From the NCBI GenBank assembly GCA_030765525.1, contig JAVCCK010000020.1, forward strand, positions 177,286 to 241,285: a stretch of 64,000 nucleotides of DNA, given 5' to 3'. Of the stretch, positions 1 through 64,000 are shown in pieces. Both the position numbers and the translations under genes were made by a program. How positions within the stretch are numbered: the first letter of the stretch is position 1; each line of letters begins with the position of its first letter. Origin of the DNA: Candidatus Lernaella stagnicola. Its GTDB lineage: Bacteria > Lernaellota > Lernaellaia > Lernaellales > Lernaellaceae. The notes under the pieces were generated by a model. The model was not told the origin of the DNA. It saw nothing but the letters and a program-made list of their open reading frames with translations, and did no database searches.

Positions 1-1413
1 GCCAAAAACAGCGTCGTGCTGATCGCCGCCGAAGTCGTCAAGAAGATCCTCGGCGTGGTGACGAGCATACTCATTGCCCGCGCCCTGGCGGTCGACGATT
101 TCGGGCGGCTGCGCCTGGCGATGGCGCTCGTGGCGATTTTCGAAGTGCTCGCCAACTTCGGCCTCGGTCCCCTGTTGACCCGCGAAGTGGCCGGCACGCC
201 GGAAAAGGGCGGCGAGACCTTCGGCTTGGTGCAGGGCATCAAGATGATTCTCGGGCTGTTGGCGGCTGCGGGGATGATCGGCTTTGCCGTGGTCAGCGGC
301 TACGACGGCGCGACGCTGATCGCGGTGATCGTGGCGGCGGGCATCGTGTGGTTCAGCGCGTTGGAAGCCAGCGCGATCTCGCTGCTGGACGGCTATCAGA
401 GCATGGGATGGTCCTCGGCAATCGGCGTGGTGCGCTCGACCTTGGTGTTGTTGGCGGTAGCCGTGGCGTTAGGCCGACACGGGGCATTGTACGGCGTGGT
501 GGGCGCTTATTTGTTCGCGGCGGTGTTCAGCGCGGGGTTCGGCAATTTGCTGGTGGCGGGACGACTGCGCGGCGTTTCTATTCGCCCGCGGCTGGTTGGG
601 GCGTGGCGGCAGATGCGTCAAGCGCTGCCGTTTTTGCTGATCGGCGTCGTATGGATGCTGCTTTTCCGCATCGACACGATCATGCTCGAGGCGTTGAAGA
701 ACGAGCAAAGCGTCGGCTTATACAGCAGTGGTTACGTGTTTTTCGAACTGTTGCTGGTCGTGCCGATTCTTTCGACGCGCGCGCTTTTTCCGGCCCTCAC
801 CGAGGCTCGTGCGACTTCGCCGGAGCGGTGGCGCGAGTTGATGGGCGCCGCGTTGCGGATCTATTGGATACTGGCACTGCCCATAGCAATCGGCAGTTTT
901 TTCGTGGGCGCGCGCTTCGTGCCGTTGTTGTACGGCGCCAAATATGCGGCGGGCGGATACGTCGTGCCGTTGCTGGGCAGTTACATTTTCTTGTGGTTCG
1001 GTACGATGACCGTGGGCTGGGCGCTTTCGGCGGCGGATCGTTTGGGCCTGGTGCTGCGCGGCAACGTGTTGGCGATGCTCGTGAATATCGCGGCCAATTT
1101 TTTGTTGATCCCACGGTTTGATTTCTTCGGCGCGGCCGTGGCGACGATCATCAGTGAAGCTGTGTTGCTGACGTACTTCCTCATCGTGCTGCGCCGGGAG
1201 GAAGGCGGGCTGCCGCGAGGGATTTTCCCGTGGCGGGCGTTACCGGCGGCAGCGGTGTTGGTGGCGGCGACCGCGGCGCTGCGATCGTTTCATCTGGCGC
1301 TGGTCATCATCGTCGGCGCGGTGTTATACCTGGGAGGCATTTGGGCGCTGGGCGCCCTGCGCGACCAGGAACTGGAAATCATCCGCCGACTCGTGAGGCG
1401 CAAACCGAGGTGA
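1..1413 (+). CDS. Polysaccharide/oligosaccharide flippase, MOP superfamily (Wzx-like); 5' end probably runs off the window
   Basis: ORF 16..1413 stays open in frame back to position 1; multi-pass hydrophobic protein; N-terminal ...ILIARALAVDDFGRLRL... segment typical of Wzx-type polysaccharide transporters. Confidence 0.65.
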   Translation, partial: AKNSVVLIAAEVVKKILGVVTSILIARALAVDDFGRLRLAMALVAIFEVLANFGLGPLLTREVAGTPEKGGETFGLVQGIKMILGLLAAAGMIGFAVVSGYDGATLIAVIVAAGIVWFSALEASAISLLDGYQSMGWSSAIGVVRSTLVLLAVAVALGRHGALYGVVGAYLFAAVFSAGFGNLLVAGRLRGVSIRPRLVGAWRQMRQALPFLLIGVVWMLLFRIDTIMLEALKNEQSVGLYSSGYVFFELLLVVPILSTRALFPALTEARATSPERWRELMGAALRIYWILALPIAIGSFFVGARFVPLLYGAKYAAGGYVVPLLGSYIFLWFGTMTVGWALSAADRLGLVLRGNVLAMLVNIAANFLLIPRFDFFGAAVATIISEAVLLTYFLIVLRREEGGLPRGIFPWRALPAAAVLVAATAALRSFHLALVIIVGAVLYLGGIWALGALRDQELEIIRRLVRRKPR

Positions 1414-1448
1414 TACAACAAGACCCCCTCCGCCGCCTGCAAAAGCGC

Positions 1449-2867
1449 ATGGGCTCATTCGCGCCCGTTCTGCTGCTGATTCTGTTTTGCGCGCTGCTGG
1501 GCATCGTATTGCTCAAGGTGCCTTGGTATTTCGTGATCGCGGGCTTCGTCGTGATCCTCGTGGCGTTGGCCGTGGTCGCCGAGCCTTACTACGGCGTGCT
1601 GCTCTACCTCATTTTGCTGTATGTGCGACCGGGCGATATGTTCCACGCCCTGACGCCGCTTCGCCTGACTTTGTTGGGCGTGTTGCTGCTGACCGGGGCG
1701 TTCGTGTTGCAGGTGCTGGTGTATCGACGGGTCAAGCCGATCATGAGCAAGCCGTTGGTTTTCATGGGTCTGTTTTTCTTGGTGATGCTCTGCTCGCTGC
1801 CGGGCAGTTTCTATCGCAGCGTGACACTTAGCAAAGTGATGGAAGTCGCGCGCATTGTCTACATGACCTATCTGATCGTTCACCTAGTACAGACAGTGTC
1901 GCAGGCACGGCGGTTTATGACGACCATGGTGCTGGTTATGGCGGGGTTGTCGACGACAATTTTCTTGCGCTTCGTGCTGTTTCCGGACACCCACATCGAA
2001 GGCAAGGGCGGTAGCGGCGGGATTGCCGGCGGATTCCTGGGCGACGGGAACGATTTCGCTTTGGCGCAAAACGTGATCCTGCCGTGGGCTATCGCGCTGG
2101 TCGGCACGACGCGCAGCAAGATCGGCAAGTTGTTTTTTATGTATTGCATCGTCATCGGGGCGCTCGCGGTGATCGTGACCTATTCCCGCGGCGGTTTCTT
2201 GGGCCTGATCTCGGTGTTCATTTTCTATTACCTGCTTTGGGTGATCCGCAACCGCGCCTACGCCCGTGGCATGATGCTGGGCTTGATCGCCGTCACGTTG
2301 ACGGTTGTCGCCTTTATCGCCTTTGCCCCCGACGATCTCAAGGATCGCGTGTCGGGCATTCAGGATTACGAGGAGGACGAAAGCGCGTTGGGCCGGCTCG
2401 ATGCGTGGGGCGCCAGCGTTCGTATGTTCGTGGATCATCCGCTTTTCGGCGTCGGGGCCGGCGCGTTTGCCACAGCGTACGGAACGAAATATTTCCCCCC
2501 GGACGCCGTGGCGAGCAACTGGCGAGAGGCGCACAGTGTGTTTTTCCAGGTGCTGGGCGAGTTGGGAATTTCGGGGATTATTATCCTGTATGCGTTGGTC
2601 GGCGCCATTTTCTTCTTGGTGTACGGGCTGCGTTTTACGCGACTGGCTGATCGAGGCGAAGACGAGTGGTTTCACGCGGCCCGCGCCGCGGTGTTGATCA
2701 GCATTTGCGGTTGGCTCGTGTCGAGTATGTTTCTATCCGTGGCCTATTATCCGCATTTGTTCCTGTTGACCATGCTGGCCACGACGCTCAAGCGCATCGC
2801 GGTCGAGACGCCGCCGCTGATTCCGGAGTTCGTGGACGAGATCGAGGAAATCGATGAGATTGTATGA
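1449..2867 (+). CDS. O-antigen ligase/polymerase-like membrane protein (Wzy_C-type)
   Basis: Multi-TM protein with a large periplasmic loop. Start moved from 1230 to ATG 1449 (MGSFAPVLLL...), which removes the overlap with the flippase. Confidence 0.6.
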   Translation: MGSFAPVLLLILFCALLGIVLLKVPWYFVIAGFVVILVALAVVAEPYYGVLLYLILLYVRPGDMFHALTPLRLTLLGVLLLTGAFVLQVLVYRRVKPIMSKPLVFMGLFFLVMLCSLPGSFYRSVTLSKVMEVARIVYMTYLIVHLVQTVSQARRFMTTMVLVMAGLSTTIFLRFVLFPDTHIEGKGGSGGIAGGFLGDGNDFALAQNVILPWAIALVGTTRSKIGKLFFMYCIVIGALAVIVTYSRGGFLGLISVFIFYYLLWVIRNRAYARGMMLGLIAVTLTVVAFIAFAPDDLKDRVSGIQDYEEDESALGRLDAWGASVRMFVDHPLFGVGAGAFATAYGTKYFPPDAVASNWREAHSVFFQVLGELGISGIIILYALVGAIFFLVYGLRFTRLADRGEDEWFHAARAAVLISICGWLVSSMFLSVAYYPHLFLLTMLATTLKRIAVETPPLIPEFVDEIEEIDEIV

Positions 2868-3888
2868 ACTAACCGATGCCAACCGCCACCGCTGGGACGC
2901 CTGGCTGGGGGGGCAACCCACGAGCACGGTGTTTCACTGTACGGCGTGGCGGGACATCATCGCCGAGACCTTGCGGCATCAGCCGGTGTACCTCGTGGCG
3001 CAGGCGGGGGAGGAGATACAGGGCGTCTTGCCGCTGTTTATTTTGCGGACGCGCTTGTTCGGCAACATGGCCGTGAGTATGCCTTTCCTGAACTACGGCG
3101 GTGTTGTCGCGGCGCAGGAAGAAGCGGCGGAGGCGCTGATGCGGCGGGCGCGTGAAGTGGCTGAGCGCTACGGCTGCAACTACGTGGAATACCGCCACCG
3201 GCATCTTCCGCCCGGCACCGAAGATTTGCCGACCAATACGTTCAAGGTGACCAGCATTCTCGACCTGAGCGGCGGTGTTGAGCGCGTGTGGAAAGAAGCG
3301 CTGCACCAAAACGTGCGGAACAAGGTGCGCAAAGCCGCGAAGAACGATGTGGTAGTACGGCGGGGCGTCGAACATCTGGATGCGTTCTACCGCGTGTTTG
3401 CGGTCGGGCAACGAAATCACGGCACGCCGGTCTTGCCGCGCCGGTTTTTCGCGAAGATTGTCGAGCAGTTCGGCGACGCGGCCCATGTGTACGCCGCGTA
3501 CCACGGGGCAGAGGCGATCGGCGGCAAGCTGACGATCGATTTCGGCTCGACGCGGTATTTCATTTGGTCGGCCAGCCGGCGCGAGGCGAACCGAATGGCC
3601 CCCGTGCCGGCGATGAACTGGCGGGCGATTCAAGACGCCGTCGATATCGGCTTGCAGACGGTCGATTTCGGTCGTTCGACACAGGGCACGTCGAGTGAAA
3701 AATTCAAGAAACACTGGGGCGTCGAAACCCAGCAGCTTTATTGGCAGTACCAACTGATTCACACCGAGCAGATGCCGGGCCTGAATACGAGCAACCCGAA
3801 ATTCGAGTTGGCGATTCGTGCTTGGAAGAAACTGCCGGTGTGGCTGACAACCCTTATCGGGCCGCCGCTGGCGCGGCTGTTGCCGTGA
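2854..3888 (+). CDS. FemAB-family/GNAT-like acyltransferase, of the kind found in EPS (PEP-CTERM-type) loci
   Basis: 344 aa; size and N-terminal region resemble FemAB-related acyltransferases; sits between ligase-like and aminotransferase genes. Confidence 0.5.
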   Translation: MRLYELTDANRHRWDAWLGGQPTSTVFHCTAWRDIIAETLRHQPVYLVAQAGEEIQGVLPLFILRTRLFGNMAVSMPFLNYGGVVAAQEEAAEALMRRAREVAERYGCNYVEYRHRHLPPGTEDLPTNTFKVTSILDLSGGVERVWKEALHQNVRNKVRKAAKNDVVVRRGVEHLDAFYRVFAVGQRNHGTPVLPRRFFAKIVEQFGDAAHVYAAYHGAEAIGGKLTIDFGSTRYFIWSASRREANRMAPVPAMNWRAIQDAVDIGLQTVDFGRSTQGTSSEKFKKHWGVETQQLYWQYQLIHTEQMPGLNTSNPKFELAIRAWKKLPVWLTTLIGPPLARLLP

Positions 3889-3894
3889 GTGAAT

Positions 3895-5109
3895 ATGCGT
3901 AAGTTGCCGCCGGTTGGAACGCGTTTGCATTGGCAGGAACTGTGGGCGGCGTTGCGTGAAACGCCGGACGCCGAGGCGATCTTCGCCGAAGCGCTGCGGG
4001 AGCGGATTCCGTGCGAGGAAGTTTTCTTTTTCGGAAGCGGCCGCGCGGCGTTGGCGGCGATTCTTTCGGCGCTGCGTTCCATTCGCGAAGGTGACCGCGT
4101 CATCGTGCCCGCGTATACCTGTTGGTCGGTGCCCGCGGCGATCGTGCGGGCGGGAATGCGCGTGCTGCCGGTCGACATCAAACCGGGTGAGATCGACTAC
4201 GACTTCGAGCGCTTAGGGCAATTGGATTGGCGCGGCGTAACGGCGGTCGTATCGCCGAACCTGTTCGGGCTGCCCGGTGATCTGGATCGACTGGCCGCAT
4301 TGTGCCAAGCCCATGGCGCGACGTTAATTGACGACGCGGCGCAGTCACTGGGCGCGTCGGTCGGGGGCCGCCCGGTGGGATCGTTCGGCGCGGCGGGGAT
4401 CGTCAGCTTCGGGCGGGGCAAGAACATCACGGCCTTGGGTGGCGGCGCGGCGCTCGTGCGTGACGAGCAGTTACGTGCCGCGCTGGCCGAAAGTGCCGAC
4501 GCATTCCGTGACGGCCCGGCGCCGAGCGCCTGGGAAGTGGTCGCGAAGGGCGGCGCCATGAGCGTGGCGCTATCTCCCAATCTGTTTGCGCTGGCCGAGC
4601 AATTGCCGGGCGTGGAAGTCGGGCGCACAGTATTTGACCCGGAATTCGCGACGCCGGCGCTCGGGGCCGCGCGGGCGGCTTTGGGCGCGGCGGTGCTCGA
4701 GCGGCTGCCGGAACTGAATAAACAGCGAGCGAATCTGGTGCGGTGGATCGACCAAATCTTACGAAGCAAGAAAGGCGTCATTCTGCCGATGCCGCGTACC
4801 GGCGCGGCGCCGGCGTGGTTGCGGCGGCCGATTCTAACCCAAGAGATCGGCAAGCGTGACGCGCTGCTCGCGGCGCTGATACAAGCCGGCATTGGCGCAA
4901 CGGCAATGTATCCGGACCCTGTGGCGGCCATCAAGGAACTGGAACCCGATCTGGATTTGCGCGGCGCGCCTTTTCCCGGCGCGAAGCGGTTTGCCCGAAG
5001 CGTGATTGTTCTGCCACTGGTGGAGTCGTTGACGAAGGAAGACCTAAAAGCGTTGTCGCACGCCGTCACCGACGTAATGGGCAAGAAAGTAGGCGAACGA
5101 TGGGCGTGA
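3895..5109 (+). CDS. DegT/DnrJ/EryC1/StrS-family PLP-dependent aminotransferase
   Basis: GDRVIVPAYTCWSVPAAIVRAG and SFGRGKNITALGGG motifs match the DegT family. ATG 3895 preferred over GTG 3889. Confidence 0.55.
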   Translation: MRKLPPVGTRLHWQELWAALRETPDAEAIFAEALRERIPCEEVFFFGSGRAALAAILSALRSIREGDRVIVPAYTCWSVPAAIVRAGMRVLPVDIKPGEIDYDFERLGQLDWRGVTAVVSPNLFGLPGDLDRLAALCQAHGATLIDDAAQSLGASVGGRPVGSFGAAGIVSFGRGKNITALGGGAALVRDEQLRAALAESADAFRDGPAPSAWEVVAKGGAMSVALSPNLFALAEQLPGVEVGRTVFDPEFATPALGAARAALGAAVLERLPELNKQRANLVRWIDQILRSKKGVILPMPRTGAAPAWLRRPILTQEIGKRDALLAALIQAGIGATAMYPDPVAAIKELEPDLDLRGAPFPGAKRFARSVIVLPLVESLTKEDLKALSHAVTDVMGKKVGERWA

Positions 5110-6128
5110 AAGGACAGTTGCGCCGCATAGCGGCAGGCGTGGTCGGCGGCCTGGGAATGGGCCGCAGGATCGCGGGCTGGCTGGACTGTCACGCGGCCAT
5201 TTTGGCTTATCATCGGGTGTTGGATCCGGAGCGGCACGATGTGGAGGCCGTCGAGCCGGGAATGTTCGTGACGCGCGAGACCTTCGCGGCGCACGTCGAG
5301 TTATTGCAGCAGCGCTTTCGCGTGGTGTCGTTGTCGGATTTGGTGCGGAAGCATTTGACCGGCGAGCCGGTCGAGTCGGGTACCGTGGCTGTTACGTTTG
5401 ACGACGCGTGGCTGGACACCTACGAAGTGGCCCACCCCTTGCTGCGAGCGGCGGGCTTGCCTGCTACCGTGTTTGTGCCCACGGCGTTGGTGGACGACGG
5501 GCACCGGTTTTGGTTTTCGCACGCGGCGGCGGCGACGAAGAACCTCTGGGAAATGCGCGATAGCTTAGCGGCCGCGTTTCCAGAGGAGAATGTGCCGGCG
5601 ACGGCCGCCTTTCTTGTAGACCTCCTGGTGAGCAATCCACCGCGCACGGAGTACTTCCAGGCCATCTTGGGTGAGTTGAAGGAACTGTCGGACGCGCAAC
5701 GTACCGAGGTGATCACCTTCATCGAGGCCGTTACGGAAAAGAAGATCGAATTGCCTCCGGAGTTGGCGAGTTGGGAGCAACTGCGGCAAATGCATGCGGA
5801 GGGCTGGGAAATCGGCAGCCACACGGTCGGGCACCACATCCTCACGCAACTGAGCGCGGCGGAAGTGAAACACGAATTGGACGGAAGCAAGCGCGTGATC
5901 GAGCGCGAAATCGGCGAATCGCCGACCAACTTTTGCTACCCAAACGGCAATTACGATGAGCACACGAAGCGGGCCGTGCAGCGGGCCGGTTACGCGTGCG
6001 CGGTGACGACCGAAGCCGGTTTCGCCGACCCGCCAGCGGATTTGTTCGCCTTGCCGCGCCTGGGCGTCCACCAAGGCGTCGCGGCGACGGCCAACGGTCT
6101 GGAATTGTTGCTGTCGGGACTGGGGTAG
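5100..6128 (+). CDS. Polysaccharide deacetylase (CE4 family)
   Basis: VAVTFDDAWLDTYE...ATVFVPT (TFDD motif), GSHTVGHH metal-binding His motif; 10-nt overlap with upstream gene. Confidence 0.7.
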   Translation: MGVKGQLRRIAAGVVGGLGMGRRIAGWLDCHAAILAYHRVLDPERHDVEAVEPGMFVTRETFAAHVELLQQRFRVVSLSDLVRKHLTGEPVESGTVAVTFDDAWLDTYEVAHPLLRAAGLPATVFVPTALVDDGHRFWFSHAAAATKNLWEMRDSLAAAFPEENVPATAAFLVDLLVSNPPRTEYFQAILGELKELSDAQRTEVITFIEAVTEKKIELPPELASWEQLRQMHAEGWEIGSHTVGHHILTQLSAAEVKHELDGSKRVIEREIGESPTNFCYPNGNYDEHTKRAVQRAGYACAVTTEAGFADPPADLFALPRLGVHQGVAATANGLELLLSGLG

Positions 6129-6131
6129 GGG

Positions 6132-7496
6132 CTAACCTACGAGCTTGTTCAGATACACCAAGCTCGTCTTGATTCCCTTCACGAAATTATCGAGATCGAA
6201 ATGCTCGTTGGGCGCGTGGGCCTGTTCCGAGTTGAGCCCGAAGCCCATCAGCACCACCGGCTTGGTCATCATACGCGCCATGTCGGCGATGATCGGGATC
6301 GAACCGCCTTCGCGGGTGAAGACGCACTCGGCTCCGTACACTTCTTCCATTGCCTCGGCGGCCTTCCGCAGGGCCGGTTCAGTAAGCGGGCACAGGAATG
6401 GGAAGCCGCCGTGCATTTCGATGATCTTTACTTTCACCGATGGCGGCGTGTGTTTCTCGACGTGGCGGCGGAACAGTTCGCCGATCTTATGCGGATCCTG
6501 ATTCGGTACCAGGCGCATACTGACCTTGAGGCCGGCTTTGGCGGGCAGGACCGTCTTGGCGCCTTCTCCTTGGAAGCCACCCCAGATGCCGTTGGCGTCC
6601 AAGGTCGGGCGTGCGCCGAGGCGTTCCGCGGTCGTGAAGCCTGCTTCGCCGACTAACGCCGGTGCGGACGTTTCTTCGAGTACCCGTTCGTCACCGTTTG
6701 GCAGTTTGGCGTAGTTCGCTTGTTCTTCTTCGGTCACGTCGATGACATCGTCGTAGAAGCCCTCGATTGTGATGTGATGATCATCGTCTTTCATCGACGT
6801 GAGCAGCTTGGCCAATTCGTTGAGGGGATTGGCCACCGCGCCGCCGTAGCTGCCGGAGTGCAGATCGCCGTCGGCGGCTTCCATTTCCAACTGGAAATAG
6901 GCGAGTCCGCGCAGCCCGTAACTGATGGACGGCTGGCCCTTGGCAATCATGCTCGAATCGGAAACGAGGATGACATCGCAATCAAGCAGGTCTTTGTTAT
7001 CAGGCAACCACTCGGTGAGCGCAGGGCTGCCGACTTCTTCCTCGCCTTCGAAGAGTATTTTGATATTGACGGGCAATTCGCCGCGTAGTTTGAGTAGAGT
7101 TTCGAGTGCTTTGACGTGGGTGAATAGCTGGCCCTTGTCGTCGGTTGTGCCGCGCGCCCAGATGATACCGTCTTTGATGACCGGTTCGAACGGCGGGCTG
7201 TCCCAGAGTTCGAGAGGGTCGACCGGCTGCACGTCGTAATGCCCGTAGATGAGTACAGTCGGGGCGCCGGCGGGTCCTTCGTGGTGTGCGTACACGAGCG
7301 GCTTGCCGGTCGTGGGCAATACCTGCACGTTATTCAGGCCGATGCTTTTGAGGTGGTCGGCCAGCCACTGGGCGGTTTGCCGGCAGGCGTCTTCCTTGTC
7401 GGCGTCGGAGCTGATGCTTTCGAATCGCAAGAGTTCCTGGAGTTCTACTAGATAGGTCTCGAGGTTTTCGTCGACGTGTTTAAACAGGGTTTCCAT
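6132..7496 (-). CDS. M20-family metallopeptidase (dipeptidase/ArgE/DapE-like)
   Basis: YGHYDVQPVD...WARGTTDDKGQ...FEGEEEVGS motifs characteristic of M20 peptidases. Confidence 0.75.
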   Translation of the reverse strand: METLFKHVDENLETYLVELQELLRFESISSDADKEDACRQTAQWLADHLKSIGLNNVQVLPTTGKPLVYAHHEGPAGAPTVLIYGHYDVQPVDPLELWDSPPFEPVIKDGIIWARGTTDDKGQLFTHVKALETLLKLRGELPVNIKILFEGEEEVGSPALTEWLPDNKDLLDCDVILVSDSSMIAKGQPSISYGLRGLAYFQLEMEAADGDLHSGSYGGAVANPLNELAKLLTSMKDDDHHITIEGFYDDVIDVTEEEQANYAKLPNGDERVLEETSAPALVGEAGFTTAERLGARPTLDANGIWGGFQGEGAKTVLPAKAGLKVSMRLVPNQDPHKIGELFRRHVEKHTPPSVKVKIIEMHGGFPFLCPLTEPALRKAAEAMEEVYGAECVFTREGGSIPIIADMARMMTKPVVLMGFGLNSEQAHAPNEHFDLDNFVKGIKTSLVYLNKLVG

Positions 7497-7509
7497 GGCT
7501 CTCTCCAGA

Positions 7510-8739
7510 TCAATTAAGGGTCCACATATATTTCTTGGCGATAGCGACGTACGGCTTGGTCGAAAGCAAGTACAGCACGTAACCTGAGCCGCCGCCCATG
7601 ATAGAGCCGACGATTAAGCTGACGCCCATGGCGCTGAAGGTAATGCCGGGCACGGAGGTTGAGGCGAAATACGCCGTGAAGCCGAAGGCGATGCCAATCG
7701 CCGGCGCGAAGTAGGAATCGGCTCGCAACGGTCGGATCAAGTAGTCAATGAAACCGAAAATGAAGATGAATATCGCGCCGAGCAAGCTGATGATCAGGGG
7801 GAATTGGCGATCGTGGTACACCGCGTATTCGATATTCTCCGTCAAATCACCGCCGATTCGCGCCAACTGCATTTTGTATTCGCCGGGGCTGTCGACCCGC
7901 AGCGAGAAAAGCTTGGTCGTGTGGATCACATCAAGGTAACCGCGGCCGCGCTTACTCACGCGCCGCCGCTGGCGCTCTTGTTCGAATTTGCCCGGGAAGT
8001 TGTCGATTACGTCAAGTGTTTCCGGGGTCAGCAGGCGCATTTCGTACGTGCCGCTGAGTTTGTAGGTGCCGGCGCGTTGGACTTTCTTGGCTTCTTTTCC
8101 GGCCTTTTTCGCTTCCGCGACTTTTTCTTCCTCGTCGGCGAGCTTCTGCTGCTCGCGGTCCATTTCGGCGAAGTGCCCTTTCAAGTAAAGTGTGTACCGC
8201 GTACCGGGCAAATTGATCGTGCCGGTCCCCGCTGTGGCTTTGATCGTGCCTTCGGCGACAGGCTTTCCCCAATCGGCGGCAAAATGAACAGCCGCGCCGC
8301 AAATGAGCAACGAGACGGCGGCTCCGCCGAAGACGATGGCTTTAGCGAAGGGTTTGGTTAGCTGGCTTCGGTTCCGATAGACGGGCACGACGATGAAAAA
8401 CAATATCGTTGCGCCGCCTGCGATGAGCATGAAGACCCCATCGAGTTGAAGGCCGTCGAAGAGGCTGGCATCGTATTTCGTAACGAAATGGGAAACCAAA
8501 TACACGAGGAGCCAGGCTATGAACGGCACGATAACACTCGGCAGTTCGACGGCGGCCGCGATGCCTCGCTTAATTTTCGTGTCTTTGGCCTTTGGCGGCG
8601 TCGGGGTCGGCGGCGGAGGCTCGGGAGTCTGCGGCGGCGGATTCTCGGGAGTTTGCGGCGGCGGCGGTTGCTGAGCGCCGTTGGGTTGTTGTTTCTTCTT
8701 TTGAGAACGCTTGCCTTTTTTATCGCCCTTTTTTGCCAT
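7510..8739 (-). CDS. Hypothetical membrane protein with Lys/Pro-rich N-terminus
   Basis: 409-aa ORF; N-terminus KKGDKKGKRSQKKKQQ followed by a duplicated PPPQTPE motif; several predicted TM segments; no recognisable catalytic motif. Confidence 0.45.
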   Translation of the reverse strand: MAKKGDKKGKRSQKKKQQPNGAQQPPPPQTPENPPPQTPEPPPPTPTPPKAKDTKIKRGIAAAVELPSVIVPFIAWLLVYLVSHFVTKYDASLFDGLQLDGVFMLIAGGATILFFIVVPVYRNRSQLTKPFAKAIVFGGAAVSLLICGAAVHFAADWGKPVAEGTIKATAGTGTINLPGTRYTLYLKGHFAEMDREQQKLADEEEKVAEAKKAGKEAKKVQRAGTYKLSGTYEMRLLTPETLDVIDNFPGKFEQERQRRRVSKRGRGYLDVIHTTKLFSLRVDSPGEYKMQLARIGGDLTENIEYAVYHDRQFPLIISLLGAIFIFIFGFIDYLIRPLRADSYFAPAIGIAFGFTAYFASTSVPGITFSAMGVSLIVGSIMGGGSGYVLYLLSTKPYVAIAKKYMWTLN

Positions 8740-8868
8740 GTCGTGTCCCTATCGAGTAGAGCCGAACAAAACTCGGGTTCGTATGTGATTAGGGTCGGCA
8801 TAGTAGCGAGACCGTGGTAATTAATCCAGACAGTTTGCCAGAGTTTTCTGTTTTCCCGAAGGGAGCGC

Positions 8869-10212
8869 TTGGTGGCGATACATGGCGACCGACAGCCCAG
8901 GGTCTTGCTGGTAAACCCCTGGATTCACGATTTCGCGGCCTTCGATTTTTGGGCGCGACCGCTCGGCTTGCTCGTGCTGGGCGCGGTGTTGGAAAAAGCC
9001 GGCGCGCCGGTCCGCCTGCTGGATCTAACCGACCCGGTGTCGCCGTTCTTGCCCGAGGCGGCAAAACCAAGGCGGTCTCGGCCGGGCGCCGGGAAATTCG
9101 CCGCGCAACGTATCCCGCAGCCTGCGCCCCTTCCGCATATCGAGCGGCATTATCGACGATATGGATTGCCGCCGGAAGCGGCGGACGCGGCAGCGGCGGA
9201 ATTCGAGGTTCCCGACGCCGTATTCGTAACTTCGATGATGACCTATTGGTATCCGGGCGTGGCAGAAACGATTTCCTGGATCAAGCGAACGTGGCCCGGT
9301 GTGCCGGTGGTGTTGGGCGGCGTCTACGCTACGTTGCTACCGGAGCACGCGGCCCGATCGACCGGGGCCGATGTCGTGGCGACCGGCGGGATCGAGCAAT
9401 GTTGGAACCAAGTAACTGATATTACGGGAATCTCTTACGATATTGGGAGCGAGACGCCGCCGGCGGCGCATCACCTCAATCCGACGGCGGATTCGGCGCC
9501 GTTGATTACCTCGCGCGGGTGCCCCTTCGATTGTCCGTATTGCGGCGTGAAGGTAATTTGCCGCGATTTCGTGGCCTACGATCCGCAGCGCGTCGAGGAG
9601 GAAGTGCGCCAAATCGTGTTGGATTTGGGAATCCACGACATCGGTATTGTCGACGACGCCTTCCTATTCAATACGTCGCGAGCGTTGGATATTCTGGATC
9701 GCATTGCCTCGTTGGAGACGCCGGTCCGATTGCACGCGGTGTCCGGGTTGTCGTGCCGTGGGCTCACGCCGGAAGTGGCGCGGGGCATGAAGAAAGCCGG
9801 TTTCGCGACGCTACGTGTCGGTTTGGAGACCAGCGACGCCGCGCGGCAGAGCGATTGGGGCGGGAAAGTAACGACCGATGAGTTCGAGGGCGCGATTGCC
9901 GCGCTACGTGAGGCCGGTTTCGCGGCGAATCAAATCGGTGTGTACGTGTTGGCGGGGGCTCCGGGGCAGACGCGGCAGGAAATCGAAACTTCCGTGGACA
10001 CTGTGTTGGCCAGGGGAGTTCGCCCGCATTTGGCCGAGTATTCGCCGGTACCCGGTAGTCAGTGGTTTGAGGCCGCGCAGCGATCCTCACCCTACGATTT
10101 GGCGGAACCGTTGTTCCATAATCCGACCTTGATGCCTTGCGGGGGAGAGGAAATAACGCAGGCTGTGATGTGGGAAATCAAGAATCGAATCAACCAACAA
10201 GTCGCTAGGTGA
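8869..10212 (+). CDS. B12-binding domain radical SAM protein
   Basis: CxxxCxxC motif (RGCPFDCPYCG) preceded by a Rossmann-like B12-binding N-terminal region; TTG/GTG start at 8869/8872. Confidence 0.75.
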   Translation: MVAIHGDRQPRVLLVNPWIHDFAAFDFWARPLGLLVLGAVLEKAGAPVRLLDLTDPVSPFLPEAAKPRRSRPGAGKFAAQRIPQPAPLPHIERHYRRYGLPPEAADAAAAEFEVPDAVFVTSMMTYWYPGVAETISWIKRTWPGVPVVLGGVYATLLPEHAARSTGADVVATGGIEQCWNQVTDITGISYDIGSETPPAAHHLNPTADSAPLITSRGCPFDCPYCGVKVICRDFVAYDPQRVEEEVRQIVLDLGIHDIGIVDDAFLFNTSRALDILDRIASLETPVRLHAVSGLSCRGLTPEVARGMKKAGFATLRVGLETSDAARQSDWGGKVTTDEFEGAIAALREAGFAANQIGVYVLAGAPGQTRQEIETSVDTVLARGVRPHLAEYSPVPGSQWFEAAQRSSPYDLAEPLFHNPTLMPCGGEEITQAVMWEIKNRINQQVAR

Positions 10213-10585
10213 ACAACTTTTCCAGCAACGCTTTGACCGACGTGAAATTGAACGGCTTGGGCAAGAATCCATCGAGATCCTCAGGGACTACGTTCTCCAT
10301 GGACCCAAGTGGATACCCGCTCGTAAGTACAAGTTTCGCGTTTGGAGCAAGCCGACGGCAACGTTCAATCATTTCGTGGCACAAGCTATCCGGCAGACGG
10401 TAATCCAGGATTATCAAGTCAATTTCCCGGCCTCGCGACTCCAACGCGTCAGTGGCATCGCTGCCGTTCGTTGCTACGGCGGCTGATCGGCCGAGCCGTT
10501 CGATCATGCGATGCAGGAGCGTGGCTAACATGGACTCGTCTTCGATTATCAAGACGCTTGGTTTGTCTCCCATGGCTGTCTCCAT
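10205..10585 (-). CDS. Single-domain response regulator (receiver domain only)
   Basis: VLIIEDE...DLIILDYRLPD...KLVLTSGYP receiver-domain motifs; 126 aa; 8-nt convergent overlap with the radical SAM gene. Confidence 0.7.
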   Translation of the reverse strand: METAMGDKPSVLIIEDESMLATLLHRMIERLGRSAAVATNGSDATDALESRGREIDLIILDYRLPDSLCHEMIERCRRLAPNAKLVLTSGYPLGSMENVVPEDLDGFLPKPFNFTSVKALLEKLFT

Positions 10586-10600
10586 AGGCCCTTCTTTTTT

Positions 10601-10984
10601 TTATTTACCTATGAGTTTTTCGATAACGACCCGAAGGGCATGGGCCTTAAAGGGTTTTACCAGGAATTCGTTGGCGCCGGATTCCATGGCGTTGGCTCGA
10701 TGGTCTTTTTCCTCTTCCGACGCGATCATTAAAAAAGGCAAAAGACGGTAGCGGTCGTCGGCGCGAACCGCACGAAGCAACTCGAGGCCGGAAACCTTCG
10801 GCATGCTCCAATCCGAGATGATCAACTCAATCGGTTCGTTTTTCAGAATTTCCAGCGCAGTGGCCCCGCCGTCCGCCTCAACGACTTGGTGGAGGCCGAT
10901 TTGCCTCAGCAGACTCTTGATGATTCGCCGCATGGTGGAGAAGTCGTCGACGCATAGGATCTTGATATTTGGATCAACGGCCAC
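10601..10984 (-). CDS. CheY-like single-domain response regulator
   Basis: ILCVDDFSTMRRII...LIISDWSMP...FLVKPF closely resembles CheY; GTG start. Confidence 0.75.
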   Translation of the reverse strand: MAVDPNIKILCVDDFSTMRRIIKSLLRQIGLHQVVEADGGATALEILKNEPIELIISDWSMPKVSGLELLRAVRADDRYRLLPFLMIASEEEKDHRANAMESGANEFLVKPFKAHALRVVIEKLIGK

Positions 10985-11124
10985 AGGCTATCCCTTCCGG
11001 TGAGGCTGGTATTGCAGCAATGGAAATCTCAAAAAAAGACATAATATCAAGTATTTCATAGTTTTACTAACTATCGATTGTGTTTTCGCCTATCCATGAG
11101 TGTCGGATTTTTGAGGCTTTAACT

Positions 11125-11171
11125 TGACGGGAAAACAGATCGGAGTGATAATTAGTCTAGGCTAACAAAGG
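11125..11171 (+). promoter_or_regulatory. Candidate sigma70-type promoter (TTGACG-N16/17-GATAAT) with overlapping DtxR-like iron-box-like element upstream of the dtxR/feoA-feoB operon
   Basis: TTGACG at 11125-11130, GATAAT at 11147-11152; TTAGTCTAGGCTAACAAAG at 11153-11171 matches 13/19 positions of the DtxR/IdeR consensus TTAGGTTAGCCTAACCTAA; lies in an AT-rich divergent intergenic region. Confidence 0.35.
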
Positions 11172-11183
11172 TAGGTGGGAGAC

Positions 11184-11927
11184 ATGGCCGTAGACAACAC
11201 TGCCAATTTACAGATGTCGGAATCTTTGGAAGATTATCTGGAAACAATATACCATCTTGTGAAGCAAAAAAAAGTCGCGCGAGTGAAGGATATCGCGGCG
11301 GAGCGCAGCGTCAGCATGGCCTCTGTTTCAACGGCAATGCGTCGTTTGGCCGATTTGGATTTGATTCACTACCGACAACGCGAATACATCGAGTTGACCC
11401 CAAAGGGTGAATCCGTCGTGCGGCGCATCGTGACGCGGCATGAGATAATGCATCGATTTTTCACGGAAATTTTGCAGGTGGATGACAAGATTGCCGACGA
11501 AGACGCGTGTCAGATCGAGCACCATATTTCCGATCAAACGGTGGATCGCCTGGTGCGTCTGCTGGAATTTCTTGAGAACTGTGAAGATGGCCGCAACCTG
11601 TTGCAGCTTTTTCAGTCATGTCACACGATCAATCCCGAACTCGGCGGCTGCGTGGAGACGTGCGAGCGGCGGCGACGGCGGCGCGGTCGAGAGACGTTGT
11701 TGTGCACCTTGGCTGATTTGAAACCGGGATCGCGTGCCTTGGTGGCGCGTATTCAAGCGAAAGGCGCTGTGCGTCAACGTCTGATTGACATGGGCATGCT
11801 GCCGCACACGGAAATCGAAGTGGAGCGCGTTGCACCTTCGGGCGACCCGATTTGGATTCGCATTCGCGGGTTCAACCTTTCCCTGCGCAAGCACGAAGCC
11901 GCCGGTATTATGGTCAACCCGGTATAG
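11184..11927 (+). CDS. DtxR/MntR-family metal-dependent transcriptional regulator with C-terminal FeoA (SH3-like) domain
   Basis: N-terminal SESLEDYLETIYHL HTH region typical of DtxR; C-terminal FeoA-like segment; AGGTGG RBS before ATG 11184. Confidence 0.75.
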   Translation: MAVDNTANLQMSESLEDYLETIYHLVKQKKVARVKDIAAERSVSMASVSTAMRRLADLDLIHYRQREYIELTPKGESVVRRIVTRHEIMHRFFTEILQVDDKIADEDACQIEHHISDQTVDRLVRLLEFLENCEDGRNLLQLFQSCHTINPELGGCVETCERRRRRRGRETLLCTLADLKPGSRALVARIQAKGAVRQRLIDMGMLPHTEIEVERVAPSGDPIWIRIRGFNLSLRKHEAAGIMVNPV

Positions 11928-11969
11928 GGCTTATCTCCGAAACAGAAGGACAGGGGAGCAACGGGCGGT

Positions 11970-14051
11970 ATGAGCGAATCAAATGGGGATCGCCGAGTCT
12001 TGCGGGTGGTTTTGGCTGGGAACCCGAACTCCGGGAAGACCTCCATCTTCAACGCGTTGACCGGCTCCAATCAACGCGTGGGCAATTACCCCGGCATCAC
12101 GATTGAGAAAAAGGAAGGCCACTTTCAGGATGGCGGCTGGGATTTTCGCGTGTTGGATTTACCCGGCACCTATAGCCTGACGGCGTACTCGCCCGAGGAA
12201 CGCATCGCCCGGCGGGAAATTCTGCGCGACGACCTGGACGTGGTGGTCGTCGTGGCTGATTCCACGAACCTGGATCGGAATCTGTACCTGCTTTTGCAGG
12301 TGATGGAACTGGGCGGCAACGCCGTGTTGGTGCTCAACATGACTGATGAAGCCGAGGCCGGCGGTCAACGCCTGGATGTGCCGCAAATGCGGGCCTTGCT
12401 TGGCATACCGGTTGTGCAAACGGTCGGCAATCGCGGACGGGGCGTGGACGAACTCAAGCAGGCCGTTTTCAAGGCCGTGGAGCAACCGACTCGCGGCGAG
12501 CGCTTGGTCTACGGAGAGGATTTCGAGACGCCGCTGGCTCGGCTGGCCGACCGCATCATGCCGCACTTGCCGCGTGAGGCGCCGCCCTCGCGGTGGTTGG
12601 CGATCAAGGTCATCGAATGCGATCCGGAAATCGAGCGGCAACTTCGCGATTGGACTGTCGCTGACGAGGGCCTGCTAGAGGAAATCAAGGCGCAGGCGGC
12701 CGCGTTGGCGGCGGAGCATCAAACCGACGGCCCGTTGTTCGTGGCCGATCGCCGTTATTCCTTCATTGCCGGTTTGTTGCGAGAGGTTCGCGTGGCGGAA
12801 ATGCGGCGCGATTCGCGGCGGGCGTCGGACTCGGTCGATGAAGTGTTGGTCCATCGGGTGTTGGGAATACCGATATTCTTCACGATGATGTACTTGCTGT
12901 TTTGGGCGACGTTTTCGGTTGGCGAAATTCCGATGCATTGGATCGAGGCCGGCTTTGAGATGTTGACGGCGGCGATTAACTCCATGTGGGCGCCGGGTCA
13001 AGAATCGGTGCTGCGGTCGCTGATCGTGGACGGAATCATTGGCGGCGTCGGGGGAGTGCTGGTCTTCCTGCCGAATATTCTGATTTTGTTCTTCGGCCTT
13101 TCCCTGTTGGAAGACACGGGATACATGTCCCGCGCGGCGTTTTTGATGGACCGCTTCATGCACCGGATGGGCCTGCACGGCAAGAGTTTCGTCCCCATGC
13201 TGACCGGCTTTGGGTGCAGCATCCCCGGCATCATGGCGTGTCGCACGCTGGACAACGAACGCGACCGCTTGACGACCATGTTGGTGCTGCCGCTGATGAG
13301 TTGCGGTGCCCGTTTGCCGATCTACCTGCTGATGGTGCCGGCGTTTTTTGCCGCGAAGTGGCAGGCGCCAATGCTGTGGCTGCTGTATTTCATCGGAATC
13401 GGGCTGGCGGTCGTGCTTGCCAAGCTGCTGCGAGTAACGATCTTAGCCGGCGACGACGCGCCTTTCGTGATGGAATTGCCTCCTTATCGCTTGCCGACGC
13501 TAAAGGCCATCACGCTGAAAATGTGGCAGCGAGGTTGGCTGTACGTGCGCAAAGCCGGCACGGTGATTTTGGCGATTTCCATTCTGTTGTGGCTGGCCAC
13601 GGCGTATCCGAAAGTCGGACCACTGGAAAACGCCACTCCGCAACAGCAAGCTCAGGCTGCGTTGGAATACAGCGCGGCGGGCCATGTCGGTCGGTTGCTC
13701 GAACCGGTCACCTCGACAATGGGCGCGGACTTTCGCATTACGACCGCCATGATCGGAGCGTTCGCGGCGAAGGAGATATTCGTGGCGCAGATGGGCATTG
13801 TGTTCTCGCTGGGCGAAAGCGACGAAACAAACGAGTCGCTGCGTGAGGTGTTATCGCGAACCTATACGCCTCTGCAAGCGTTTTGCGTGATGCTGTTTCT
13901 GCTGATTGCCACGCCGTGCATGGCGACGGTGGCGGTGACGCGCCGGGAGTCGGGTTCGTGGAAATGGGCGGCGCTGCAATTCTGGGGTTTGACATTCGTA
14001 GGGTGGCTGTTGGCCACGGTGGTCTATCAAATCGGTCGCATGGTACTATGA
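11970..14051 (+). CDS. feoB: Ferrous iron transporter FeoB
   Basis: N-terminal G-protein domain (GNPNSGKTSIFNALTG, DLPGTYSL) followed by a polytopic membrane domain; 693 aa. Confidence 0.9.
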   Translation: MSESNGDRRVLRVVLAGNPNSGKTSIFNALTGSNQRVGNYPGITIEKKEGHFQDGGWDFRVLDLPGTYSLTAYSPEERIARREILRDDLDVVVVVADSTNLDRNLYLLLQVMELGGNAVLVLNMTDEAEAGGQRLDVPQMRALLGIPVVQTVGNRGRGVDELKQAVFKAVEQPTRGERLVYGEDFETPLARLADRIMPHLPREAPPSRWLAIKVIECDPEIERQLRDWTVADEGLLEEIKAQAAALAAEHQTDGPLFVADRRYSFIAGLLREVRVAEMRRDSRRASDSVDEVLVHRVLGIPIFFTMMYLLFWATFSVGEIPMHWIEAGFEMLTAAINSMWAPGQESVLRSLIVDGIIGGVGGVLVFLPNILILFFGLSLLEDTGYMSRAAFLMDRFMHRMGLHGKSFVPMLTGFGCSIPGIMACRTLDNERDRLTTMLVLPLMSCGARLPIYLLMVPAFFAAKWQAPMLWLLYFIGIGLAVVLAKLLRVTILAGDDAPFVMELPPYRLPTLKAITLKMWQRGWLYVRKAGTVILAISILLWLATAYPKVGPLENATPQQQAQAALEYSAAGHVGRLLEPVTSTMGADFRITTAMIGAFAAKEIFVAQMGIVFSLGESDETNESLREVLSRTYTPLQAFCVMLFLLIATPCMATVAVTRRESGSWKWAALQFWGLTFVGWLLATVVYQIGRMVL

Positions 14052-14052
14052 T

Positions 14053-14265
14053 ATGGTGCATCTCGTAGAATACATTCTCGTTGTTTTATTGGTCGTTGGC
14101 GCGGCCGTGTATTTGATTTGGCATTACGCCGCGAACCGAAAGAAGCGGGCTGCGGGCGTATGCACGGGCGACTGCGCGACATGCCCCTATGCGGATCACG
14201 AATCGCAGTGCGTGCAACCGTCGTTGCGAAACGAGTACCTCGATGACCCCGGTTCCAAAGAATAG
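14053..14265 (+). CDS. FeoB-associated Cys-rich small membrane protein
   Basis: 70 aa, one TM helix then CTGDCATCPYADHESQC; starts 2 nt after the feoB stop. Confidence 0.6.
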   Translation: MVHLVEYILVVLLVVGAAVYLIWHYAANRKKRAAGVCTGDCATCPYADHESQCVQPSLRNEYLDDPGSKE

Positions 14266-14947
14266 ACTTCGTATTTCCTTGATTTTAGCGTGTGTGGTTT
14301 CGGCTTTGCTTGTTGTCGGCTGCCGCACTCACGTGCGTGGCGTGGCGCTCGAGCTGGAAACGACCTCGATCGAAGCGATGAGGCCACTGCTCAAGGCACG
14401 TCTGGACGGATGGCGGGAAGTCGAATCATCCGTGAAGATTGCGGGCTTGTGGGAACACCTGCCCCTGCCGGCCGAGGACGTGGCGGTGATCGGCTATCAA
14501 GCCGCGCCGGGGCCTTGGCGGTATTCCGCAGCGCACGTGGCGGGAAAGATCGAGGGGCGTGGCGGGCAAGCCTTGAGCAAGAGGATGCGGCGGCGGCTGG
14601 AAAAATATTTGGAAGACTCGCGTTTGTCGGCGGATGTTTACATGGCGTCCGAGGAGCTTCGCGAGCGCGTGTTGGCGTTGCACGTAACGCGCGGTTTGGC
14701 GACCAATGCGATCGGCAAGTTCGAAATCCCCGTGGTGTTCGCGCGACTGAATGCGCCGCGGCAGGAAGACAACGTTTATGCGGCGAACGCGGTGAACAAT
14801 ATCGTCTTTTTAGCCAGGCGTAAGGCCGTCGGATTTGTGTGGTTACGGGACGCCAACTCGACGGTCTTGTGGACGAACATACGCGAGCCGGGCGGGCCGT
14901 GGACGCAGGAGCGCATCGTGCAAGCCTTGGCATCGGGAAAGGAATAG
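14243..14947 (+). CDS. Hypothetical lipoprotein
   Basis: Signal peptide with lipobox (LLVVGC) from ATG 14243; no recognisable domain. Confidence 0.5.
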   Translation: MTPVPKNRLRISLILACVVSALLVVGCRTHVRGVALELETTSIEAMRPLLKARLDGWREVESSVKIAGLWEHLPLPAEDVAVIGYQAAPGPWRYSAAHVAGKIEGRGGQALSKRMRRRLEKYLEDSRLSADVYMASEELRERVLALHVTRGLATNAIGKFEIPVVFARLNAPRQEDNVYAANAVNNIVFLARRKAVGFVWLRDANSTVLWTNIREPGGPWTQERIVQALASGKE

Positions 14948-14950
14948 AAC

Positions 14951-15394
14951 GTGCGCGTCGTGATTCAACGCGTGAAACGGGCGTCGGTGACGGTGGACGG
15001 CGAGATCATCGGAGCCATCGGGCCGGGATTGTTGGTGTTGCTCGGCGTCAAGCAGGGCGACGGCGAGAGGGACCTGGAGTTTCTGGTCAACAAGACCATC
15101 GGCCTGCGTATCTTTCCCGACGAAGCCGGCAAGATGAACCGCAGCGTGCTGGATGTCGGCGGTGAGTTGCTTGTCGTGAGCCAATTCACGCTGTACGGCG
15201 ATGCTCGTAAGGGTAAGCGTCCCAGCTTCACCGACGCCGCGCCGCCGGAGCAAGCCGAGCGTCTTTACGAGCTTTTTTGCGCCCGGGCGCGGGAACGCGG
15301 CGTGGCTGTGCAGACGGGTCGCTTCGCGGCCATGATGGACGTGGAACTGGTCAACGACGGGCCGGTGACCATCCTGGTTGACTCTCCGGAATAA
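14951..15394 (+). CDS. dtd: D-aminoacyl-tRNA deacylase
   Basis: MRVVIQRV...LLVLLGV...SQFTLYGD...GKRPSF, full-length match to the Dtd family (147 aa). Confidence 0.9.
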
Positions 15395-15481
15395 CCCGCG
15401 GGCCTTTGCTACAATTTCACTGCATGTTATAAGTCTCGCCTCCAAACGTTTGGACCCGTATCGATTGAGAAGGAGTAGGTC

Positions 15482-17515
15482 ATGTCGCGTCGAATCCTTG
15501 TTACCTGCGCACTCCCATATGCCAACGGCAGTATTCACCTGGGCCATCTGGTGGAATACCTGTTTGCCGACATTTGGGTGCGCTACCTGCGAATGCAGGG
15601 GGAAGACGCGATCTATATCTGCGCCGATGACACGCACGGCACGGCGATTCAGGTGCGGGCGCTCAAGGAAGGAACGACGCCCGAGGATTTGATTGGGCGC
15701 ATGTACGACGAGCACGTGAAGGATTTCGCCGATTTTCAGGTGGCTTTCGACAGCTACCACAGCACGAATTCACCGGAAAACCAAAAGTGGTCGGCCCGGA
15801 TTTACGAAGCCGCCAAAGCCAAGGGCTTGATTGCCCGGCGCGAAGTCGAGCAGCTTTTCTGCCCCAACGACAACATGTTTTTGCCGGACCGCTTCGTCAG
15901 GGGAACGTGCCCGAAATGCGGGGCGGGCGACCAGTACGGCGATGTGTGCGAAGAGTGCGGCACGACCTACAACGCGCGCGAGGTCAAGCAGCCCAAGTGC
16001 TCGGTTTGCGGTACGACACCCGTGGTCAAAAGCAGCGAGCACCTGTTTTTCGAGTTGGGCAAACTGACCGATGAACTGCTTGAATGGACCGGCGAGGACG
16101 AGCACCTGCAATCGGAAGTGCGGAACTACGTCAATAACTGGATGACCGACGGCCTGCGCGACTGGGATATCAGCCGCGACGGTCCGTATTTCGGATTTCC
16201 CATTCCCGGTGAAGAGAATAAGTACTTCTACGTCTGGCTCGACGCGCCGGTCGGCTACATCGCGAGCACCGAGCATTACTGCGAGCGGGTCGGTAAAAAC
16301 GTGAGCGATTACTGGGAGAATCCGGACACGGAGATCTACCACATCATCGGCAAAGACATCATTTACTTCCACGCCCTGTTTTGGCCGGCGATGCTGATGA
16401 CGGCCGATTTGACGTTGCCCAAACAAATCGCCGTGCACGGCTTTTTGCGCGTGGAAGGCGAGAAAATGAGCAAGTCCCGCGGGACTTTCGTCAACGCCCG
16501 CACCTATTTGGACCACTTGGAGCCCGAATATTTGCGCTACTACTACGCGGCGAAGCTCTCGGGGCAGATCGAAGATATCGACCTCGTGTTTGAGGATTTC
16601 ATCAACCGAGTGAACGCAGAGTTAGTGAACAAAATCGCCAACTTGGCCAGCCGGTCGATGAGCTTTGTGAGCAAACGCCTGGGCGGCACGCTCGGCGAGA
16701 TCCCGGACGACGCCCAAGATATGATCGCCAAGGCGGAGGCGGCGGGAGAGGAAATTGCGCAAGCCTACGACCGGCGTGACCTGGCTGCGGCGGTCGAGTC
16801 GATCACGCGGCTGGCAGAGGCCGGAAATCTCTATTTGCAGGAAGCAGCCCCCTGGGACGCCATGAAAAAGGGCGACGAACAGCGCGCCCGGGATGTCTGT
16901 ACCGCGGCGGTGAACCTGACGAAAATCATCACCGTGTACCTCAAACCCGTCTTGCCGGAATACGCGAAGAAGGTCGAGGACATGCTCAACCTCGGCGACC
17001 TACAATGGTCCGACGCGCGGGCCGACCTGACCGGCGGGCACGAGATCAAACCCTTCCAACATCTGGTGGAACGGCTGGAGCGCGAGAAGATCGACGCCAT
17101 CATCGAGGCGAGCGTCATACCGGAAGAAAAAACGGCGCCGTCGAGCGATTTCGTCCCTGAGCCTTTGTCGGCCGAAATCGAATTCGATGATTTCCTTAAG
17201 GTCGACCTACGGGTGGCCCGCATCACGGCGGCTGAGGCGGTGGAAGGGGCGAAGAAATTGCTCCGGCTGACGCTCGATTTGGGGCCGCTGGGCACTCGCA
17301 GTGTGTTTGCCGGCATCGCGCAGCATGTCGAAAATCCGGAAAGCCTCGTCGGCAAGACCATCGCGTGCGTGGCCAACCTGAAACCGCGCCAGATGAAGTG
17401 GGGCGTTTCGGAGGCGATGATCACTGCCGCGACCAGTAAAAACACGGACGGCAAAGGCGAGCACATCGCCCTTGTCGAAGTGCCTGACGGTAAGCCCGGC
17501 GAGCGGATCAGCTAG
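15482..17515 (+). CDS. metG: Methionine--tRNA ligase
   Basis: HIGH-type motif (PYANGSIHLGH), KMSKS motif, zinc knuckle cysteines, C-terminal tRNA-binding domain; AGGAGTAGG RBS. Confidence 0.92.
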   Translation: MSRRILVTCALPYANGSIHLGHLVEYLFADIWVRYLRMQGEDAIYICADDTHGTAIQVRALKEGTTPEDLIGRMYDEHVKDFADFQVAFDSYHSTNSPENQKWSARIYEAAKAKGLIARREVEQLFCPNDNMFLPDRFVRGTCPKCGAGDQYGDVCEECGTTYNAREVKQPKCSVCGTTPVVKSSEHLFFELGKLTDELLEWTGEDEHLQSEVRNYVNNWMTDGLRDWDISRDGPYFGFPIPGEENKYFYVWLDAPVGYIASTEHYCERVGKNVSDYWENPDTEIYHIIGKDIIYFHALFWPAMLMTADLTLPKQIAVHGFLRVEGEKMSKSRGTFVNARTYLDHLEPEYLRYYYAAKLSGQIEDIDLVFEDFINRVNAELVNKIANLASRSMSFVSKRLGGTLGEIPDDAQDMIAKAEAAGEEIAQAYDRRDLAAAVESITRLAEAGNLYLQEAAPWDAMKKGDEQRARDVCTAAVNLTKIITVYLKPVLPEYAKKVEDMLNLGDLQWSDARADLTGGHEIKPFQHLVERLEREKIDAIIEASVIPEEKTAPSSDFVPEPLSAEIEFDDFLKVDLRVARITAAEAVEGAKKLLRLTLDLGPLGTRSVFAGIAQHVENPESLVGKTIACVANLKPRQMKWGVSEAMITAATSKNTDGKGEHIALVEVPDGKPGERIS

Positions 17516-17663
17516 CGAATTATTTTTGTGTAATCACGTTATTTTGTGAGTGACTGCAGGGCGGCGCCGTAGTACACTTACGCCGATTGGGGTCTGGAAC
17601 TTCGGCTTCGAAACCCTGTGGGAGGGGATGCTTTCCGGCCGTGAAACACGGCGGGGAGGTTGC

Positions 17664-20600
17664 ATGTGCAAGCTCCGTTTCGCCCTTGTCGTACTCTGTA
17701 TTCTTTCCTTGTTTGCTATCCAGATTAATTGTGGCGGCTACGATAAAAATGCGGCTACATTGGATTCTCCCACGGGTGACGACGACACGCCTTTAGCCGA
17801 CGATGACGACGACGATGATGACAACAACGACGATGACAACGACGACGATGATGACAACGACGATGACAACGACGATGACGACAACGACGACGACGATGAC
17901 GATGACGACAAGGTTCTAATCAATGCCGGCGGTGAGGGCTACCATTACGACCAGAGAGATTATTTCCCCGACCGCCAATTCGATCCGCAGGCAGGCTACG
18001 GTCACATCATGGCGTCGGCCGTCTATTTCGAAGATGACGATATCGGCTTTGACAGTGGACCGATCCTGGACAACCAGTGTTACTACGCGGCAAATCCCTC
18101 CACGCTGTTCGATGGCGACGATCCTTTTGATTTTGGCGATACGGAATTCACGCGGACGGCCCTAACGCCGGTCGAGGTGACGGCGCCGTTGTTGTACCGC
18201 GTGCGCGTCGAAGAAAGCGGATCGTACCTGCTGCGCCTTTATTTGATGGAAGTGTTCGCCCACGAAGCGGGGCAGGTTGTTTTCGATATCCGGATCAACG
18301 AAACGACGGTTTTGGCCAACGTGGACCTCTATGCCCAGGCTCAACGCTTGCATGTGTTCGTGTTAACTTTCGCGACCGACGTGATCGGGTTGGATATCGA
18401 TGTGAGGATCGAGCCGAAGCCGACCAATCTCTTCCCGGTTCACGTGGCCGCGATTGAGGTGACGCCGACGCCCGAGGGGCTTGGAGAGGGGCCGGAAGCG
18501 CCGGAGGAACTTGTGGCGCGCGCCGGTTACGACCAGGTGGGATTGCAGTGGCTGCGCGACGAATATCCCCTGCTGGCCGGGTACCGTATCTACCGCGACG
18601 GCTCGCCCCTCAACGCAATCGTTCAACCACAACCATACACGGTTGACCCGTGGTTTGTGGATGAGTCACCGGTGGCGGGCGTCGCCTATTCGTATCAAGT
18701 TGCGGCGGTGGATGTGTGGGGCATCGAGAGTGATCTTTCTACGGCTGTCGTAGTAACCCCGCTGGCCGAGACGGCCTCGACGCTGCCGGTACATCACGTG
18801 ACGATCAGCCCGGAGAATCTGTCGACGCTGAATGCGCATCCCTTTGAAGAGATTTGGGTGGATGCGGCGTACGATCGCGCGGGCCTGAATTTCGAAGAGG
18901 CGGGAATTCGTTTTCGCGGGTCGAAGAACCGGTACTTCGCAAAAAATGCGTACCGCATTCGCCCCAAGAACGACGACCGCCGTTTCGTACTTAACACATC
19001 GCCGGTGGACTCCACGTACGTGCGCAACCGGATTTTGTACGACCTGTTCAACGAATATACGGATATTCCGGCGGCAGGGTACGACTTCGTGAATTTGTTT
19101 ATGAACGATCGTTATATGGGAGTGTACGGCGACCTGGAGGTTTACGACCACTATTGGTTAACGGCCGCTGGCTGGAATCCGAACGGTTGCTTGTTCAAAG
19201 CGGTCGACCTGTGGAGCGAAGACCCTTTGGAAGCGTGGGAATTGAAAAACGGCCCCACGAGTTGTTGGTCCGAACTGGTTGATTTTACTACCTCTGTGGA
19301 GCAAGCACCGCCCGAGCAGGCGGCGGAAGTATTTGCACGTTGGGTGGATGTGGACGCGTTCATCGATTGGTATGCGATTATGGTGCTGAGCGGCAACGAA
19401 GATTTCTGGGCGGTCAATCACTACGTGTACCTGGATCCAGAGCATGGTCGTTGGCGTTACATCCCTTATGACCTGGACACAACGCTGCAGGGCTTCCGGC
19501 CGGATTATCAAATCGGCGCCCATTGGGACAAGGGCGAGCCGTACATCAACCCGACCATCGCGCTGTTTCACGAGGTGGATCATTTCCGTTACGCCTACGC
19601 ACGGCGGATGATGGAACTGCGGGCCGAGTCGTTTTCGCCCGCGGGGCCGCTCGCCCAATGGGCAACCGAGTGGCGGGCGGATCTAGAGGACGAGACGTCC
19701 CGCGATTTCCAATGGGCGACAGCGGTGTGTCACGACTTGTTCGATGCCGGTTTTGACGCGATTGCCCAGCATCTGCAAATGCTCGCAGGGCCCGGGATTG
19801 CGGACGAAATCGCGCAGTTTATGCCGTCGCTGGATGTTGTGGAATTCCATGAAATGCAAACGAATAACGGGTCAACCTACGCGGACGAGTACGGCGAATT
19901 CGATGCCTGGGTGGAGATTCACAATGAAGGCCGGGCCACGATGCACCTCCTCGACCTGTCGTTGACCGATGATCCGGATATGCCGCGCAAATGGGTACTG
20001 CCGGAATTGCGCCTGGCGCCGGACGAAGTTTTTGTGATTTGGCTTGACGGCCAATCCGAACAGGGGGAAGGGCACGCGACCTTCTCGGTCGAAAACAGCG
20101 AGGGCACGTTGTATCTGTACGACTGCCCGTTTAACGGCGGCGGCTTAATCGACTCGCTCCGGCACGCAGCTATGCCGGCAGATTTTTCTTGGTCGTGGAA
20201 CGTGGTCGCCGGTCAATGGGAGTTGACCGACGCGCCCACGCCCGGCGTCGCCAATGACGTGACAACGAACCATGACCCAAAGATCATCTGGGTGGATAAA
20301 ACACCGCGCTTCCCGGGGGCCGGGGATACCATTTACATACTGGCCGAGGTTTTCGAGGAAGATGGCGATCCCCTCGCCGTTGCCGTGGAGTACGAGACTA
20401 ATAAGGTGTCACGTACGACCGTCGACATGGCTGACGACGGCGAGCATATGGACGGCGCGCCCGGCGACGGCGTGTTCGGCGGTCAGTTGCCGACGACTCC
20501 GGCGCATCATGATATTGTTCGGTATTACGTTACTGCCGCCGACGGCCGAGGCGGGGTCGCAACCCGTCCGGCGGCGGCTCCCGCAGTGAGGCTGAAGTTT

Positions 20601-21068
20601 CTTGTCGGGCTGCCGGCCGTTTTCATCAACGAAGTGCTCGCCGAGAATGCAACGACGATTGCCGACGAGGCGGGCGAATTCGACGATTGGTTCGAGCTTT
20701 TTTACGCCGGCGAGGAAACCGTGTTGCTCGAAGGATTCAGCTTGACCGACGACGCCGGCGAACCCGATCAATGGCTTGCTTCCGGATCGATGTTCATGTA
20801 TCCGGGCGAGACAACGCTTTTTTGGGCGGACAATGACGAAGACCAGGGCGAAACCCACACGAATTTCAAGCTTAGCAAGAACGGCGAATACCTGGGCCTT
20901 TACTTCGAATACGGCGACGAGTTTTTTGTCGTGGACGAAATCGAGTGGGGCCGGCAAGCGACCGACGTAAGCTTGGGCCGCAACGGCGACGGCGCCGACG
21001 AGTGGGTGTATTTCGAATCGCCCACGCCCGGCGCGCCGAATATTCCCATCGAGCGCCGGAACCATTGA
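17664..21068 (+). CDS. CotH-kinase-family protein with lamin-tail domains; lipoprotein with poly-Asp/Asn linker
   Basis: Signal peptide plus lipobox (IQINCGG) from ATG 17664 (GGGGAGG RBS); ~45-residue D/N tract; CotH-like core (NLFMNDRYMGVYGDLEVYD); lamin-tail-domain segments (FINEVLAENATTIADEAGEFDDWFELF). Confidence 0.6.
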   Translation: MCKLRFALVVLCILSLFAIQINCGGYDKNAATLDSPTGDDDTPLADDDDDDDDNNDDDNDDDDDNDDDNDDDDNDDDDDDDDKVLINAGGEGYHYDQRDYFPDRQFDPQAGYGHIMASAVYFEDDDIGFDSGPILDNQCYYAANPSTLFDGDDPFDFGDTEFTRTALTPVEVTAPLLYRVRVEESGSYLLRLYLMEVFAHEAGQVVFDIRINETTVLANVDLYAQAQRLHVFVLTFATDVIGLDIDVRIEPKPTNLFPVHVAAIEVTPTPEGLGEGPEAPEELVARAGYDQVGLQWLRDEYPLLAGYRIYRDGSPLNAIVQPQPYTVDPWFVDESPVAGVAYSYQVAAVDVWGIESDLSTAVVVTPLAETASTLPVHHVTISPENLSTLNAHPFEEIWVDAAYDRAGLNFEEAGIRFRGSKNRYFAKNAYRIRPKNDDRRFVLNTSPVDSTYVRNRILYDLFNEYTDIPAAGYDFVNLFMNDRYMGVYGDLEVYDHYWLTAAGWNPNGCLFKAVDLWSEDPLEAWELKNGPTSCWSELVDFTTSVEQAPPEQAAEVFARWVDVDAFIDWYAIMVLSGNEDFWAVNHYVYLDPEHGRWRYIPYDLDTTLQGFRPDYQIGAHWDKGEPYINPTIALFHEVDHFRYAYARRMMELRAESFSPAGPLAQWATEWRADLEDETSRDFQWATAVCHDLFDAGFDAIAQHLQMLAGPGIADEIAQFMPSLDVVEFHEMQTNNGSTYADEYGEFDAWVEIHNEGRATMHLLDLSLTDDPDMPRKWVLPELRLAPDEVFVIWLDGQSEQGEGHATFSVENSEGTLYLYDCPFNGGGLIDSLRHAAMPADFSWSWNVVAGQWELTDAPTPGVANDVTTNHDPKIIWVDKTPRFPGAGDTIYILAEVFEEDGDPLAVAVEYETNKVSRTTVDMADDGEHMDGAPGDGVFGGQLPTTPAHHDIVRYYVTAADGRGGVATRPAAAPAVRLKFLVGLPAVFINEVLAENATTIADEAGEFDDWFELFYAGEETVLLEGFSLTDDAGEPDQWLASGSMFMYPGETTLFWADNDEDQGETHTNFKLSKNGEYLGLYFEYGDEFFVVDEIEWGRQATDVSLGRNGDGADEWVYFESPTPGAPNIPIERRNH
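17800..17910 (+). repeat. Imperfect GAY/AAY trinucleotide tract encoding poly-Asp/Asn
   Basis: Runs of gacgat/gacaac codons visible directly in the DNA. Confidence 0.8.
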
Positions 21069-21217
21069 CGAAAGAGGGTGTCGCAAGATAAAGGGTTGCG
21101 ATACCGACCCCGGCGGCGAGCGCAAGCGATCAAGCCGACCATATACGCAATACGAATCATCCATTCATCGAAGAAACCACCAGGGCACCCGTGTGCTCGC
21201 ATCCAAGGGGGACTTCG

Positions 21218-21496
21218 ATGGGTCGGTTGATCGACATGCAGGAGCAGCGGTTGCGGTTGCGCGACCAAGAGAAGCGCGGCGAAGGCTACATCTTGCGGCG
21301 GCGCAACACGAAGCGTACCCAAAGGCGAAAGTTGGCGCGGGAAGCAGCGCAAAGGATGGCGGATCGATTATCGCGGCATCCGGCGCTTTCGCAGCTCGGT
21401 CATCTCCCGGCCGCCGCGTCGAAGTGGGAACCGCCCCGGCTGATTCACCATGCGGTCCGCTTCGAGGTGATCGACGGCGGGCGCCGGTCTTGGTGA
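21218..21496 (+). CDS. Possible small Arg-rich hypothetical protein
   Basis: 92-aa ORF with AAGGGGGA RBS 5 nt upstream of ATG 21218; highly basic (RRRNTKRTQRRKLAR); no homology recognised; could be spurious. Confidence 0.25.
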   Translation: MGRLIDMQEQRLRLRDQEKRGEGYILRRRNTKRTQRRKLAREAAQRMADRLSRHPALSQLGHLPAAASKWEPPRLIHHAVRFEVIDGGRRSW

Positions 21497-21498
21497 TG

Positions 21499-22890
21499 TC
21501 AGGCTAGTTCGGCGAGCGCCTTTTCCAGGCGGGCGATGGCTTCGTCCTTGCCGATCAGGTACAGCGTGGCGTCCAGCGGCGGGCTGGCCGAGGAGCCGGT
21601 TAGGGCAATGCGCAAGGGTTGCGCCGCCTTACCGAGGCCCACTTCCAACTCGGCGGCGAGCGATTGGGCGAAAGGCATCACGTCTTCCTGCCGCAATTCG
21701 TCCAGGGAGCGGAGCCATTCGAGATAGCGCCGGACGATGTCCGGCGAGCCTTCCTTCCACCACTTCTTCAGCGCCTTGGGTGCGTACTCCGTGGGGGCGA
21801 CAAAGAAGATGGCGGCTTGCTCGGCCATATCGAGGAGCGTTTTCGAGCGCTCCTGCAGTTGGGCGATGATCGCGGGCAGGCGCGGGTCTCCCTCGGCGGG
21901 GAAGTTGCGCGTTTTCAAGAAGGGCAGCAGGTCGTCCACGAGGTCTTCGGGCCGCCGCTCCTTGATTTTCATGGAGTTGATCCAGTCGAGCTTGTCATTA
22001 TCGAAGATGCTGTTGCTTTTGCCGACGCCCGACAGATCGAAGGCGGCGATCAGTTCCTCGTCGGTGAACAGTTCCTGGTCGCCGTGCGCCCAGCCGAGGC
22101 GGGCCAGGAAGTTGCGCATGGCTTCGGGCAGGTAGCCCATCTCAAGATACTCGAGCAGGCTTACCGCGCCGTCGCGCTTGGACAGCTTGGAGCGATCCTT
22201 GCCGAGCGTCAGTGGCATGTGGCCGAAGTCGGGCGGCGTGAGGTCGAGCGCGCGGTAGAGCGGGATCTGCTTGTGGGTGTTGACGAGGTGATCCGCGCCG
22301 CGCACCACGAGGGTGACGCCCATATCCGAGTCATCGACAACGACACAGAAATTGTACGTGGGCGTGCCGTCGGTGCGGGCGATGATCCAGTCGTCGAGTT
22401 CGACATACCCCGATTCCACGTCGCCCATGATTTGGTCGTGGAACGCGGAAACTCCTTCCGTCGGCATTTTCAGGCGAACGACGTGGGGTTGCTCGGGGCC
22501 GTAGTTTTTCTCGCGGCCCGCGCCGTCGTAGAGGTACGTGCGCTTTTCGGCGACGGCGGCGGCCCGTTTGGCGTCGAGCTCTTCGGGCGTGCAGCGACAC
22601 CGGTAGGCTTTGCCTTCATCGAGCATGCGGTCGATGGCGGCCTGATAGATTTCGGAACGTTCGCTCTGGAAAAAGGGGCCTTCGTCAAAGTCGAGGCCGA
22701 GATACTTCATGCCCTCAAGGATGACTTGAACGTTTTCCTTGGTGGAGCGTTCGCGGTCGGTGTCTTCGACGCGCAGGATGAATTTACCGTTGCTGTGTCG
22801 GGCCAGCAGCCAATTGTACAGGGCCGTGCGGGCGTTGCCGATGTGCAGCATGCCGGTGGGGCTGGGAGCAAAACGCGTCACGACGGTCAT
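21499..22890 (-). CDS. gltX: Glutamate--tRNA ligase
   Basis: RFAPSPTGMLHIGNARTAL (HIGH-type) and KLSKR (KMSKS-type) motifs; start at ATG 22890 with AGGAGG RBS. Confidence 0.9.
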   Translation of the reverse strand: MTVVTRFAPSPTGMLHIGNARTALYNWLLARHSNGKFILRVEDTDRERSTKENVQVILEGMKYLGLDFDEGPFFQSERSEIYQAAIDRMLDEGKAYRCRCTPEELDAKRAAAVAEKRTYLYDGAGREKNYGPEQPHVVRLKMPTEGVSAFHDQIMGDVESGYVELDDWIIARTDGTPTYNFCVVVDDSDMGVTLVVRGADHLVNTHKQIPLYRALDLTPPDFGHMPLTLGKDRSKLSKRDGAVSLLEYLEMGYLPEAMRNFLARLGWAHGDQELFTDEELIAAFDLSGVGKSNSIFDNDKLDWINSMKIKERRPEDLVDDLLPFLKTRNFPAEGDPRLPAIIAQLQERSKTLLDMAEQAAIFFVAPTEYAPKALKKWWKEGSPDIVRRYLEWLRSLDELRQEDVMPFAQSLAAELEVGLGKAAQPLRIALTGSSASPPLDATLYLIGKDEAIARLEKALAELA

Positions 22891-23702
22891 GCCGATCCTC
22901 CTTGGAAAGCGAACAAGACAAAACGGATACCCACAATGAACAACGCGACGGCAAACAGTGCCTTGAGCCATCGCGGGTCGATAGTATGGGCGATCCAGAC
23001 GCCCAAACGGGCGGTGAGAATACTAAGGGGCGCAACGAATATCAAGGCGAGCCAATGCACGTAGCCCAGGGAGTGGGGCACGTCGGCGGTGACTTGATAT
23101 CCGGTGGCGACATACGTGCCGGCTCCGAATGTGGCGATAATGACAATCATCAGGCTGGAGGTCGCCACGGCGTGGCGCGGATTCAGCCGGCCCAACCAGA
23201 TGAACAGCGGCACGGCGATGATGCCGCCGCCGATACCGAAAAATCCCGAGGCAACGCCGGCACCGAAACCAATGGCCAGTGCGAGGCTCTTGCCCATGTG
23301 CTCGCCGTCGCCCTCGGGCGTTTTCTCGACGAAGAGTTTAATCGCCGCGACAAGCATGAGAACACCGAAGGCGGGACGAAGTATCTCCGCGCTCAATAGT
23401 GATGCCGCGCAGCCGCCCAACACGACACCAGCGATGCCGGCAACGCCCGCCCGCCAAGCAACCGGGAAGATAATCATCCGACGCTTGTGGTGTCCGAACA
23501 CGGCGCTGGACGAGGTCACGACGACGATCGCCAAACTGGTACCCAAGGCCATGTGAAAGGTGACGCTTGGATCGATGCCTTGCCGAAGGAATATCCAATC
23601 GAGCGCCGGCACGTTGATAATGCCGCCGCCCACGCCAAGCAAACCGGCGGCAAAGCCGGCGAAGATGCCGACGAGTAGGAATAGCAGAACGGATAGCATC
23701 AA
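22887..23702 (-). CDS. TauE/SafE-family sulfite/anion exporter
   Basis: Two-fold repeated 4-TM units with GxGGG motifs (GLLGVGGGII, GFFGIGGGII); 4-nt overlap with gltX. Confidence 0.75.
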   Translation of the reverse strand: MMLSVLLFLLVGIFAGFAAGLLGVGGGIINVPALDWIFLRQGIDPSVTFHMALGTSLAIVVVTSSSAVFGHHKRRMIIFPVAWRAGVAGIAGVVLGGCAASLLSAEILRPAFGVLMLVAAIKLFVEKTPEGDGEHMGKSLALAIGFGAGVASGFFGIGGGIIAVPLFIWLGRLNPRHAVATSSLMIVIIATFGAGTYVATGYQVTADVPHSLGYVHWLALIFVAPLSILTARLGVWIAHTIDPRWLKALFAVALFIVGIRFVLFAFQGGSA

Positions 23703-23705
23703 CGA

Positions 23706-24719
23706 TCAGGCGTGAAAGTCGAAAACTTCGACCGACAAATCCGACACGGCCAGGTCCCACTTATCCCGGTTGCCGAACAGGTCACCGCCCAACTGAATCG
23801 GTAGCGGGCGGTCGACTTCGATCGAAACACGCTTGAGCAAGTAGTCCTTGAAATTCGGCGAGTCGAAACGGCCTTGGAAGATGGACCGGGCGTGGGCCAG
23901 AACCTCCCACACACTGGAACTGACCACGCGGAAATTCATGAAGCCCTCTTTCATGCGCGCGAAAGGATAGGCGACCATGTTGTAACCGTAGTAGGGCGTC
24001 GTGCCCGCGCCGAATACGTTGGCCGGCCCCTCGTAAAGCGTATCGCCGATCTTGAGGTCGAGCCGCCGCGGCGGGCGAAAGTGGGCCATCTCGTACACTT
24101 CATCCGATTGGTTGATGACCCGGATTTGCGGCGCCGGCGTCACCAACTGCTGCGGGACCGTGCGCAAGGCAATCGCGGCGATGTAACCCGCGAAGCCGTG
24201 CAAGAAGCGCGCGAAAGGCGTGCCGTCAAATTTCTCTTTGAGGTAATAATAGTCGGCGAGAATATTCGCGTCCCAGCCCATGCCGGCAAAATGACTGCAC
24301 CGGTTTTCGGTTTCCAGCAGATTGAAACGGCTGATGCGCCAGTTCTCCGGACGCGCCATACGCGGCAGGGTCCGCTTACCGGCATCCATGCCCAGAAAAC
24401 GCGACCATGCGTTGCCGGTGCCGAGCTTCAGGAAACCGAGCATCGGCATTTGGCTGTCGGGCCGGCCCATGGCACGCAAGGCGTTGCGCAACTGGTTGAT
24501 CATTTCGACGACCGTTCCGTCGCCGCCGCCGAGCACAACATGGGTGTAGTGTTTATTCAGGATGTCTTGAATGAACGCTTGCCCTTCATCAATCGTTTTG
24601 CTGATGTAAAGTTGCGACTCGGGAACGAATTTTTTAACGCGCGTCACGATGCGTTCGGTCACGCGCTTGGCATTGGCATTGAGCACGACGGCGATTTCGC
24701 TGTCCCATGGTGTTTTCAT
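23706..24719 (-). CDS. Diacylglycerol-kinase-family lipid kinase (YegS/BmrU-like)
   Basis: GGDGT nucleotide-binding motif (VVLGGGDGTVVE) typical of the DAGK catalytic domain. Confidence 0.7.
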   Translation of the reverse strand: MKTPWDSEIAVVLNANAKRVTERIVTRVKKFVPESQLYISKTIDEGQAFIQDILNKHYTHVVLGGGDGTVVEMINQLRNALRAMGRPDSQMPMLGFLKLGTGNAWSRFLGMDAGKRTLPRMARPENWRISRFNLLETENRCSHFAGMGWDANILADYYYLKEKFDGTPFARFLHGFAGYIAAIALRTVPQQLVTPAPQIRVINQSDEVYEMAHFRPPRRLDLKIGDTLYEGPANVFGAGTTPYYGYNMVAYPFARMKEGFMNFRVVSSSVWEVLAHARSIFQGRFDSPNFKDYLLKRVSIEVDRPLPIQLGGDLFGNRDKWDLAVSDLSVEVFDFHA

Positions 24720-24819
24720 AGCCGGTATCCCTTTTCAAAAGGACCTAGAACATAAGAGTTTTTGGTTGCGCGGTCAAACCATGACCAATTTGGTTTTGGC
24801 GACCGAATTTGGGCGGCAG

Positions 24820-26022
24820 TCAGTTCTCGCGCAGAGTTTCGGCAACCCGTTGCGCCGCCCACTCGGCGCCGGCGGCCGTGAAATGCACGCTGTCGGCGAA
24901 TAGTTCACCGACCGGCTCCCCGGCCAGAAAGCGCTCGCGCAGCGCGGCGTCCAGATCGACCAACGGTATGATTTCGGCGGCGTGGCGGATCGCCTCGTTA
25001 GTAAGCGTTGTGGCGCGCAACGGAGCCGAATCAGCATCGCGGGCGCGAACAAACAATTCGTACGCTGCGGCGCGTCGACCGTTCGTGAACGAACGCACAG
25101 CCTCACGATAATCGGCGAGTGGCGGAGAGAGCGCGGCGGCGTCAAGAACGGGCAGCAAATCGGCCAGATGCGCTTCACGGTGTACTGCGGGGTTCGAGTC
25201 ACCGACCGGCGAACCGGCGGGGGGCGTAAACGGGTTGCTGATGACCGTGCAGAACACAACGCGGGCTCCCTCGCTTTCGAATGTGTGGCGGATGTTGCGT
25301 AGGTTGCGCTCAAACCGTTTGGCGACGGCGCGATTTTCAGTCTCGGTGGCGGGAGGGCCGCCGGGAGCGAAGGCGACACGATCCGGCCTGCCGCGAAGCC
25401 GCAAGATCCCTGAGCGCATCAACAAATACAAGCGGCTGTGGGAAAGCAGCGCACGGCCCTGCGTCAAGCGCGGATGGTCGGCGAAAGAGCCGTATAAACG
25501 CGCTCCGGTCCATTCGTTGTGGCCGGAATAGATGACGACAACGTCGGGCTTGGCGGCGCGAAGTTCGTCGGCGACCCACCGCAACTGCGTGGACGTGAAC
25601 CCGTTCGCGCCGAAGTTTAAAACACGCCGGCGCGTGGATGAGGCGGCGGCCAAGAGTTTCTCCAATTGCCGCGGGAAGCTTTGCGAAGCCTCGGCGCCGA
25701 CGCCGCGCACGGTGGACCCGCCCAGGCAGAGAACGCGGCGTTCATCGACGTCTTTTTCGATCGGGACGCTTTCGTCCGCGAAACGCTCCTGCATGAGCGG
25801 GTTGATGCGCCAACGGTCGGGGCGGCCGGCGTCGGGCGTAAGCAAGGGGATATCGCGGGCGTGGCTGTGCACGAGAATCAAATACTGTGACGGCGGCGTC
25901 AGGGGTACGAAGCGCGCGACCCCTTCGAGGGCGACAAGCAAAGCGAGCGTGACACCCAGGGCGAGGGCGGCGCGAAGCGGTGTCGATAGGGGCGAACGAA
26001 GCATGGTGGTCATCGTACTCAA
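24820..26022 (-). CDS. SGNH/GDSL-type hydrolase, signal-anchored
   Basis: N-terminal signal/TM; RVLCLGGSTVRG (GDS-like block I), VVVIYSGHNEW; approximate. Confidence 0.5.
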   Translation of the reverse strand: MSTMTTMLRSPLSTPLRAALALGVTLALLVALEGVARFVPLTPPSQYLILVHSHARDIPLLTPDAGRPDRWRINPLMQERFADESVPIEKDVDERRVLCLGGSTVRGVGAEASQSFPRQLEKLLAAASSTRRRVLNFGANGFTSTQLRWVADELRAAKPDVVVIYSGHNEWTGARLYGSFADHPRLTQGRALLSHSRLYLLMRSGILRLRGRPDRVAFAPGGPPATETENRAVAKRFERNLRNIRHTFESEGARVVFCTVISNPFTPPAGSPVGDSNPAVHREAHLADLLPVLDAAALSPPLADYREAVRSFTNGRRAAAYELFVRARDADSAPLRATTLTNEAIRHAAEIIPLVDLDAALRERFLAGEPVGELFADSVHFTAAGAEWAAQRVAETLREN

Positions 26023-26101
26023 ATATCGCCGGGTGGGCTAGTCGAAACGCCCTTGACAGGGGCGGCATTGTGCCTGACTTTACACGCCCAAACCCTAACG
26101 C

Positions 26102-26788
26102 ATGAGGCCGGGCATGGCGATTCTCGAGAAAGCGATTCAGGAAAAAGCGGAGTTTTTGTCGGAGTGGGAAGCCAAACAGTTGCTTTCCGAATACGGCATT
26201 CCGGTTACCGCCGATCGCCTCGTGAAGACGGCCGACGAAGCCGCAGCAGCGGCGGAAGAGATCGGTTTTCCCGTCGTGCTGAAGGGGTGCGGCCGGTCGC
26301 TGCTGCACAAAACCGAGCTGGATGCCGTCAAATTGAATCTGAAGAATGCCGACCAAGTGCGTGAAGCGGCCGAAGATGTGCTGTCCCGCCTGCCCGAGGA
26401 TGCCGACGGCTTGCTCGTGGGGCCGATGGTGGACGCCCGGCGGGAGTTCCTCGCGGGCGTGACGCAGGACCAGCAGTTCGGGCCGGTGGTCGCTTTCGGC
26501 TTGGGCGGAATTTTCACCGAGACCATCAAAGACGTCGCCTTCCGCGTGGCCCCGTTTGAACCGGCGGAGGGATTGGCGTTGATAAGTGACGTGGCCGCGT
26601 CGCGGTTGATGAACGCCGTGCGCGGACTGCCGGCGATCGACCGAAACCTATTCGCTACCCTGCTTTCGAACCTCTCGAAACTCGCGGCGCAAAACAGCGC
26701 CATCGATGAAATCGACTGCAATCCGGTATTGGCCGACGGCGAAAAGCCGGTGGTTGTCGATGCGTTGGTGAAATTGAAATACGAGTAA
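26102..26788 (+). CDS. ATP-grasp domain protein (acetate--CoA ligase, ADP-forming, beta-domain-like)
   Basis: EAKQLLSEYGIPV...GFPVVLKG...VDALVKL pattern of the ATP-grasp CoA-ligase domain; only 228 aa so a stand-alone domain. Confidence 0.5.
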   Translation: MRPGMAILEKAIQEKAEFLSEWEAKQLLSEYGIPVTADRLVKTADEAAAAAEEIGFPVVLKGCGRSLLHKTELDAVKLNLKNADQVREAAEDVLSRLPEDADGLLVGPMVDARREFLAGVTQDQQFGPVVAFGLGGIFTETIKDVAFRVAPFEPAEGLALISDVAASRLMNAVRGLPAIDRNLFATLLSNLSKLAAQNSAIDEIDCNPVLADGEKPVVVDALVKLKYE

Positions 26789-26873
26789 GACGTTCGCGGC
26801 TCGCTTCTCAAGCGACCTGGCCACGGTAGTCGATCCGCTTACCCATTCCAGCCGAAATTTCGCCTTGCCGCGT

Positions 26874-28370
26874 TCAGGCTCGGCGTGCGTCTGGGTCCAT
26901 ATCGGCGGTAAGGCGCGGGTGGCGGGCGGCGGTGACTTCGTCCACCTTTTTGCACGTCGTGTTGTGCGGCGCGCTCTTAACGAGTTCCGGATGGCTTCCG
27001 GCTTCGGCGTGGATGTTCCGCATCGCCGTGATGAAACCGTCGAGCGATTCAGGCTCGAAGCTTTCGGTCGGCTCCACCATGATCGCGCCCTTGACCACCA
27101 GCGGGAAATAGACCGTCGGCGGATGAAAGCCGTAGTCGATCAAACGCTTGGCGACGTCCATCGTCGATACGTCGTTCGGCAGGCCCTTTTCGGCGAATAC
27201 GACTTCGTGCATGCACGGCGCCTCGTAGGCCACCGTGTACAAATCCTGCAGCCGCGCCCGTATGTAGTTGGCATTGAGCACCGCCATTTCGCTGGACGCC
27301 TTGAGCCCCGGCGCGCCGAGTTCGCGGATATAGGCATAGGCCCGCACGAGCACACCAACATTGCCCCACCAGGAACGAACACGCCCGATTGTCTGCGGGC
27401 GATCGTGATCCAGAGCGAAACCGCCATCGCGCTTAACGATGACCGGCGCAGGCAAAAACGGCGCCATATGCTTTTTAACCCCCACCGGCCCGGCGCCCGG
27501 ACCGCCGCCGCCGTGAGGTGTGCTGAAGGTTTTGTGCAAGTTGAAATGTAGCACGTCGATGCCGAAATCGCCCGGCCGCGTGATGCCCATGATGGCGTTC
27601 AGGTTTGCGCCGTCCATGTACACCAGGCCGCCTTGGTCGTGGACGATCTGGGCGATTTGCGCGATGTTCGATTCGAACAGTCCCAGCGTGTTGGGGTTGG
27701 TAATCATGATCGCCGCGACTTGGTCGTCCATGATTTCGGCGACCGCTTCGGGCGTCAGGATACCGGCCGCGCCCGATTTCAGTGGCACGACGTCGTAATT
27801 GCATATCGTGGCCGACGCCGGATTCGTCCCGTGCGCCGTGTCCGGAATGATGACCTTGGTTCGTTTTTGCCCCCGGGCTTCATGGTAGGCGCGGATGAGC
27901 ATCATGCCCGTCAATTCACCATGCGCGCCCGCTGCCGGCTGGCACGTGACCGCGTCCATGCCGGAAATCTCCGCCAGATGCTGTTCGAGGTTGAAGATCA
28001 ACTCCCAAAGGCCTTGGTGCTCGGCGGCCGGATGCGCGTCGGCGAAACCGGGCAGGCGGGCGAGGTCTTCGTTGATTTTCGGGTTGTACTTCATCGTGCA
28101 CGAGCCCAGCGGGTAGAGACCGCTGTCCAGACCGTAGTTGTACTGCGAGAGGCGCACGAAGTGACGAAACACTTCCACTTCGCTGACCTCCGGCCACGCG
28201 GCGGGCGTCAGGCGTTGCAGGTTCTCGGGTAGGGTCGCCGCTTCGGGTACATCGAGCGACGGCAGACTAAAGCCCTGACGGCCGGGCGTCGAGCGTTCGA
28301 AGAGCGTCGGCTCACACAGGGCCAGGCCCGTGCTGCCGGGCGTATCACAAGGACCGTACGATTTCGACAT
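26874..28370 (-). CDS. gcvPB: Glycine dehydrogenase (decarboxylating) subunit 2
   Basis: C-terminal half of P-protein, PLP fold. Start set at ATG 28370 (MSKSYGP...), which overlaps the gcvPA 3' end by 26 nt; no in-frame ATG/GTG/TTG lies closer to the conserved EPTLFERS N-terminus. Confidence 0.85.
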   Translation of the reverse strand: MSKSYGPCDTPGSTGLALCEPTLFERSTPGRQGFSLPSLDVPEAATLPENLQRLTPAAWPEVSEVEVFRHFVRLSQYNYGLDSGLYPLGSCTMKYNPKINEDLARLPGFADAHPAAEHQGLWELIFNLEQHLAEISGMDAVTCQPAAGAHGELTGMMLIRAYHEARGQKRTKVIIPDTAHGTNPASATICNYDVVPLKSGAAGILTPEAVAEIMDDQVAAIMITNPNTLGLFESNIAQIAQIVHDQGGLVYMDGANLNAIMGITRPGDFGIDVLHFNLHKTFSTPHGGGGPGAGPVGVKKHMAPFLPAPVIVKRDGGFALDHDRPQTIGRVRSWWGNVGVLVRAYAYIRELGAPGLKASSEMAVLNANYIRARLQDLYTVAYEAPCMHEVVFAEKGLPNDVSTMDVAKRLIDYGFHPPTVYFPLVVKGAIMVEPTESFEPESLDGFITAMRNIHAEAGSHPELVKSAPHNTTCKKVDEVTAARHPRLTADMDPDARRA

Positions 28371-29676
28371 AGCGGTCGATCTCCTCGCGGCTGTTGGCTT
28401 CGGTGACGCAGGTGAGGATGCCGTTTTCCAGCCCGGCGGCGAACCCGTCCAGGCCGATGCCGCCCAGAACGCCCGCTTCGCCCAGCGCGGCCAACACTTG
28501 ACCCGCGGGTTGTTTGGGCACCCAGACGAACTCATTGAAGGTCGGCGCGCTCAAAGGCACGTCGCCGATTTGCGCCAATTGGGCTTTCAGATATTCGGCC
28601 TTCGCGTGGTTTTGGTTCGCCACTTCCAGCAAGCCGGCGCGGCCTGTCAACGACATGTACACGGTGGCCGCCAGGGCCATCAGGCCGTGATTTGTGCAGA
28701 TGTTGCTGGTGGCTTTTTCGCGGCGGATGTGCTGCTCGCGAGTCGAGAGCGTCAGGCAGAAAGCGCGCTTGCCCTCGGCATCGACGGTCTGCCCGCAAAC
28801 CCGGCCCGGCATAGCCCGCACGTCACTTTTGTTGACCGCGAACAAGCCCAGGCCCGGCCCGCCGTAGGACATGGGAATTCCCAGCGACTGCCCCTCGCCG
28901 CAGGCGATGTCAGCGCCGGTTTGCCCGGGCGGCGCGATCAGCCCGAAGGCCAAAGGCTCGGTGAACGCGTGCACGAACTTCGCCTTCTTGCGGCCGTCGA
29001 GCAGCTTTTTGAACGCGGCGGCGTCTTCGATCGCGCCCAGGTAATTCGGCGACTGCAGTACGAGGCAGGCCACATCGTCGTCGATCAATGCCCGGGCGGC
29101 TTCCAAGTCGGTCGTGCCCGACGCGGCCAGGGGTGCGGCCACCAATTCCAGCGACGTCCATTTCGTATAGGTGCGCAGCGTCTCTAAGTATTGCGGGTGC
29201 AGCCCCGCCGAGACGACGACCTTCGTCTTGCGGCTTTGGCGTCCGGCCATGAGCACGGCTTCGGCCACGCCGGTCGCGCCGTCGTACATGCTGGCGTTGG
29301 AGATTTCCATGCCCAGCAGGCGCGCGATCATCGTCTGAAACTCGAACACCGCCTGCAACGTGCCTTGGCTGATTTCCGGCTGGTACGGCGTGTAGGCCGT
29401 GTAGAATTCGCTGCGTAGCAGCAAGTGGTTTATCGCCGCGGGTATCAAATGCCGATACGCGCCGCCGCCCGCGAAGCAGGGGCCGTGCGGACCTTTGTTG
29501 TTCAAGCCGCCCAGGTGATTGATCAGGGCGTTTTCGGGCAGCGGATCGGGCAGGCATAGTTCCCGGTCTAGGCGCAATTCCGGCGGAATCGAGCGAAACA
29601 GATCGGCCACGCTTTCTACGCCGATCGCCTCCAACAAGCGCTCGATATCGCCCGCGGTATGAGGGATGTAACGCAT
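28345..29676 (-). CDS. gcvPA: Glycine dehydrogenase (decarboxylating) subunit 1
   Basis: MRYIPHT...FYTAYTPYQPEISQG...SNASMYDGATG, N-terminal half of P-protein. Confidence 0.88.
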   Translation of the reverse strand: MRYIPHTAGDIERLLEAIGVESVADLFRSIPPELRLDRELCLPDPLPENALINHLGGLNNKGPHGPCFAGGGAYRHLIPAAINHLLLRSEFYTAYTPYQPEISQGTLQAVFEFQTMIARLLGMEISNASMYDGATGVAEAVLMAGRQSRKTKVVVSAGLHPQYLETLRTYTKWTSLELVAAPLAASGTTDLEAARALIDDDVACLVLQSPNYLGAIEDAAAFKKLLDGRKKAKFVHAFTEPLAFGLIAPPGQTGADIACGEGQSLGIPMSYGGPGLGLFAVNKSDVRAMPGRVCGQTVDAEGKRAFCLTLSTREQHIRREKATSNICTNHGLMALAATVYMSLTGRAGLLEVANQNHAKAEYLKAQLAQIGDVPLSAPTFNEFVWVPKQPAGQVLAALGEAGVLGGIGLDGFAAGLENGILTCVTEANSREEIDRYVEIVRSL

Positions 29677-29706
29677 GGGATGGTCGTCTCCTGGTGAGAG
29701 TCGGAC

Positions 29707-30099
29707 TTACTTCTCTTCTTGTTCACCGCAGTATTTTTCGTAAGCGGCGGCATCCATCAGCGCATCTATTTCGCTCGGGTCGTCGAGCTTAATTTTGAGC
29801 AGCCAGCCCGCGCCGTAGGGCTCGGCATTAAGAATTTCCGGCATGTCGATTAAATCTTCATGGGACTCGACAACTTCCCCGCTCACCGGCGTGTAAATAT
29901 CGCTCGCGGCCTTGACTGATTCCACGACGCCGATCGTATCACCGGCGACGAATGGCTGACCAACTTCGGGCAATTCCAGGAAAACGATGTCACCTAAGGC
30001 ATGCTGGGCATAGTCGGTGACGCCCAGGGTCGCCACATCACCGGCCACTTTGACCCATTCGTGATCCGTGCTGTAACGCAGATCGCTGGGAATGTTCAT
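29707..30099 (-). CDS. gcvH: Glycine cleavage system H protein
   Basis: YSTDHEWV...ESVKAASDIYTPVSG (lipoyl-lysine motif); start at ATG 30099 with AAGGAG RBS. Confidence 0.9.
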   Translation of the reverse strand: MNIPSDLRYSTDHEWVKVAGDVATLGVTDYAQHALGDIVFLELPEVGQPFVAGDTIGVVESVKAASDIYTPVSGEVVESHEDLIDMPEILNAEPYGAGWLLKIKLDDPSEIDALMDAAAYEKYCGEQEEK

Positions 30100-30316
30100 T
30101 CGTTCACTCCTTTGGGAAAAGACATAAGCCGCTTGCCACCATTCTTGACTAGTTTTTCGCCGGGGAGACTCGCCGCCGAGCGTCGCAATGTGCCGCGCTA
30201 CGACACCCTGGGAGTAGCCCATGAAACGAAGGCGAGTCTAGGCCCGAGCCGTGCTTTTGTAAAGACCCGAAGAGGCCGAAACTGGCTAAAAAAAGGGCAT
30301 CGATGTGTCGGGATTC

Positions 30317-30646
30317 TTAATTCGTGGTGGTGTCTTTTGCCGGGGTTTTACTCTCGGAAGTCGTGGTCGTGCTCTTGGGCTTCTCGTCGGATTTCTCGGC
30401 CTTCGCAGTCGCGCCGTCGCCGTTCGTGCCGTTGCCGTTGGCCCCCGCGGCACCCGGCTTCTTGGCCTTGTAATCGGTTACGTACCAGCCCGAACCCTTC
30501 AGTAGAAAAGTGGATTGGCTGACCATTTTCCGCAGCGAACCGGCGGCGCCGCAATGCGGGCAGTCGGTCAAAGGCGGGTCGGTAATGCGCTGAATTTTCT
30601 CGACATGCGCATGGCAGACGGAACAGGTGTATTCGTAAATCGGCAT
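30317..30646 (-). CDS. FmdB-family zinc-ribbon protein with low-complexity C-terminal tail
   Basis: MPIYEYTCSVCHA...CPHCG two CxxC pairs; tail rich in G/N/T/K. Confidence 0.7.
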   Translation of the reverse strand: MPIYEYTCSVCHAHVEKIQRITDPPLTDCPHCGAAGSLRKMVSQSTFLLKGSGWYVTDYKAKKPGAAGANGNGTNGDGATAKAEKSDEKPKSTTTTSESKTPAKDTTTN

Positions 30647-30795
30647 CGCTTCCACACCTCGAAGAGGGCAAGCCCTCGAAAACCGCGGAAACTATAAGAA
30701 TTCCACAACTTTTGTCAAGCGTGTCCTCACCGCTTGCAAAGCGCGGGCAAAAAAACGATCATCCAAATCGAGTTTGCATGCCAGGGGAGGGACGC

Positions 30796-30987
30796 ATGAT
30801 TTTCGGCATCAACTGGATCTGGATTGCCGTTGTGTTGGCGGTTGTGGTCGTGATTTTGGCGATCGTGACCAAGCGCTCGGACATCATCATTATGCTGGTT
30901 GTCGTCGGCCTGGGGCTGTGGGTGCTCTCCCACGTTCACGTGTGCGGCGTGCCGGCCGGAATCCCCTTCGCAGGCTTCCTACTGTGA
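30796..30987 (+). CDS. Small hydrophobic membrane protein
   Basis: 63 aa, two TM helices; GGGGAGG RBS before ATG 30796; the upstream in-frame extension was rejected. Confidence 0.35.
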   Translation: MIFGINWIWIAVVLAVVVVILAIVTKRSDIIIMLVVVGLGLWVLSHVHVCGVPAGIPFAGFLL

Positions 30988-31706
30988 CAGGAAAGTGGGC
31001 GTTCATCGCGGTGCTCGCGGCCTTTTTGGTGGCGACGGCGCTATGGTTGAACCGACCCTCCGCGAACGCCGAGGAAAGCCTCGTCGATTGTGCGCGGCAG
31101 GAAAGCCTTCGTAATTTCAGCACCTTCAAAGACTACACTTGCCGCATCCAGAGCCATCGCAAGGTCTGGAAGACCGACGGCGTCCTGCATAAGCGCAACT
31201 ATCTCCTGAAAAAGTTGCTGGTGCTGCAACCGGACAAGCGGCGCGAAGTTTTCGTGGAAGGCACCTTGAACGGCGAAAAGGCCGAGGAGAAGGATTTCAT
31301 CTTCGAGCGCCTGGGTTTCGACAAAGGGCTCGACATTTCCGACATCGAGTGCTTTCGCCCCGACGCCGCGGGCAGGTTCGCCTTCGAAGAGCGGCCGGAT
31401 CGAGTCATCGCGTTTCGGTCACTGGCGCCCGGCAAGACCAAGCTGCAAACCGGCAAAATTAACCTCGCGTCCGACTCCTGCCGCGTCGTGCGTATAAGCG
31501 GGCGCTTCGTCCACCGCAAAATCGTCAATAACGAGGTCGATTTCGTCACGACCTTCCGGCCGGTCGCCAAAAGCGTCTGGCTACCCAGCGACATGTCCGT
31601 TTCAGGAACGGTGAATCTGGGGATCATCAAGCGGCGCATCGAAGCGAAAAAAGAGTTTCTCGACTACCGCCTGAACGTGGGCCTGACCGCCGCCGATTTC
31701 GACTGA
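30984..31706 (+). CDS. Hypothetical exported protein (possible LolA-like fold)
   Basis: GTG start overlapping the upstream stop (GTGA); N-terminal signal peptide; no catalytic motif. Confidence 0.45.
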   Translation: MTGKWAFIAVLAAFLVATALWLNRPSANAEESLVDCARQESLRNFSTFKDYTCRIQSHRKVWKTDGVLHKRNYLLKKLLVLQPDKRREVFVEGTLNGEKAEEKDFIFERLGFDKGLDISDIECFRPDAAGRFAFEERPDRVIAFRSLAPGKTKLQTGKINLASDSCRVVRISGRFVHRKIVNNEVDFVTTFRPVAKSVWLPSDMSVSGTVNLGIIKRRIEAKKEFLDYRLNVGLTAADFD

Positions 31707-31732
31707 TTTTCTAAACAAATTGCGTGATGACC

Positions 31733-32104
31733 CTACCGCGTCGCCGGAGAAACGGTGACCGTGTGCTGCGGTGAGTCCGGGTCGCAAGTGACGGTCAGAA
31801 TTTGCATGACGCGCGGGAAACCGATGCCGTCCAGGATGATCTCGCGGCCCTGGTCATCGTGGATTGACGGGGCGAAATCGGTGTCATCGTCGTTATTATT
31901 GTCATTATCGGTGTCGTCAGCGTCATTATTCTCGTCATCGACCGCGTCGTCGTCGTCATCGATTGTGTCGTCGTCATCATCGAAGACACCGCTGTTGTCG
32001 ACGAAATCCTCGTCATCCGAGGACTCCTTATCGCGAGCGAGGCCGGATACGAGGCATGCGATCAAAACGAAAAGCAGCAGGAAGCGGGATTATTGGACTT
32101 TCAT
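31733..32104 (-). pseudogene. Poly-Asp/Asn lipoprotein gene interrupted by an in-frame TAA at codon 5
   Basis: ATG 32104 with GGGAGG RBS, then AAA GTC CAA TAA, then in-frame SRFLLLFVLIACLVSG (signal peptide and lipobox) and a D/N tract; the only ORF-track start is TTG 32065, which would delete the signal peptide. Confidence 0.45.
31880..32030 (-). repeat. Imperfect trinucleotide tract encoding poly-Asp/Asn
   Basis: gtcatc/gttatt codon runs on the plus strand. Confidence 0.75.
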
Positions 32105-32135
32105 GAGGCGCCTCCCGCGGCGCGTAAACGCGATA

Positions 32136-32738
32136 CTACTTTACCGCCACGACGTTCATGTTCAACGCGACGGTTTCGTCTTTGTAGGCCGCATGAGCGA
32201 CTTCGATTTTCTCGAAGCCGACCTCTTGCAGCAGGGCGAGAATCGAATCGCGGGTGAACAGGTCCTTGTGCAATTGCTGCGGCGAATTGTGCGGTTGGGG
32301 ATCGCCATGGGAAAAACGGTAGACCTCGAAAAGATCGAACGTGGAGCCGACGATGCCCGGCTTTTTATCGCGGTAGGCTTCGATGAGTACGTCGAAGTCC
32401 GGCAGCCAATTGATGACGAGCCGCCCGCCGGGCTGCAAGGCGCGATGCACATGCGCCAAGAAGTCTTTTTGCTGCCAGCGGTATAAGTGCTCGAAAACGG
32501 CGTCGAGCCTGATTTCTTCGAAGTGGTCGGATTCAAGCCAGTACGGATCGCCGATATCGGCCACGAAATCCGTGGCGACGGTCGGCACGATGTCCACGTT
32601 GAAGTAGCCCTCGAAACGGGCACCGCCGCAGCCGAGATTCAATTTGCGCACGCCGTGAAAACGGCGCCGTATCCGCCGGTAGCGTAGGCCGGTCCAAGCT
32701 CTTTTCAGCGCCGCGAGCGCTCGCCGAACGATTCGCAT
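32136..32738 (-). CDS. Class I SAM-dependent methyltransferase
   Basis: LNLGCGG motif I and acidic motif II (VINWLPDFD). Confidence 0.7.
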   Translation of the reverse strand: MRIVRRALAALKRAWTGLRYRRIRRRFHGVRKLNLGCGGARFEGYFNVDIVPTVATDFVADIGDPYWLESDHFEEIRLDAVFEHLYRWQQKDFLAHVHRALQPGGRLVINWLPDFDVLIEAYRDKKPGIVGSTFDLFEVYRFSHGDPQPHNSPQQLHKDLFTRDSILALLQEVGFEKIEVAHAAYKDETVALNMNVVAVK

Positions 32739-32757
32739 TCCGAGCCGCCTCCGGTTG

Positions 32758-33900
32758 TTAGTCCGCGAGCAGGTCGCGGGCGATGACGATGCGCTGCACT
32801 TCGCTCGTGCCTTCGTAGATCGTCACCACGCGGGCGTCGCGCATCAGGCGTTCGACAAGGTACTCTTTCGTGTAGCCGTAGCCGCCGTGAATCTGGACCG
32901 CCTCGCGCACGATGTCCTGCAGATTTTCGGCGGCGAACAATTTGGCCATCGATGCCTCGCGCGAAAACTTCAAGCCGGATTGCTTGCGCCAGGCAGCCTG
33001 CAAGGTCAGCAAACGCGCCGCCTCGAGGTTCGTAGCCATGTCGGCCAGCTTCCACTGAATGGCCTGCATCTTGGCCAACGGTTTGCCGAATTGTTCGCGC
33101 ACCTTGGCGTAACTAGCCGCTTCGGCGATCGCCGCCGCGCCGATGCCGATGCACTGGCTGGAAATGCCGATGCGCCCGCCGTCCAGCGCCATCATGGCGA
33201 TCTTGAAGCCGCCGCCCAACTCGCCCAGCAGGTTGTCTTTGGGGATACGGCAATCTTCGAAAGCCAGCGCGACGGTGTTGCTGCCGCGCAGCCCGAGTTT
33301 GTGCTCTTCCTTGCCGACGATCAGTCCCGGCGTGTCCTTTTCCACGAGAAACGCGCTGATGCCCTTCGGGCCGGGGTCGTCGCTGGTGCGCGCCCAGACA
33401 ACCATCACCGAGCAAAACGCGCCGTGGCTAATGAAAATCTTGCTGCCGTTAAGCACCCAGTGGTCGCCGTCCAGCACCGCCTTGGTGCGCAGCGCCGCGG
33501 CGTCGCTGCCCGCGCCGGGTTCCGAGAGCGAGAACGAGCCCATCGGGAACTCGCCGGAGACAACCTTCGGGATGAACGTCCGTTTTTGCTCCTCGGTGCC
33601 GAAGGCGTTGATCGCTTCGGCCACCATGTTGGTGACGCTCATCGTCACGGCGGTCGAGGCGCAGGCTTTGGCCACTTCGGTAATCGCCAGCGAGAGGGCT
33701 ACCGCGCCCATGGGGCTGCCGCCGTATTCTTCTGGCACGTTGATGCCCATCAAGCCCAGTTCTGACATTTTGCGGATGGATTCGAGCGGAAAGCGCTCGG
33801 TTTGGTCTATTTCGGCGGCCTGAGCTTTGAGTTCGTTGTCGGCGAAGTCACGGACCATGTCCACGAGCATGCGTTGGTCGTCGTTAATCTCAAAATGCAT
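32758..33900 (-). CDS. Acyl-CoA dehydrogenase
   Basis: Full-length ACAD pattern (EYGGSPMG, FISHG, YAKVREQFGKPLAKMQAIQWK, GGYGYTKEYLVERLMRDAR); start at ATG 33900. Confidence 0.85.
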   Translation of the reverse strand: MHFEINDDQRMLVDMVRDFADNELKAQAAEIDQTERFPLESIRKMSELGLMGINVPEEYGGSPMGAVALSLAITEVAKACASTAVTMSVTNMVAEAINAFGTEEQKRTFIPKVVSGEFPMGSFSLSEPGAGSDAAALRTKAVLDGDHWVLNGSKIFISHGAFCSVMVVWARTSDDPGPKGISAFLVEKDTPGLIVGKEEHKLGLRGSNTVALAFEDCRIPKDNLLGELGGGFKIAMMALDGGRIGISSQCIGIGAAAIAEAASYAKVREQFGKPLAKMQAIQWKLADMATNLEAARLLTLQAAWRKQSGLKFSREASMAKLFAAENLQDIVREAVQIHGGYGYTKEYLVERLMRDARVVTIYEGTSEVQRIVIARDLLAD

Positions 33901-34063
33901 GTATTTCCCCTGCGATTGCGAGCGAATGAAGCGTTCAGTCACGGCAAATGGTATCGGCTTTCCGGAAAATTGCAAACTGGCGGATTCATGGGGGCGGGAG
34001 TGTCGCACACCCGAATAAAATGATACAAAAAGCGTTCCGACGGTTTCCAGACAAAGGAGTCAG

Positions 34064-34522
34064 GTGATGAAGCAGCGGTGGATTATTCCGGCTTTTGTCT
34101 TGATTGCGGCGGTGGCTTGTCTACCATTTGCCTGCGGTGACGACGATGATGACGATGGCGGCGGACCGGCGGCCGGCTCCGACGTGTGCAGCGATTTGGG
34201 CGACTTGCCGGTTAGCTCAGGGACGATGACCGGCGGATTCACGTTCGACGGCGCCTCGGGTAGCTTCCCGTTGTCGATCACACTCGACGGCGATAACCGT
34301 CAATTGACCGGCACGTTGAGCTTCTCGGATTCCGGCAGTTCCTATTCCGGCAATTGCGCGGGGTATTGGGATTTGGACGGTTACCTGTTCGGCTCATGCG
34401 GCGCGACGAACGGGTCGGATTTTATCGATATCGATATTTTTGGAGACATCGGCGAGAACGGTTCGTGCGGCGCTTGGAATAACGACTTCGGCCAGTCCGG
34501 AGACTACTGGGTCGCACGTTAG
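34064..34522 (+). CDS. Small lipoprotein with poly-Asp linker
   Basis: Signal peptide with lipobox (LPFACG) followed by DDDDDDGGG; 152 aa. Confidence 0.55.
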   Translation: MMKQRWIIPAFVLIAAVACLPFACGDDDDDDGGGPAAGSDVCSDLGDLPVSSGTMTGGFTFDGASGSFPLSITLDGDNRQLTGTLSFSDSGSSYSGNCAGYWDLDGYLFGSCGATNGSDFIDIDIFGDIGENGSCGAWNNDFGQSGDYWVAR

Positions 34523-34677
34523 CTGAAAGCGGAAATTTGATCGAAAAGGCTCACGTTATCGTGGGCCTTTTTTGTCCCGTCATTTGCGCTTTGCGACAAA
34601 GAGAGTACATTCTTCCAACGAAAAACAATGGCCGGCGCGCCGCCACAGACGGCGTCCGGGACCGCAGCGAGGCACAC

Positions 34678-35820
34678 ATGGATTGGCAGCTTAGCGACGA
34701 CCACCGCATGGTTGTGGATATGGTAAAAGATTTCGCGGCGAACGAACTCGCGCCGCAAGCGGCCGAGCTGGATCAAACCGGCCGTTTCCCCATGGAATCC
34801 TTCGTACATATGGCCGAGCTGGGCCTGATGGGCATGAACGCGCCGGAAGAATACGGCGGCAGCCCCATGGGCACGGTGGCGCTGTCGCTGGCGATCACCG
34901 AGGTGGCCAAAGCCTGCGCCTCGACCGCCGTCACGATGGCCGTGACCAACATGGTCGCCGAGCAGATCGACCTCTGGGGCACCGAGGCCCAAAAGAAGGC
35001 GTTTATTCCGCAAGTCGTCGGCGGTGGTCAGCCGATCGGCGCGTTTTGTCTTACCGAACCCGACGCGGGCAGCGACGCGGGAGCCGTGGCCACGACCGCC
35101 GTGCTCGACGGCAACCAGTGGGTGCTCAACGGCACGAAGACATTCATCAGCCACGGCGAATATGCCTCAGTCTATATTGTCTGGGCGAGGACCGGCGACC
35201 TGCCGCGCGCGTCCGGCTTGACGGCGTTTCTAATCGAGGGCGGCACGCCGGGCATAAAGGTGACGCGGCAGATCAAGAAAATGGGGCAGCATGGCTCCAA
35301 TACCGTCGAAATGGCGTTCGAGGACTGCCGCATTCCGAAAGACAACGTGTTGGGCGAAGTCAACGGCGGCTTTCGTATCGCGATGACCGGCCTGGACGGT
35401 GGGCGCATCAACGTGGCCAGCCAGGCGCTCGGCATCGGTTTGGCGGCGCTGGAGGCGAGCGTCGAATACGCGAAAGTGCGCGAACAGTTCGGCAAGCCGC
35501 TGGCCAAGATGCAGGCCATTCAATGGAAGATCGCTGACATGGCGACTTTGCTCGAGGCGGGGCGTCAATTGATTCTGCAAGCCGCGTGGCTCAAGGAGCA
35601 GGGCAAGCGCCACACCCGCCAGGCCGCGATGGCCAAGTACTTCGTCACCGATCGCCTGCAACAGATTGTGCGCGAGGCGGTGCAGATTCACGGCGGCTAC
35701 GGCTACACCAAGGAATACGTGGTCGAACGCCTCATGCGTGACGCGCGAATCACCACGATCTACGAGGGTACGAACGAGATTCAGCGCATCGTCATCGCTC
35801 GCGAGTTGCTTGCGGATTAA
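34678..35820 (+). CDS. Acyl-CoA dehydrogenase (paralog of 32758..33900)
   Basis: Roughly 70% identical by eye to the divergently oriented ACAD; same motifs; start at ATG 34678. Confidence 0.85.
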   Translation: MDWQLSDDHRMVVDMVKDFAANELAPQAAELDQTGRFPMESFVHMAELGLMGMNAPEEYGGSPMGTVALSLAITEVAKACASTAVTMAVTNMVAEQIDLWGTEAQKKAFIPQVVGGGQPIGAFCLTEPDAGSDAGAVATTAVLDGNQWVLNGTKTFISHGEYASVYIVWARTGDLPRASGLTAFLIEGGTPGIKVTRQIKKMGQHGSNTVEMAFEDCRIPKDNVLGEVNGGFRIAMTGLDGGRINVASQALGIGLAALEASVEYAKVREQFGKPLAKMQAIQWKIADMATLLEAGRQLILQAAWLKEQGKRHTRQAAMAKYFVTDRLQQIVREAVQIHGGYGYTKEYVVERLMRDARITTIYEGTNEIQRIVIARELLAD

Positions 35821-36143
35821 TTGGCCGGCGCGTTTTCCGATTCCAGTTCGTCCAGGAATGCCGCGTGCAGACCGCTCATGACGATATCCGTGAATGCCTC
35901 CAAAGACAGCATGGGGTGTGCGGCATAGAGGCCGACCTGAATTTCGGGGGCGATGTGCAGGAAGCAATCCTGGTCGCGACCCTCGGTGCAGGGGCAGTGA
36001 TCGGCCATCAAGATGCGGTGCATGGTATCGCGCCAGGCACGATACGTGATGAGGTCGGCCACGTCGCCGGTGGTGTTGAAGGCGATGCCTTGGGCTGCCA
36101 TTAAGGCGCCGTCCCGCAGAAGTTGAGTTTCTTCCTGTCGCAT
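35817..36143 (-). CDS. Small hypothetical protein, paralog A (conserved CxC...C/His)
   Basis: 108 aa; shares NTTG..ADLI..WR..HR.L...C.C..G....CFL...AF.D.VM.GL with the adjacent paralog. Confidence 0.5.
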   Translation of the reverse strand: MRQEETQLLRDGALMAAQGIAFNTTGDVADLITYRAWRDTMHRILMADHCPCTEGRDQDCFLHIAPEIQVGLYAAHPMLSLEAFTDIVMSGLHAAFLDELESENAPAN

Positions 36144-36262
36144 GATTCGCTCTCCTTTTCTTTTCCCCCTTCCATGGGGTTATTGCGACTACCCGTCCCT
36201 GAGCGGCGTCTTCTTGCACCATAAGGACCAAATTGCGAATGACCAGCGACAGCGTGAATTTA

Positions 36263-36583
36263 TTAATGATCGGCGGGAACGAACATTTCGAAGAGGCCCT
36301 CCATCACCATGTCATGAAAGGCTTGGAGCGCGAACAGGTCGTGATCGGCCAGGGCTTTTTGCTGCTCGGCCTCGGGCCAGCGGAGGAAACAATGCTCGGC
36401 GTCGCCCCGGACGCATGCGCAACCGTTGAGCTGAAGCACGCGGTGAATCGCCTCGCGCCACACGTCCAGCACGATCAGATCGGCCCGCGCGCCGGTGGTG
36501 TTGTGCACGATACGCCGTGCCGCTTCCAGCAAGGCATCGCGGAGAATCACGCTTTCTTCTTCGGTGATCGTCAGTGGGTTCAT
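36263..36583 (-). CDS. Small hypothetical protein, paralog B (conserved CxC...C/His)
   Basis: 106 aa; tandem paralog of 35817..36143. Confidence 0.5.
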   Translation of the reverse strand: MNPLTITEEESVILRDALLEAARRIVHNTTGARADLIVLDVWREAIHRVLQLNGCACVRGDAEHCFLRWPEAEQQKALADHDLFALQAFHDMVMEGLFEMFVPADH

Positions 36584-36632
36584 CGCGCGCGATATCCCCT
36601 GGACAAGCGAAGGGATCTTGAAGGTCGTTCGT

Positions 36633-37418
36633 CTATTCGAGCGTTTCGTCGGTCAAGAAGCGTTCGGTAAAGTAGGCGTCGTCAATCTTCACATCCACTT
36701 CGTATTCTTCGAGCCTGAGTATGGTGGAGGCGCCCTTTAGCAGGTCGCTCATTTTCGTGTCTTTGGCGACCCAAGTGCCGTCGGAGCGCTTCTCCACGCC
36801 CGAGACTTCGAGCCGTTTCCAGAGCTTGCCCTTCTTATCGTAGAACTCGCCTTTGATGGGCAGGAAGTTGTCCTTGCGCACCCAGTAAACCAGTTTCGAG
36901 TAAATTTCGTCGTCGAGATTCTGCGGGACGGTCTCCACGACGTAGCAATCCTGGCCGTCGAGAACAGCATCGGCGAGGCGCTGATGGGCTCCTTGGTCCG
37001 GATCGTGGGTTTGCAGGTCGGCGTAGGCAAAGGTCGAGCCCATGAAATTGCCCGACTTATTCGATGACGTGATCCGCTTGACCTTCTTGAGCGCCGGCAG
37101 GAAGAGACGCTGATCGTCGTCGGCGTTTTTCTGCTCCACGATCAGGAACTTAGTGCCGCGCACATCCGGCGGGGCGAGGAAGGTCGTGACGGTGTGGCGC
37201 AAGCCGTTCTTTTCCTTGGTGCGCATTTTGATCTCGCGCACGCGCTCGCGGCCGTTTTTGTCGATGAGTATCATCTTGGCCGTCGTTTCGGCCGATTGGC
37301 TCTCGTTCTGTTTGGCCATCTTTTCCACGATCGCCTTGCCGTCGAGATCCGCCGCCGACACTACGGCCACCGCGATCACTAACGCCAATCCCACGCCGAG
37401 CAGTAAACGCAAACGCAT
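36633..37418 (-). CDS. Outer-membrane lipoprotein-sorting-protein-like (LolA-like) secreted protein
   Basis: Signal peptide from ATG 37418 (GGGAGGA RBS); composition and length fit the LolA-like family; assignment by resemblance only. Confidence 0.5.
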   Translation of the reverse strand: MRLRLLLGVGLALVIAVAVVSAADLDGKAIVEKMAKQNESQSAETTAKMILIDKNGRERVREIKMRTKEKNGLRHTVTTFLAPPDVRGTKFLIVEQKNADDDQRLFLPALKKVKRITSSNKSGNFMGSTFAYADLQTHDPDQGAHQRLADAVLDGQDCYVVETVPQNLDDEIYSKLVYWVRKDNFLPIKGEFYDKKGKLWKRLEVSGVEKRSDGTWVAKDTKMSDLLKGASTILRLEEYEVDVKIDDAYFTERFLTDETLE

Positions 37419-37539
37419 CAAGCTTCCTCCCGGTTTCATTATCGGCTGCATCTTGGCACGTCGGCCGCGTCGGCATCAACCCGCGTGCGCGAACCGGGCG
37501 GTCTTGCCTACCGGCTTCGGGCTGCTATCCTACTGCCCG

Positions 37540-38961
37540 ATGTGCAACCGTAGGTTTCTATTTATTCGCGTGGCGGCGGTGTTGCTTTTGGTGACGCTGG
37601 CGGTAGTGGTGTGTCTCGCGGCCTGCGACAAACGCGCCCGACTGCCGGACCGTAACGTCATTCTCGTCAGCATCGATTCCCTGCGTTTCGATCATGTGGG
37701 TTGTTACGGTTACCCCAAGCCGACCAGCCCGCGACTGGATGCGTGGGCGCGAAATGCGATGCGTTTTGAGTTCGCCTATGCCACGTCGCCCTGGACCCTG
37801 CCGAGCCACGCTTCGATGTTTACCGGCCTGTATACCGACGCCCACGGCGTGCGTTCCGCCAGGTCTAAGCTGAACGACGAATCCATGACGCTGGCGCGCG
37901 CTCTCTCGGACGCGGGCTATCGCACCGGCGGCGTGGTGTGTGCGCCGCTGCTCAAGAAAAAGTACGGTATGCACCAGGGCTTCGATTTCTACGACACCGA
38001 GTTGGTCGGCCGTAACGCCTTGGAGGCTCGCGTGGTGAAGGCGGGGCCTCGGGTGACCAACAAAGCGTTGGCGTGGCTGGACCGCAGCGGCGACAAGCCC
38101 TTCTTCCTCTTTTTGCACTATTGGGACGTTCACTACGATTACAATCCGCCCGCCAAGTACGCGGAGTTGTTCAACCCCGGGTACGAAGGCCCGGAGAACG
38201 GCGCGAGCATTCACGACCGCAAGGACATCACGCCGAAGATGGACAAGGCCGACTTTCGTCACCTCGTGGCGCTTTACGACGGCGAAATCCGCTTTACCGA
38301 CGACGCGCTCGGCGCGCTTTTCGACGGCCTGCGGGAACGCGGCCTGGACCGCAACACGGCGATCCTCATCGTCTCGGATCACGGCGAGGAATTCCTCGAC
38401 CACGGTTGGAAGGGCCATACGCGCACCTGCTACGAAGAAGTAGTGCGCATTCCTTTCCTGATCGAGGTCCCCTGGTTGGAAAAAGCGCGCGGCGTCAGTC
38501 AGGAGGCCGTGAGTCTCGTCGATATCTTTCCCACCGTGTTGGGATTGCTCGGCCGCCCGAAAGAAGGGCTGACGCTTCAGGGCGTCGATCTGAACCGGCT
38601 GCTCACCCACGGTACGCCGCCCGCGCCGCGCTCGTTGATGGCCGGTACGCAGCGGGGGCAGCCGGTACCCGAGGGCAAGGCGTACGAGTGGTCGACGCTG
38701 ATTGCGCGGGACCGGCAAAAGCTGCACGCCTTGAGCGGTCGCCGTTTCGACGAACAGTGGGTGTTCGATCTGCGAAACGACCCCGGTGAGAAAACGGACA
38801 TATCGGGTGGGAAGCCCGCCCTGACCGCAAAACTAGTGCAGGAGAATTCGCGGCGGCAAAGGTTGCACAAGCGATTACAGAAGGCGCTTAAAACCAGCGG
38901 CGAGTTTGAACTCGATGCCGAGTTGGCCGAAACGTTGAAGGGATTGGGGTATCTCAATTGA
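37540..38961 (+). CDS. Sulfatase-like hydrolase/transferase (alkaline phosphatase superfamily), lipoprotein
   Basis: VILVSIDSLRFDHVG...SPWTLPSHASMFTGLY...SDHGEEF; lipobox signal peptide from ATG 37540. Confidence 0.7.
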   Translation: MCNRRFLFIRVAAVLLLVTLAVVVCLAACDKRARLPDRNVILVSIDSLRFDHVGCYGYPKPTSPRLDAWARNAMRFEFAYATSPWTLPSHASMFTGLYTDAHGVRSARSKLNDESMTLARALSDAGYRTGGVVCAPLLKKKYGMHQGFDFYDTELVGRNALEARVVKAGPRVTNKALAWLDRSGDKPFFLFLHYWDVHYDYNPPAKYAELFNPGYEGPENGASIHDRKDITPKMDKADFRHLVALYDGEIRFTDDALGALFDGLRERGLDRNTAILIVSDHGEEFLDHGWKGHTRTCYEEVVRIPFLIEVPWLEKARGVSQEAVSLVDIFPTVLGLLGRPKEGLTLQGVDLNRLLTHGTPPAPRSLMAGTQRGQPVPEGKAYEWSTLIARDRQKLHALSGRRFDEQWVFDLRNDPGEKTDISGGKPALTAKLVQENSRRQRLHKRLQKALKTSGEFELDAELAETLKGLGYLN

Positions 38962-40391
38962 CCCGTTTCGGCCGGCTGGTATTGGTCGCGCTCGTCTTGA
39001 CCGTGGTGGCGTGTCAAAAATCGCCGCCGGTGAAGCAGACCGGCCAGAACATTCTGCTGATCAGCATCGATTCGCTGCGCGCCGACCACGTAGGTGCCTA
39101 TGGCTACGGCCCGCCGACGACCCCGGCTCTTGACGCCTTTGCGCAAACCGGCGCTGTGTTTACGCGATCCTACGCCAACAGCCCGTGGACGCTGCCCAGC
39201 CATGTGTCGATGCTGACCGGCTTGTATCCGGACACCCACCTGGCGGTGAGAAACGACAGCTACCTAAGCGACCGCGTCACCACTGCGGCCGAAGCGTTGG
39301 CGTCGGCCGGCTATGACACGCACGCAGTGGTTTGCGCGCCGTTTTTACGCAGCACCTACAACCTGGCCCAGGGTTTCAAAACCTACGACGAGGAAATTGC
39401 GCATACCAAGCGGCCCAACATTCGGCGAATCAAAACCAGCGAAACCGTGACCGACAAAGCCGTCGCCTATTTGAAAAAACGAGCGGGCAGCCCGGAGCCG
39501 TTCTTTCTTTTCGTTCACTACTGGGACGTTCACTACGATTACAATCCGCCGAAGAAATACGTCGAGATATTCGATCCGGACTACCAAGGCGATCTCGACG
39601 GTTTGAACATCAGCAAGCGCGACGATCTGAAGCGCGGGATGAACGAGCGCGACCGCCGGCACCTGCTGGCGCTTTACGACGGCGAAATCCGCCTCACCGA
39701 CGACCACCTGCGCCGCTTGCTCGCCTACCTGGACGAGACCGGGATGGCCGCCAACACGGCGATCCTCATCACCGCCGATCACGGCGAGGAATTCTTGGAG
39801 CACGGGACGGTCGGCCATACCTTCACGTGTTTCGAGGAACTGATTCGTGTGCCGTTGATCGCGCGGATACCGGGCGTGACGCGGCCCGGGCAGCGTATCG
39901 ACACGCCGGTGGAGAACGTCGATCTTTTCCCCACAATGCTGGCGGTCGCCGGCGCGAGCGTGGAAAAGAAAACACAGGGCCACAACCTATTACCCGTGAT
40001 TCGTGACGGCATCGAACTCGCCCGCGACCGAATCTTCTGCGAAACGCGCATGGGTCGGCGGTGGGGGTGGCGCAAGCCCAACGGCGTCTGGCGCAGCCTG
40101 TTGTTCGACGACGGCAAGAAGGTCCACAGCTTCAAAGAAAGCGGCAAGAAGACAGAATTCAACTTGTACGATATCGACGCGGATCCCGGCGAGACCGACG
40201 ACCTAGCGGCAGCGGAAAACGGTGGCGAATTGCTTTTGCCGCGGCGTCGCGAGCTATCGCAGACGCATCGCGCACACACGGGGTTGGCCGAGCGGCGCAA
40301 TATCAAGCCCGATAGCTGGCGCTATCGCCGGAAAACGAAAAACAACGAAGACCTCGATGAACAGCTTCGGGGTCTTGGATACGTGAATTGA
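38958..40391 (+). CDS. Sulfatase-like hydrolase/transferase, tandem paralog
   Basis: ILLISIDSLRADHVG...SPWTLPSHVSMLTGLY...ADHGEEF; TTG start overlapping the upstream stop (TTGA); shares identical ~29-nt stretches with the upstream paralog. Confidence 0.7.
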   Translation: MTRFGRLVLVALVLTVVACQKSPPVKQTGQNILLISIDSLRADHVGAYGYGPPTTPALDAFAQTGAVFTRSYANSPWTLPSHVSMLTGLYPDTHLAVRNDSYLSDRVTTAAEALASAGYDTHAVVCAPFLRSTYNLAQGFKTYDEEIAHTKRPNIRRIKTSETVTDKAVAYLKKRAGSPEPFFLFVHYWDVHYDYNPPKKYVEIFDPDYQGDLDGLNISKRDDLKRGMNERDRRHLLALYDGEIRLTDDHLRRLLAYLDETGMAANTAILITADHGEEFLEHGTVGHTFTCFEELIRVPLIARIPGVTRPGQRIDTPVENVDLFPTMLAVAGASVEKKTQGHNLLPVIRDGIELARDRIFCETRMGRRWGWRKPNGVWRSLLFDDGKKVHSFKESGKKTEFNLYDIDADPGETDDLAAAENGGELLLPRRRELSQTHRAHTGLAERRNIKPDSWRYRRKTKNNEDLDEQLRGLGYVN

Positions 40392-40407
40392 ACGTGGGGG
40401 ACCGGCG

Positions 40408-41700
40408 ATGAAAATCTCGCCTCGTTTTCGGGTTCTCCTGCGACGCTATGTACTCTTCCCCTTATTGCCGGTGGCGGCATTGGTGATCGTGCTCACGCTG
40501 GTGCTCGGCGGGCTGGAAAAAGCGGACGTAATCGACACCGAGCGGCCCGACGATCTCGTCGCTTACAAACCCATCAACTTCGCGCCGGTGAAGGAAGAAA
40601 ACGGGCGGAAGCTCGTGCGCATCGACGAACCCACGATGGTGCCGGAAACCTTCAGCCTCAAGCCCGAACCGGGTGTCATGCGCATTGTGGTAACCGGCGG
40701 CTCGTTCGCCATGGGTTGGCCCTATGCGGTGCAGGGGAGGGAGCGGCGCGGCGGCGACTTGCCCAGTTGGCTGGAAGTGCTGTTGAAGGCCGGTTGGCCG
40801 CAGCGCAAATTCGAGGTGATCAACGCCGCGGCGGGCGCGCAGAATTCCTTCCGCGTCAAGCACGTCGTGCATGCGGCACTGCAATGGTCGCCGGACGTGC
40901 TGGTGGTCATGGTCGGAAACAACGAGGGCTACGTACCGCCAACCTCGTGGAACGAGATTCTGCACGAGTGGACGTTCTATCGGGCCATGAAAAAGGCGCT
41001 CTTGCCCGACGTCGCGCCGGAGAAACGACCCATGTATCCGGCCATCGGCGTCGGCATGAAAACCATCCGCGCGCAGTTTCAACGGAACATGCGCGACATC
41101 GTGACGATGAGTCGCGACGCCCAAGTACCTATCGTAGTCGCCACGGTGCCGATCAACCTTCGCTACTTTCCGACCGCCGAGGAATATTTGCCGCCCGACA
41201 AACCGTGGTACGCCGAAGGCCGCCGTCTGCAAGAAAGCGGTCGGTACGAGGAGGCGATCCGGAAATACATCGGCGGAGACCTCCGGGGCTACGGCCTGCG
41301 GTTATCCGGACAATGTTACGAGGCGCTCGAACAATGGAATCGCGCTCGCGCGGCCTATCGAGCGGGCGTGGAGTATCTGCCGTTTTCCCAAACCAGGCCG
41401 TCGTTCAACGAGTTCGTGCGTGAGTTGGCGGACGATCTCGACCTTCCGTTGGTCGATTTGGAGCGCGACTTCGAAAAGCAATCGCCTCATGGCATCACCG
41501 GCGACCGCTGGTTCATCGACGGTTGCCACTTGGATTGGCGAGGGTACTACTTCACCGCCCGCCGCGTGCTGGCGGCTCTCGAAGTCGCCGATTTGGTGAC
41601 CGGTCGGCGCACCGGCGAACTGCCCGAGGCCGAAGACTACGCCGTCTCGCACGATTTGATCGACTACATGGAGACGACCCAGCCGGCGCGCCTGCCATAA
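40408..41700 (+). CDS. SGNH/GDSL-like hydrolase, membrane-anchored
   Basis: N-terminal TM; RIVVTGGSFAMG (block I-like), VVMVGNNE; approximate. Confidence 0.45.
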   Translation: MKISPRFRVLLRRYVLFPLLPVAALVIVLTLVLGGLEKADVIDTERPDDLVAYKPINFAPVKEENGRKLVRIDEPTMVPETFSLKPEPGVMRIVVTGGSFAMGWPYAVQGRERRGGDLPSWLEVLLKAGWPQRKFEVINAAAGAQNSFRVKHVVHAALQWSPDVLVVMVGNNEGYVPPTSWNEILHEWTFYRAMKKALLPDVAPEKRPMYPAIGVGMKTIRAQFQRNMRDIVTMSRDAQVPIVVATVPINLRYFPTAEEYLPPDKPWYAEGRRLQESGRYEEAIRKYIGGDLRGYGLRLSGQCYEALEQWNRARAAYRAGVEYLPFSQTRPSFNEFVRELADDLDLPLVDLERDFEKQSPHGITGDRWFIDGCHLDWRGYYFTARRVLAALEVADLVTGRRTGELPEAEDYAVSHDLIDYMETTQPARLP

Positions 41701-41703
41701 AAA

Positions 41704-41730
41704 AACCGGGCGGCGCCCGGCTTTCGTATT
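41704..41730. terminator. Bidirectional rho-independent terminator between convergent genes
   Basis: A6-CCGGGC-ggc-GCCCGG-CTTTCGTATT: 6-bp GC stem with 3-nt loop, U-tract on the minus transcript (after the fusion gene) and a U-rich stretch on the plus transcript. Confidence 0.5.
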
Positions 41731-41746
41731 AGTGAAATCTCGCTCG

Positions 41747-44700
41747 TTATTTCTTTTTACGCAGGAAGCGGCCGAGGATCGTGATTTCGACCGGCATCGT
41801 GAGCCGCTGGCCGATTTTGACTTCGTCGGCTGCGATCGGCGGCCGGCCCTTCGGCGCCGGAATCACCTGCAAGGTCTTGCTTTTGGCATAACGCGCCTGC
41901 ACGAATGCCTGGCCGATCAACTTGCCTTCGCCGTCGGTGGCGCAACTGGTCACGTAGCCGATGCACGCGCCTTTGTCGTTGACGATCGGGTCGTCCGTTT
42001 TCAGCGGCCGGGTTCCCTTGGCGGAGACGCCGAAACGCACGACGGCGATTCCGCGCTTTTCCTTTTTCGCTAGGTAGGCCTTTTTGCCCACGAAAAACGG
42101 CTTGTGCAGTTTGACGAAACCGCCGAATCCGGCTTCGTTGGGCACGAGGTTGTGCGGGCCGGCCAGTTCGTGTCCGTACAGCGGCAAACCGGCTTCCATG
42201 CGCAGGCTGTCCCGCGCGCCGAGGCCGATCGGCATCACGCCGTGCTCCTTTCCGGCTTCCATGATCGCTTCCCAAAGCTGCGGCGCCTTGTCGGGATGCA
42301 CGAAAATCTCGAAGCAAGTCGGCTCGCCGGTATAACCCGTGCCGGAGATGATCGCGTCGAGGCCGTCCAACGTGGCGTACATGGTGCAGTTGTGCCCCAA
42401 GGCTTTCAGCGCCGGTTTGTCCGCTTCGGCCGCGAGTGCCAGCAAGATGTCGCGCGAACGCGGGCCTTGCAGCGCCAGGTCGACACGACGCTCGTCGCCC
42501 CATTGCGGGTCTTTCAGATTGCGCAGCACGCAAGGCTCGGGGAAGCAGCGTTGCGGCACCTGCGGATCGAGCAGCACCCGCCCTTCGTTGACCGCAACCA
42601 GCCACGCCCAATCCTTGTCTTCGTTGGCGGCGTTGACGACCAGCAGAATGCGGTCGGCCTGAACGTGGTAGACGAGCAGATCATCGAGCAAATCGCCGTC
42701 GTGATCGAACAGGTGCGAGTACTGCGCCTCGCCGACCTCCAAACCGCCGGCGTGATTGGCGCAAACCAGATCGACGAACTCCATCGCCCGCGGGCCGCTG
42801 GCCTCGAACACGCCCATGTGGCTGACGTCGAACAGCCCCGCCGCTTGCCGCACGGCGTTGTGTTCCTCGATGGTCGAGGTGTAACGCACCGGCATTTCGT
42901 ATCCGCCGAAGGGCACCATCACGCCGCCGAGTTTCTGGTGAATCTCAAACAGCGTGGTGCGCTTGTCTTCGCCTTCCGGCGCATTCCAGGAGAAGCGCGG
43001 CAAGTCCGGCTGGGGCAGGCGGTCGGCCAGCGCGCTTTGGCCCACAAAGAAAGGCCGCGCGACGTCCACATTCAACTCGGCGGCGTCTTTCCCGGCGAGG
43101 CTTTTATCGGTTTTCGGCAACAGGCTCAGCCAATCCTGAGCGAAGGTGCAATCCAACGGCATTTCGTCGATCACCACCGCGCCGGTGACTTTCGCCGAAG
43201 CATCCTGCGGATCGATCATCGTGAAGCCGTCGGCAAGACCGCGCAACCAGGCCAACAGGGGATCGGCGTTGTCCGGGTTTACTTTCACCACGAAACCGTT
43301 GCGGCGCGGATCATCGCTGAGCGGCAGCCGGGCCAGCGCGATTTCGTCCAGCACGTTGCCTTGATCGTCGAGCGCCAGGCTCGTCACCTTTTCGCCGTCG
43401 GCCAGGTGCGAAGGATCGGTGACCAGCGCCTCGCGCAGGAATTCGTCGGCTTCGGCGCCCGTCAACTTGACGATCACGGCCTCTTCGGAGTGGTCCAAAT
43501 ACGGATGGTGCGGATAGCCCGAAAGCGCCGGCGCATCCACACGCCAGGTGCGGGTTAACGCGTCAACTTCCTCGGACACTTCGCGCAGCACCTTCAAGTC
43601 GATCTTGCCGCGCGGCAGCACGCGGGTCATGCCGTCGTAATGCACGGGATGAATCGCGGTGATCACCCGGTGGATCAAGCGCGCGATGTGCTTGACGTCT
43701 TCCGCGTCGGCCCCGCGCTGCGTCACCCACGGCGTGCCGAGGCGCAGGCCCGTGGCCAGCGGCGTGGCGGTGTCGCCGGGGATGGTGTTTTTGTTGAGGA
43801 TGATGCCCGCCAGTTCCAGAATGTGCGCGGCCGGCTCGCCGTAAAGCAGCGGCGTTCCCCGGGGGGTGAGCGGTTTGAGGTCGATCAGCAGCTTGTGCGT
43901 ATCGGTGCCGCCGTAGGCGAGGCGAACGCCCAGCCGCTGGAATTCTTCGGCCATCACTTTCGCGTGGCCGGCGATGCGGTGCATGAGCTGCCGGAACGAG
44001 TCGGTCTGCGCCAGCTTGAACGCCACGGCCAGCGCGGCAATCGTGTTCATATGCGGGCCGCCTTGCTCGCCCGGGAAGACGCTGTTGTGGATCTTCGCCG
44101 CCAGCTTGCCGCTGCTGGTGAGGATCACCGCACCGCGCGGACCCATCAAGGTCTTGTGGGTCGTGAACGTCACTACATGGGCATGGTCGATCGGGTTCGG
44201 GTAATCCCCGGCCACGGTCAGACCCGCCGGGTGGGCGATGTCGGCCATCAGGTATGCGCCCACTTCGTCGGCAATGGCGCGGAACTTGGCGAAATCCGGC
44301 GCCCAGGGGTAGGACGTGTACCCGGCGATGATCATCTTCGGCCGATGTTCCTTGGCCAGCCTCATCACTTCGTCGTAATCGATCAGTTCGGTTTGCGGGT
44401 CCACGCCGTAGGGCACGATGTGGTAGTGCTTGCCGGTCATGTGGAAGGGGCTGCCGTGCGAGAGGTGCCCGCCCGCCATGAGGTCCAGGGCCATGACGGT
44501 GCCGCCGCGGGGCACCAGGGCTTCGTACACGGCGATGTTGGCCGGGGCGCCCGAGAGGGGCTGCACGTTGGCGTGGATTTTCGACGCCGGTGTCTTTTCG
44601 GTGGCGAAGCACTCGGCGGCGCGGGTGCGGCAGATCGATTCCACGAGGTTCACGTACGCGTTGCCCTTGTAAAAGCGGCGGTCGGCGTAGCGGCGGTAGC

Positions 44701-44962
44701 GCACGAGCCGGGTGGCGATGTCGGACAGGTTTTCCATCGGCATCAGCGTGTTTTCGCGCGCCGGGTAGCCTTCCGCGTAGAGGTTCGTGAAACACGTGTC
44801 GAGCATCCGGCGCACCGGCCAGGCGCAAATACTTTCCGAGGGAATCAGCACGATGTGCCGCGCCTGCCGCTCTTCCTCCCAGTGGAGCAGTTCGTTCATC
44901 AGGGAGTCGGCGTTCTGGATGTTTTCGTCGAAAAGGAAATCGATGATCGCTTCGTCGGACAT
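41747..44962 (-). CDS. Fusion protein: serine hydroxymethyltransferase (GlyA-like) N-terminal domain + glycine cleavage T-protein (aminomethyltransferase) C-terminal domain
   Basis: Single 1071-codon ORF. N-terminal AEGYP...ANVQPLSGAPAN...GGHLSHG...VVTFTTHKTLMGPRG (SHMT PLP-lysine motif). C-terminal FGGYEMPVRY...GLFDVSHMG...TGYTGE...GLGARDSLRMEAGLPLYG (GcvT). GAGGT RBS before ATG 44962. Confidence 0.8.
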   Translation of the reverse strand: MSDEAIIDFLFDENIQNADSLMNELLHWEEERQARHIVLIPSESICAWPVRRMLDTCFTNLYAEGYPARENTLMPMENLSDIATRLVRYRRYADRRFYKGNAYVNLVESICRTRAAECFATEKTPASKIHANVQPLSGAPANIAVYEALVPRGGTVMALDLMAGGHLSHGSPFHMTGKHYHIVPYGVDPQTELIDYDEVMRLAKEHRPKMIIAGYTSYPWAPDFAKFRAIADEVGAYLMADIAHPAGLTVAGDYPNPIDHAHVVTFTTHKTLMGPRGAVILTSSGKLAAKIHNSVFPGEQGGPHMNTIAALAVAFKLAQTDSFRQLMHRIAGHAKVMAEEFQRLGVRLAYGGTDTHKLLIDLKPLTPRGTPLLYGEPAAHILELAGIILNKNTIPGDTATPLATGLRLGTPWVTQRGADAEDVKHIARLIHRVITAIHPVHYDGMTRVLPRGKIDLKVLREVSEEVDALTRTWRVDAPALSGYPHHPYLDHSEEAVIVKLTGAEADEFLREALVTDPSHLADGEKVTSLALDDQGNVLDEIALARLPLSDDPRRNGFVVKVNPDNADPLLAWLRGLADGFTMIDPQDASAKVTGAVVIDEMPLDCTFAQDWLSLLPKTDKSLAGKDAAELNVDVARPFFVGQSALADRLPQPDLPRFSWNAPEGEDKRTTLFEIHQKLGGVMVPFGGYEMPVRYTSTIEEHNAVRQAAGLFDVSHMGVFEASGPRAMEFVDLVCANHAGGLEVGEAQYSHLFDHDGDLLDDLLVYHVQADRILLVVNAANEDKDWAWLVAVNEGRVLLDPQVPQRCFPEPCVLRNLKDPQWGDERRVDLALQGPRSRDILLALAAEADKPALKALGHNCTMYATLDGLDAIISGTGYTGEPTCFEIFVHPDKAPQLWEAIMEAGKEHGVMPIGLGARDSLRMEAGLPLYGHELAGPHNLVPNEAGFGGFVKLHKPFFVGKKAYLAKKEKRGIAVVRFGVSAKGTRPLKTDDPIVNDKGACIGYVTSCATDGEGKLIGQAFVQARYAKSKTLQVIPAPKGRPPIAADEVKIGQRLTMPVEITILGRFLRKKK

Positions 44963-45302
44963 GTCGTTACCTCAAGCGAGTTTCGAAACAGTTGAAGTCA
45001 CCGTTTCTTAACACCGCGCTAAATGAAAGTAAACGCCGCCCGCGCGTCGCGACCGGCAAACGCTGGTGAAAAGCGAATTCGCACCCCGTAATCGCCGACC
45101 GCGTCCCCTTCTACGGCCGCCGCGGCATTCAGGTCCCGGCCCTAGTGCCGCAAAACAACTGAAAAGGCGGGACGGGCGCCGAGACCGGTTATTTGTAGGG
45201 GAAAAGAGTTAACACCGAGGACTAATGCTTTTAGCAGCCTAAGACCATCTTTCCACATCGCAAACCGGTTCCAGAAAGGTCGCTGCTACTATGCGCTACT
45301 CA

Positions 45303-46421
45303 CTACGTGACAGATTTGGCGGAAGACCACTCATAATAAACTTTTAGATTATTCATAAAGCTCCAATCAAGCCAGCCTTCTTTCTGCATTCGACCGACAA
45401 CGATCCCCGGCGCGATACCAATTCCCGTTGCGAAACTGCGCACATCGTCTTTCGATCGGAATTGTCTTGCGGCCAACCCGTGTAGACGGTTTGCATCGGC
45501 AGGTTTTATCAGGATATTACTTGCGTAAACGTCTGCTTGTCTTTCAGATTCGTTATCCAGGCCACCCAAGCCCTCGATAAATAATAGTTTTTTGCCGTGT
45601 AGCAGCAGGTGGGCGGCTTCGTGGAAAAAGGTGAACCAAACGTGATCGTTCGAGTTGTAGCGCAAACTGAGCAAGAGCATGGCTTTTGCAGGCGCCAACC
45701 ATCGTGTTGCCCCGCTTGCCGGGCATCCCGGGGGCGTTTCCAAGAACACAACCGCCACGCCGCATGCTGCGCATACCTCGGTCATTCGAACAATGAAAAC
45801 GTCGGGATCTGACTCGTTTGTCAGGGCGCGTAGTTCACGCAGGGCATCCCTAAACGCTTGTTTATTGAACGGTTCGCAGGGGATATTGTTTGCCCTGCGT
45901 TCACCTTCCCGAAGCCAAGCCGCCACTGCGCCCACGTTCTTTTGAAATTTATCAGACGCCCGAAATGCGGCAACGGGTGTTTGATATTGTTCACGCCAAG
46001 CGTCTACGGACGCGACACAAAAAAATCTCAGAGAATCCAGCACCTGTTCGCCTTTTTCGCGGATATTGCGGATCAGTCCCAACTTTCGCATCCACGGCAG
46101 CGGCAATTCCTTTAGCCACCCGGCGTCTTTTCTTGCAGCCTCAATCGCATCTTTTCGCGCCAGCCCAGCTTGGTATTGAGCGTCGCGAACCAACCAAAAA
46201 TTGGGAGTTGATCCCAGAACCCTCGAAAGACGTTCGGCAATCTGGGTCGAAATCGGCACGCGGCCTTTCACTAGATCGTTCACAAAAGGGGCGGTAACGT
46301 CCATTCGCTTTGCAAGATCAGTTTGCCTCCACCCTAGCTCTTCGAGCAACTCATCAATCGTATCTCCGGGTGGAGAAATCCAATCGGGATTGAATTGTTC
46401 ATGGTTAGTCATGGTAGTCAC
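45303..46421 (-). CDS. higA: HigA-like antitoxin: XRE-type HTH N-terminus fused to ImmA/IrrE-like HExxH metallopeptidase domain
   Basis: N-terminus PPGDTIDELLEELGWRQTDLAKRM...STPNFWL matches HigA HTH; C-terminal FFHEAAHLLLH motif; region has lower GC. Confidence 0.65.
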   Translation of the reverse strand: MTTMTNHEQFNPDWISPPGDTIDELLEELGWRQTDLAKRMDVTAPFVNDLVKGRVPISTQIAERLSRVLGSTPNFWLVRDAQYQAGLARKDAIEAARKDAGWLKELPLPWMRKLGLIRNIREKGEQVLDSLRFFCVASVDAWREQYQTPVAAFRASDKFQKNVGAVAAWLREGERRANNIPCEPFNKQAFRDALRELRALTNESDPDVFIVRMTEVCAACGVAVVFLETPPGCPASGATRWLAPAKAMLLLSLRYNSNDHVWFTFFHEAAHLLLHGKKLLFIEGLGGLDNESERQADVYASNILIKPADANRLHGLAARQFRSKDDVRSFATGIGIAPGIVVGRMQKEGWLDWSFMNNLKVYYEWSSAKSVT

Positions 46422-46734
46422 CTATAAAAATGATACAAACTGCCGTGACGCGATTCCAGTCGATGCCGCCGTCGTCTTTTTCTGGGATCGGTTCATGAGC
46501 CGGTTCGAATACGAGCCGATGCCCTCCGTGAAGATTCATCGAAAACTGGCCCACTCTATCGCCTTTTAAGGCGTGTGGCCGACCGGCGATCAATTCTGTA
46601 ACATTATGGGCTGCTCTAATATCTGCCAAACGGGCGCGCAACTTCTTGAAACCGGGACCGCCGAGCTTCTTTTTGGCGCCTCTCTTATCAGCGCAGATTT
46701 TCTCCACGTCCCGTGTGCTGTAAAGAATATCCAT
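46405..46734 (-). CDS. higB: HigB-like RelE/ParE-superfamily toxin
   Basis: ALKGDRVGQFSMNL...RLVF...IGDYHD matches the HigB signature (LKGDR.G..S....R..F....DYH); toxin-first order; 17-nt overlap with the antitoxin gene. Confidence 0.65.
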   Translation of the reverse strand: MDILYSTRDVEKICADKRGAKKKLGGPGFKKLRARLADIRAAHNVTELIAGRPHALKGDRVGQFSMNLHGGHRLVFEPAHEPIPEKDDGGIDWNRVTAVCIIFIGDYHD

Positions 46735-47260
46735 CTAGCCCTCATTTGTCAAGAACTATTCATCTAAATGGCTAATCATTTTTATGTTTCGTCGTCCAGA
46801 GTTTCGACCGAAGCGTCCATCTCCAACCAGAACTCCCGGGCGGATTACTCCCACTCGGCCCAAAGCGCACATAAAAAACTTCGTCGAAAGAGACTTTAAT
46901 TCTGGATTCCCGGCTGCGCGGAAACGACGATGATAGGCAAAACATACGTGGTGTCTCGTCGAACGATAAGGATTATGCTGTCCTTGCCTTATCGACGCAA
47001 GTCAGCGTCATGGCCGATTGAAAAAATACGTATACGCCTTTCATTTCGAGGGCGTGACGACCGCAACGACCGTAGCCGAAAATCTTCGCGTCGCTCGAGC
47101 ATTTCATATAGAGTAAAAAAACGATCGAGCGCGCCACCACATTCCTCGAACGTGTCCGATATTGGTCGCAAGACAAAGGCCGAATGTGGTAGAACCGCTC
47201 AAGAAGGCGGCCCGCTTGGCCGAAAGCTTCATTGAATTCACTTTTTAGAAGAGGGAAGAG

Positions 47261-47578
47261 ATGGGTATGTGGAAGTACACCTTGCTGCTTTGTGTTTCGC
47301 TCGTTTTGGCCCTGAGCATGTTCGCCGCGTGCGGCGATGACGATGACGACGACGACGGCGGCGGTGGCGGCTATACGTGCGCCGATGCGTGCAGCGTAAT
47401 TTATGACGACTGCGGCGCGGTTCTGGCCGTTGACGGCTACACGTTGTCCGAAGCGGAATGTGTCGAGGGCTGCAACGACGAGGGCGGCATCGGCAGTTGT
47501 GAAACGGCTTGTCTGGACACCTATGCCGAAGACGAAGACTGCGACGCGTTCGCCGATTGCGCGTACAACTGCTTCTAG
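47261..47578 (+). CDS. Small acidic Cys-rich secreted lipoprotein
   Basis: Signal peptide with lipobox (MFAACG), DDDDDDDGGGGG linker, then ~80 aa with 10 Cys and high Asp/Glu. Confidence 0.55.
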   Translation: MGMWKYTLLLCVSLVLALSMFAACGDDDDDDDGGGGGYTCADACSVIYDDCGAVLAVDGYTLSEAECVEGCNDEGGIGSCETACLDTYAEDEDCDAFADCAYNCF

Positions 47579-47657
47579 CGCGGCACGAGCCGATGGGATC
47601 GCTCGGCAGGCAAGACCGGCCGGGCGACGAAGACGATTATGCCGGGCGGTGGTCGCC

Positions 47658-47685
47658 TTGACTGCCGCCCTTCTTGCCATACAAT
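47658..47685 (+). promoter_or_regulatory. Candidate sigma70-type promoter upstream of panB
   Basis: TTGACT-N16-TACAAT at 47658-47685; about 135 nt upstream of the panB start. Confidence 0.3.
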
Positions 47686-47819
47686 ACGGCGCACTCTGCG
47701 GCCGTGTTTTCTTCCAGCGGACCGGACGTACCCGCCAGTCGGGACGGCACGGTCAAATCGCCGGGGAAAACGCCGTGACAACATTCATCCGATAACCTTT
47801 TCGACGTGAAGGAGTCGAG

Positions 47820-48662
47820 ATGTCACGCAAGAAATTCGATTTGTTTACACTGAAGAAATGCTATCAAGACGGCGAGAAAATCACCATGATCACCGCCTAC
47901 GACTTCCCGACCGCGAAACTCGTGGACGAAGGGGGCGTCGAAACCGTGCTCGTGGGCGATAGCGCCGCCAACGTTGTACTGGGCTACGACAGCACGGTGC
48001 CGGTGACGATGGACGAACTGCTCGTCCTGGTCAAAGCCGTGCGGCGCGGCCTTAAGCACGCCATGCTCATCGGCGATATGCCTTTTGGCAGCTACAACGA
48101 ATCCGACGAACAGGCCATTCGCAACGGCACGCGCTTTCTCAAAGAGGGCGGCTGCGACGCGGTCAAGCTCGAAGGCGGCGGCGTGATGGTCCCGCGCATC
48201 CGCAAAATGGTGCAGGCCGGGGTGCCCGTCGTCGGACACCTGGGTTTGACGCCGCAAACGGCGGGCATGATCGGCGGCTACCGCGTCCAGGGACGCACGG
48301 CGGAGCAGGCGGAAATCATCCTCAACGACGCCAAGGCCATCGCCGAAGCGGGCGCGTGGATGCTCGTGCTGGAACTCGTGCCCGACCGGCTCGCCAAGCT
48401 GATTACCGAGTCCATCGACATCCCGACCATCGGTATCGGCGCGGGCCCCGATTGCAGCGGGCAGGTGCTGGTGCTGCATGATATGCTTGGTATCAACGAG
48501 GGCTTCACGCCCAAATTCCTGAAGCACTACGCACAGCTTGCGCCGACGATTCGCGACGCGGTCTCGACCTACGTGCAAGAGGTCAAAAAAGGCGAGTTTC
48601 CCACGGCGGAGCACTCGTTTACGATCAAAAACGAAGAGTTGCAGAAACTATACGGCGGCTGA
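47820..48662 (+). CDS. panB: 3-methyl-2-oxobutanoate hydroxymethyltransferase
   Basis: ITMITAYDFPTAKL...VLVGDSAANVVLGYDST...IGDMPFGSY, full-length PanB pattern; GGAG RBS. Confidence 0.9.
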   Translation: MSRKKFDLFTLKKCYQDGEKITMITAYDFPTAKLVDEGGVETVLVGDSAANVVLGYDSTVPVTMDELLVLVKAVRRGLKHAMLIGDMPFGSYNESDEQAIRNGTRFLKEGGCDAVKLEGGGVMVPRIRKMVQAGVPVVGHLGLTPQTAGMIGGYRVQGRTAEQAEIILNDAKAIAEAGAWMLVLELVPDRLAKLITESIDIPTIGIGAGPDCSGQVLVLHDMLGINEGFTPKFLKHYAQLAPTIRDAVSTYVQEVKKGEFPTAEHSFTIKNEELQKLYGG

Positions 48663-48680
48663 GCCGCGGGGGAGGCGACG

Positions 48681-49370
48681 GTGGCGGTCAATTTCGTAAC
48701 GGACGTGGACGACCTGGTGGCAATCAAGCGCGTGCTGGTGAGCGTGTCGGACAAATCCGGCCTCGGTATGCTGGTGTCCCGGATGATGGAAACCTGTCCG
48801 GATATCCATTTCTACTCCACCGGCGGCACGTACGCGCGGCTGGCCGAGATTCTCGGCGACCTGGCCGCGACGCACTTGACTCAGGTGTCGGACTATACCG
48901 GTCAGCCCGAAACCCAGGGCGGTTTGGTCAAGACGCTGGATTTCAAAATCTACCTCGGCTTACTTACCGAAACCTACAACGAATACCACCGCGCTGACCG
49001 CGAGCGGACCAGCGCCGTGCCGATCGACATGGTGATCGTCAACCTCTACCCCTTCAGCCGGACCGTGGCTCGCGACGACGCGACGATCGAGATGGCGCGG
49101 GCCAACATCGATATCGGCGGCCCCTGCATGGTGCGCGCCTCCGCCAAGAATTTCCTGCGCGTCACTTCGGTCGTGAACCCCGGCGACTATGGAGTTTTGT
49201 TGGAGCAGTTGCGCACGCAGGAAGGCAAGCTCAATCTGCAACAACGTTATGACTACGCCCGCCGGGCCTTTGCCCACACCGCGGCCTACGATACGGCGAT
49301 TTCCGAATACCTGGCGGCCCACGACCCGTCGGTTGTCCCGGCCGTCTACACGCTCCACGAGCAAGACTGA
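48681..49370 (+). CDS. purH: IMP cyclohydrolase domain protein (PurH N-terminal domain as a separate ORF)
   Basis: RVLVSVSDKSGL...YSTGGTYARL...QVSDYTGQPE...MVIVNLYPF...IDIGGPCMVRASAKN matches the PurH IMPCH domain; ends with TGA 12 nt before the next ORF. Confidence 0.8.
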   Translation: MAVNFVTDVDDLVAIKRVLVSVSDKSGLGMLVSRMMETCPDIHFYSTGGTYARLAEILGDLAATHLTQVSDYTGQPETQGGLVKTLDFKIYLGLLTETYNEYHRADRERTSAVPIDMVIVNLYPFSRTVARDDATIEMARANIDIGGPCMVRASAKNFLRVTSVVNPGDYGVLLEQLRTQEGKLNLQQRYDYARRAFAHTAAYDTAISEYLAAHDPSVVPAVYTLHEQD

Positions 49371-49382
49371 GAGGAACGCGAC

Positions 49383-50636
49383 ATGGCCGACTTGAAGAAG
49401 ATGTATCGCACCATCGTCGGCGATCACTTCGCGCCGCGCATGGAAATTTCGTTTATCGATGCCGGCGGCGAGCGCACGACACTCAGTTATGAAAAGGTGA
49501 CGTGGACCATCGATGAGGAAGAAAAGGGCCTGCGTTACGGCGAGAATCCGGGACAGGAAGCCGCGCTCTACAAGCTGGTGGGCGGTAATCTTGCCATCGG
49601 CGAGGTCGAATTGATTCGGCCCGGCGCGGGCTTGGTGACCGGGGCGGACATGGTCAAATTCGGTAAGCACCCCGGCAAGATCAACCTCACCGATGCCGAC
49701 AATGCGCTGAATATCTTGCGCTTCCTCACCGAAAAGCCCGCCGCGGCGATCATGAAGCACAACAATCCGTCGGGCGTGGCTCAGGCGGAGTCCCTTGTCG
49801 AGGCGTACCTCAAAGCCGATCTGGCCGACCATGTTGCCGCCTTCGGCGGTTGCATCGCACTCAACCGCCCCGTCGACATCGACACTGCCACCGCGATTTC
49901 CGAGCGCTACGCCGAAGTCGTGATCGCGCCGGAATTCGAAGAAGGCGCCGTCGATATTCTGGCCGGGCGCAAGAACCTGCGCATCATGAAAATTGCCAAC
50001 ATCGAACGCCTGCAGAGTTACGCCGCCGAGCGCTTCCTCGACCTAAAATCCCTCGTCGACGGCGGCATCATCGCCCAGCTTTCCTACCTGCCGGTGCTTG
50101 GCCGGGACGCGCTGCAAATCGCCGAGACGACCTACAAGGGCGAGACGCATCGTGTCGAGCGTGAGCCGACCGAGGCCGAAATCAAAGACATGCTTTTCGG
50201 CTGGATCGTCGAGGCGGGCGTGACGTCCAACTCGGTGATTTACGTCAAGGACGGCGTCACCGTCGGCATCGGCACCGGCGAGCAAGACCGTGTCGGCGTG
50301 GCGCGTATCGCCCGCGACAAGGCTTACCGCAAGCTGAGCGAACGGTACGCTTTTGAACGCCACGAGCAGTCGCTTGATCTGCTGGCGGAAAAGGATCCCG
50401 ACGCCGCGGCGGCCATCGAGGCGGAAGTCACGCAGCAGCGCGGCGGCCTGCCGGGCAGCGTCATGGTTTCCGACGCCTTCTTCCCCTTCCGCGACGGCAT
50501 CGACGTCGGCCTGGGGGAGGGCGTGAAGGCGGTCATTCAGCCGGGCGGCTCGATCAAGGACTACCAATCGATTCAAGCCTGCAACGAAAACGGCGCAACG
50601 ATGGTCTTTACCGGCCAGCGCTCGTTCAGGCACTAG
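49383..50636 (+). CDS. purH: AICAR transformylase domain protein (PurH C-terminal domain as a separate ORF)
   Basis: LRYGENPGQEAALY...KHNNPSGVA...AFGGCIALN...VIAPEF...DAFFPFRDGIDV...VIQPGGSIKD...MVFTGQRSFRH matches the PurH AICARFT domain. Confidence 0.8.
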   Translation: MADLKKMYRTIVGDHFAPRMEISFIDAGGERTTLSYEKVTWTIDEEEKGLRYGENPGQEAALYKLVGGNLAIGEVELIRPGAGLVTGADMVKFGKHPGKINLTDADNALNILRFLTEKPAAAIMKHNNPSGVAQAESLVEAYLKADLADHVAAFGGCIALNRPVDIDTATAISERYAEVVIAPEFEEGAVDILAGRKNLRIMKIANIERLQSYAAERFLDLKSLVDGGIIAQLSYLPVLGRDALQIAETTYKGETHRVEREPTEAEIKDMLFGWIVEAGVTSNSVIYVKDGVTVGIGTGEQDRVGVARIARDKAYRKLSERYAFERHEQSLDLLAEKDPDAAAAIEAEVTQQRGGLPGSVMVSDAFFPFRDGIDVGLGEGVKAVIQPGGSIKDYQSIQACNENGATMVFTGQRSFRH

Positions 50637-50745
50637 CCGAAACCAAAACGCCACCAATTTGTAACGTTTGCGCGATGTGATATTGTGCAGGTCACGCCAT
50701 TGATGTGTCTTCCGCAGAGAAAAACTCGACTTAAGGAGAAGAGAT

Positions 50746-52722
50746 GTGAATGCACGTGGCTGGTTGTTCCTGATATTGGCGTCGCTGGTGTTTCTCGTCG
50801 CCTGCGGCTGCGAGGGTGATTCGTCCGGTGACGATGGAAATCGCCCGGTCGACGATGATGATGACAATAACGACAACGATGACAACAACGACAACGACGA
50901 TTCCACACCGCCATGTCCCTGTCTAATCGAAGGGAATTGTTACGGGGAGGGTGAACCCAATCCATACGAATCTTGCTTGATTTGCGATTCGACAACGAGT
51001 CCCGACGCTTGGACCCCGGCCGACGGCGCGCCGTGCGACGACGGCAACTTTTGTAACGGCGCCGACCTCTGCGCGAGCGGAACGTGCGGTGATCATGCGG
51101 GCAACCCCTGTTCCGACGACGGCCTGTGGTGCAATGGCGCCGAGTTATGCGACGAGAGCAATCACGCATGCCTGCAAGTGAGCGTGCCAAGCTGCCCCGA
51201 CGACGGCGTTTTCTGCAACGGGGCCGAGTTCTGCAACGACGACTTCGACGTTTGCGACCGCGGCGGCGACCCCTGCGCGGCCGCCGCCGAATGGTGCGAT
51301 GAGGAAAACGAGGCGTGTCTGGCGGTTTTCTGCCGCGCCACCGCTTTTGAATCAATCGAGACCTGCGGTCGAACGCTGGTGGATCTCGAAGGCCGGCCGC
51401 AAAACGTCGAAGAATTGACCACCTGGTGCGAAATTTCCGAAGCGATATTCGCCGCTAAGAACGAGCACGCTTCACCTTTCTGGAGTTGCTGGAGCGATTG
51501 CATTTTCGAAATGAATTGCAGCGCCGATTGTTTCGAGGCGTGCCTACATCCGGTCGATCCGGGCGGCGGCTGCGGCCACATCGCCCACGAGTTGTATGCC
51601 TGCGACGTTCGCTTCGAGTACCAGTTTTTGCAGCCTCAATACGTGCCGGAATTGGACGTGATCGAGACCTGTGATTGGCTCCAGGATGATCGTTATGCGT
51701 GTTTCGATGATTGCCTTTGGTCGTATCCGTGTGCCGGCGGCGGCGGACAATACAACTGGGAGCCCTATGACCTAACTTCCTGTGTGGATTGGTGTGAGCC
51801 CAAGCCGGCGGTTGTCTTTGACGGGCAAACCGGCGCTGCGGAAATTCCCCAAGGTTCCGTGGTCCAAGTGGATGACTTCCTCGTTTCTCTTTATTTCCGG
51901 TTCGACGGCGGTCTGCCGGAAAACGGCGACTCAACGGGGATCGCCGGCTGTTTGAATCTCGGAACCGACGCCGCGGACTCGCCGGCCGGCTGGGAGTACC
52001 GCGTCGTGCGCGACGATCAGTGGTGGGGCGAAACCTACTACCTGGTGTTCGCCATGGCGGATGCGAATTCGGGCGAAATCGTGGAATTGACGTCGGAGTG
52101 GGAAATCGAAGTCGGCGAATGGCACGCGGCGATGGCCGGTGAATTATGGGGCGATGATACGACGATCATGCGCGTGGACGGCGTGTTGGAAGCAACCGAA
52201 GACCGAGACACCCGGTTGACGATGGATGACACGCCGCTCTGGCTCGGTCGGTCGTCGGACGGCCAGGGCATTCCTTTCCACGGCGCGGTCGACGAAGTGC
52301 ACTTGGGCCACGGAATTGGTGTTATGTGGTCGGACCGCACCATTGCCTGGTGGCGGCTGGATGAAGGATTCGGCGGCCTAGTCCACGATCTGGGGGAGCA
52401 CGATTTCACGGGCCAACTTGTCGGTGGCTACGAATGGATAGAACGTCCGGCGCGACATACCCTGATTAGTTCCGCCCAGGGAAATCCGAGCGCGGAGTCG
52501 GTCGGTCGAAACGCACGAATCGCGGAAGAACTGCATTACGAAAACACCGGCGGCGCCAACGGTGGGTACTACACGGACGACTTGGACGATTTGCTCGCAT
52601 TTGACCGCAATCTCACCGACGACCCAAACGTGACTTTCTTGTTCGGCGAAGCGAATTGTTCGGGTTACACGTTCAATACGTCACACGTGAATGGAAACAT
52701 TACCTTCCATATGACCGACTGA
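50746..52722 (+). CDS. Lipoprotein with Myxococcus-type cysteine-rich repeats and a C-terminal LamG/concanavalin-like domain
   Basis: GTG start with AAGGAG RBS; lipobox (LVACGC); D/N linker; four or more repeats of C..DG.FCNGAE.C; C-terminal LamG-like region. Confidence 0.6.
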   Translation: MNARGWLFLILASLVFLVACGCEGDSSGDDGNRPVDDDDDNNDNDDNNDNDDSTPPCPCLIEGNCYGEGEPNPYESCLICDSTTSPDAWTPADGAPCDDGNFCNGADLCASGTCGDHAGNPCSDDGLWCNGAELCDESNHACLQVSVPSCPDDGVFCNGAEFCNDDFDVCDRGGDPCAAAAEWCDEENEACLAVFCRATAFESIETCGRTLVDLEGRPQNVEELTTWCEISEAIFAAKNEHASPFWSCWSDCIFEMNCSADCFEACLHPVDPGGGCGHIAHELYACDVRFEYQFLQPQYVPELDVIETCDWLQDDRYACFDDCLWSYPCAGGGGQYNWEPYDLTSCVDWCEPKPAVVFDGQTGAAEIPQGSVVQVDDFLVSLYFRFDGGLPENGDSTGIAGCLNLGTDAADSPAGWEYRVVRDDQWWGETYYLVFAMADANSGEIVELTSEWEIEVGEWHAAMAGELWGDDTTIMRVDGVLEATEDRDTRLTMDDTPLWLGRSSDGQGIPFHGAVDEVHLGHGIGVMWSDRTIAWWRLDEGFGGLVHDLGEHDFTGQLVGGYEWIERPARHTLISSAQGNPSAESVGRNARIAEELHYENTGGANGGYYTDDLDDLLAFDRNLTDDPNVTFLFGEANCSGYTFNTSHVNGNITFHMTD

Positions 52723-52828
52723 CTCGCCGCAAACGGCCGCATCGACATGCGACTCGCTTTGAATTTGTTTTCCGGAGGCGACGTGCTATCGTCATCCTAG
52801 CTTTTTCCCATTTTGAAAGGAGTTGCTA

Positions 52829-54376
52829 ATGCGCACTCGTTTTCTAGCGGCCGTGATTTTGGCCCTATTTCTGATTATTCCAGCGTGCGCCGACAGCGAC
52901 AACAATGATGATGCCAGCCCGAATGCCGGTGACGACGACATGGACGACGACACATCCGATGACGACACCTTCCTTCCCGATGACGACACTACCAACGACG
53001 ACGATGACGACGACAATGACGATAACGATAACAATGACAACAACGACACTTCACCCCCCTTGCCTGAGGGCATTTACGTAAGTACCGAGGGCGACGACGC
53101 CAATCCCGGCACGCCCGATCTACCAATGCGGACGATCGAGGCGGCCCTGTCGGTCGCCGAGGCAGCCGATGTGCCCGTGCGCGTCGCCGCAGGCGAGTAC
53201 CAGGCAAGCCTCGAAACCACCGTATCGATGTACGGCGGCTACAACCCCCACAACTGGAGGCGAAATATTGCCGCCAACGAAACGACAATCGTCGGGTTGT
53301 TCGGCGTCAGTCTGTATGTGTGGGGAGGTATCGAGACGGAAACGGTCGTGGATGGCTTCTCGATTTCGGCGACCGGTCCCGCCTCCGGAGCCGCGCAGAC
53401 CGTGTTCCTTGATGGCGGCAAAATCACCTTCTCGCACAACACCGTGACCGGCCACGACGCCGCGGTCGATGGTTACGCCAACGGCGTGTCCATAAATGGG
53501 GAAGGAGATTTCCACATTCTGCGCAACCGTATCAAGGGCGGCAATTCCAGCGGCGAGTTTGCCAAGTCGTTCGGTTTGTCCATCGCCAGCCACAACGGAC
53601 AGGTCAACGTCGAAGGCAATTCGATTTACGGCGGGCGGGCCGTCGATACAAGCGAAAGCGGGCTTTCGTGCGGCATCGGCGTCGAGGCCGTGAACAGCGA
53701 AGTGTTGATTCAACGCAACGTTATCGGCGCCGGTTACGCCCAGGGCCTCTACGCGGCGTTTACCGACGGCGTGGACATCGTCGACGGTGAGGTGACGCTG
53801 GTCAATAACATCATCACATCCGGCGCCGCGGGCGGTAGCCCCGTGACGATCGCTGCCGGCATCCACACGTACGCCACAGCGCCGCCGCCGCTCATGCTGC
53901 ACAACACGATTCATCCCGGCCTCGCCCTGTATGCTTTCGCGGTACAACTCGAAGGCGACGCGACGATGATCGGCAACGCCTTGCATATTGCGCCGGGGAT
54001 TTTCGCCTCGGTGTTCGCCACCCAAGCGTCGAGCGCCGGGCGGATCGTCATCATCGGCAACAACCTGCAATGCCTCGGCTGGACATGCGTGCTCGGCTCG
54101 GTCGGCACCGATATCCCGTTGATTACCGTGCGCGGCGTCAATGCCTGCGATTGGCCGGGTTGCCTGGAAGCCCACGACAACATTTCGGAAGCGTCCGCGT
54201 TTGCCGGGATGCTCGACTTCCATTTGACGGCCACCAGCGCCCTCATCGATGCGGGCGTCGATCCGACCGCATGGTACGACGGCGACCCGTTGTACGTTGA
54301 TATCGACGGCGAGGCGCGGCCCGTCGGCGAGGGTTGGGATATCGGCGCCGACGAAGCGCCCGTCGCGGTGTGGTGA
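52829..54376 (+). CDS. Lipoprotein with poly-Asp/Asn linker and right-handed parallel beta-helix domain
   Basis: ATG 52829 with AAAGGAG RBS; lipobox (IIPACA); ~50-residue D/N tract; IYVSTEGDDANPGTPDLPMRTIEAAL start typical of beta-helix (DUF1565/pectate-lyase-like) proteins. Confidence 0.55.
   Translation: MRTRFLAAVILALFLIIPACADSDNNDDASPNAGDDDMDDDTSDDDTFLPDDDTTNDDDDDDNDDNDNNDNNDTSPPLPEGIYVSTEGDDANPGTPDLPMRTIEAALSVAEAADVPVRVAAGEYQASLETTVSMYGGYNPHNWRRNIAANETTIVGLFGVSLYVWGGIETETVVDGFSISATGPASGAAQTVFLDGGKITFSHNTVTGHDAAVDGYANGVSINGEGDFHILRNRIKGGNSSGEFAKSFGLSIASHNGQVNVEGNSIYGGRAVDTSESGLSCGIGVEAVNSEVLIQRNVIGAGYAQGLYAAFTDGVDIVDGEVTLVNNIITSGAAGGSPVTIAAGIHTYATAPPPLMLHNTIHPGLALYAFAVQLEGDATMIGNALHIAPGIFASVFATQASSAGRIVIIGNNLQCLGWTCVLGSVGTDIPLITVRGVNACDWPGCLEAHDNISEASAFAGMLDFHLTATSALIDAGVDPTAWYDGDPLYVDIDGEARPVGEGWDIGADEAPVAVW
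52891..53050 (+). repeat. Imperfect trinucleotide tract encoding poly-Asp/Asn
   Basis: gacgac/gataac/aatgac codon runs. Confidence 0.75.
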
Positions 54377-54530
54377 CGGGAGAAAAACCAGCGGCTGTTT
54401 ACGGACGATCCGGCAAGTGGTACCCCTTTGGCAGCATGAGGGAAGGGGAGTCCATGCCGTTTCAGAACCAAATCGTCGAGCCAACGGAATCGCCCGCCGT
54501 GACCCGCGGAATCGTCGGGGGTTTACACTG

Positions 54531-55337
54531 ATGCCCGGCGCCGACTACCACGTGCACTCCTCTTTATGCGGCCACGCCCGCGGGAAAATCGATGCCTACG
54601 TCGAGCACGCGATTCGCGTGGGTCTGGACGAAATCGGTTTTTCCGAGCACCTCCCCATGGACGTGTGGGGCGAGCGCGATCCCTCGTTGACCATGGGCCT
54701 GGGCGACATGGACACGTACCTGGCGGAAGTGGCCCGCGTGCGCGACAAATACGCGGACCGTATCATCGTGCGGCTTGGCATCGAGGCGGATTTCCCTCCC
54801 GATCGACAAGATGCCGTTGCCGGGTTTTTGAGCCGCCATAAATTCGATTACGTCATCGGTTCGGTGCATTTCCTCGGCGACTGGGGCATCGACGACCCAC
54901 GCGAGTTGCACAAATGGGACGGCAGGGATGTCGACGAAGTGTATGAATCCTACTTCGAAGCCGTGCGGCGCGCCGTGCAGTCCGGCCTGTTCGACATACT
55001 GGGCCATGCCGATCTGGTCAAAAAGTTCGGCCACCGGCCGCGGGGCGATATTTCCCCGTGGTACGAGCGAATCGCCGAAGCGCTGGCGGCGCGGGAGATG
55101 GCCGTTGAATTGAACACCGCCGGTTTGCGGAAACCGGTCGGCGAGATGTATCCGCATCCGGATTTGCTCCGCGCGTGCCGCGTCCGGGACGTGCCGCTGG
55201 TCATCAGCAGCGACGCCCACGCGCCGGAGGAAGTCGGTCTGCAACGCGCCGATGCCGAGCACTTGGCAAGAGAAATCGGCTTTACGCATACCGTGGGTTA
55301 TGCAGCCCGTCGCGTCGTCACGAGCTTCGCGCTGTAG
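54531..55337 (+). CDS. Histidinol-phosphatase HisJ-family protein (PHP domain)
   Basis: DYHVHSSLCGHA...GFSEHLP...GSVHFL...ILGHADL...ISSDAH PHP-domain metal-binding motifs; start moved to ATG 54531. Confidence 0.75.
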   Translation: MPGADYHVHSSLCGHARGKIDAYVEHAIRVGLDEIGFSEHLPMDVWGERDPSLTMGLGDMDTYLAEVARVRDKYADRIIVRLGIEADFPPDRQDAVAGFLSRHKFDYVIGSVHFLGDWGIDDPRELHKWDGRDVDEVYESYFEAVRRAVQSGLFDILGHADLVKKFGHRPRGDISPWYERIAEALAAREMAVELNTAGLRKPVGEMYPHPDLLRACRVRDVPLVISSDAHAPEEVGLQRADAEHLAREIGFTHTVGYAARRVVTSFAL

Positions 55338-55406
55338 CGGCAACCGAGAAGGCTTTATCCTTGGTCGCATCGCTGGCATAATCGACGCGACCCACACCGT
55401 CGAACA

Positions 55407-56102
55407 ATGAGGTACGGCATGCCGCAGGCTGTCCAGCGAAGTGAGCCCCGCATCAACTTCCGTTTGTCCGTTTTTTTTGGGGAAAGCGAACCGGATTTGA
55501 TCGGTCACGTCAAAAACATTTCGCTCTACGGCGCGGCGATTTCCTGCGCGAATCTCGTGACACCCAAAACGCGGTTGAACATGCGACTCGAGACCGATCG
55601 CGGCCCCATGAAGATGGTCGGCGAAGTTCGTTGGAGCCGGCGTTTCTCGCTGCAATTTTCCTTCGTCGATGACTGCGAGATGGGCGTGCACTTCGTCGAA
55701 TCGGACCCACGCTATCCGAACTATTTTTCCGATCTGTCCGAGCAGCACGTCGAACTGCGCGCCGAGCCGCGTTTCGACAAGGTGTTCATCGTCACCATCG
55801 ACAACGGAACCGAATTGCAGACGCTCAATATCAGCCGCAGCGGCATGTACGTGATGACCGCCAACTCACCGGCCTGCGGCTCGATTGTCCAAGTGCGGCT
55901 CGTGCTCCCCAACCTCAATATCACCGTCGGCATCGAAGGCGAAGTACAACACACCGTCGATGTCAGCGAGGCGTACGACCGGGGCTTGAAACCCGGTTTC
56001 GGACTCAAGTTCCTTCGCTTTCTCACCGAAACCGAAGCGCAGTTTCATGAATACGTCGATTGGTTGGCGGGGGCTCCGATTCGCGATGAAACGCCGTCGT
56101 AA
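55407..56102 (+). CDS. Tandem PilZ-domain protein
   Basis: RINFRL...GHVKNISLYGAAI and FDKVFIVTIDNG...LNISRSGMYV resemble two PilZ c-di-GMP-binding domains. Confidence 0.55.
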   Translation: MRYGMPQAVQRSEPRINFRLSVFFGESEPDLIGHVKNISLYGAAISCANLVTPKTRLNMRLETDRGPMKMVGEVRWSRRFSLQFSFVDDCEMGVHFVESDPRYPNYFSDLSEQHVELRAEPRFDKVFIVTIDNGTELQTLNISRSGMYVMTANSPACGSIVQVRLVLPNLNITVGIEGEVQHTVDVSEAYDRGLKPGFGLKFLRFLTETEAQFHEYVDWLAGAPIRDETPS

Positions 56103-56121
56103 ACGCAACTAGCCGCGGGCG

Positions 56122-57276
56122 ATGATTACTTTCAAACCGATGCGAAGCCGTTGTCGACCCCTCCGTGTGTTCTGGTGGCTCGCAGTGTGGGCCATTCCCA
56201 TTCTATGCACTTGCGCCTGCTCTCCGGAAAGGGAGGAATCCATCGTGCGAGATCGCTTGACCGTCGTGACGTACAACATGTGGCACGGACTCAACCCGAC
56301 CGGACTCATCATGTTCGAGGAGCAGGAAACGACTGCCGATCGCGATCGCCGCATGCGGGGTTTCTACCACCACGTACGCGCGTTGAATCCCGACATCATC
56401 TTTCTGCAGGAAGTGAACCCGGCGCCGGGCCTGAGCCGCCGACTTGCCGCCGATCTCGGGTATGACCACACCTTCATCGTCGATAACGCGGGCGTAAAAA
56501 TCGGCGCGTTCGGGCCACCGTTCAATTTCCGCAGCGGCCAGGCCATCCTCGCCAAGCCCGATCTCCATTTGCAGGCGCTGGGCGGGACGAAGCTGTCGGG
56601 AAAATTCGGTTGGGCGGCGTGGCACAGCTCGCTGCAGTTCAGCGAGTTCCGCGACGCGGTCGCCGCGGCGGTAACCGTCAACCAGCGCCGCGTCTTGCTC
56701 ATGGGGCTGCACGCGCACCACGGCCCCGAGGCAGACCGGGAGATCCAGGAAGGGCTCGACGAGTTGGAAGCCGCGGGCGTTATCGATAGTGCTCGCCGGC
56801 AGGAAATTCTCTCCAAGTTTGCGCAAGCCTCAGTGCGACGGCGCGGGGAGTTGGAGAAAGCGCTTGCCTTTGCCTCGCGCATCGGCATGGATCGCGGCCC
56901 TGTTTTGTTCGCCGGCGACTTCAACGCGTCGCCCGACAGCCCGGAGTTGATGTGGCTCAAAAACGAGCAGCAATTTGCCTCCGTCACCGCTGATGAAGAT
57001 CCCGCTTCGCTGTTGATCACCTGGGATCACCGCCGCAATCTCAACACGCACTACTTCCATGATTTCGTCCCGGTTCACATCTTCGAGCCGGACGTCATGC
57101 GCGTGCTCAATCCACTGGTGGTGACGGGCAGTAAGCGAATCGATTACGTGTTCCATCGCGGTTTCGGCGAGTCATACCGGGTAGTCGAGGCCGGCCTATT
57201 CGGCGAAGAACTTTTCGAGGGACACTACGCATCCGACCACTTCGGCGTGTACGCGGTTTTCCATATCGAGGATTAA
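56122..57276 (+). CDS. Endonuclease/exonuclease/phosphatase (EEP) family protein, secreted
   Basis: LTVVTYNMWHG...IIFLQEV...FAGDFNASP...SDHFGVYAVF; signal peptide from M7 (ATG 56140 is an alternative start). Confidence 0.7.
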   Translation: MITFKPMRSRCRPLRVFWWLAVWAIPILCTCACSPEREESIVRDRLTVVTYNMWHGLNPTGLIMFEEQETTADRDRRMRGFYHHVRALNPDIIFLQEVNPAPGLSRRLAADLGYDHTFIVDNAGVKIGAFGPPFNFRSGQAILAKPDLHLQALGGTKLSGKFGWAAWHSSLQFSEFRDAVAAAVTVNQRRVLLMGLHAHHGPEADREIQEGLDELEAAGVIDSARRQEILSKFAQASVRRRGELEKALAFASRIGMDRGPVLFAGDFNASPDSPELMWLKNEQQFASVTADEDPASLLITWDHRRNLNTHYFHDFVPVHIFEPDVMRVLNPLVVTGSKRIDYVFHRGFGESYRVVEAGLFGEELFEGHYASDHFGVYAVFHIED

Positions 57277-58154
57277 CGGCAGGCGGGTTCGTATCCGCCG
57301 CGGCAGGCCCGTTCGTAGAGTTGACGCGCCTCGTTCGGCCGATCGAATGCGATCGTATCGGCCAACAATAAGCACCCGCGCATATCACCCTGTTCACACG
57401 AGCGATAGAAGAAATTGGCTGCGACCTGTGGGAGTGCGTCGCGCAGCCGCAACCCGAGACGATTGCAGCCGCGGGTGTAGCCGGCCTCACAAGCCCGCTG
57501 ATACAGAACGTTGATCTTGCGATCGTCAGTGAGCGGACCGGCACCGGATTCATGAAGCATCGCCAGATTCGCGCAGGCGATCGGCTCGCCCCCTTCGCAC
57601 GCCTCCAGGTACAGACAAGCAGCGCGGTCGGGGTTTTTCGGAACGCCGTTGCCCAGAGCCAGGATCACGCCCGCGTTGCTGCAGGCGATCAGCAGGCCCA
57701 GGTGGCAGGCGCGTTCGTATAGAGGCAGCGCAATCTCCGGTTCGTTTCGGTGGTGGCTGAATTCCCGCGCCTCGGCGAAGAGACACGCGGCCGAGGCATG
57801 ACGTTTGTAGTAAGCGGACGCCTCTTCCCATTGACCTAAGATCTGCAGCGCATAAGCCTGGAGTCCGCAACAATCTTCGCAACCCTGTTCGCAATAACCT
57901 GCCAGCAACGGCGACCACCGCCGGGCCGCTTTTTCTTTTTTGTAAATCAGCTCGTGCACGGTTTCGTCGATCCATTGCGCGAGGCGTTTGGGGTCGGTCG
58001 GGTAGCCCACGTCGGCGGCGGCAAGAGTGGGTCCGGGAGGCGTTGGCTTGGCGCTCGCGCGGGGCGTGTGGTTGCCCGATACGTACCACCAGCCGAATGC
58101 GCCGGCGGCCACCACCACCAGCGCTAATAGAAGCAACCGTTTCATTGGTCGCAT
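57273..58154 (-). CDS. Sel1-like repeat protein of the cysteine-pair (Hcp) type, secreted
   Basis: Repeats of the form LY.RAC..G...AC.NLG with paired Cys; signal peptide from ATG 58154. Confidence 0.55.
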   Translation of the reverse strand: MRPMKRLLLLALVVVAAGAFGWWYVSGNHTPRASAKPTPPGPTLAAADVGYPTDPKRLAQWIDETVHELIYKKEKAARRWSPLLAGYCEQGCEDCCGLQAYALQILGQWEEASAYYKRHASAACLFAEAREFSHHRNEPEIALPLYERACHLGLLIACSNAGVILALGNGVPKNPDRAACLYLEACEGGEPIACANLAMLHESGAGPLTDDRKINVLYQRACEAGYTRGCNRLGLRLRDALPQVAANFFYRSCEQGDMRGCLLLADTIAFDRPNEARQLYERACRGGYEPACR

Positions 58155-58261
58155 CGTAGCAGCACAACTCCCTTCCCACAATTCGCTGCGGCATGCCGAT
58201 GTCTTTTGTGTTAGAAACGCAACAAATCCAGCGAACGAAACGCAGAAGGTTTCACAAAAGC

Positions 58262-59059
58262 ATGACCACGGAAAACACCGCCCTCGACGCAGCAAAAACG
58301 TGCGGCAAAGGCCCCTTCGGCCCGTGGGCGTCGGTGGGCCTGACCCTCGGCGCGATTTTCATCATGTTCAGCGTACAATCGCTGTTAGCGATCCCGGCCA
58401 TCATGGCGGGAGTCGGCGACACAGCTAGCGGCGAAAGCCTCTCGGCGGTCGATTTCACGACGGAGATGCTTAACTCGCCCCTCGGTTTGCTGACGACGGT
58501 CGTGGCGATGTTCTTTTCCATGGTGATACTCTTCGGCATTGTCGTGGCGCTGGTGCAATTGCGCGGTGGGCCGACGCTGCGGGATTACTTGGGCGCGGTG
58601 CGCGTGCGCGTTGGTGTGTACGCCCGGTGGCTCTTGATCCTGTTCGCTTACGGCTTGCTGATGCAGGTCGTTTGGACGGTCTTCGATTTGCCCTCGGAAG
58701 ACTTCGTCATGGATATTGTGCGCCACACCTGGGTTCTTCCCCTAATTATTCCGGTTGTCGTCATTGCGTCGCCGATCGCCGAGGAGTCATTGTTTCGCGG
58801 TTTCCTGTACGCCGCCTTTGATCGCACGCCCGCGCAGCGTTTGGCGGTGATCGTGGTGAGCGCGGCGGTGTGGTCCGGCCTGCACGCATTCCAATACCAG
58901 TGGTACACGGTGTTGGGCATGTTCGGGATGGGTGTTGTCTTCGGTTTCGCCCGTTGGCTGAGCGGTTCGCTTTACGTGGCGATCGCGCTGCACGCCTTCT
59001 GGAACCTGGCTTCGACGATCATTGCATTGCTTATCGTGGCCGGTCTCTTGGATATGTGA
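58262..59059 (+). CDS. CPBP-family (CAAX protease/Abi) intramembrane metalloprotease
   Basis: IAEESLFRGFLYAAF and HAFWNL motifs; multi-TM. Confidence 0.7.
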   Translation: MTTENTALDAAKTCGKGPFGPWASVGLTLGAIFIMFSVQSLLAIPAIMAGVGDTASGESLSAVDFTTEMLNSPLGLLTTVVAMFFSMVILFGIVVALVQLRGGPTLRDYLGAVRVRVGVYARWLLILFAYGLLMQVVWTVFDLPSEDFVMDIVRHTWVLPLIIPVVVIASPIAEESLFRGFLYAAFDRTPAQRLAVIVVSAAVWSGLHAFQYQWYTVLGMFGMGVVFGFARWLSGSLYVAIALHAFWNLASTIIALLIVAGLLDM

Positions 59060-59073
59060 AAGGGAAGGGTGCC

Positions 59074-59790
59074 ATGTCGGACACCTCGCCGCCGGTCGAA
59101 AAGAGAGGAACCGGGCGACTTTTTCTGCGCGCCGCGTTGTGGTCCGGTTTCGCCTTCGGCGCTTGGTTCCTGGGACTCGTTGCCGTACCTGGGCTCGCGG
59201 ATATTTCCGCAGCGACCGACTTCACCGACGTCATCACCTGGGAAGCCTCTCCTTTATTGGCCTTCGTTTTGGGCATGCTTGCCGTTTGCTGGGCGGCGCG
59301 GCGATGGCGGCGGGGCGGCGTCGTCGAAGTGTTGGGCGTCGTGGCCGTCAAGTGGAAGGTGGTTGTCGGCCTTTGCATCGTGACCGTGGTTGCCGTTCTA
59401 TTGCACGACGTGCTGCGCTACGCCCTCGGTTTGCCGTTGCTGCCTCCGGAATACACGCGTCTTATTCAAGCCTCGAACCACCCCATCGTGTTGTCGCTGG
59501 GTTTCCTGATCGCGGCGCCGATCTTCGAGGAAGTGTACTTTCGCGGCTTTTTCATCACGGCCTTCGGCGGCACCTGCCTGCGTCCGTGGGGCGCGGCGGT
59601 TGTCGCGGCCGCAATCTGGGCGTTTGCCCACACCCAGTACGACTTGACCTACATGCCGATCATTTTCTTAGCCGGCCTTGCCTTCGCGGGAGTGCGTTTG
59701 CTCACCGGCAGCATCGTGCCGGCTGTCGTGGCCCATGCCCTCATCAACCTGATGTCATACGTACACGTGATGTTTTTTCTGGAGCGGTGA
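59074..59790 (+). CDS. CPBP-family intramembrane metalloprotease, tandem paralog
   Basis: IFEEVYFRGFFITAF and HALINL motifs; AAGGGAAGGG RBS before ATG 59074. Confidence 0.7.
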   Translation: MSDTSPPVEKRGTGRLFLRAALWSGFAFGAWFLGLVAVPGLADISAATDFTDVITWEASPLLAFVLGMLAVCWAARRWRRGGVVEVLGVVAVKWKVVVGLCIVTVVAVLLHDVLRYALGLPLLPPEYTRLIQASNHPIVLSLGFLIAAPIFEEVYFRGFFITAFGGTCLRPWGAAVVAAAIWAFAHTQYDLTYMPIIFLAGLAFAGVRLLTGSIVPAVVAHALINLMSYVHVMFFLER

Positions 59791-59795
59791 AGCGC

Positions 59796-60488
59796 CTAGA
59801 ATCTCAACAGGCGATTCAGGTTCTTGTGCAGCCATGTTTGGCAACGCTCGAAGCCGGGATGCGCCGCCTCCGCGTCTTTGAACGCCTTGCTGTGGATGAT
59901 GCGCCGATTCCCGCCGTCGCGGGGCCGAAACAGCCAGTGCAGCATTTCGTGATACACCAGATGTTCGATCACGTATTGGGGGACCCAAGGAGCATCCAGC
60001 GTTCGGTGAACGCGGATGATATTGGTTTGGGGATCATACGATCCAAGCTGAATACCGCGGCGATTGCGGCGGCGCGGCGCCTGTCGCCCCCACGTGATTT
60101 TCGCGTCACATTGGCGCTTGAAGTGCTTCTCGTTGACCCGCGTGAAAACCGCCAACAGGTCATGATGCTCGCCCTCGGTATCGAAATGCATGACTCGCGT
60201 GTGATAGGCCTCGGGCTCGTCCACGATCTCTTGATTGGCGCGGATAAACTTATCGAGCGTGGCGCGATTGCTTTTGGCCGGCCGTTTGCAAAACGAGGCG
60301 ACCGTGCGCCAGATGCGCCGCCCGCCGTCGAGAAACATGACGTGCAGGCGCAAGGCCAGCCGGCCGTTGTCCCAGCGATAGCTGATCATCGTTCGACGAT
60401 TCGTCGTGACGGTGATGTCGACCGGAACGCCCAGTTCCCGAACCAGGTGTTCGCGCAACGCTTCGATACTCGCGGTCCGTTTCGGCAT
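59796..60488 (-). CDS. YgjP-like (DUF45) metal-dependent hydrolase / M48-family-like metallopeptidase
   Basis: C-terminal HExxH (VYHEMLHWL) in a ~230-aa protein; start at ATG 60488. Confidence 0.6.
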   Translation of the reverse strand: MPKRTASIEALREHLVRELGVPVDITVTTNRRTMISYRWDNGRLALRLHVMFLDGGRRIWRTVASFCKRPAKSNRATLDKFIRANQEIVDEPEAYHTRVMHFDTEGEHHDLLAVFTRVNEKHFKRQCDAKITWGRQAPRRRNRRGIQLGSYDPQTNIIRVHRTLDAPWVPQYVIEHLVYHEMLHWLFRPRDGGNRRIIHSKAFKDAEAAHPGFERCQTWLHKNLNRLLRF

Positions 60489-60618
60489 GGGCGTTAGGCT
60501 GCCAGAAGCCAACGCGCCGGACAAGCGGCCGGGTGACGCGATTGCGCCCGGTCGGAACACGGGATTACGTTATGGAAAAGCCACGTTGAGAGGGTTTCGG
60601 TAAATCGCGCGATGAGTT

Positions 60619-61515
60619 TTATTCGGTACCCTTCAGAGCCAGGCGCTGATTAACCCGCTTCGTGTAGAAGCCTTCCTCGTTGGGTTCGCCCAGTGCCATC
60701 GCCACGACGCCCAGGGCATCCTCGAACTCTTCGGAAGGTTTGAACTTCACCGTTAGGTTGGCGCGGCTGGAGGTCGGCTGGCTCTGATTAATGCGAAGAC
60801 TACCATCCAGCAAAAGTTCGATATGGTTGCCCTTGAGGTTGAATTCATTGACTTGAAGAGTCTGGTTTTTCAACGTCAGGCTCGCCCGGCTGGGTTCGAA
60901 GGTGAGGTCGGGGAACTTCTTGCCGACCAAATCAATATTCATGACGCGCAAGCGGTCGAAATTCAAACTTACCGTGCCGCTGTTATTGCGGCGTTGCTTC
61001 GGATGAAGACTCGCCGCCACGGCGCCGCCGATCACGCCGGCTAGGTCGAAACTGCCGAATTTGCGGGCTACTTCTTTCGTGCCGTACTTGCTCAAATTCA
61101 GGTCGACAAAATCCATCGCAACGTCGTGTATACCGCGATGGAAGCAATACGAACCGGCCACGCCGCCGTCATAGGCATATATGTCGAAATCGACCCACAG
61201 ACGTCCAAGCAGCAATTGCGTTGGGCGCAACCGCACCCGGATTTCATCCATCGTGAGAAAAACCTTGCGGCGATCTTCAGCGTCGCGCACTTGCAGACCT
61301 TTGATCGACACGCCCGTGAGCCGGAAGGGGCTCATTTCCTCGATCTCAACCCGAAAATTCCCTTGGCTCTCGATTTTTTGTACTGCGTAGGAGGTAATCG
61401 CGTCGAAGGGAAAGGTTAGATACAGGAAGATCATGAACAGGGCGATAAATAGCCCCGCGAAGCCCCAGAAGGTCTTGGACTTTAGTGCTGCAAGCCAAGC
61501 GAAATGTTTGCGCAT
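60619..61515 (-). CDS. Hypothetical membrane-anchored protein (possibly GspN/AsmA-like)
   Basis: Single N-terminal TM (FWGFAGLFIALFMIFLYL) then a beta-rich soluble region; function not recognised. Confidence 0.4.
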   Translation of the reverse strand: MRKHFAWLAALKSKTFWGFAGLFIALFMIFLYLTFPFDAITSYAVQKIESQGNFRVEIEEMSPFRLTGVSIKGLQVRDAEDRRKVFLTMDEIRVRLRPTQLLLGRLWVDFDIYAYDGGVAGSYCFHRGIHDVAMDFVDLNLSKYGTKEVARKFGSFDLAGVIGGAVAASLHPKQRRNNSGTVSLNFDRLRVMNIDLVGKKFPDLTFEPSRASLTLKNQTLQVNEFNLKGNHIELLLDGSLRINQSQPTSSRANLTVKFKPSEEFEDALGVVAMALGEPNEEGFYTKRVNQRLALKGTE

Positions 61516-61629
61516 TGCCTCTCCCACGAGTTCGGCGCATTCTATCATGTTCAGCAAGAGGCCGCAAGTTGAACGAACGCAACCACCTTTGAAATCGGAC
61601 ACCCAATGAGGCTGATAAGTTAACTACGC

Positions 61630-63975
61630 TTAAGGGCCGGTGCCCAAGGTCTCGGGGAACGAACTGTAGGTTACCGCGTAATCGTTGGGAAAGATCACGT
61701 GCATCATCCCGCTTGCATCCCGCACGATGTCGACCGAGCCGCCGTCTTCAAAATAATACCAGTGCGTCACGTTGGCCGCGGTCCACGCTCCGGTAAGGTT
61801 GGTGGCAAAAACCGGGTCGTACATCGATTCCTCGAAACCGAGGCTACCGAACAAGAAAAGGCGGCCCGCGGCATTGGAGGTCATCGCCAGCCGCGTTCCG
61901 GGCGTAATCTCGTCTTCCCAGATCTTATTGCGGACCCACGAACCCGTGACGTTGGTCTCATACACAAAGCAATGGCAGTTTTCGGTGTAGACGACGTGAC
62001 CCGCGCCGGCGGCGTCGACGGCAACGTAGACCCGGCCCGAAGCATATGACGCAGTTCCGAAAAGCTCCACTGCCCATGATGCTTCGCCTCGCTCGGCGCA
62101 GTGAAAGGCGGATTCAACATCGGCTTCTGCGATGAAAGCGATGTACACCTTCTCCGGTTGCCGCACATCGATAACTAGGTCGTAAATGTTCCAGTCGGTT
62201 TCGTAGGCCGTTTCGAAGGTCCATTCGCCGTCGATTCTAGTTCCATGAACAATTTGGTCGTTGTCGTCGGCGCAGACGAACGCAAGGTGGGGATCACCGT
62301 TGTCGTCCAACTTCATATGCGGGCGACCCCGCGTGGCCTCGCAAGGCTGCGGAACCGTTTCGCTTACCCACCCGGAGCCGGTGTCCACGGCGTAGCGTAA
62401 TTCACCGCCCAAGGCATATTCTAGATAAAGCAGATGCAGGTTGCCGCTCGGGTCGTACTCGATGGCGTAAGGTCGGGCTTCCTCCCCCAGATACTCCCGG
62501 CTCCACGCGCCGCCGTCGCGATAGGCGATGTATCCGCCCACGTCGAACTGGGCGCTATTCATCGCCACGGCGATCTCGCCGGCGGGCGAAACGGCCAAAT
62601 AGGACAACGCGATCCGCGGCCGGCGCTTTAGCATCAGTTGTTGCCATTGATCGCCGTCTTTTTCCATCACTTCCAAATACCGCGGTTCACCGCGCAGCGA
62701 ACTGAAATCGAAAACCCCGGCCACTTGGATTTTCCCGTCCGCCGTCAACTCGATATCGCTGCCGTAACCGTCGTCGATGCCCTCATGCAAATGCACACGC
62801 TGCCACCCATTGGAACGGGTGGCATAGGCTAAGTTTCCGAAATAACTGTAGTAAAACACGATGTGCGGAACGCCGCCGGCGTCCACGACGATGCTTAGCC
62901 GGTTTGTCGTGTAGAGAGAGTCATGGATGAGTTCGTGCTCCCACGTGCCCGAGGCGTTGGTCGAGTAGTAGCCGTTGCCGAATTTTCCGTAGGAGTGGAA
63001 ATGCGCCAGGTGGACCGATCCATCCGGTCCCAGCGCCAACGCGCAGTTGGCATCTTCATATTCGCCGGTATCCCAAACAACGTCGACCGACCACGTGCCC
63101 GACATCCGCGTCGCCAGACGGACCTCGCAATCGCGGTTTTGGGCGGCCACGTAGGACACGTGCACGGTATCGTCCGAGGCAATGGCGATACGGTGGCTGG
63201 CGATGTATTGCAGCGCGAAATCCAGTTGCTCGCTTACCCAAGACCCGGTCTCGTTGCTTAAGTGAAATAACCTGTCCGGATTGGTCAGCGAATATGCGAT
63301 ATGAGCGTGGCCCGCGCTGTCGACGGCCAACTGCGACAGGTCGTAGTGGTTCGTCATGGCCGACAGGGTTTCGAAACTCCAGTCACCGCCGTTCTTGGTG
63401 CCATACCGGTACACCTGATTTTGGTAGTCGAAGAGCAACAGGTGCAAAACGCCGGCGCCGTCCCGCGCCAGTTGAGGCCAGCGGGCCTGGCGATAGACGA
63501 TCTCCTCGGTGACGGTATCGCCGGAAATCGTGTGGAGGAAAACATCTTCGCCGTAGGTCACGGCGACCAATGAATCGCCCGAGGGCAGGGGAATCAGCGT
63601 GAGCGCCTCGGCGTGGTCGAATTCGCCACCCCAAACACGCTCCTCCAGCGTCTCAACGGTGTCGTTGTCGTCGTTATTGTCGTCATTGTCGTCATTATCG
63701 TCATTGTTGTCGTCATTGTTATTGTCGTCATCGTCATTGTTATCGTCGTTGTCGTCATTGTTATCGTCGTCATTGTCATTGTTATCGTCATCATCATCGT
63801 CATCATCATCGTCATCGTCATCGTCGGTAGGCGCCGGGCTCCCGTCGTCGTCGGTGCTCGTATCGTCGTCGTCCGCGGGCGACACGTCGTTGTCGTCATC
63901 GTCGTCGTCGGGCGGGCAGGCCGTCACGGCGACAAGTACGAAGCATAGAAAAAGAACTAAAAACAACGAGCGCAT
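61630..63975 (-). CDS. Large lipoprotein with long poly-Asp/Asn linker and about 11 beta-propeller-like repeats
   Basis: ATG 63975 with GGGAGA RBS; lipobox (VAVTACPP); ~85-residue D/N tract; repeated ~55-aa units G[ST]W..E.[LIV] ... [LIV]A[LIV]D..G..H[LIV].[YF]. Confidence 0.6.
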   Translation of the reverse strand: MRSLFLVLFLCFVLVAVTACPPDDDDDDNDVSPADDDDTSTDDDGSPAPTDDDDDDDDDDDDDDNNDNDDDNNDDNDDNNDDDDNNNDDNNDDNDDNDDNNDDNDTVETLEERVWGGEFDHAEALTLIPLPSGDSLVAVTYGEDVFLHTISGDTVTEEIVYRQARWPQLARDGAGVLHLLLFDYQNQVYRYGTKNGGDWSFETLSAMTNHYDLSQLAVDSAGHAHIAYSLTNPDRLFHLSNETGSWVSEQLDFALQYIASHRIAIASDDTVHVSYVAAQNRDCEVRLATRMSGTWSVDVVWDTGEYEDANCALALGPDGSVHLAHFHSYGKFGNGYYSTNASGTWEHELIHDSLYTTNRLSIVVDAGGVPHIVFYYSYFGNLAYATRSNGWQRVHLHEGIDDGYGSDIELTADGKIQVAGVFDFSSLRGEPRYLEVMEKDGDQWQQLMLKRRPRIALSYLAVSPAGEIAVAMNSAQFDVGGYIAYRDGGAWSREYLGEEARPYAIEYDPSGNLHLLYLEYALGGELRYAVDTGSGWVSETVPQPCEATRGRPHMKLDDNGDPHLAFVCADDNDQIVHGTRIDGEWTFETAYETDWNIYDLVIDVRQPEKVYIAFIAEADVESAFHCAERGEASWAVELFGTASYASGRVYVAVDAAGAGHVVYTENCHCFVYETNVTGSWVRNKIWEDEITPGTRLAMTSNAAGRLFLFGSLGFEESMYDPVFATNLTGAWTAANVTHWYYFEDGGSVDIVRDASGMMHVIFPNDYAVTYSSFPETLGTGP
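63658..63915 (-). repeat. Long imperfect trinucleotide tract (~260 nt) encoding poly-Asp/Asn
   Basis: gtcgtc/gttgtc/attgtc runs on the plus strand; longest such tract in the window. Confidence 0.8.
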
Positions 63976-64000
63976 TTTAGTTTCTCCCACAGTTGGGCGG

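Follow-up and report, generated by a model that had tools for sequence, protein, structure and literature searches.

One-carbon units enter and leave folate metabolism mainly through serine hydroxymethyltransferase (SHMT) and the glycine cleavage system (GCS), which are also central to the photorespiratory conversion of glycine into serine and to the reductive glycine pathway in its natural and synthetic forms. In the 64-kb stretch of DNA from Candidatus Lernaella stagnicola analyzed here, henceforth the window, a single reading frame carries the signatures of both SHMT and the GCS T-protein, GcvT. This raises the questions of whether the fusion is genuine, whether both halves have retained the residues of working enzymes, and what the two sites could share.

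Integrity and distribution of the fused reading frame

The frame at 41747..44962 on the minus strand is the sole ORF listed at this position. It starts with ATG and comprises 1071 codons plus a stop, with no internal stops, and its modules follow the order SHMT, a relic copy of GcvT (GcvT'), and GcvT. An earlier note on this DNA had described just such an uninterrupted ORF, and every motif quoted there is present: VVTFTTHKTLMGPRG (aa 263-277) and GGHLSHG (aa 164-170) in the SHMT module, FGGYEMPVRY (aa 685-694), GLFDVSHMG (aa 709-717), TGYTGE (aa 875-880) and GLGARDSLRMEAGLPLYG (aa 913-930) in the GcvT module, and the middle stretch KLTGAEADEFLREAL...LLAWL at aa 498-573. A profile search of the translation and a search for homologues, both proposed in that note, found the SHMT and GCV_T domains above their curated cut-offs and at least 120 full-length homologues on independent contigs, with 40-73% identity and with PF00464 and PF01571 each, so that the claim of a single-polypeptide fusion holds. 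An AlphaFold2 (AF2) model of the entire protein reached a mean pLDDT of 83.8 and a pTM of 0.78.

A frameshift or mis-assembly merging adjacent glyA and gcvT genes has some prior plausibility, and the frameshifted tail of one relative documents that such errors occur in these data, yet this reading is refuted for practical purposes by the identical protein called both on the 301-kb NCBI MAG contig and on a contig of a second, independent ENA assembly (ERZ27315835 k141_238769), by the homologues from many samples, by some 190 conserved residues with a fold of their own between the two enzymes, and by a GC content that is even along the gene (0.62-0.66). The fusion ORF is real, far beyond chance.

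The homologues originate from Lernaellota, Chloroflexota, Myxococcota, Bipolaricaulota, Planctomycetota and 'Deltaproteobacteria' MAGs, the architecture is kept over at least six phyla, and every member seen comes from a MAG or a metagenome. The middle segment retrieved 144 clusters at 50% identity, mostly proteins of 1040-1270 aa with the match at ~430-690, and conservation extends along the entire length of the fusion except for aa ~601-630. Note that the scan of the genome collection used generic GcvT motifs and that most of the at least 80 loci listed are canonical gcvT, so the taxonomic spread is a lower bound; these canonical loci served as the control set for the linkage comparison below. 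The family includes long, intermediate and short forms of the relic, as well as natural split forms in which GcvT' stays on SHMT. Public annotation labels the protein by one half only, as 'GcvT' or 'serine hydroxymethyltransferase', or as 'hypothetical'. Our literature search found no paper on an SHMT-GcvT fusion, in agreement with the earlier statement that none had been characterized, and we regard the protein as a real variant of known enzymes for which no prior characterization was found.

The three modules

The SHMT module (43655..44962, minus strand; aa 1-436) is catalytically complete as judged by its residues. It is recognized by PF00464 (E 1e-117, 393 bits against a cut-off of 27; aa 92-430 together with a stretch at the N-terminus) and by the NCBIfam SHMT model NF000586 (416.7 bits, cut-off 335), and it shares 39-42% identity with solved SHMTs at TM 0.87-0.88; Foldseek against the PDB (E 2e-36, target TM 0.88) returned the fold-type I aminotransferase fold. 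Residues were mapped pairwise onto E. coli GlyA, with conservation taken over 120 homologues. Residues Y55, E57, Y65, S97, G98, H126, D200, H203 and T226 of GlyA correspond to Y62, E64, Y98, S137, G138, H166, D241, H244 and T267 of the fusion, and H228, K229, R235, P258, G262, G263, N347 and R363 to H269, K270, R276, P297, G301, G302, N392 and R407; all are invariant or nearly so. The PLP-binding set K270, D241, H244, H166, S137/G138 and G301/G302 is found in 120/120 and includes the invariant PLP-stacking histidine, H166, and the Schiff-base lysine K270, whose codon lies at 44153..44155 (minus strand) in a TTHK motif (T-T-H-K-T) and which aligns with K226 of the B. stearothermophilus and K229 of the E. 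coli enzyme. The equivalent of R363, the arginine that holds the substrate carboxylate, is conserved in all but one homologue (R407, 119/120), and the residues linked to the THF-dependent reaction, E57, Y65 and N347 in E. coli, are conserved as E64, Y98 and N392 (117/120).

Canonical SHMT (GlyA, 1DFO; B. stearothermophilus, 1KKJ) shares the fold-type I PLP fold and the PLP, carboxylate and THF residues with the module, but the fusion differs from it in five invariant substitutions, in two additional elements and in its covalent continuation into ~600 residues of GcvT-fold sequence. The first element is a family-specific insertion of ~25 aa (44681..44761, minus strand; aa 68-94) between 'YAEGYP' and 'RRFYKG', at which the phmmer match splits; it adjoins active-site residues and is conserved in the family, with a mean top-residue fraction of 0.80-0.87. 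The second is a C-terminal extension (43538..43654, minus strand; aa 437-475) that AF2 models as a beta-hairpin (strands 437-443 and 448-454) and a helix (456-470), with I437, P439, F440, Y442, G444 and L449-K453 nearly invariant. In the AF2 monomer, Y62/E64, Y98 and G301/G302 are located in low-pLDDT loops (62-67, 93-106 and 297-303). In solved SHMT dimers the equivalent residues complete the site of the partner subunit, and the low confidence of these interface-crossing loops in the monomer is an indirect hint of an SHMT-type dimer, which the fusion probably forms.

The catalytic GcvT module, including its putative C-terminal barrel, is encoded at 41750..42970 (minus strand; aa 665-1071). 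PF01571 (GCV_T) matches aa 672-938 (E 2e-79, 267 bits, cut-off 25.6), and the module exceeds the gcvT equivalog models TIGR00528 (273.4 against 235.85) and NF001567 (PRK00389; 302.6 against 300), albeit by small margins. It aligns end-to-end with the solved T-proteins 1yx2, 1woo and 3a8i. The PF08669 match to the C-terminal barrel is weak (16.6 bits, cut-off 25.9), but the alignment with solved T-proteins runs on through it as far as about aa 1027, and AF2 places a beta-rich domain at aa 972-1063 with a pLDDT of ~80-90. Residues D97, N113, E191, E195, R223 and R227 of E. coli GcvT (mature numbering) are D761, N777, E880, E885, R917 and R921 here, each in 120/120. In E. coli GcvT, R223 is a lipoyl-arm contact, and N113, E191 and R227 are folate or lipoyl-arm residues. 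Human T-protein D101, the equivalent of E. coli D97 and D761 of the fusion, has been described as catalytically essential (PMC9551070). Canonical T-protein (3A8I, 1WOO, 1YX2) and the fusion module agree in equivalog score, whole-length alignment, the invariant catalytic aspartate and the equally invariant folate and lipoyl-arm residues. In contrast to the canonical protein, the module is preceded by a degenerate copy, its N-terminus is tethered rather than free, and it contains a family-specific, conserved insertion of ~30 aa, '...PQRCFPEPCVLRNLKDPQWGDERRV' (42479..42580, minus strand; aa ~795-828), that stays unaligned to the T-proteins of E. coli, B. subtilis and T. maritima. In E. coli T-protein the N-terminal region is important for the interaction with H-protein.

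Between the two enzymes lies GcvT' (42971..43537, minus strand; aa 476-664), which repeats the T-protein fold in truncated, non-catalytic form, with a core at aa ~498-601, a variable linker at ~601-630 and the motif 'RPFFVGQ' at 636-642. A structure prediction across this region, also suggested in the earlier note, gave the extension described above and a relic that matches the GcvT-fold proteins DMGO (1PJ5), DMGDH (4PAB), sarcosine oxidase alpha (2GAG) and TMAO demethylase (9Q59), and the surmise that the middle region is an extra, degenerate GcvT-type domain was therefore correct. GcvT' has an insertion ('DPxD...KVxGPxVV') similar to that of the catalytic module, so the insertion is older than the duplication; GcvT' is shown to be a degenerate, duplicated T-protein copy. 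With a mean top-residue fraction of 0.57-0.78 and W572, D587, K591 and G594 invariant, it is clearly under purifying selection. That the split forms keep it on SHMT speaks for an adaptor, and we infer that it links SHMT and GcvT structurally.

Genomic context and the probable source of T-protein

At 12 kb from the fusion gene, the window contains a gcvH-gcvPA-gcvPB operon without gcvT, all on the minus strand. The maximal ORF of gcvH spans 29707..30222 (PF01597, E 2e-43), with its real start probably near 30099, and 29737-30096 encodes a protein 54.5% identical to E. coli GcvH. P-protein subunit 1 follows at 28345..29676 (PF02347, E 4.5e-124; named GcvPA by NCBI), and subunit 2, gcvPB, has a maximal ORF at 26874..28535 (PF21478 GcvP2_C and PF02347, also matched by tblastn with E. 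coli GcvP), with a real start probably at ~28370; in relatives this subunit has 492-499 aa and overlaps gcvPA by ~25 nt. Directly upstream of gcvH, in the canonical gcvT slot, is a Zn_ribbon_8 gene (30317..30655, minus strand). Profile and tblastn searches found no match to gcvT or glyA within the window beyond the fusion itself.

The same T-less order, Zn_ribbon_8-gcvH-gcvPA-gcvPB, is found in three relatives, and an outgroup has gcvT in place (folD-metF-gcvT-gcvH-gcvPA-gcvPB). A second genome holds a divergent fusion and a T-less operon in the same assembly, at coverages of 14.1x and 12.8x. Given the T-less operons of the host and its relatives and the intact operon of the outgroup, the C-terminal module of the fusion is most likely the T-protein of the organism. 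The fusion gene is unlinked from those of its presumed partners: among the matches listed, gcvH or gcvP is nearby in 0/18 fusion loci, as opposed to 30 of 41 canonical gcvT loci (Fisher p = 5e-8).

Genes for the folate-dependent enzymes panB and split purH (47820..50636, plus strand) are directly divergent from the fusion gene in relatives, a synteny seen at three loci. In one relative folE2 is located near the fusion; the equivalent position in the window yielded no match to it. All-vs-all clustering of flanking ORFs from 25 loci revealed no conserved neighbourhood apart from lineage-level synteny; the most widely shared families occur in 7-8 loci, and individual contexts are unrelated. Rfam at gathering thresholds detected neither a glycine nor a THF riboswitch in the window, and in 11 fusion loci it returned tRNAs and SRP RNA only.

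Proposed function and its alternatives

We consider it likely that the protein is a bifunctional SHMT/T-protein whose sites share THF and CH2-THF. A complete N-terminal SHMT, a non-catalytic GcvT' and a complete C-terminal aminomethyltransferase would be combined, the latter partnering the H- and P-proteins of the T-less operon. The SHMT side would interconvert serine + THF and glycine + CH2-THF, and the T-module aminomethyl-lipoyl-H-protein + THF and reduced H-protein + NH3 + CH2-THF. The earlier proposal that the fusion could channel glycine fails at this point, as the substrate of T-protein is the aminomethyl-lipoyl arm of H-protein and never free glycine; the sites can share THF and 5,10-CH2-THF. 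With the reactions running in opposite senses, folate would be a mere shuttle, leaving a net interconversion of aminomethyl-H-protein + glycine and reduced H-protein + NH3 + serine, or, with P- and L-proteins, 2 glycine to serine + CO2 + NH3 + NADH or the reverse. The fusion would set a 1:1 stoichiometry and bring both folate sites together on a single particle, which is probably a dimer of the SHMT type bearing two T-modules, with GcvT' as the adaptor between them. Several observations weigh against this reading: the N-terminus of the T-module is tethered, its Pfam barrel match is weak, the SHMT module has invariant non-canonical residues and an insertion beside its active site, and neither a riboswitch nor a conserved neighbour lends regulatory support; the search for a further gcvT or glyA covered the 64 kb of the window.

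In plant and animal mitochondria, glycine decarboxylase (GDC) and SHMT run these two reactions as well, with CH2-THF as the coupling metabolite (photorespiratory 2 Gly to Ser), but as separate proteins instead of one polypeptide. T-protein and SHMT are not known to form a stable complex in that system, and classical work on pea mitochondria reportedly found no channelling of CH2-THF between GDC and SHMT. Both modules might likewise be canonical and active while their fusion is kinetically meaningless, a neutral or co-expression 'Rosetta-stone' with GcvT' as a mere spacer and without any hand-over. Fusions of pathway neighbours are common, and the natural split forms imply that covalent linkage is dispensable. 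This explanation is nonetheless rather unlikely: a passive spacer would not be expected to evolve under purifying selection or to stay on SHMT in the split forms, and the architecture has persisted in at least six phyla.

Known fusions of the GcvT fold to other catalytic domains, such as DMGO, DMGDH and SoxA, act as C1-capture domains. Here, too, a folate-holding module sits on a C1-supplying catalytic module, and DMGO, DMGDH, sarcosine oxidase and TMAO demethylase are all among the sequence matches to the C-terminal module. These modules take C1 directly from their partner domain without H-protein, and the GcvT module could in the same way convert formaldehyde or an iminium from an SHMT-like site to CH2-THF, in keeping with the non-canonical invariant residues near that site and the distance from gcvH and gcvP. 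We nonetheless deem this improbable. Its score lies above the cut-off of the gcvT equivalog and far below those for soxA (124.7 against 1164), TMAO demethylase (TmaoDeMth; 148.3 against 1100) and DmdA (62.8 against 410), the R223 equivalent is invariant, and T-less operons of the same lineage would lack any T-protein. A Pfam search found no FAD domain in the fusion protein, and its partner module is, unlike those of the oxidases and demethylases, a folate-binding PLP enzyme in its own right and retains E64, Y98 and N392.

Little credence is also due to the N-terminal module being a diverged SHMT-like PLP enzyme, such as a transaldolase, an aldolase acting on alpha-methylserine or threonine or a different enzyme that transfers hydroxymethyl groups, which would place the fusion in a different pathway. 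Its five substitutions are invariant (E. coli H96, Y64, S175, L265 and H267 are L136, F97, T216, H304 and N306), the insertion and the extension are conserved, and other SHMT-like domain fusions have acquired new functions, among them fluorothreonine transaldolase, a weak match here. The score for that enzyme is, however, only 62.4 against a cut-off of 650 (TIGR04506), while the NCBIfam SHMT cut-off is exceeded, all PLP, carboxylate and THF residues of GlyA are kept, and identity to bona fide bacterial SHMTs is 41-42%. The long SHMT subfamily NF010094 (PRK13580) scored 299 against 735.

Within the bifunctional SHMT/T-protein a tentative, and on balance doubtful, extension is a one-carbon relay, in which a particle-bound (poly)glutamylated folate swings or tunnels between the T site and the SHMT site, and GcvT' provides a dock, a tunnel or a second site for H-protein or the folate tail. 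Aminomethyl-H-protein + glycine and reduced H-protein + NH3 + serine would then be interconverted without release of CH2-THF. If true, nature would here offer its first covalent GCS-SHMT 'glycine-to-serine synthase', and in the sense from serine to aminomethyl-H it could serve these anaerobes as the physiological means of loading H-protein for reductive glycine synthesis or for DTMA biosynthesis of [FeFe]-hydrogenase. SHMT, T-protein and H-protein do act in series in defined [FeFe]-hydrogenase maturation, where serine and NH4+ yield aminomethyl-H via CH2-THF (PMC11736057), but that couple is an in vitro mix of separate E. coli proteins. Genes for three [FeFe] hydrogenases have been reported in the host MAG (PMC9324843).

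To our knowledge, direct hand-over of CH2-THF is debated in plant mitochondria and has had no covalent natural model so far. The fusion family is such a model, with internal controls in its long, intermediate and short relic forms and its split forms, and with T-less gcv operons as a genomic correlate. For separate enzymes, the GCS has been said to be 'closely cooperating' with SHMT (bioRxiv 10.1101/2020.03.16.993188). If the folate hand-over holds true, this architecture could serve as a template for better engineered formate or CO2 assimilation. The lineages concerned include abundant uncultured anaerobes among Anaerolineae, Bipolaricaulota, Lernaellota and Myxococcota, and naming the protein by one half leads metabolic reconstructions of these phyla to score SHMT or T-protein wrongly as missing.

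The fused reading frame and its family

The reading frame at 41747..44962 on the minus strand is, as evidenced by the ORF listing, a single ORF of 1071 aa that starts with ATG and contains no internal stops, and the GC content of the gene is even along its length at 0.62-0.66. An earlier note had proposed that this one polypeptide fuses serine hydroxymethyltransferase (SHMT) to the glycine-cleavage T-protein (GcvT). All the motifs that it quoted are found in the translation, and an HMM search with Pfam confirmed both domains (SHMT, E 1.2e-117; GCV_T, E 1.8e-79), together with a weak GCV_T_C match. In NCBIfam the N-terminal part scored 416.7 against the SHMT cut-off of 335 and the C-terminal part 273.4 against the gcvT equivalog cut-off of 235.85; for PRK00389 the C-terminal part reached 302.6 against a cut-off of 300. 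The remaining GcvT-fold and SHMT-like NCBIfam families scored far under their own cut-offs, and no fusion-specific model was found among the NCBIfam matches. Judged from sequence, each catalytic module qualifies for its own family, with a weak match of the C-terminal barrel and no adjacency to gcvH or gcvP. The likeness to DMGO/SoxA-type fusions consists of a GcvT-fold module beside another catalytic module and nothing more; by the tests of that family the present fusion falls outside it.

A protein identical to the translation (P0001) is annotated on a 301-kb contig of the Candidatus Lernaella stagnicola MAG at NCBI, and a contig of a second, independent ENA assembly encodes the identical fusion. 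The best 120 database matches are homologues of 1057-1250 aa with 40-73% identity and both Pfam domains in every one, and query coverage is 98-100% among those for which it is given. Their alignment is conserved from end to end, the region between the two enzymes included, and only aa ~601-630 form a variable linker. The possibility of a frameshift-made chimera, also raised in the earlier note, is ruled out by the identical protein in the independent assembly, at least 120 full-length homologues and the conserved middle region, and the proposed single-polypeptide fusion thus holds.

The middle segment (aa 437-668) served as marker for an exhaustive, fusion-specific search of 1.84 billion representatives, which yielded 144 clusters at 50% identity, mostly proteins of 1040-1270 aa with the match at ~430-690. 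According to source names and a genome scan, the family members among the matches listed belong to Lernaellota, Chloroflexota (Anaerolineales, Aggregatilineales, Ardenticatenaceae, Chloroflexia, Flexilinea and Roseilinea), Myxococcota, Bipolaricaulota, Planctomycetota and 'Deltaproteobacteria', and every one of them comes from a MAG. In the databases these proteins are named 'GcvT', 'serine hydroxymethyltransferase', 'glycine hydroxymethyltransferase' or 'hypothetical protein'.

Catalytic modules and the middle GcvT copy

The SHMT module (aa 1-436) shares 41-42% identity with solved bacterial SHMTs at a target TM-score of 0.88; no solved structure covering more than this SHMT third of the fusion was matched (query TM 0.35). 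Pairwise alignment with E. coli GlyA from NC_000913 placed Y55, E57, Y65, S97/G98, H126 and H129 of the E. coli enzyme at Y62, E64, Y98, S137/G138, H166 (the PLP-stacking histidine) and H169 of the fusion, D200, H203, T226, H228, K229 and R235 at D241, H244, T267, H269, K270 and R276, and P258, G262/G263, N347 and R363 at P297, G301/G302, N392 and R407. All these residues are invariant or nearly so across the 120 homologues. Five further positions are substituted with respect to GlyA (H96 to L136, Y64 to F97, S175 to T216, L265 to H304 and H267 to N306), each new residue being invariant in 119-120 of 120 fusion proteins, and two of the five flank the GGP loop that holds the equivalents of G262/G263. 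The module also carries a conserved, family-specific insertion of 25 aa (aa 68-94) and is extended at its C-terminus by a conserved beta-hairpin and helix (aa 437-475).

The AF2 model of the whole fusion has a mean pLDDT of 83.8 and a pTM of 0.78, and its only very low-confidence stretches are residues 62-67, 93-106 and 297-303. These loops contain Y62/E64, Y98 and G301/G302, whose counterparts, as we take it, complete the active site of the neighbouring subunit in solved SHMT dimers. The low confidence of the loops in the model is consistent with an SHMT-type dimer of the fusion.

The solved T-proteins 1yx2 (E 8e-61), 1woo and 3a8i can be aligned from one end to the other with the catalytic GcvT module (aa 665-1071). 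Residues Y84, D97, Y101, N113, E191, E195, R223 and R227 of the E. coli protein (mature numbering) correspond to Y748, D761, Y765, N777, E880, E885, R917 and R921, all of them present in 120/120 homologues. A conserved insertion of ~30 aa (aa ~795-828) is specific to the fusion family. We take D761 (E. coli D97) to be the counterpart of D101 in human T-protein. In the human protein D101 is catalytically essential (PMC9551070).

Between the two enzymes lies a further copy of the T-protein fold (aa 476-664), referred to here as the relic. A profile built from the C-terminal GcvT halves alone matches the middle region of all 120 homologues, which fall into a long class (23 proteins; profile positions 3-300, E~1e-70), an intermediate class (7; two partial pieces) and a short class (90). 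In the Lernaella fusion the match covers profile positions 55-152 (E 3e-11, aa ~498-601) and is accompanied by a KPFFVG motif, in agreement with the degenerate extra GcvT-type domain suggested in the earlier note. Homologues of ~1220 aa owe their additional length to this region, where one stretch of 51 aa follows position 495 and another of ~90 aa falls within 609-630. In these homologues the region can be recognised by eye as a second, complete GcvT that has the motifs FDLGHMG, LIDDV, TGYT, GLxxRxxLRSEAGL and KPYFVGQ. Even this complete copy no longer has some residues that the catalytic copy always keeps: H715 is replaced by D, Y748 by R and Y765 by L in 22 of the 23 long-class sequences, and the counterpart of E880 is variable. 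On these grounds the middle copy looks like a pseudo-enzyme that was later trimmed step by step. Both GcvT copies have the family-specific insertion pattern in common, and the duplication therefore arose within the fusion family.

Naturally split forms also occur, in which SHMT and relic make up one protein (629-667 aa) and the catalytic GcvT has an adjacent gene of its own. In Ca. Roseilinea sp. (MAG JANWYN010000064.1, locus L030, 3989-7185) the break falls exactly in the variable linker: a first ORF of 629 aa comprises the family-type SHMT (QPLSG, GGPHLN) and the relic and ends after 'GPVVV', and 110 nt beyond it a second ORF of 398 aa encodes the family-type GcvT with the family insertion. 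Proteins P0161 (639 aa) and P0243 (667 aa) likewise consist of SHMT and relic, and P0142 terminates after a complete middle copy. In the split forms the relic is joined to SHMT and not to the catalytic T-module, which speaks for a role as adaptor and against one as passive spacer.

Genomic setting

The fusion gene looks monocistronic, with a convergent GDSL/TPR gene on its 3' side and a gap of 340 nt on its 5' side. This GDSL-lipase/TPR gene (40408-41700) follows tandem sulfatase genes (37153-38961 and 38958-40391), which fit the sulfatase-rich genome of Ca. Lernaella (PMC9324843); the related locus L090 has both sulfatases in synteny with the fusion. Elsewhere in the window a second GDSL protein is encoded at 24820-26022, and a gene at 17550-21068 (plus strand) encodes a probably secreted protein of 1172 aa with an unusual large architecture of Malectin, CotH kinase and Lamin-tail domains.

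At a distance of 12 kb from the fusion, on the minus strand (26874-30655), lies the most telling part of its context, a cluster of Zn_ribbon_8, gcvH, gcvPA and gcvPB genes that lacks gcvT; its gcvH, probably 29707-30099, encodes a protein 54.5% identical to E. coli GcvH. No second GcvT was matched elsewhere in the 64-kb window, and in Pfam scans its other long ORFs gave no further SHMT. For GcvPA, the three nearest relatives (78, 66 and 59% identity) all show the same gene order without gcvT (3/3), and an outgroup at 55% identity (the Desulfuromonas carbonis cluster) reads folD-DUF5981-metF-gcvT-gcvH-gcvPA-gcvPB. One of these T-less operons (P0273; NODE_9, 12.8x) shares its assembly with a 57%-identical fusion (P0010; NODE_10, 14.1x). 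Among fetched loci with adequate flanks, gcvH or gcvP is found near the fusion in 0/18 cases, compared with 30/41 canonical gcvT loci (Fisher p = 5e-8).

In the Lernaella lineage, panB and a split purH are the immediate, divergently oriented neighbours of the fusion gene. At locus L089 (1-2745; ERZ24794679 NODE_10) this block adjoins Wood-Ljungdahl genes for CdhD, a Pterin_bind (AcsE-like) methyltransferase, DUF3786, a CooC-like ATPase and CooT, and at L090 a GCHY-1 (FolE2) gene lies beside it, which hints at a loose folate/C1-themed neighbourhood. The contexts in distant relatives are unrelated, with no flanking family in common beyond lineage synteny, and no riboswitch was found in the window or the examined fusion loci.

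The split purH consists of two plus-strand ORFs 12 nt apart (48681-49370 and 49383-50636), the first with the MGS/IMP-cyclohydrolase domain and AICARFT positions up to 67, the second with AICARFT positions 67-311. As L089-L091 are split identically (228/229 aa and 416 aa), this is a true gene fission and not a sequencing error. Between the fusion and panB the window contains a low-GC patch (~45000-47250; 0.49-0.54 vs ~0.62) with a minus-strand gene for a 372-aa HTH_3 and Peptidase_M78 (ImmA/IrrE-like) protein (45303-46421), overlapped by 17 nt by a 109-aa ORF without Pfam match (46405-46734, minus strand). The two look like a toxin-antitoxin or anti-repressor module, and since the pair is missing from the syntenic intergenic region of relatives, it is probably an insertion. 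Just upstream of panB, beside a sigma-70-like promoter match (47658-47685), a 105-aa ORF without Pfam match (47261-47578, plus strand) has a lipoprotein-like signal (…LSMFAACG), behind which come seven Asp and five Gly in a run and then a tail rich in Cys and Asp.

Possible coupling of the two reactions

SHMT interconverts Ser + THF and Gly + CH2-THF, and T-protein interconverts aminomethyl-lipoyl-H + THF and reduced H + NH3 + CH2-THF. T-protein does not bind free glycine, and the intermediate common to both fused sites is therefore folate, not the glycine whose channelling the earlier note had envisaged. We infer that the fusion has both enzyme activities and uses GcvH. With the two reactions running in opposite senses, folate would be a mere carrier, possibly handed over between the sites, and the particle would run aminomethyl-H + Gly <-> reduced H + NH3 + Ser, or, with P and L, 2 Gly -> Ser + CO2 + NH3 + NADH, a pair of reactions also known from plant mitochondria (bioRxiv 10.1101/2020.03.16.993188). 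The reverse would convert Ser + NH3 + reduced H to Gly + aminomethyl-H; this is the SHMT and T-protein couple that serves to load H-protein in a defined [FeFe]-hydrogenase maturation system (PMC11736057). Running in the same sense, the two reactions would amount either to the reductive glycine pathway or to complete oxidation of serine and glycine as far as CH2-THF, and the fusion would confer stoichiometry and proximity, with no relay. As the host MAG is reported to encode CODH/ACS, with a methyl branch without Fhs, and three [FeFe] hydrogenases (PMC9324843), either sense is plausible as physiological direction.

A full-text literature search found no published account of an SHMT-GcvT combination, of a GcvT duplication in graded decay or of T-less operons. 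The fusion is real, widespread and unannotated, a predicted bifunctional enzyme whose two component enzymes belong to one pathway and are well understood. It would change a paradigm only if folate were shown to be handed over, or if a new role in physiology were demonstrated; it is noteworthy for specialists and an attractive object for experiments on channelling and on the engineering of the reductive glycine route.

Follow-up and report, generated by a model that had tools for sequence, protein, structure and literature searches.

The locus examined here raises a simple question. Is the purH-like sequence of Candidatus Lernaella stagnicola a bifunctional gene interrupted by an in-frame stop codon, or does it consist of two genes, each encoding one of the two PurH activities? 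The preliminary description of the 64-kb window (the whole stretch of DNA that was analyzed) had proposed that purH is divided into two open reading frames, one for IMP cyclohydrolase and the other for AICAR transformylase. The domain content of the two frames and their comparison with orthologues support this proposal. We consider a true two-gene purH, in which purJ encodes a free-standing cyclohydrolase and purV a free-standing 10-formyl-tetrahydrofolate-dependent formyltransferase, to be the correct reading with a probability of about 0.9.

Organization of the purJ-purV gene pair

ORF1 (purJ) extends from position 48681 to 49370 of the forward strand and encodes a protein of 229 residues, from a GTG start codon to a TGA stop codon at 49368-49370. 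ORF2 (purV) follows on the same strand (49383..50636) and encodes a protein of 417 residues, between an ATG start codon and a TAG stop codon. The junction (49368..49382) is composed of the TGA and a 12-nt spacer, GAGGAACGCGAC. The coordinates and lengths initially given for the two frames, the 12-nt junction and the TGA at the end of ORF1 were all confirmed from the sequence. In the sequence, the purJ GTG is preceded, at a distance of 5 nt, by a Shine-Dalgarno-like GGAGG motif (48671..48675, forward strand). The spacer contains another one, GAGGA, 7 nt upstream of the purV ATG. purV has therefore its own start codon and its own ribosome-binding site.

ORF1 and ORF2 share one reading frame, a point absent from the preliminary description. 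Because of this common frame, a fused PurH compared with the window using tblastn aligns through the TGA as a single segment (48714-50633) that spans the purJ stop codon. The same tblastn search with fused PurH revealed no second purH-like sequence, fused or other, within the 64-kb window. A fused purH is presumably also absent from the rest of the genome.

Conservation of the split among relatives

Relatives of the two proteins have homogeneous sizes, 224-241 residues for the 120 best ORF1 relatives listed and 414-440 residues for the 120 best ORF2 relatives listed, with identities of 63-80% among those listed. The nearest ones come from uncultured MAGs that carry the labels Myxococcota, Lernaellota and Anaerolineae. 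A scan using one genome per species gave 80 loci with an ORF2-type gene. An ORF1-type gene is located directly upstream in 22 of them, from Myxococcota, Desulfobacterales and Spirochaetota. In each of these 22 pairs, purJ ends with a stop codon. It can be TAA, TAG or TGA, the gap between the genes ranges from 0 to 608 nt, and purJ and purV are in different frames in half of the pairs (11/22). In about 56 loci, from Desulfobulbales, Nitrospirota and Thermodesulfovibrionales relatives, purV stands alone, with no purJ within 4 kb.

The closest relative of the pair (L082; 80% and 74% identity) is found on a 606-kb JGI contig. At its junction, a TAA codon is followed by a 13-nt gap containing AAGGAG and by a GTG start codon in a different frame. 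In Candidatus Alcyoniella australis (L083; phylum Lernaellota), one strand carries purN-purJ-fabH, and panB-purV are encoded by the complementary strand. There, purJ and purV are on opposite strands and are separated by fabH. Thus, the orthologue comparison called for in the preliminary description gives a clear answer. The two-gene split of purH is real and is conserved across several phyla, with variable stop codons, frames and linkage, and purJ and purV are independent genes.

These observations bear on two other explanations of the in-frame TGA. The first one is that an ordinary fused purH only seems broken, through an error of sequencing or of assembly, or has recently acquired a nonsense mutation, which would make the locus a single gene or a fresh pseudogene. 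The common frame of two ORFs parted by one stop and four codons, as well as the single tblastn segment running through the junction, would be expected in such a case. However, an identical TGA junction is present in a second, separately assembled contig of 7.1 kb (L081; ENA ERZ27316158), which is 99.985% identical to positions 45681-52148 of the window, with one mismatch in 6468 nt. Moreover, every close relative listed is split. The well-placed GAGGA in the gap ahead of the purV ATG, and the fact that the conserved N-terminus of PurV begins at this ATG, also argue against an accident in a fused gene. Because the split is conserved, because junctions, stops and frames vary, and because purJ and purV in some genomes lie apart or on different strands, we reject this explanation, whose likelihood we consider negligible.

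According to the second one, the in-frame TGA is recoded or read through in a programmed manner, which would produce a PurH-like fused protein besides the two separate proteins or instead of them. The identity of the stop codon and the shared frame are compatible with this idea, and two Myxococcota relatives (L001 and L002) also have a TGA, with a same-frame gap of 3 nt. Against it, purJ and purV are in different frames at 11 of the 22 related junctions, most of the 22 have TAA or TAG, and L082 is likewise out of frame, with its TAA. In the window, open frames of at least 300 codons end most often with TGA (25 of 53). Over the whole window, no Rfam element such as SECIS was found. Finally, the five codons in question (Trp or stop, then E-E-R-D) are conserved in no relative. 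The fixed, conserved stop codon that would characterize stop-codon read-through or selenocysteine recoding is therefore missing from this set of relatives, and Rfam gave no accompanying signal in the window. Since the junctions differ among relatives, we reject programmed read-through, which appears very improbable. The same-frame TGA is an accident of the lineage and does not signal recoding. TGA is generally regarded as the leakiest stop codon, and traces of a fused product could arise by read-through in this genome.

ORF1 corresponds to a free-standing IMP cyclohydrolase domain

ORF1 matches the Pfam profile MGS as well as positions 1-67 of the profile AICARFT_IMPCHas. Two PurH equivalog models, NF002049 from NCBIfam and TIGR00355, were used to delineate the domains. 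Residues 14-222 of ORF1 correspond to positions 4-204 of NF002049, and residues 39-318 of ORF2 to positions 205-447 of the same model. Therefore, the break between the two proteins is located at the domain boundary. Where the equivalog cut-off is 402 bits, ORF1 and ORF2 score 194 and 280 bits, respectively; where it is 528 bits, they reach 188 and 248. A canonical bifunctional PurH, that is one polypeptide carrying both domains and scoring above cut-off, is not encoded at this locus.

ORF1 is similar to the N-terminal domains of PurH proteins of the PDB, with E-values from 1e-37 to 1e-24. Its AlphaFold2 (AF2) model has a pLDDT of 90.7. PurH chains rank at the top of the Foldseek search with this model, and IMP cyclohydrolase (IMPCH) domains are aligned with a TMq of 0.76 and an rmsd of about 2.2 Å. 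In the human enzyme, the catalytic residues of IMP cyclohydrolase are Lys66, Tyr104, Asp125 and Lys137 (PMC3261824). The HMMER alignment places K84, Y123, D144 and K156 of ORF1 at the positions of K66, Y104, D125 and K137 of human ATIC. These four residues are invariant in an alignment of 28 members of the PurJ family. The protein ends before the AICAR formyltransferase (AICARFT) domain, and this feature is kept in the orthologues. ORF1 has therefore the homology, the predicted fold and the catalytic residues of an IMPCH domain. As judged from these comparisons, it represents a complete, free-standing IMP cyclohydrolase domain.

PurJ proteins also have features of their own. At the site of the canonical PurH motif GGRVKTLHPKxHGGxL, ORF1-type proteins contain an invariant sequence, GGLVKTLDFKIYLGLL. 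PurJ-Leu82 is found at the position of human ATIC-Arg64. In the alignment, these invariant changes of the family adjoin the catalytic lysine, so that the handling of the substrate by PurJ could differ from that in canonical PurH. The family also has a conserved C-terminal tail, VPxxY.

Such changes raise the possibility that ORF1, although MGS-like or IMPCH-like, has diverged and acts on another substrate, IMP being then produced by a different enzyme. The invariant substitutions in the GGRVKTLHPKxHGG motif, with the loss of the Arg64 equivalent, would be consistent with this, and stand-alone IMPCH homologues with other roles are known. One example is ForH (PDB 6NKO, 216 residues), which belongs to the secondary-metabolite pathway of formycin biosynthesis. 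The name "hypothetical protein" given by NCBI to orthologues of ORF1 leaves room for such a function. PurJ and ForH have the same fold and a similar size (Foldseek TMt of about 0.8). However, PurJ is about 28% identical to ForH and far nearer to the IMPCH domains of PurH, the E-value with ForH being 7e-15, to be compared with those cited above for PurH. PurJ is also linked to purV, unlike ForH. All four catalytic residues are invariant, many genomes, belonging to several phyla, have purJ directly 5' of purV, and it adjoins purN in Ca. Alcyoniella. Finally, purH is generally absent from genomes containing purV and purJ (PMC6486802). We therefore think that a role of ORF1 on another substrate is very unlikely, and that IMP cyclohydrolase remains the best assignment.

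ORF2 corresponds to a free-standing AICAR formyltransferase domain

ORF2 matches positions 67-311 of the Pfam profile AICARFT_IMPCHas, and its residues 42-417 correspond to positions 200-511 of TIGR00355. The protein is similar to the C-terminal domains of solved PurH/ATIC structures in searches of PDB sequences. Its AF2 model has a pLDDT of 83.6, and Foldseek again places PurH chains at the top (TMq of about 0.65). The pLDDT values of the ORF1 and ORF2 models support two self-contained folds. Sequence alignments were made with 14 and with 48 sequences. In both, the LRYGENP and KHNNP motifs and the C-terminal R-x-F-x-H motif are invariant, including residues R51, Y52, K125, H126, R413, F415 and H417 of ORF2. 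The R/Y, K/H and R-x-F-x-H motifs align with those of PurH chains of the PDB, a correspondence established at the level of the motifs. Thus, ORF2 combines the homology and the predicted fold of an AICARFT domain with the motifs for AICAR contact and catalysis. On this basis, ORF2 represents a complete, free-standing AICAR formyltransferase domain.

The two proteins together have the same folds and the same catalytic residues as canonical PurH/ATIC (PDB 1G8M, 1PKX, 3ZZM, 1ZCZ and 4EHI), and the order of the genes, cyclohydrolase then formyltransferase, follows that of the domains. They differ from canonical PurH in being two polypeptides, each below the equivalog cut-off. Further differences are the Leu residue of PurJ at the Arg64 position and supplementary segments of PurV, at about residues 1-48, 64-90 and 315-351, the latter being helical. 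An N-terminal extension of ORF2 of about 40 residues had been reported in the preliminary description. We find about 38-48 residues outside the region covered by the canonical profiles. This N-terminal segment (about residues 1-48) is conserved, with the consensus DLKKxYxTIxDDHFPxRMEISF...YEKVxWxI. In the 14-sequence alignment, L4, Y8, F16, F24, K38 and W41 do not vary, and this holds for all of them but L4 in the 48-sequence alignment. For the N-terminus of PurV, the AF2 model predicts a short helix and then, at residues 19-49, beta strands.

A search of cluster representatives distinguishes PurV from its fused counterparts. Full-length matches to ORF2 in a single stretch are obtained with stand-alone proteins of 394-431 residues. 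With canonical fused PurH proteins, the match begins at about residue 45-50 of ORF2 and is composed of two stretches, the helical insert being left out. A few fused proteins display parts of the PurV-type features, namely P0260 (600 residues) and P0293 (550 residues).

The interdomain linker

In a MAFFT alignment, the C-terminus of PurJ and the N-terminus of PurV both align to the same region of fused PurH, the interdomain helix with the FPxxL/linker columns. A fission accompanied by a duplication of the linker was considered as the origin of this arrangement. A profile-profile comparison of the PurJ and PurV families revealed nothing significant (probability of 0.2%, for an unrelated match of 9 columns), and a duplicated-linker origin is therefore unsupported. 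It may also be imagined that the predicted beta-meander of PurV (residues 19-49) and the conserved tail of PurJ would re-create the interdomain contact of PurH within a non-covalent complex, with, as a minor variant, trace amounts of the fused protein made by read-through of the TGA. We regard this arrangement as unlikely.

Proposed pathway and relation to the published purJ/purV pair

According to the two-gene reading, PurV would transfer the formyl group of 10-formyl-THF to AICAR, giving FAICAR, and PurJ would cyclize FAICAR to IMP, these reactions being the final two of purine synthesis. Together, the two proteins would carry out both functions of the bifunctional PurH. We infer both enzymatic activities from the conserved domains and residues described above. 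Translation of the two genes would start at separate ribosome-binding sites, GGAGG for purJ and GAGGA for purV, and their 12-nt spacing would permit translational coupling.

Separate genes of this kind were named purJ (IMPCH) and purV (AICARFT) by Cruz et al. 2019 (Genome Biol Evol; PMC6486802) in a survey of 1,403 complete genomes. In bacteria, purV was counted 81 times and purJ 50 times. The two genes occurred together in 44 bacterial genomes and were anticorrelated with purH (PMC6486802). The pair was present in every examined genome of Desulfobacterales (8/8) and Desulfovibrionales (9/9), and in all examined Thermodesulfobacteria, Prevotellaceae and Fervidobacteriaceae (PMC6486802). Citing earlier work, the same authors noted that fusion of the two PurH domains is unnecessary for catalysis (PMC6486802). 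In our comparison, Desulfobacterales genes are 63-69% identical to ORF2 and have purJ directly upstream. Therefore, the genes of the window belong to the described purJ/purV pair. As in that pair, IMPCH and AICARFT are encoded by separate, often adjacent genes that would take the place of the fused one. This variant of purH with two genes has already been published, and the pair of the window is an ordinary representative of it.

Some differences with the published set can nevertheless be pointed out. The host lineage lies outside the complete-genome survey. The linkage observed here is to panB, whereas purD and purN were the pur genes most often linked to the pair (PMC6486802). Finally, the earlier study does not deal with sequence features. 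The N-terminal segment of PurV, its helical insert and the LVKTLDFKIY motif of PurJ are described only here. Our literature search found no later paper using both names, purV and purJ. In archaea, Brown et al. 2011 (PMC3261824) refer to these domains as PurH1 (the PurV type) and PurH2 (the PurJ type). [quoted passage not shown] In description, PurJ resembles AF1811 (PurH2), both being free-standing proteins made of the IMPCH domain. Unlike PurJ, AF1811 is archaeal and is partnered with the formate-dependent PurP.

The present data extend the purJ/purV form to further uncultured lineages, with relatives labelled Myxococcota, Lernaellota, Anaerolineae, Nitrospirota and Spirochaetota. The biological weight of this extension is small, and its main practical value concerns annotation. 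Both the PurJ and the PurV halves are missed by the curated PurH equivalog models. NCBI names of the orthologues are often inverted or empty, the formyltransferase being called "IMP cyclohydrolase" and the cyclohydrolase "hypothetical protein". Pathway reconstructions from such MAGs may wrongly report purH as missing or broken. When an in-frame stop codon appears within an alignment to a fused protein, a check of the orthologues is needed before a pseudogene or an assembly error is called.

Genomic neighbourhood

The presence of panB and of an SHMT-GcvT fusion near the pair, mentioned in the preliminary description, was verified. panB (ketopantoate hydroxymethyltransferase; Pfam Pantoate_transf, E-value 1e-112) is located at 47820..48662 on the forward strand and ends 18 nt upstream of purJ. 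The SHMT-GcvT fusion, a protein of 1071 residues, is encoded on the reverse strand (41747..44962), divergently from panB.

A scan of region 47200-50900 found no forward-strand terminator between panB, purJ and purV. The three genes would be co-transcribed as an operon in which panB is probably the first gene. In the same region, one promoter-like site was detected upstream of panB (47658-47685). It is a match to the consensus only, and since the counts of such sites are no higher than in shuffled sequence, it represents weak evidence for a promoter. A riboswitch or leader RNA (ZTP/pfl, purine or THF) upstream of the cluster was also considered and rejected after Rfam searches, which gave no match at gathering thresholds over the whole window and none at E <= 1 in region 44900-50800.

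The grouping of folate-dependent genes had first been viewed as a possible coincidence. This appears too cautious, as the cluster is found again in both of the nearest genomes that were examined. In L082, SHMT-GcvT is divergent from panB-purJ-purV. In Ca. Alcyoniella, it is divergent from panB-purV, these two genes being adjacent, with purJ beside purN instead. Because it recurs in two related genomes, the grouping is conserved in the lineage and is not a one-off. It may reflect an inherited gene order or a functional coupling, both of which fit the data. A co-regulated one-carbon module comprising SHMT-GcvT and panB-(purJ)-purV can be envisaged along the latter line, though we give it little credence. 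Outside these genomes, four Desulfobacula-type loci also have panB close to purJ, but encoded by the other strand.

Sequence features of the stand-alone and fused enzymes

ORF1 (purJ, 48681-49370, + strand), the stand-alone IMP cyclohydrolase, differs from the canonical enzyme in a conserved motif. Where PurH has GGRVKTLHPKxHGGxL, the stand-alone cyclohydrolase family carries GGLVKTLDFKIYLGLL, which is invariant in the family and corresponds to residues 80-95 of ORF1 (window about 48918-48965). Arg64 of human ATIC contacts the nucleotide phosphate. The equivalent position in ORF1 is occupied by a leucine, Leu82. The solved chain closest in sequence to ORF1 is chain DA of PDB 9ou7 (E 1.4e-37), a fused PurH of 538 aa. 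The entry is entitled ‘Methanosarcina acetivorans large (50S) subunit dimer’, and the presence of a purine enzyme there was unexpected.

Two rare fusions, P0260 (600 aa) and P0293 (550 aa), have a formyltransferase half with features of the stand-alone PurV type. The alignment of P0260 runs in a single stretch and includes the helical insert. In the N-terminal cyclohydrolase domain of this protein the STGGT, VKTL and NLYPF motifs are altered, and the domain looks degenerate. P0260 and P0293 could be re-fusions or intermediates.

Annotation of the two halves

In NCBI records, formyltransferase-only proteins resembling ORF2 (P0003, P0007, P0061 and P0070) are labelled ‘IMP cyclohydrolase’, and the actual cyclohydrolases of the ORF1 type (P0128, P0151 and P0158) are labelled ‘hypothetical protein’. 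Both ORF1 and ORF2 also score below the NCBIfam PurH equivalog cut-offs. Because of these scores and of the misleading names, automated pathway annotation could call purH missing or broken.

Genomic neighborhood

A direct linkage of panB and purV is observed in three related genomes (window 47820-50636; L082, the closest relative, 5132-7975; L083, Candidatus Alcyoniella australis, 6097-8231). The window and L082 share the arrangement panB-purJ-purV. In Ca. Alcyoniella, panB-purV is found and purJ is instead relocated beside purN. In four Desulfobacula-type loci (L016, L019, L021 and L022), panB lies near purJ on the opposite strand.

Divergent from panB in the window is a gene for a 1071-aa protein (41747-44962, - strand) in which serine hydroxymethyltransferase is joined to the folate-binding domain of aminomethyltransferase (Pfam SHMT, E 1e-117; GCV_T, E 2e-79). 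This SHMT-GcvT fusion is kept in the 80%-identity relative L082 (176-3394) and in Ca. Alcyoniella (L083, 8563 onwards). Between it and panB is a gene for a 372-aa protein (45303-46421, - strand) that begins with an HTH_3 (Xre-type) domain and also matches Peptidase_M78 (ImmA/IrrE-like) weakly. This gene is absent from the matching interval of L082 and is also carried by the second-assembly contig L081.

On either side of panB-purJ-purV are two + strand ORFs (47261-47578 and 50746-52722), each encoding a signal-peptide or lipoprotein-like N-terminus followed by Asp/Asn/Gly runs and cysteine-rich repeats. The downstream one, of 658 aa, has an additional weak Laminin_G_3 domain.
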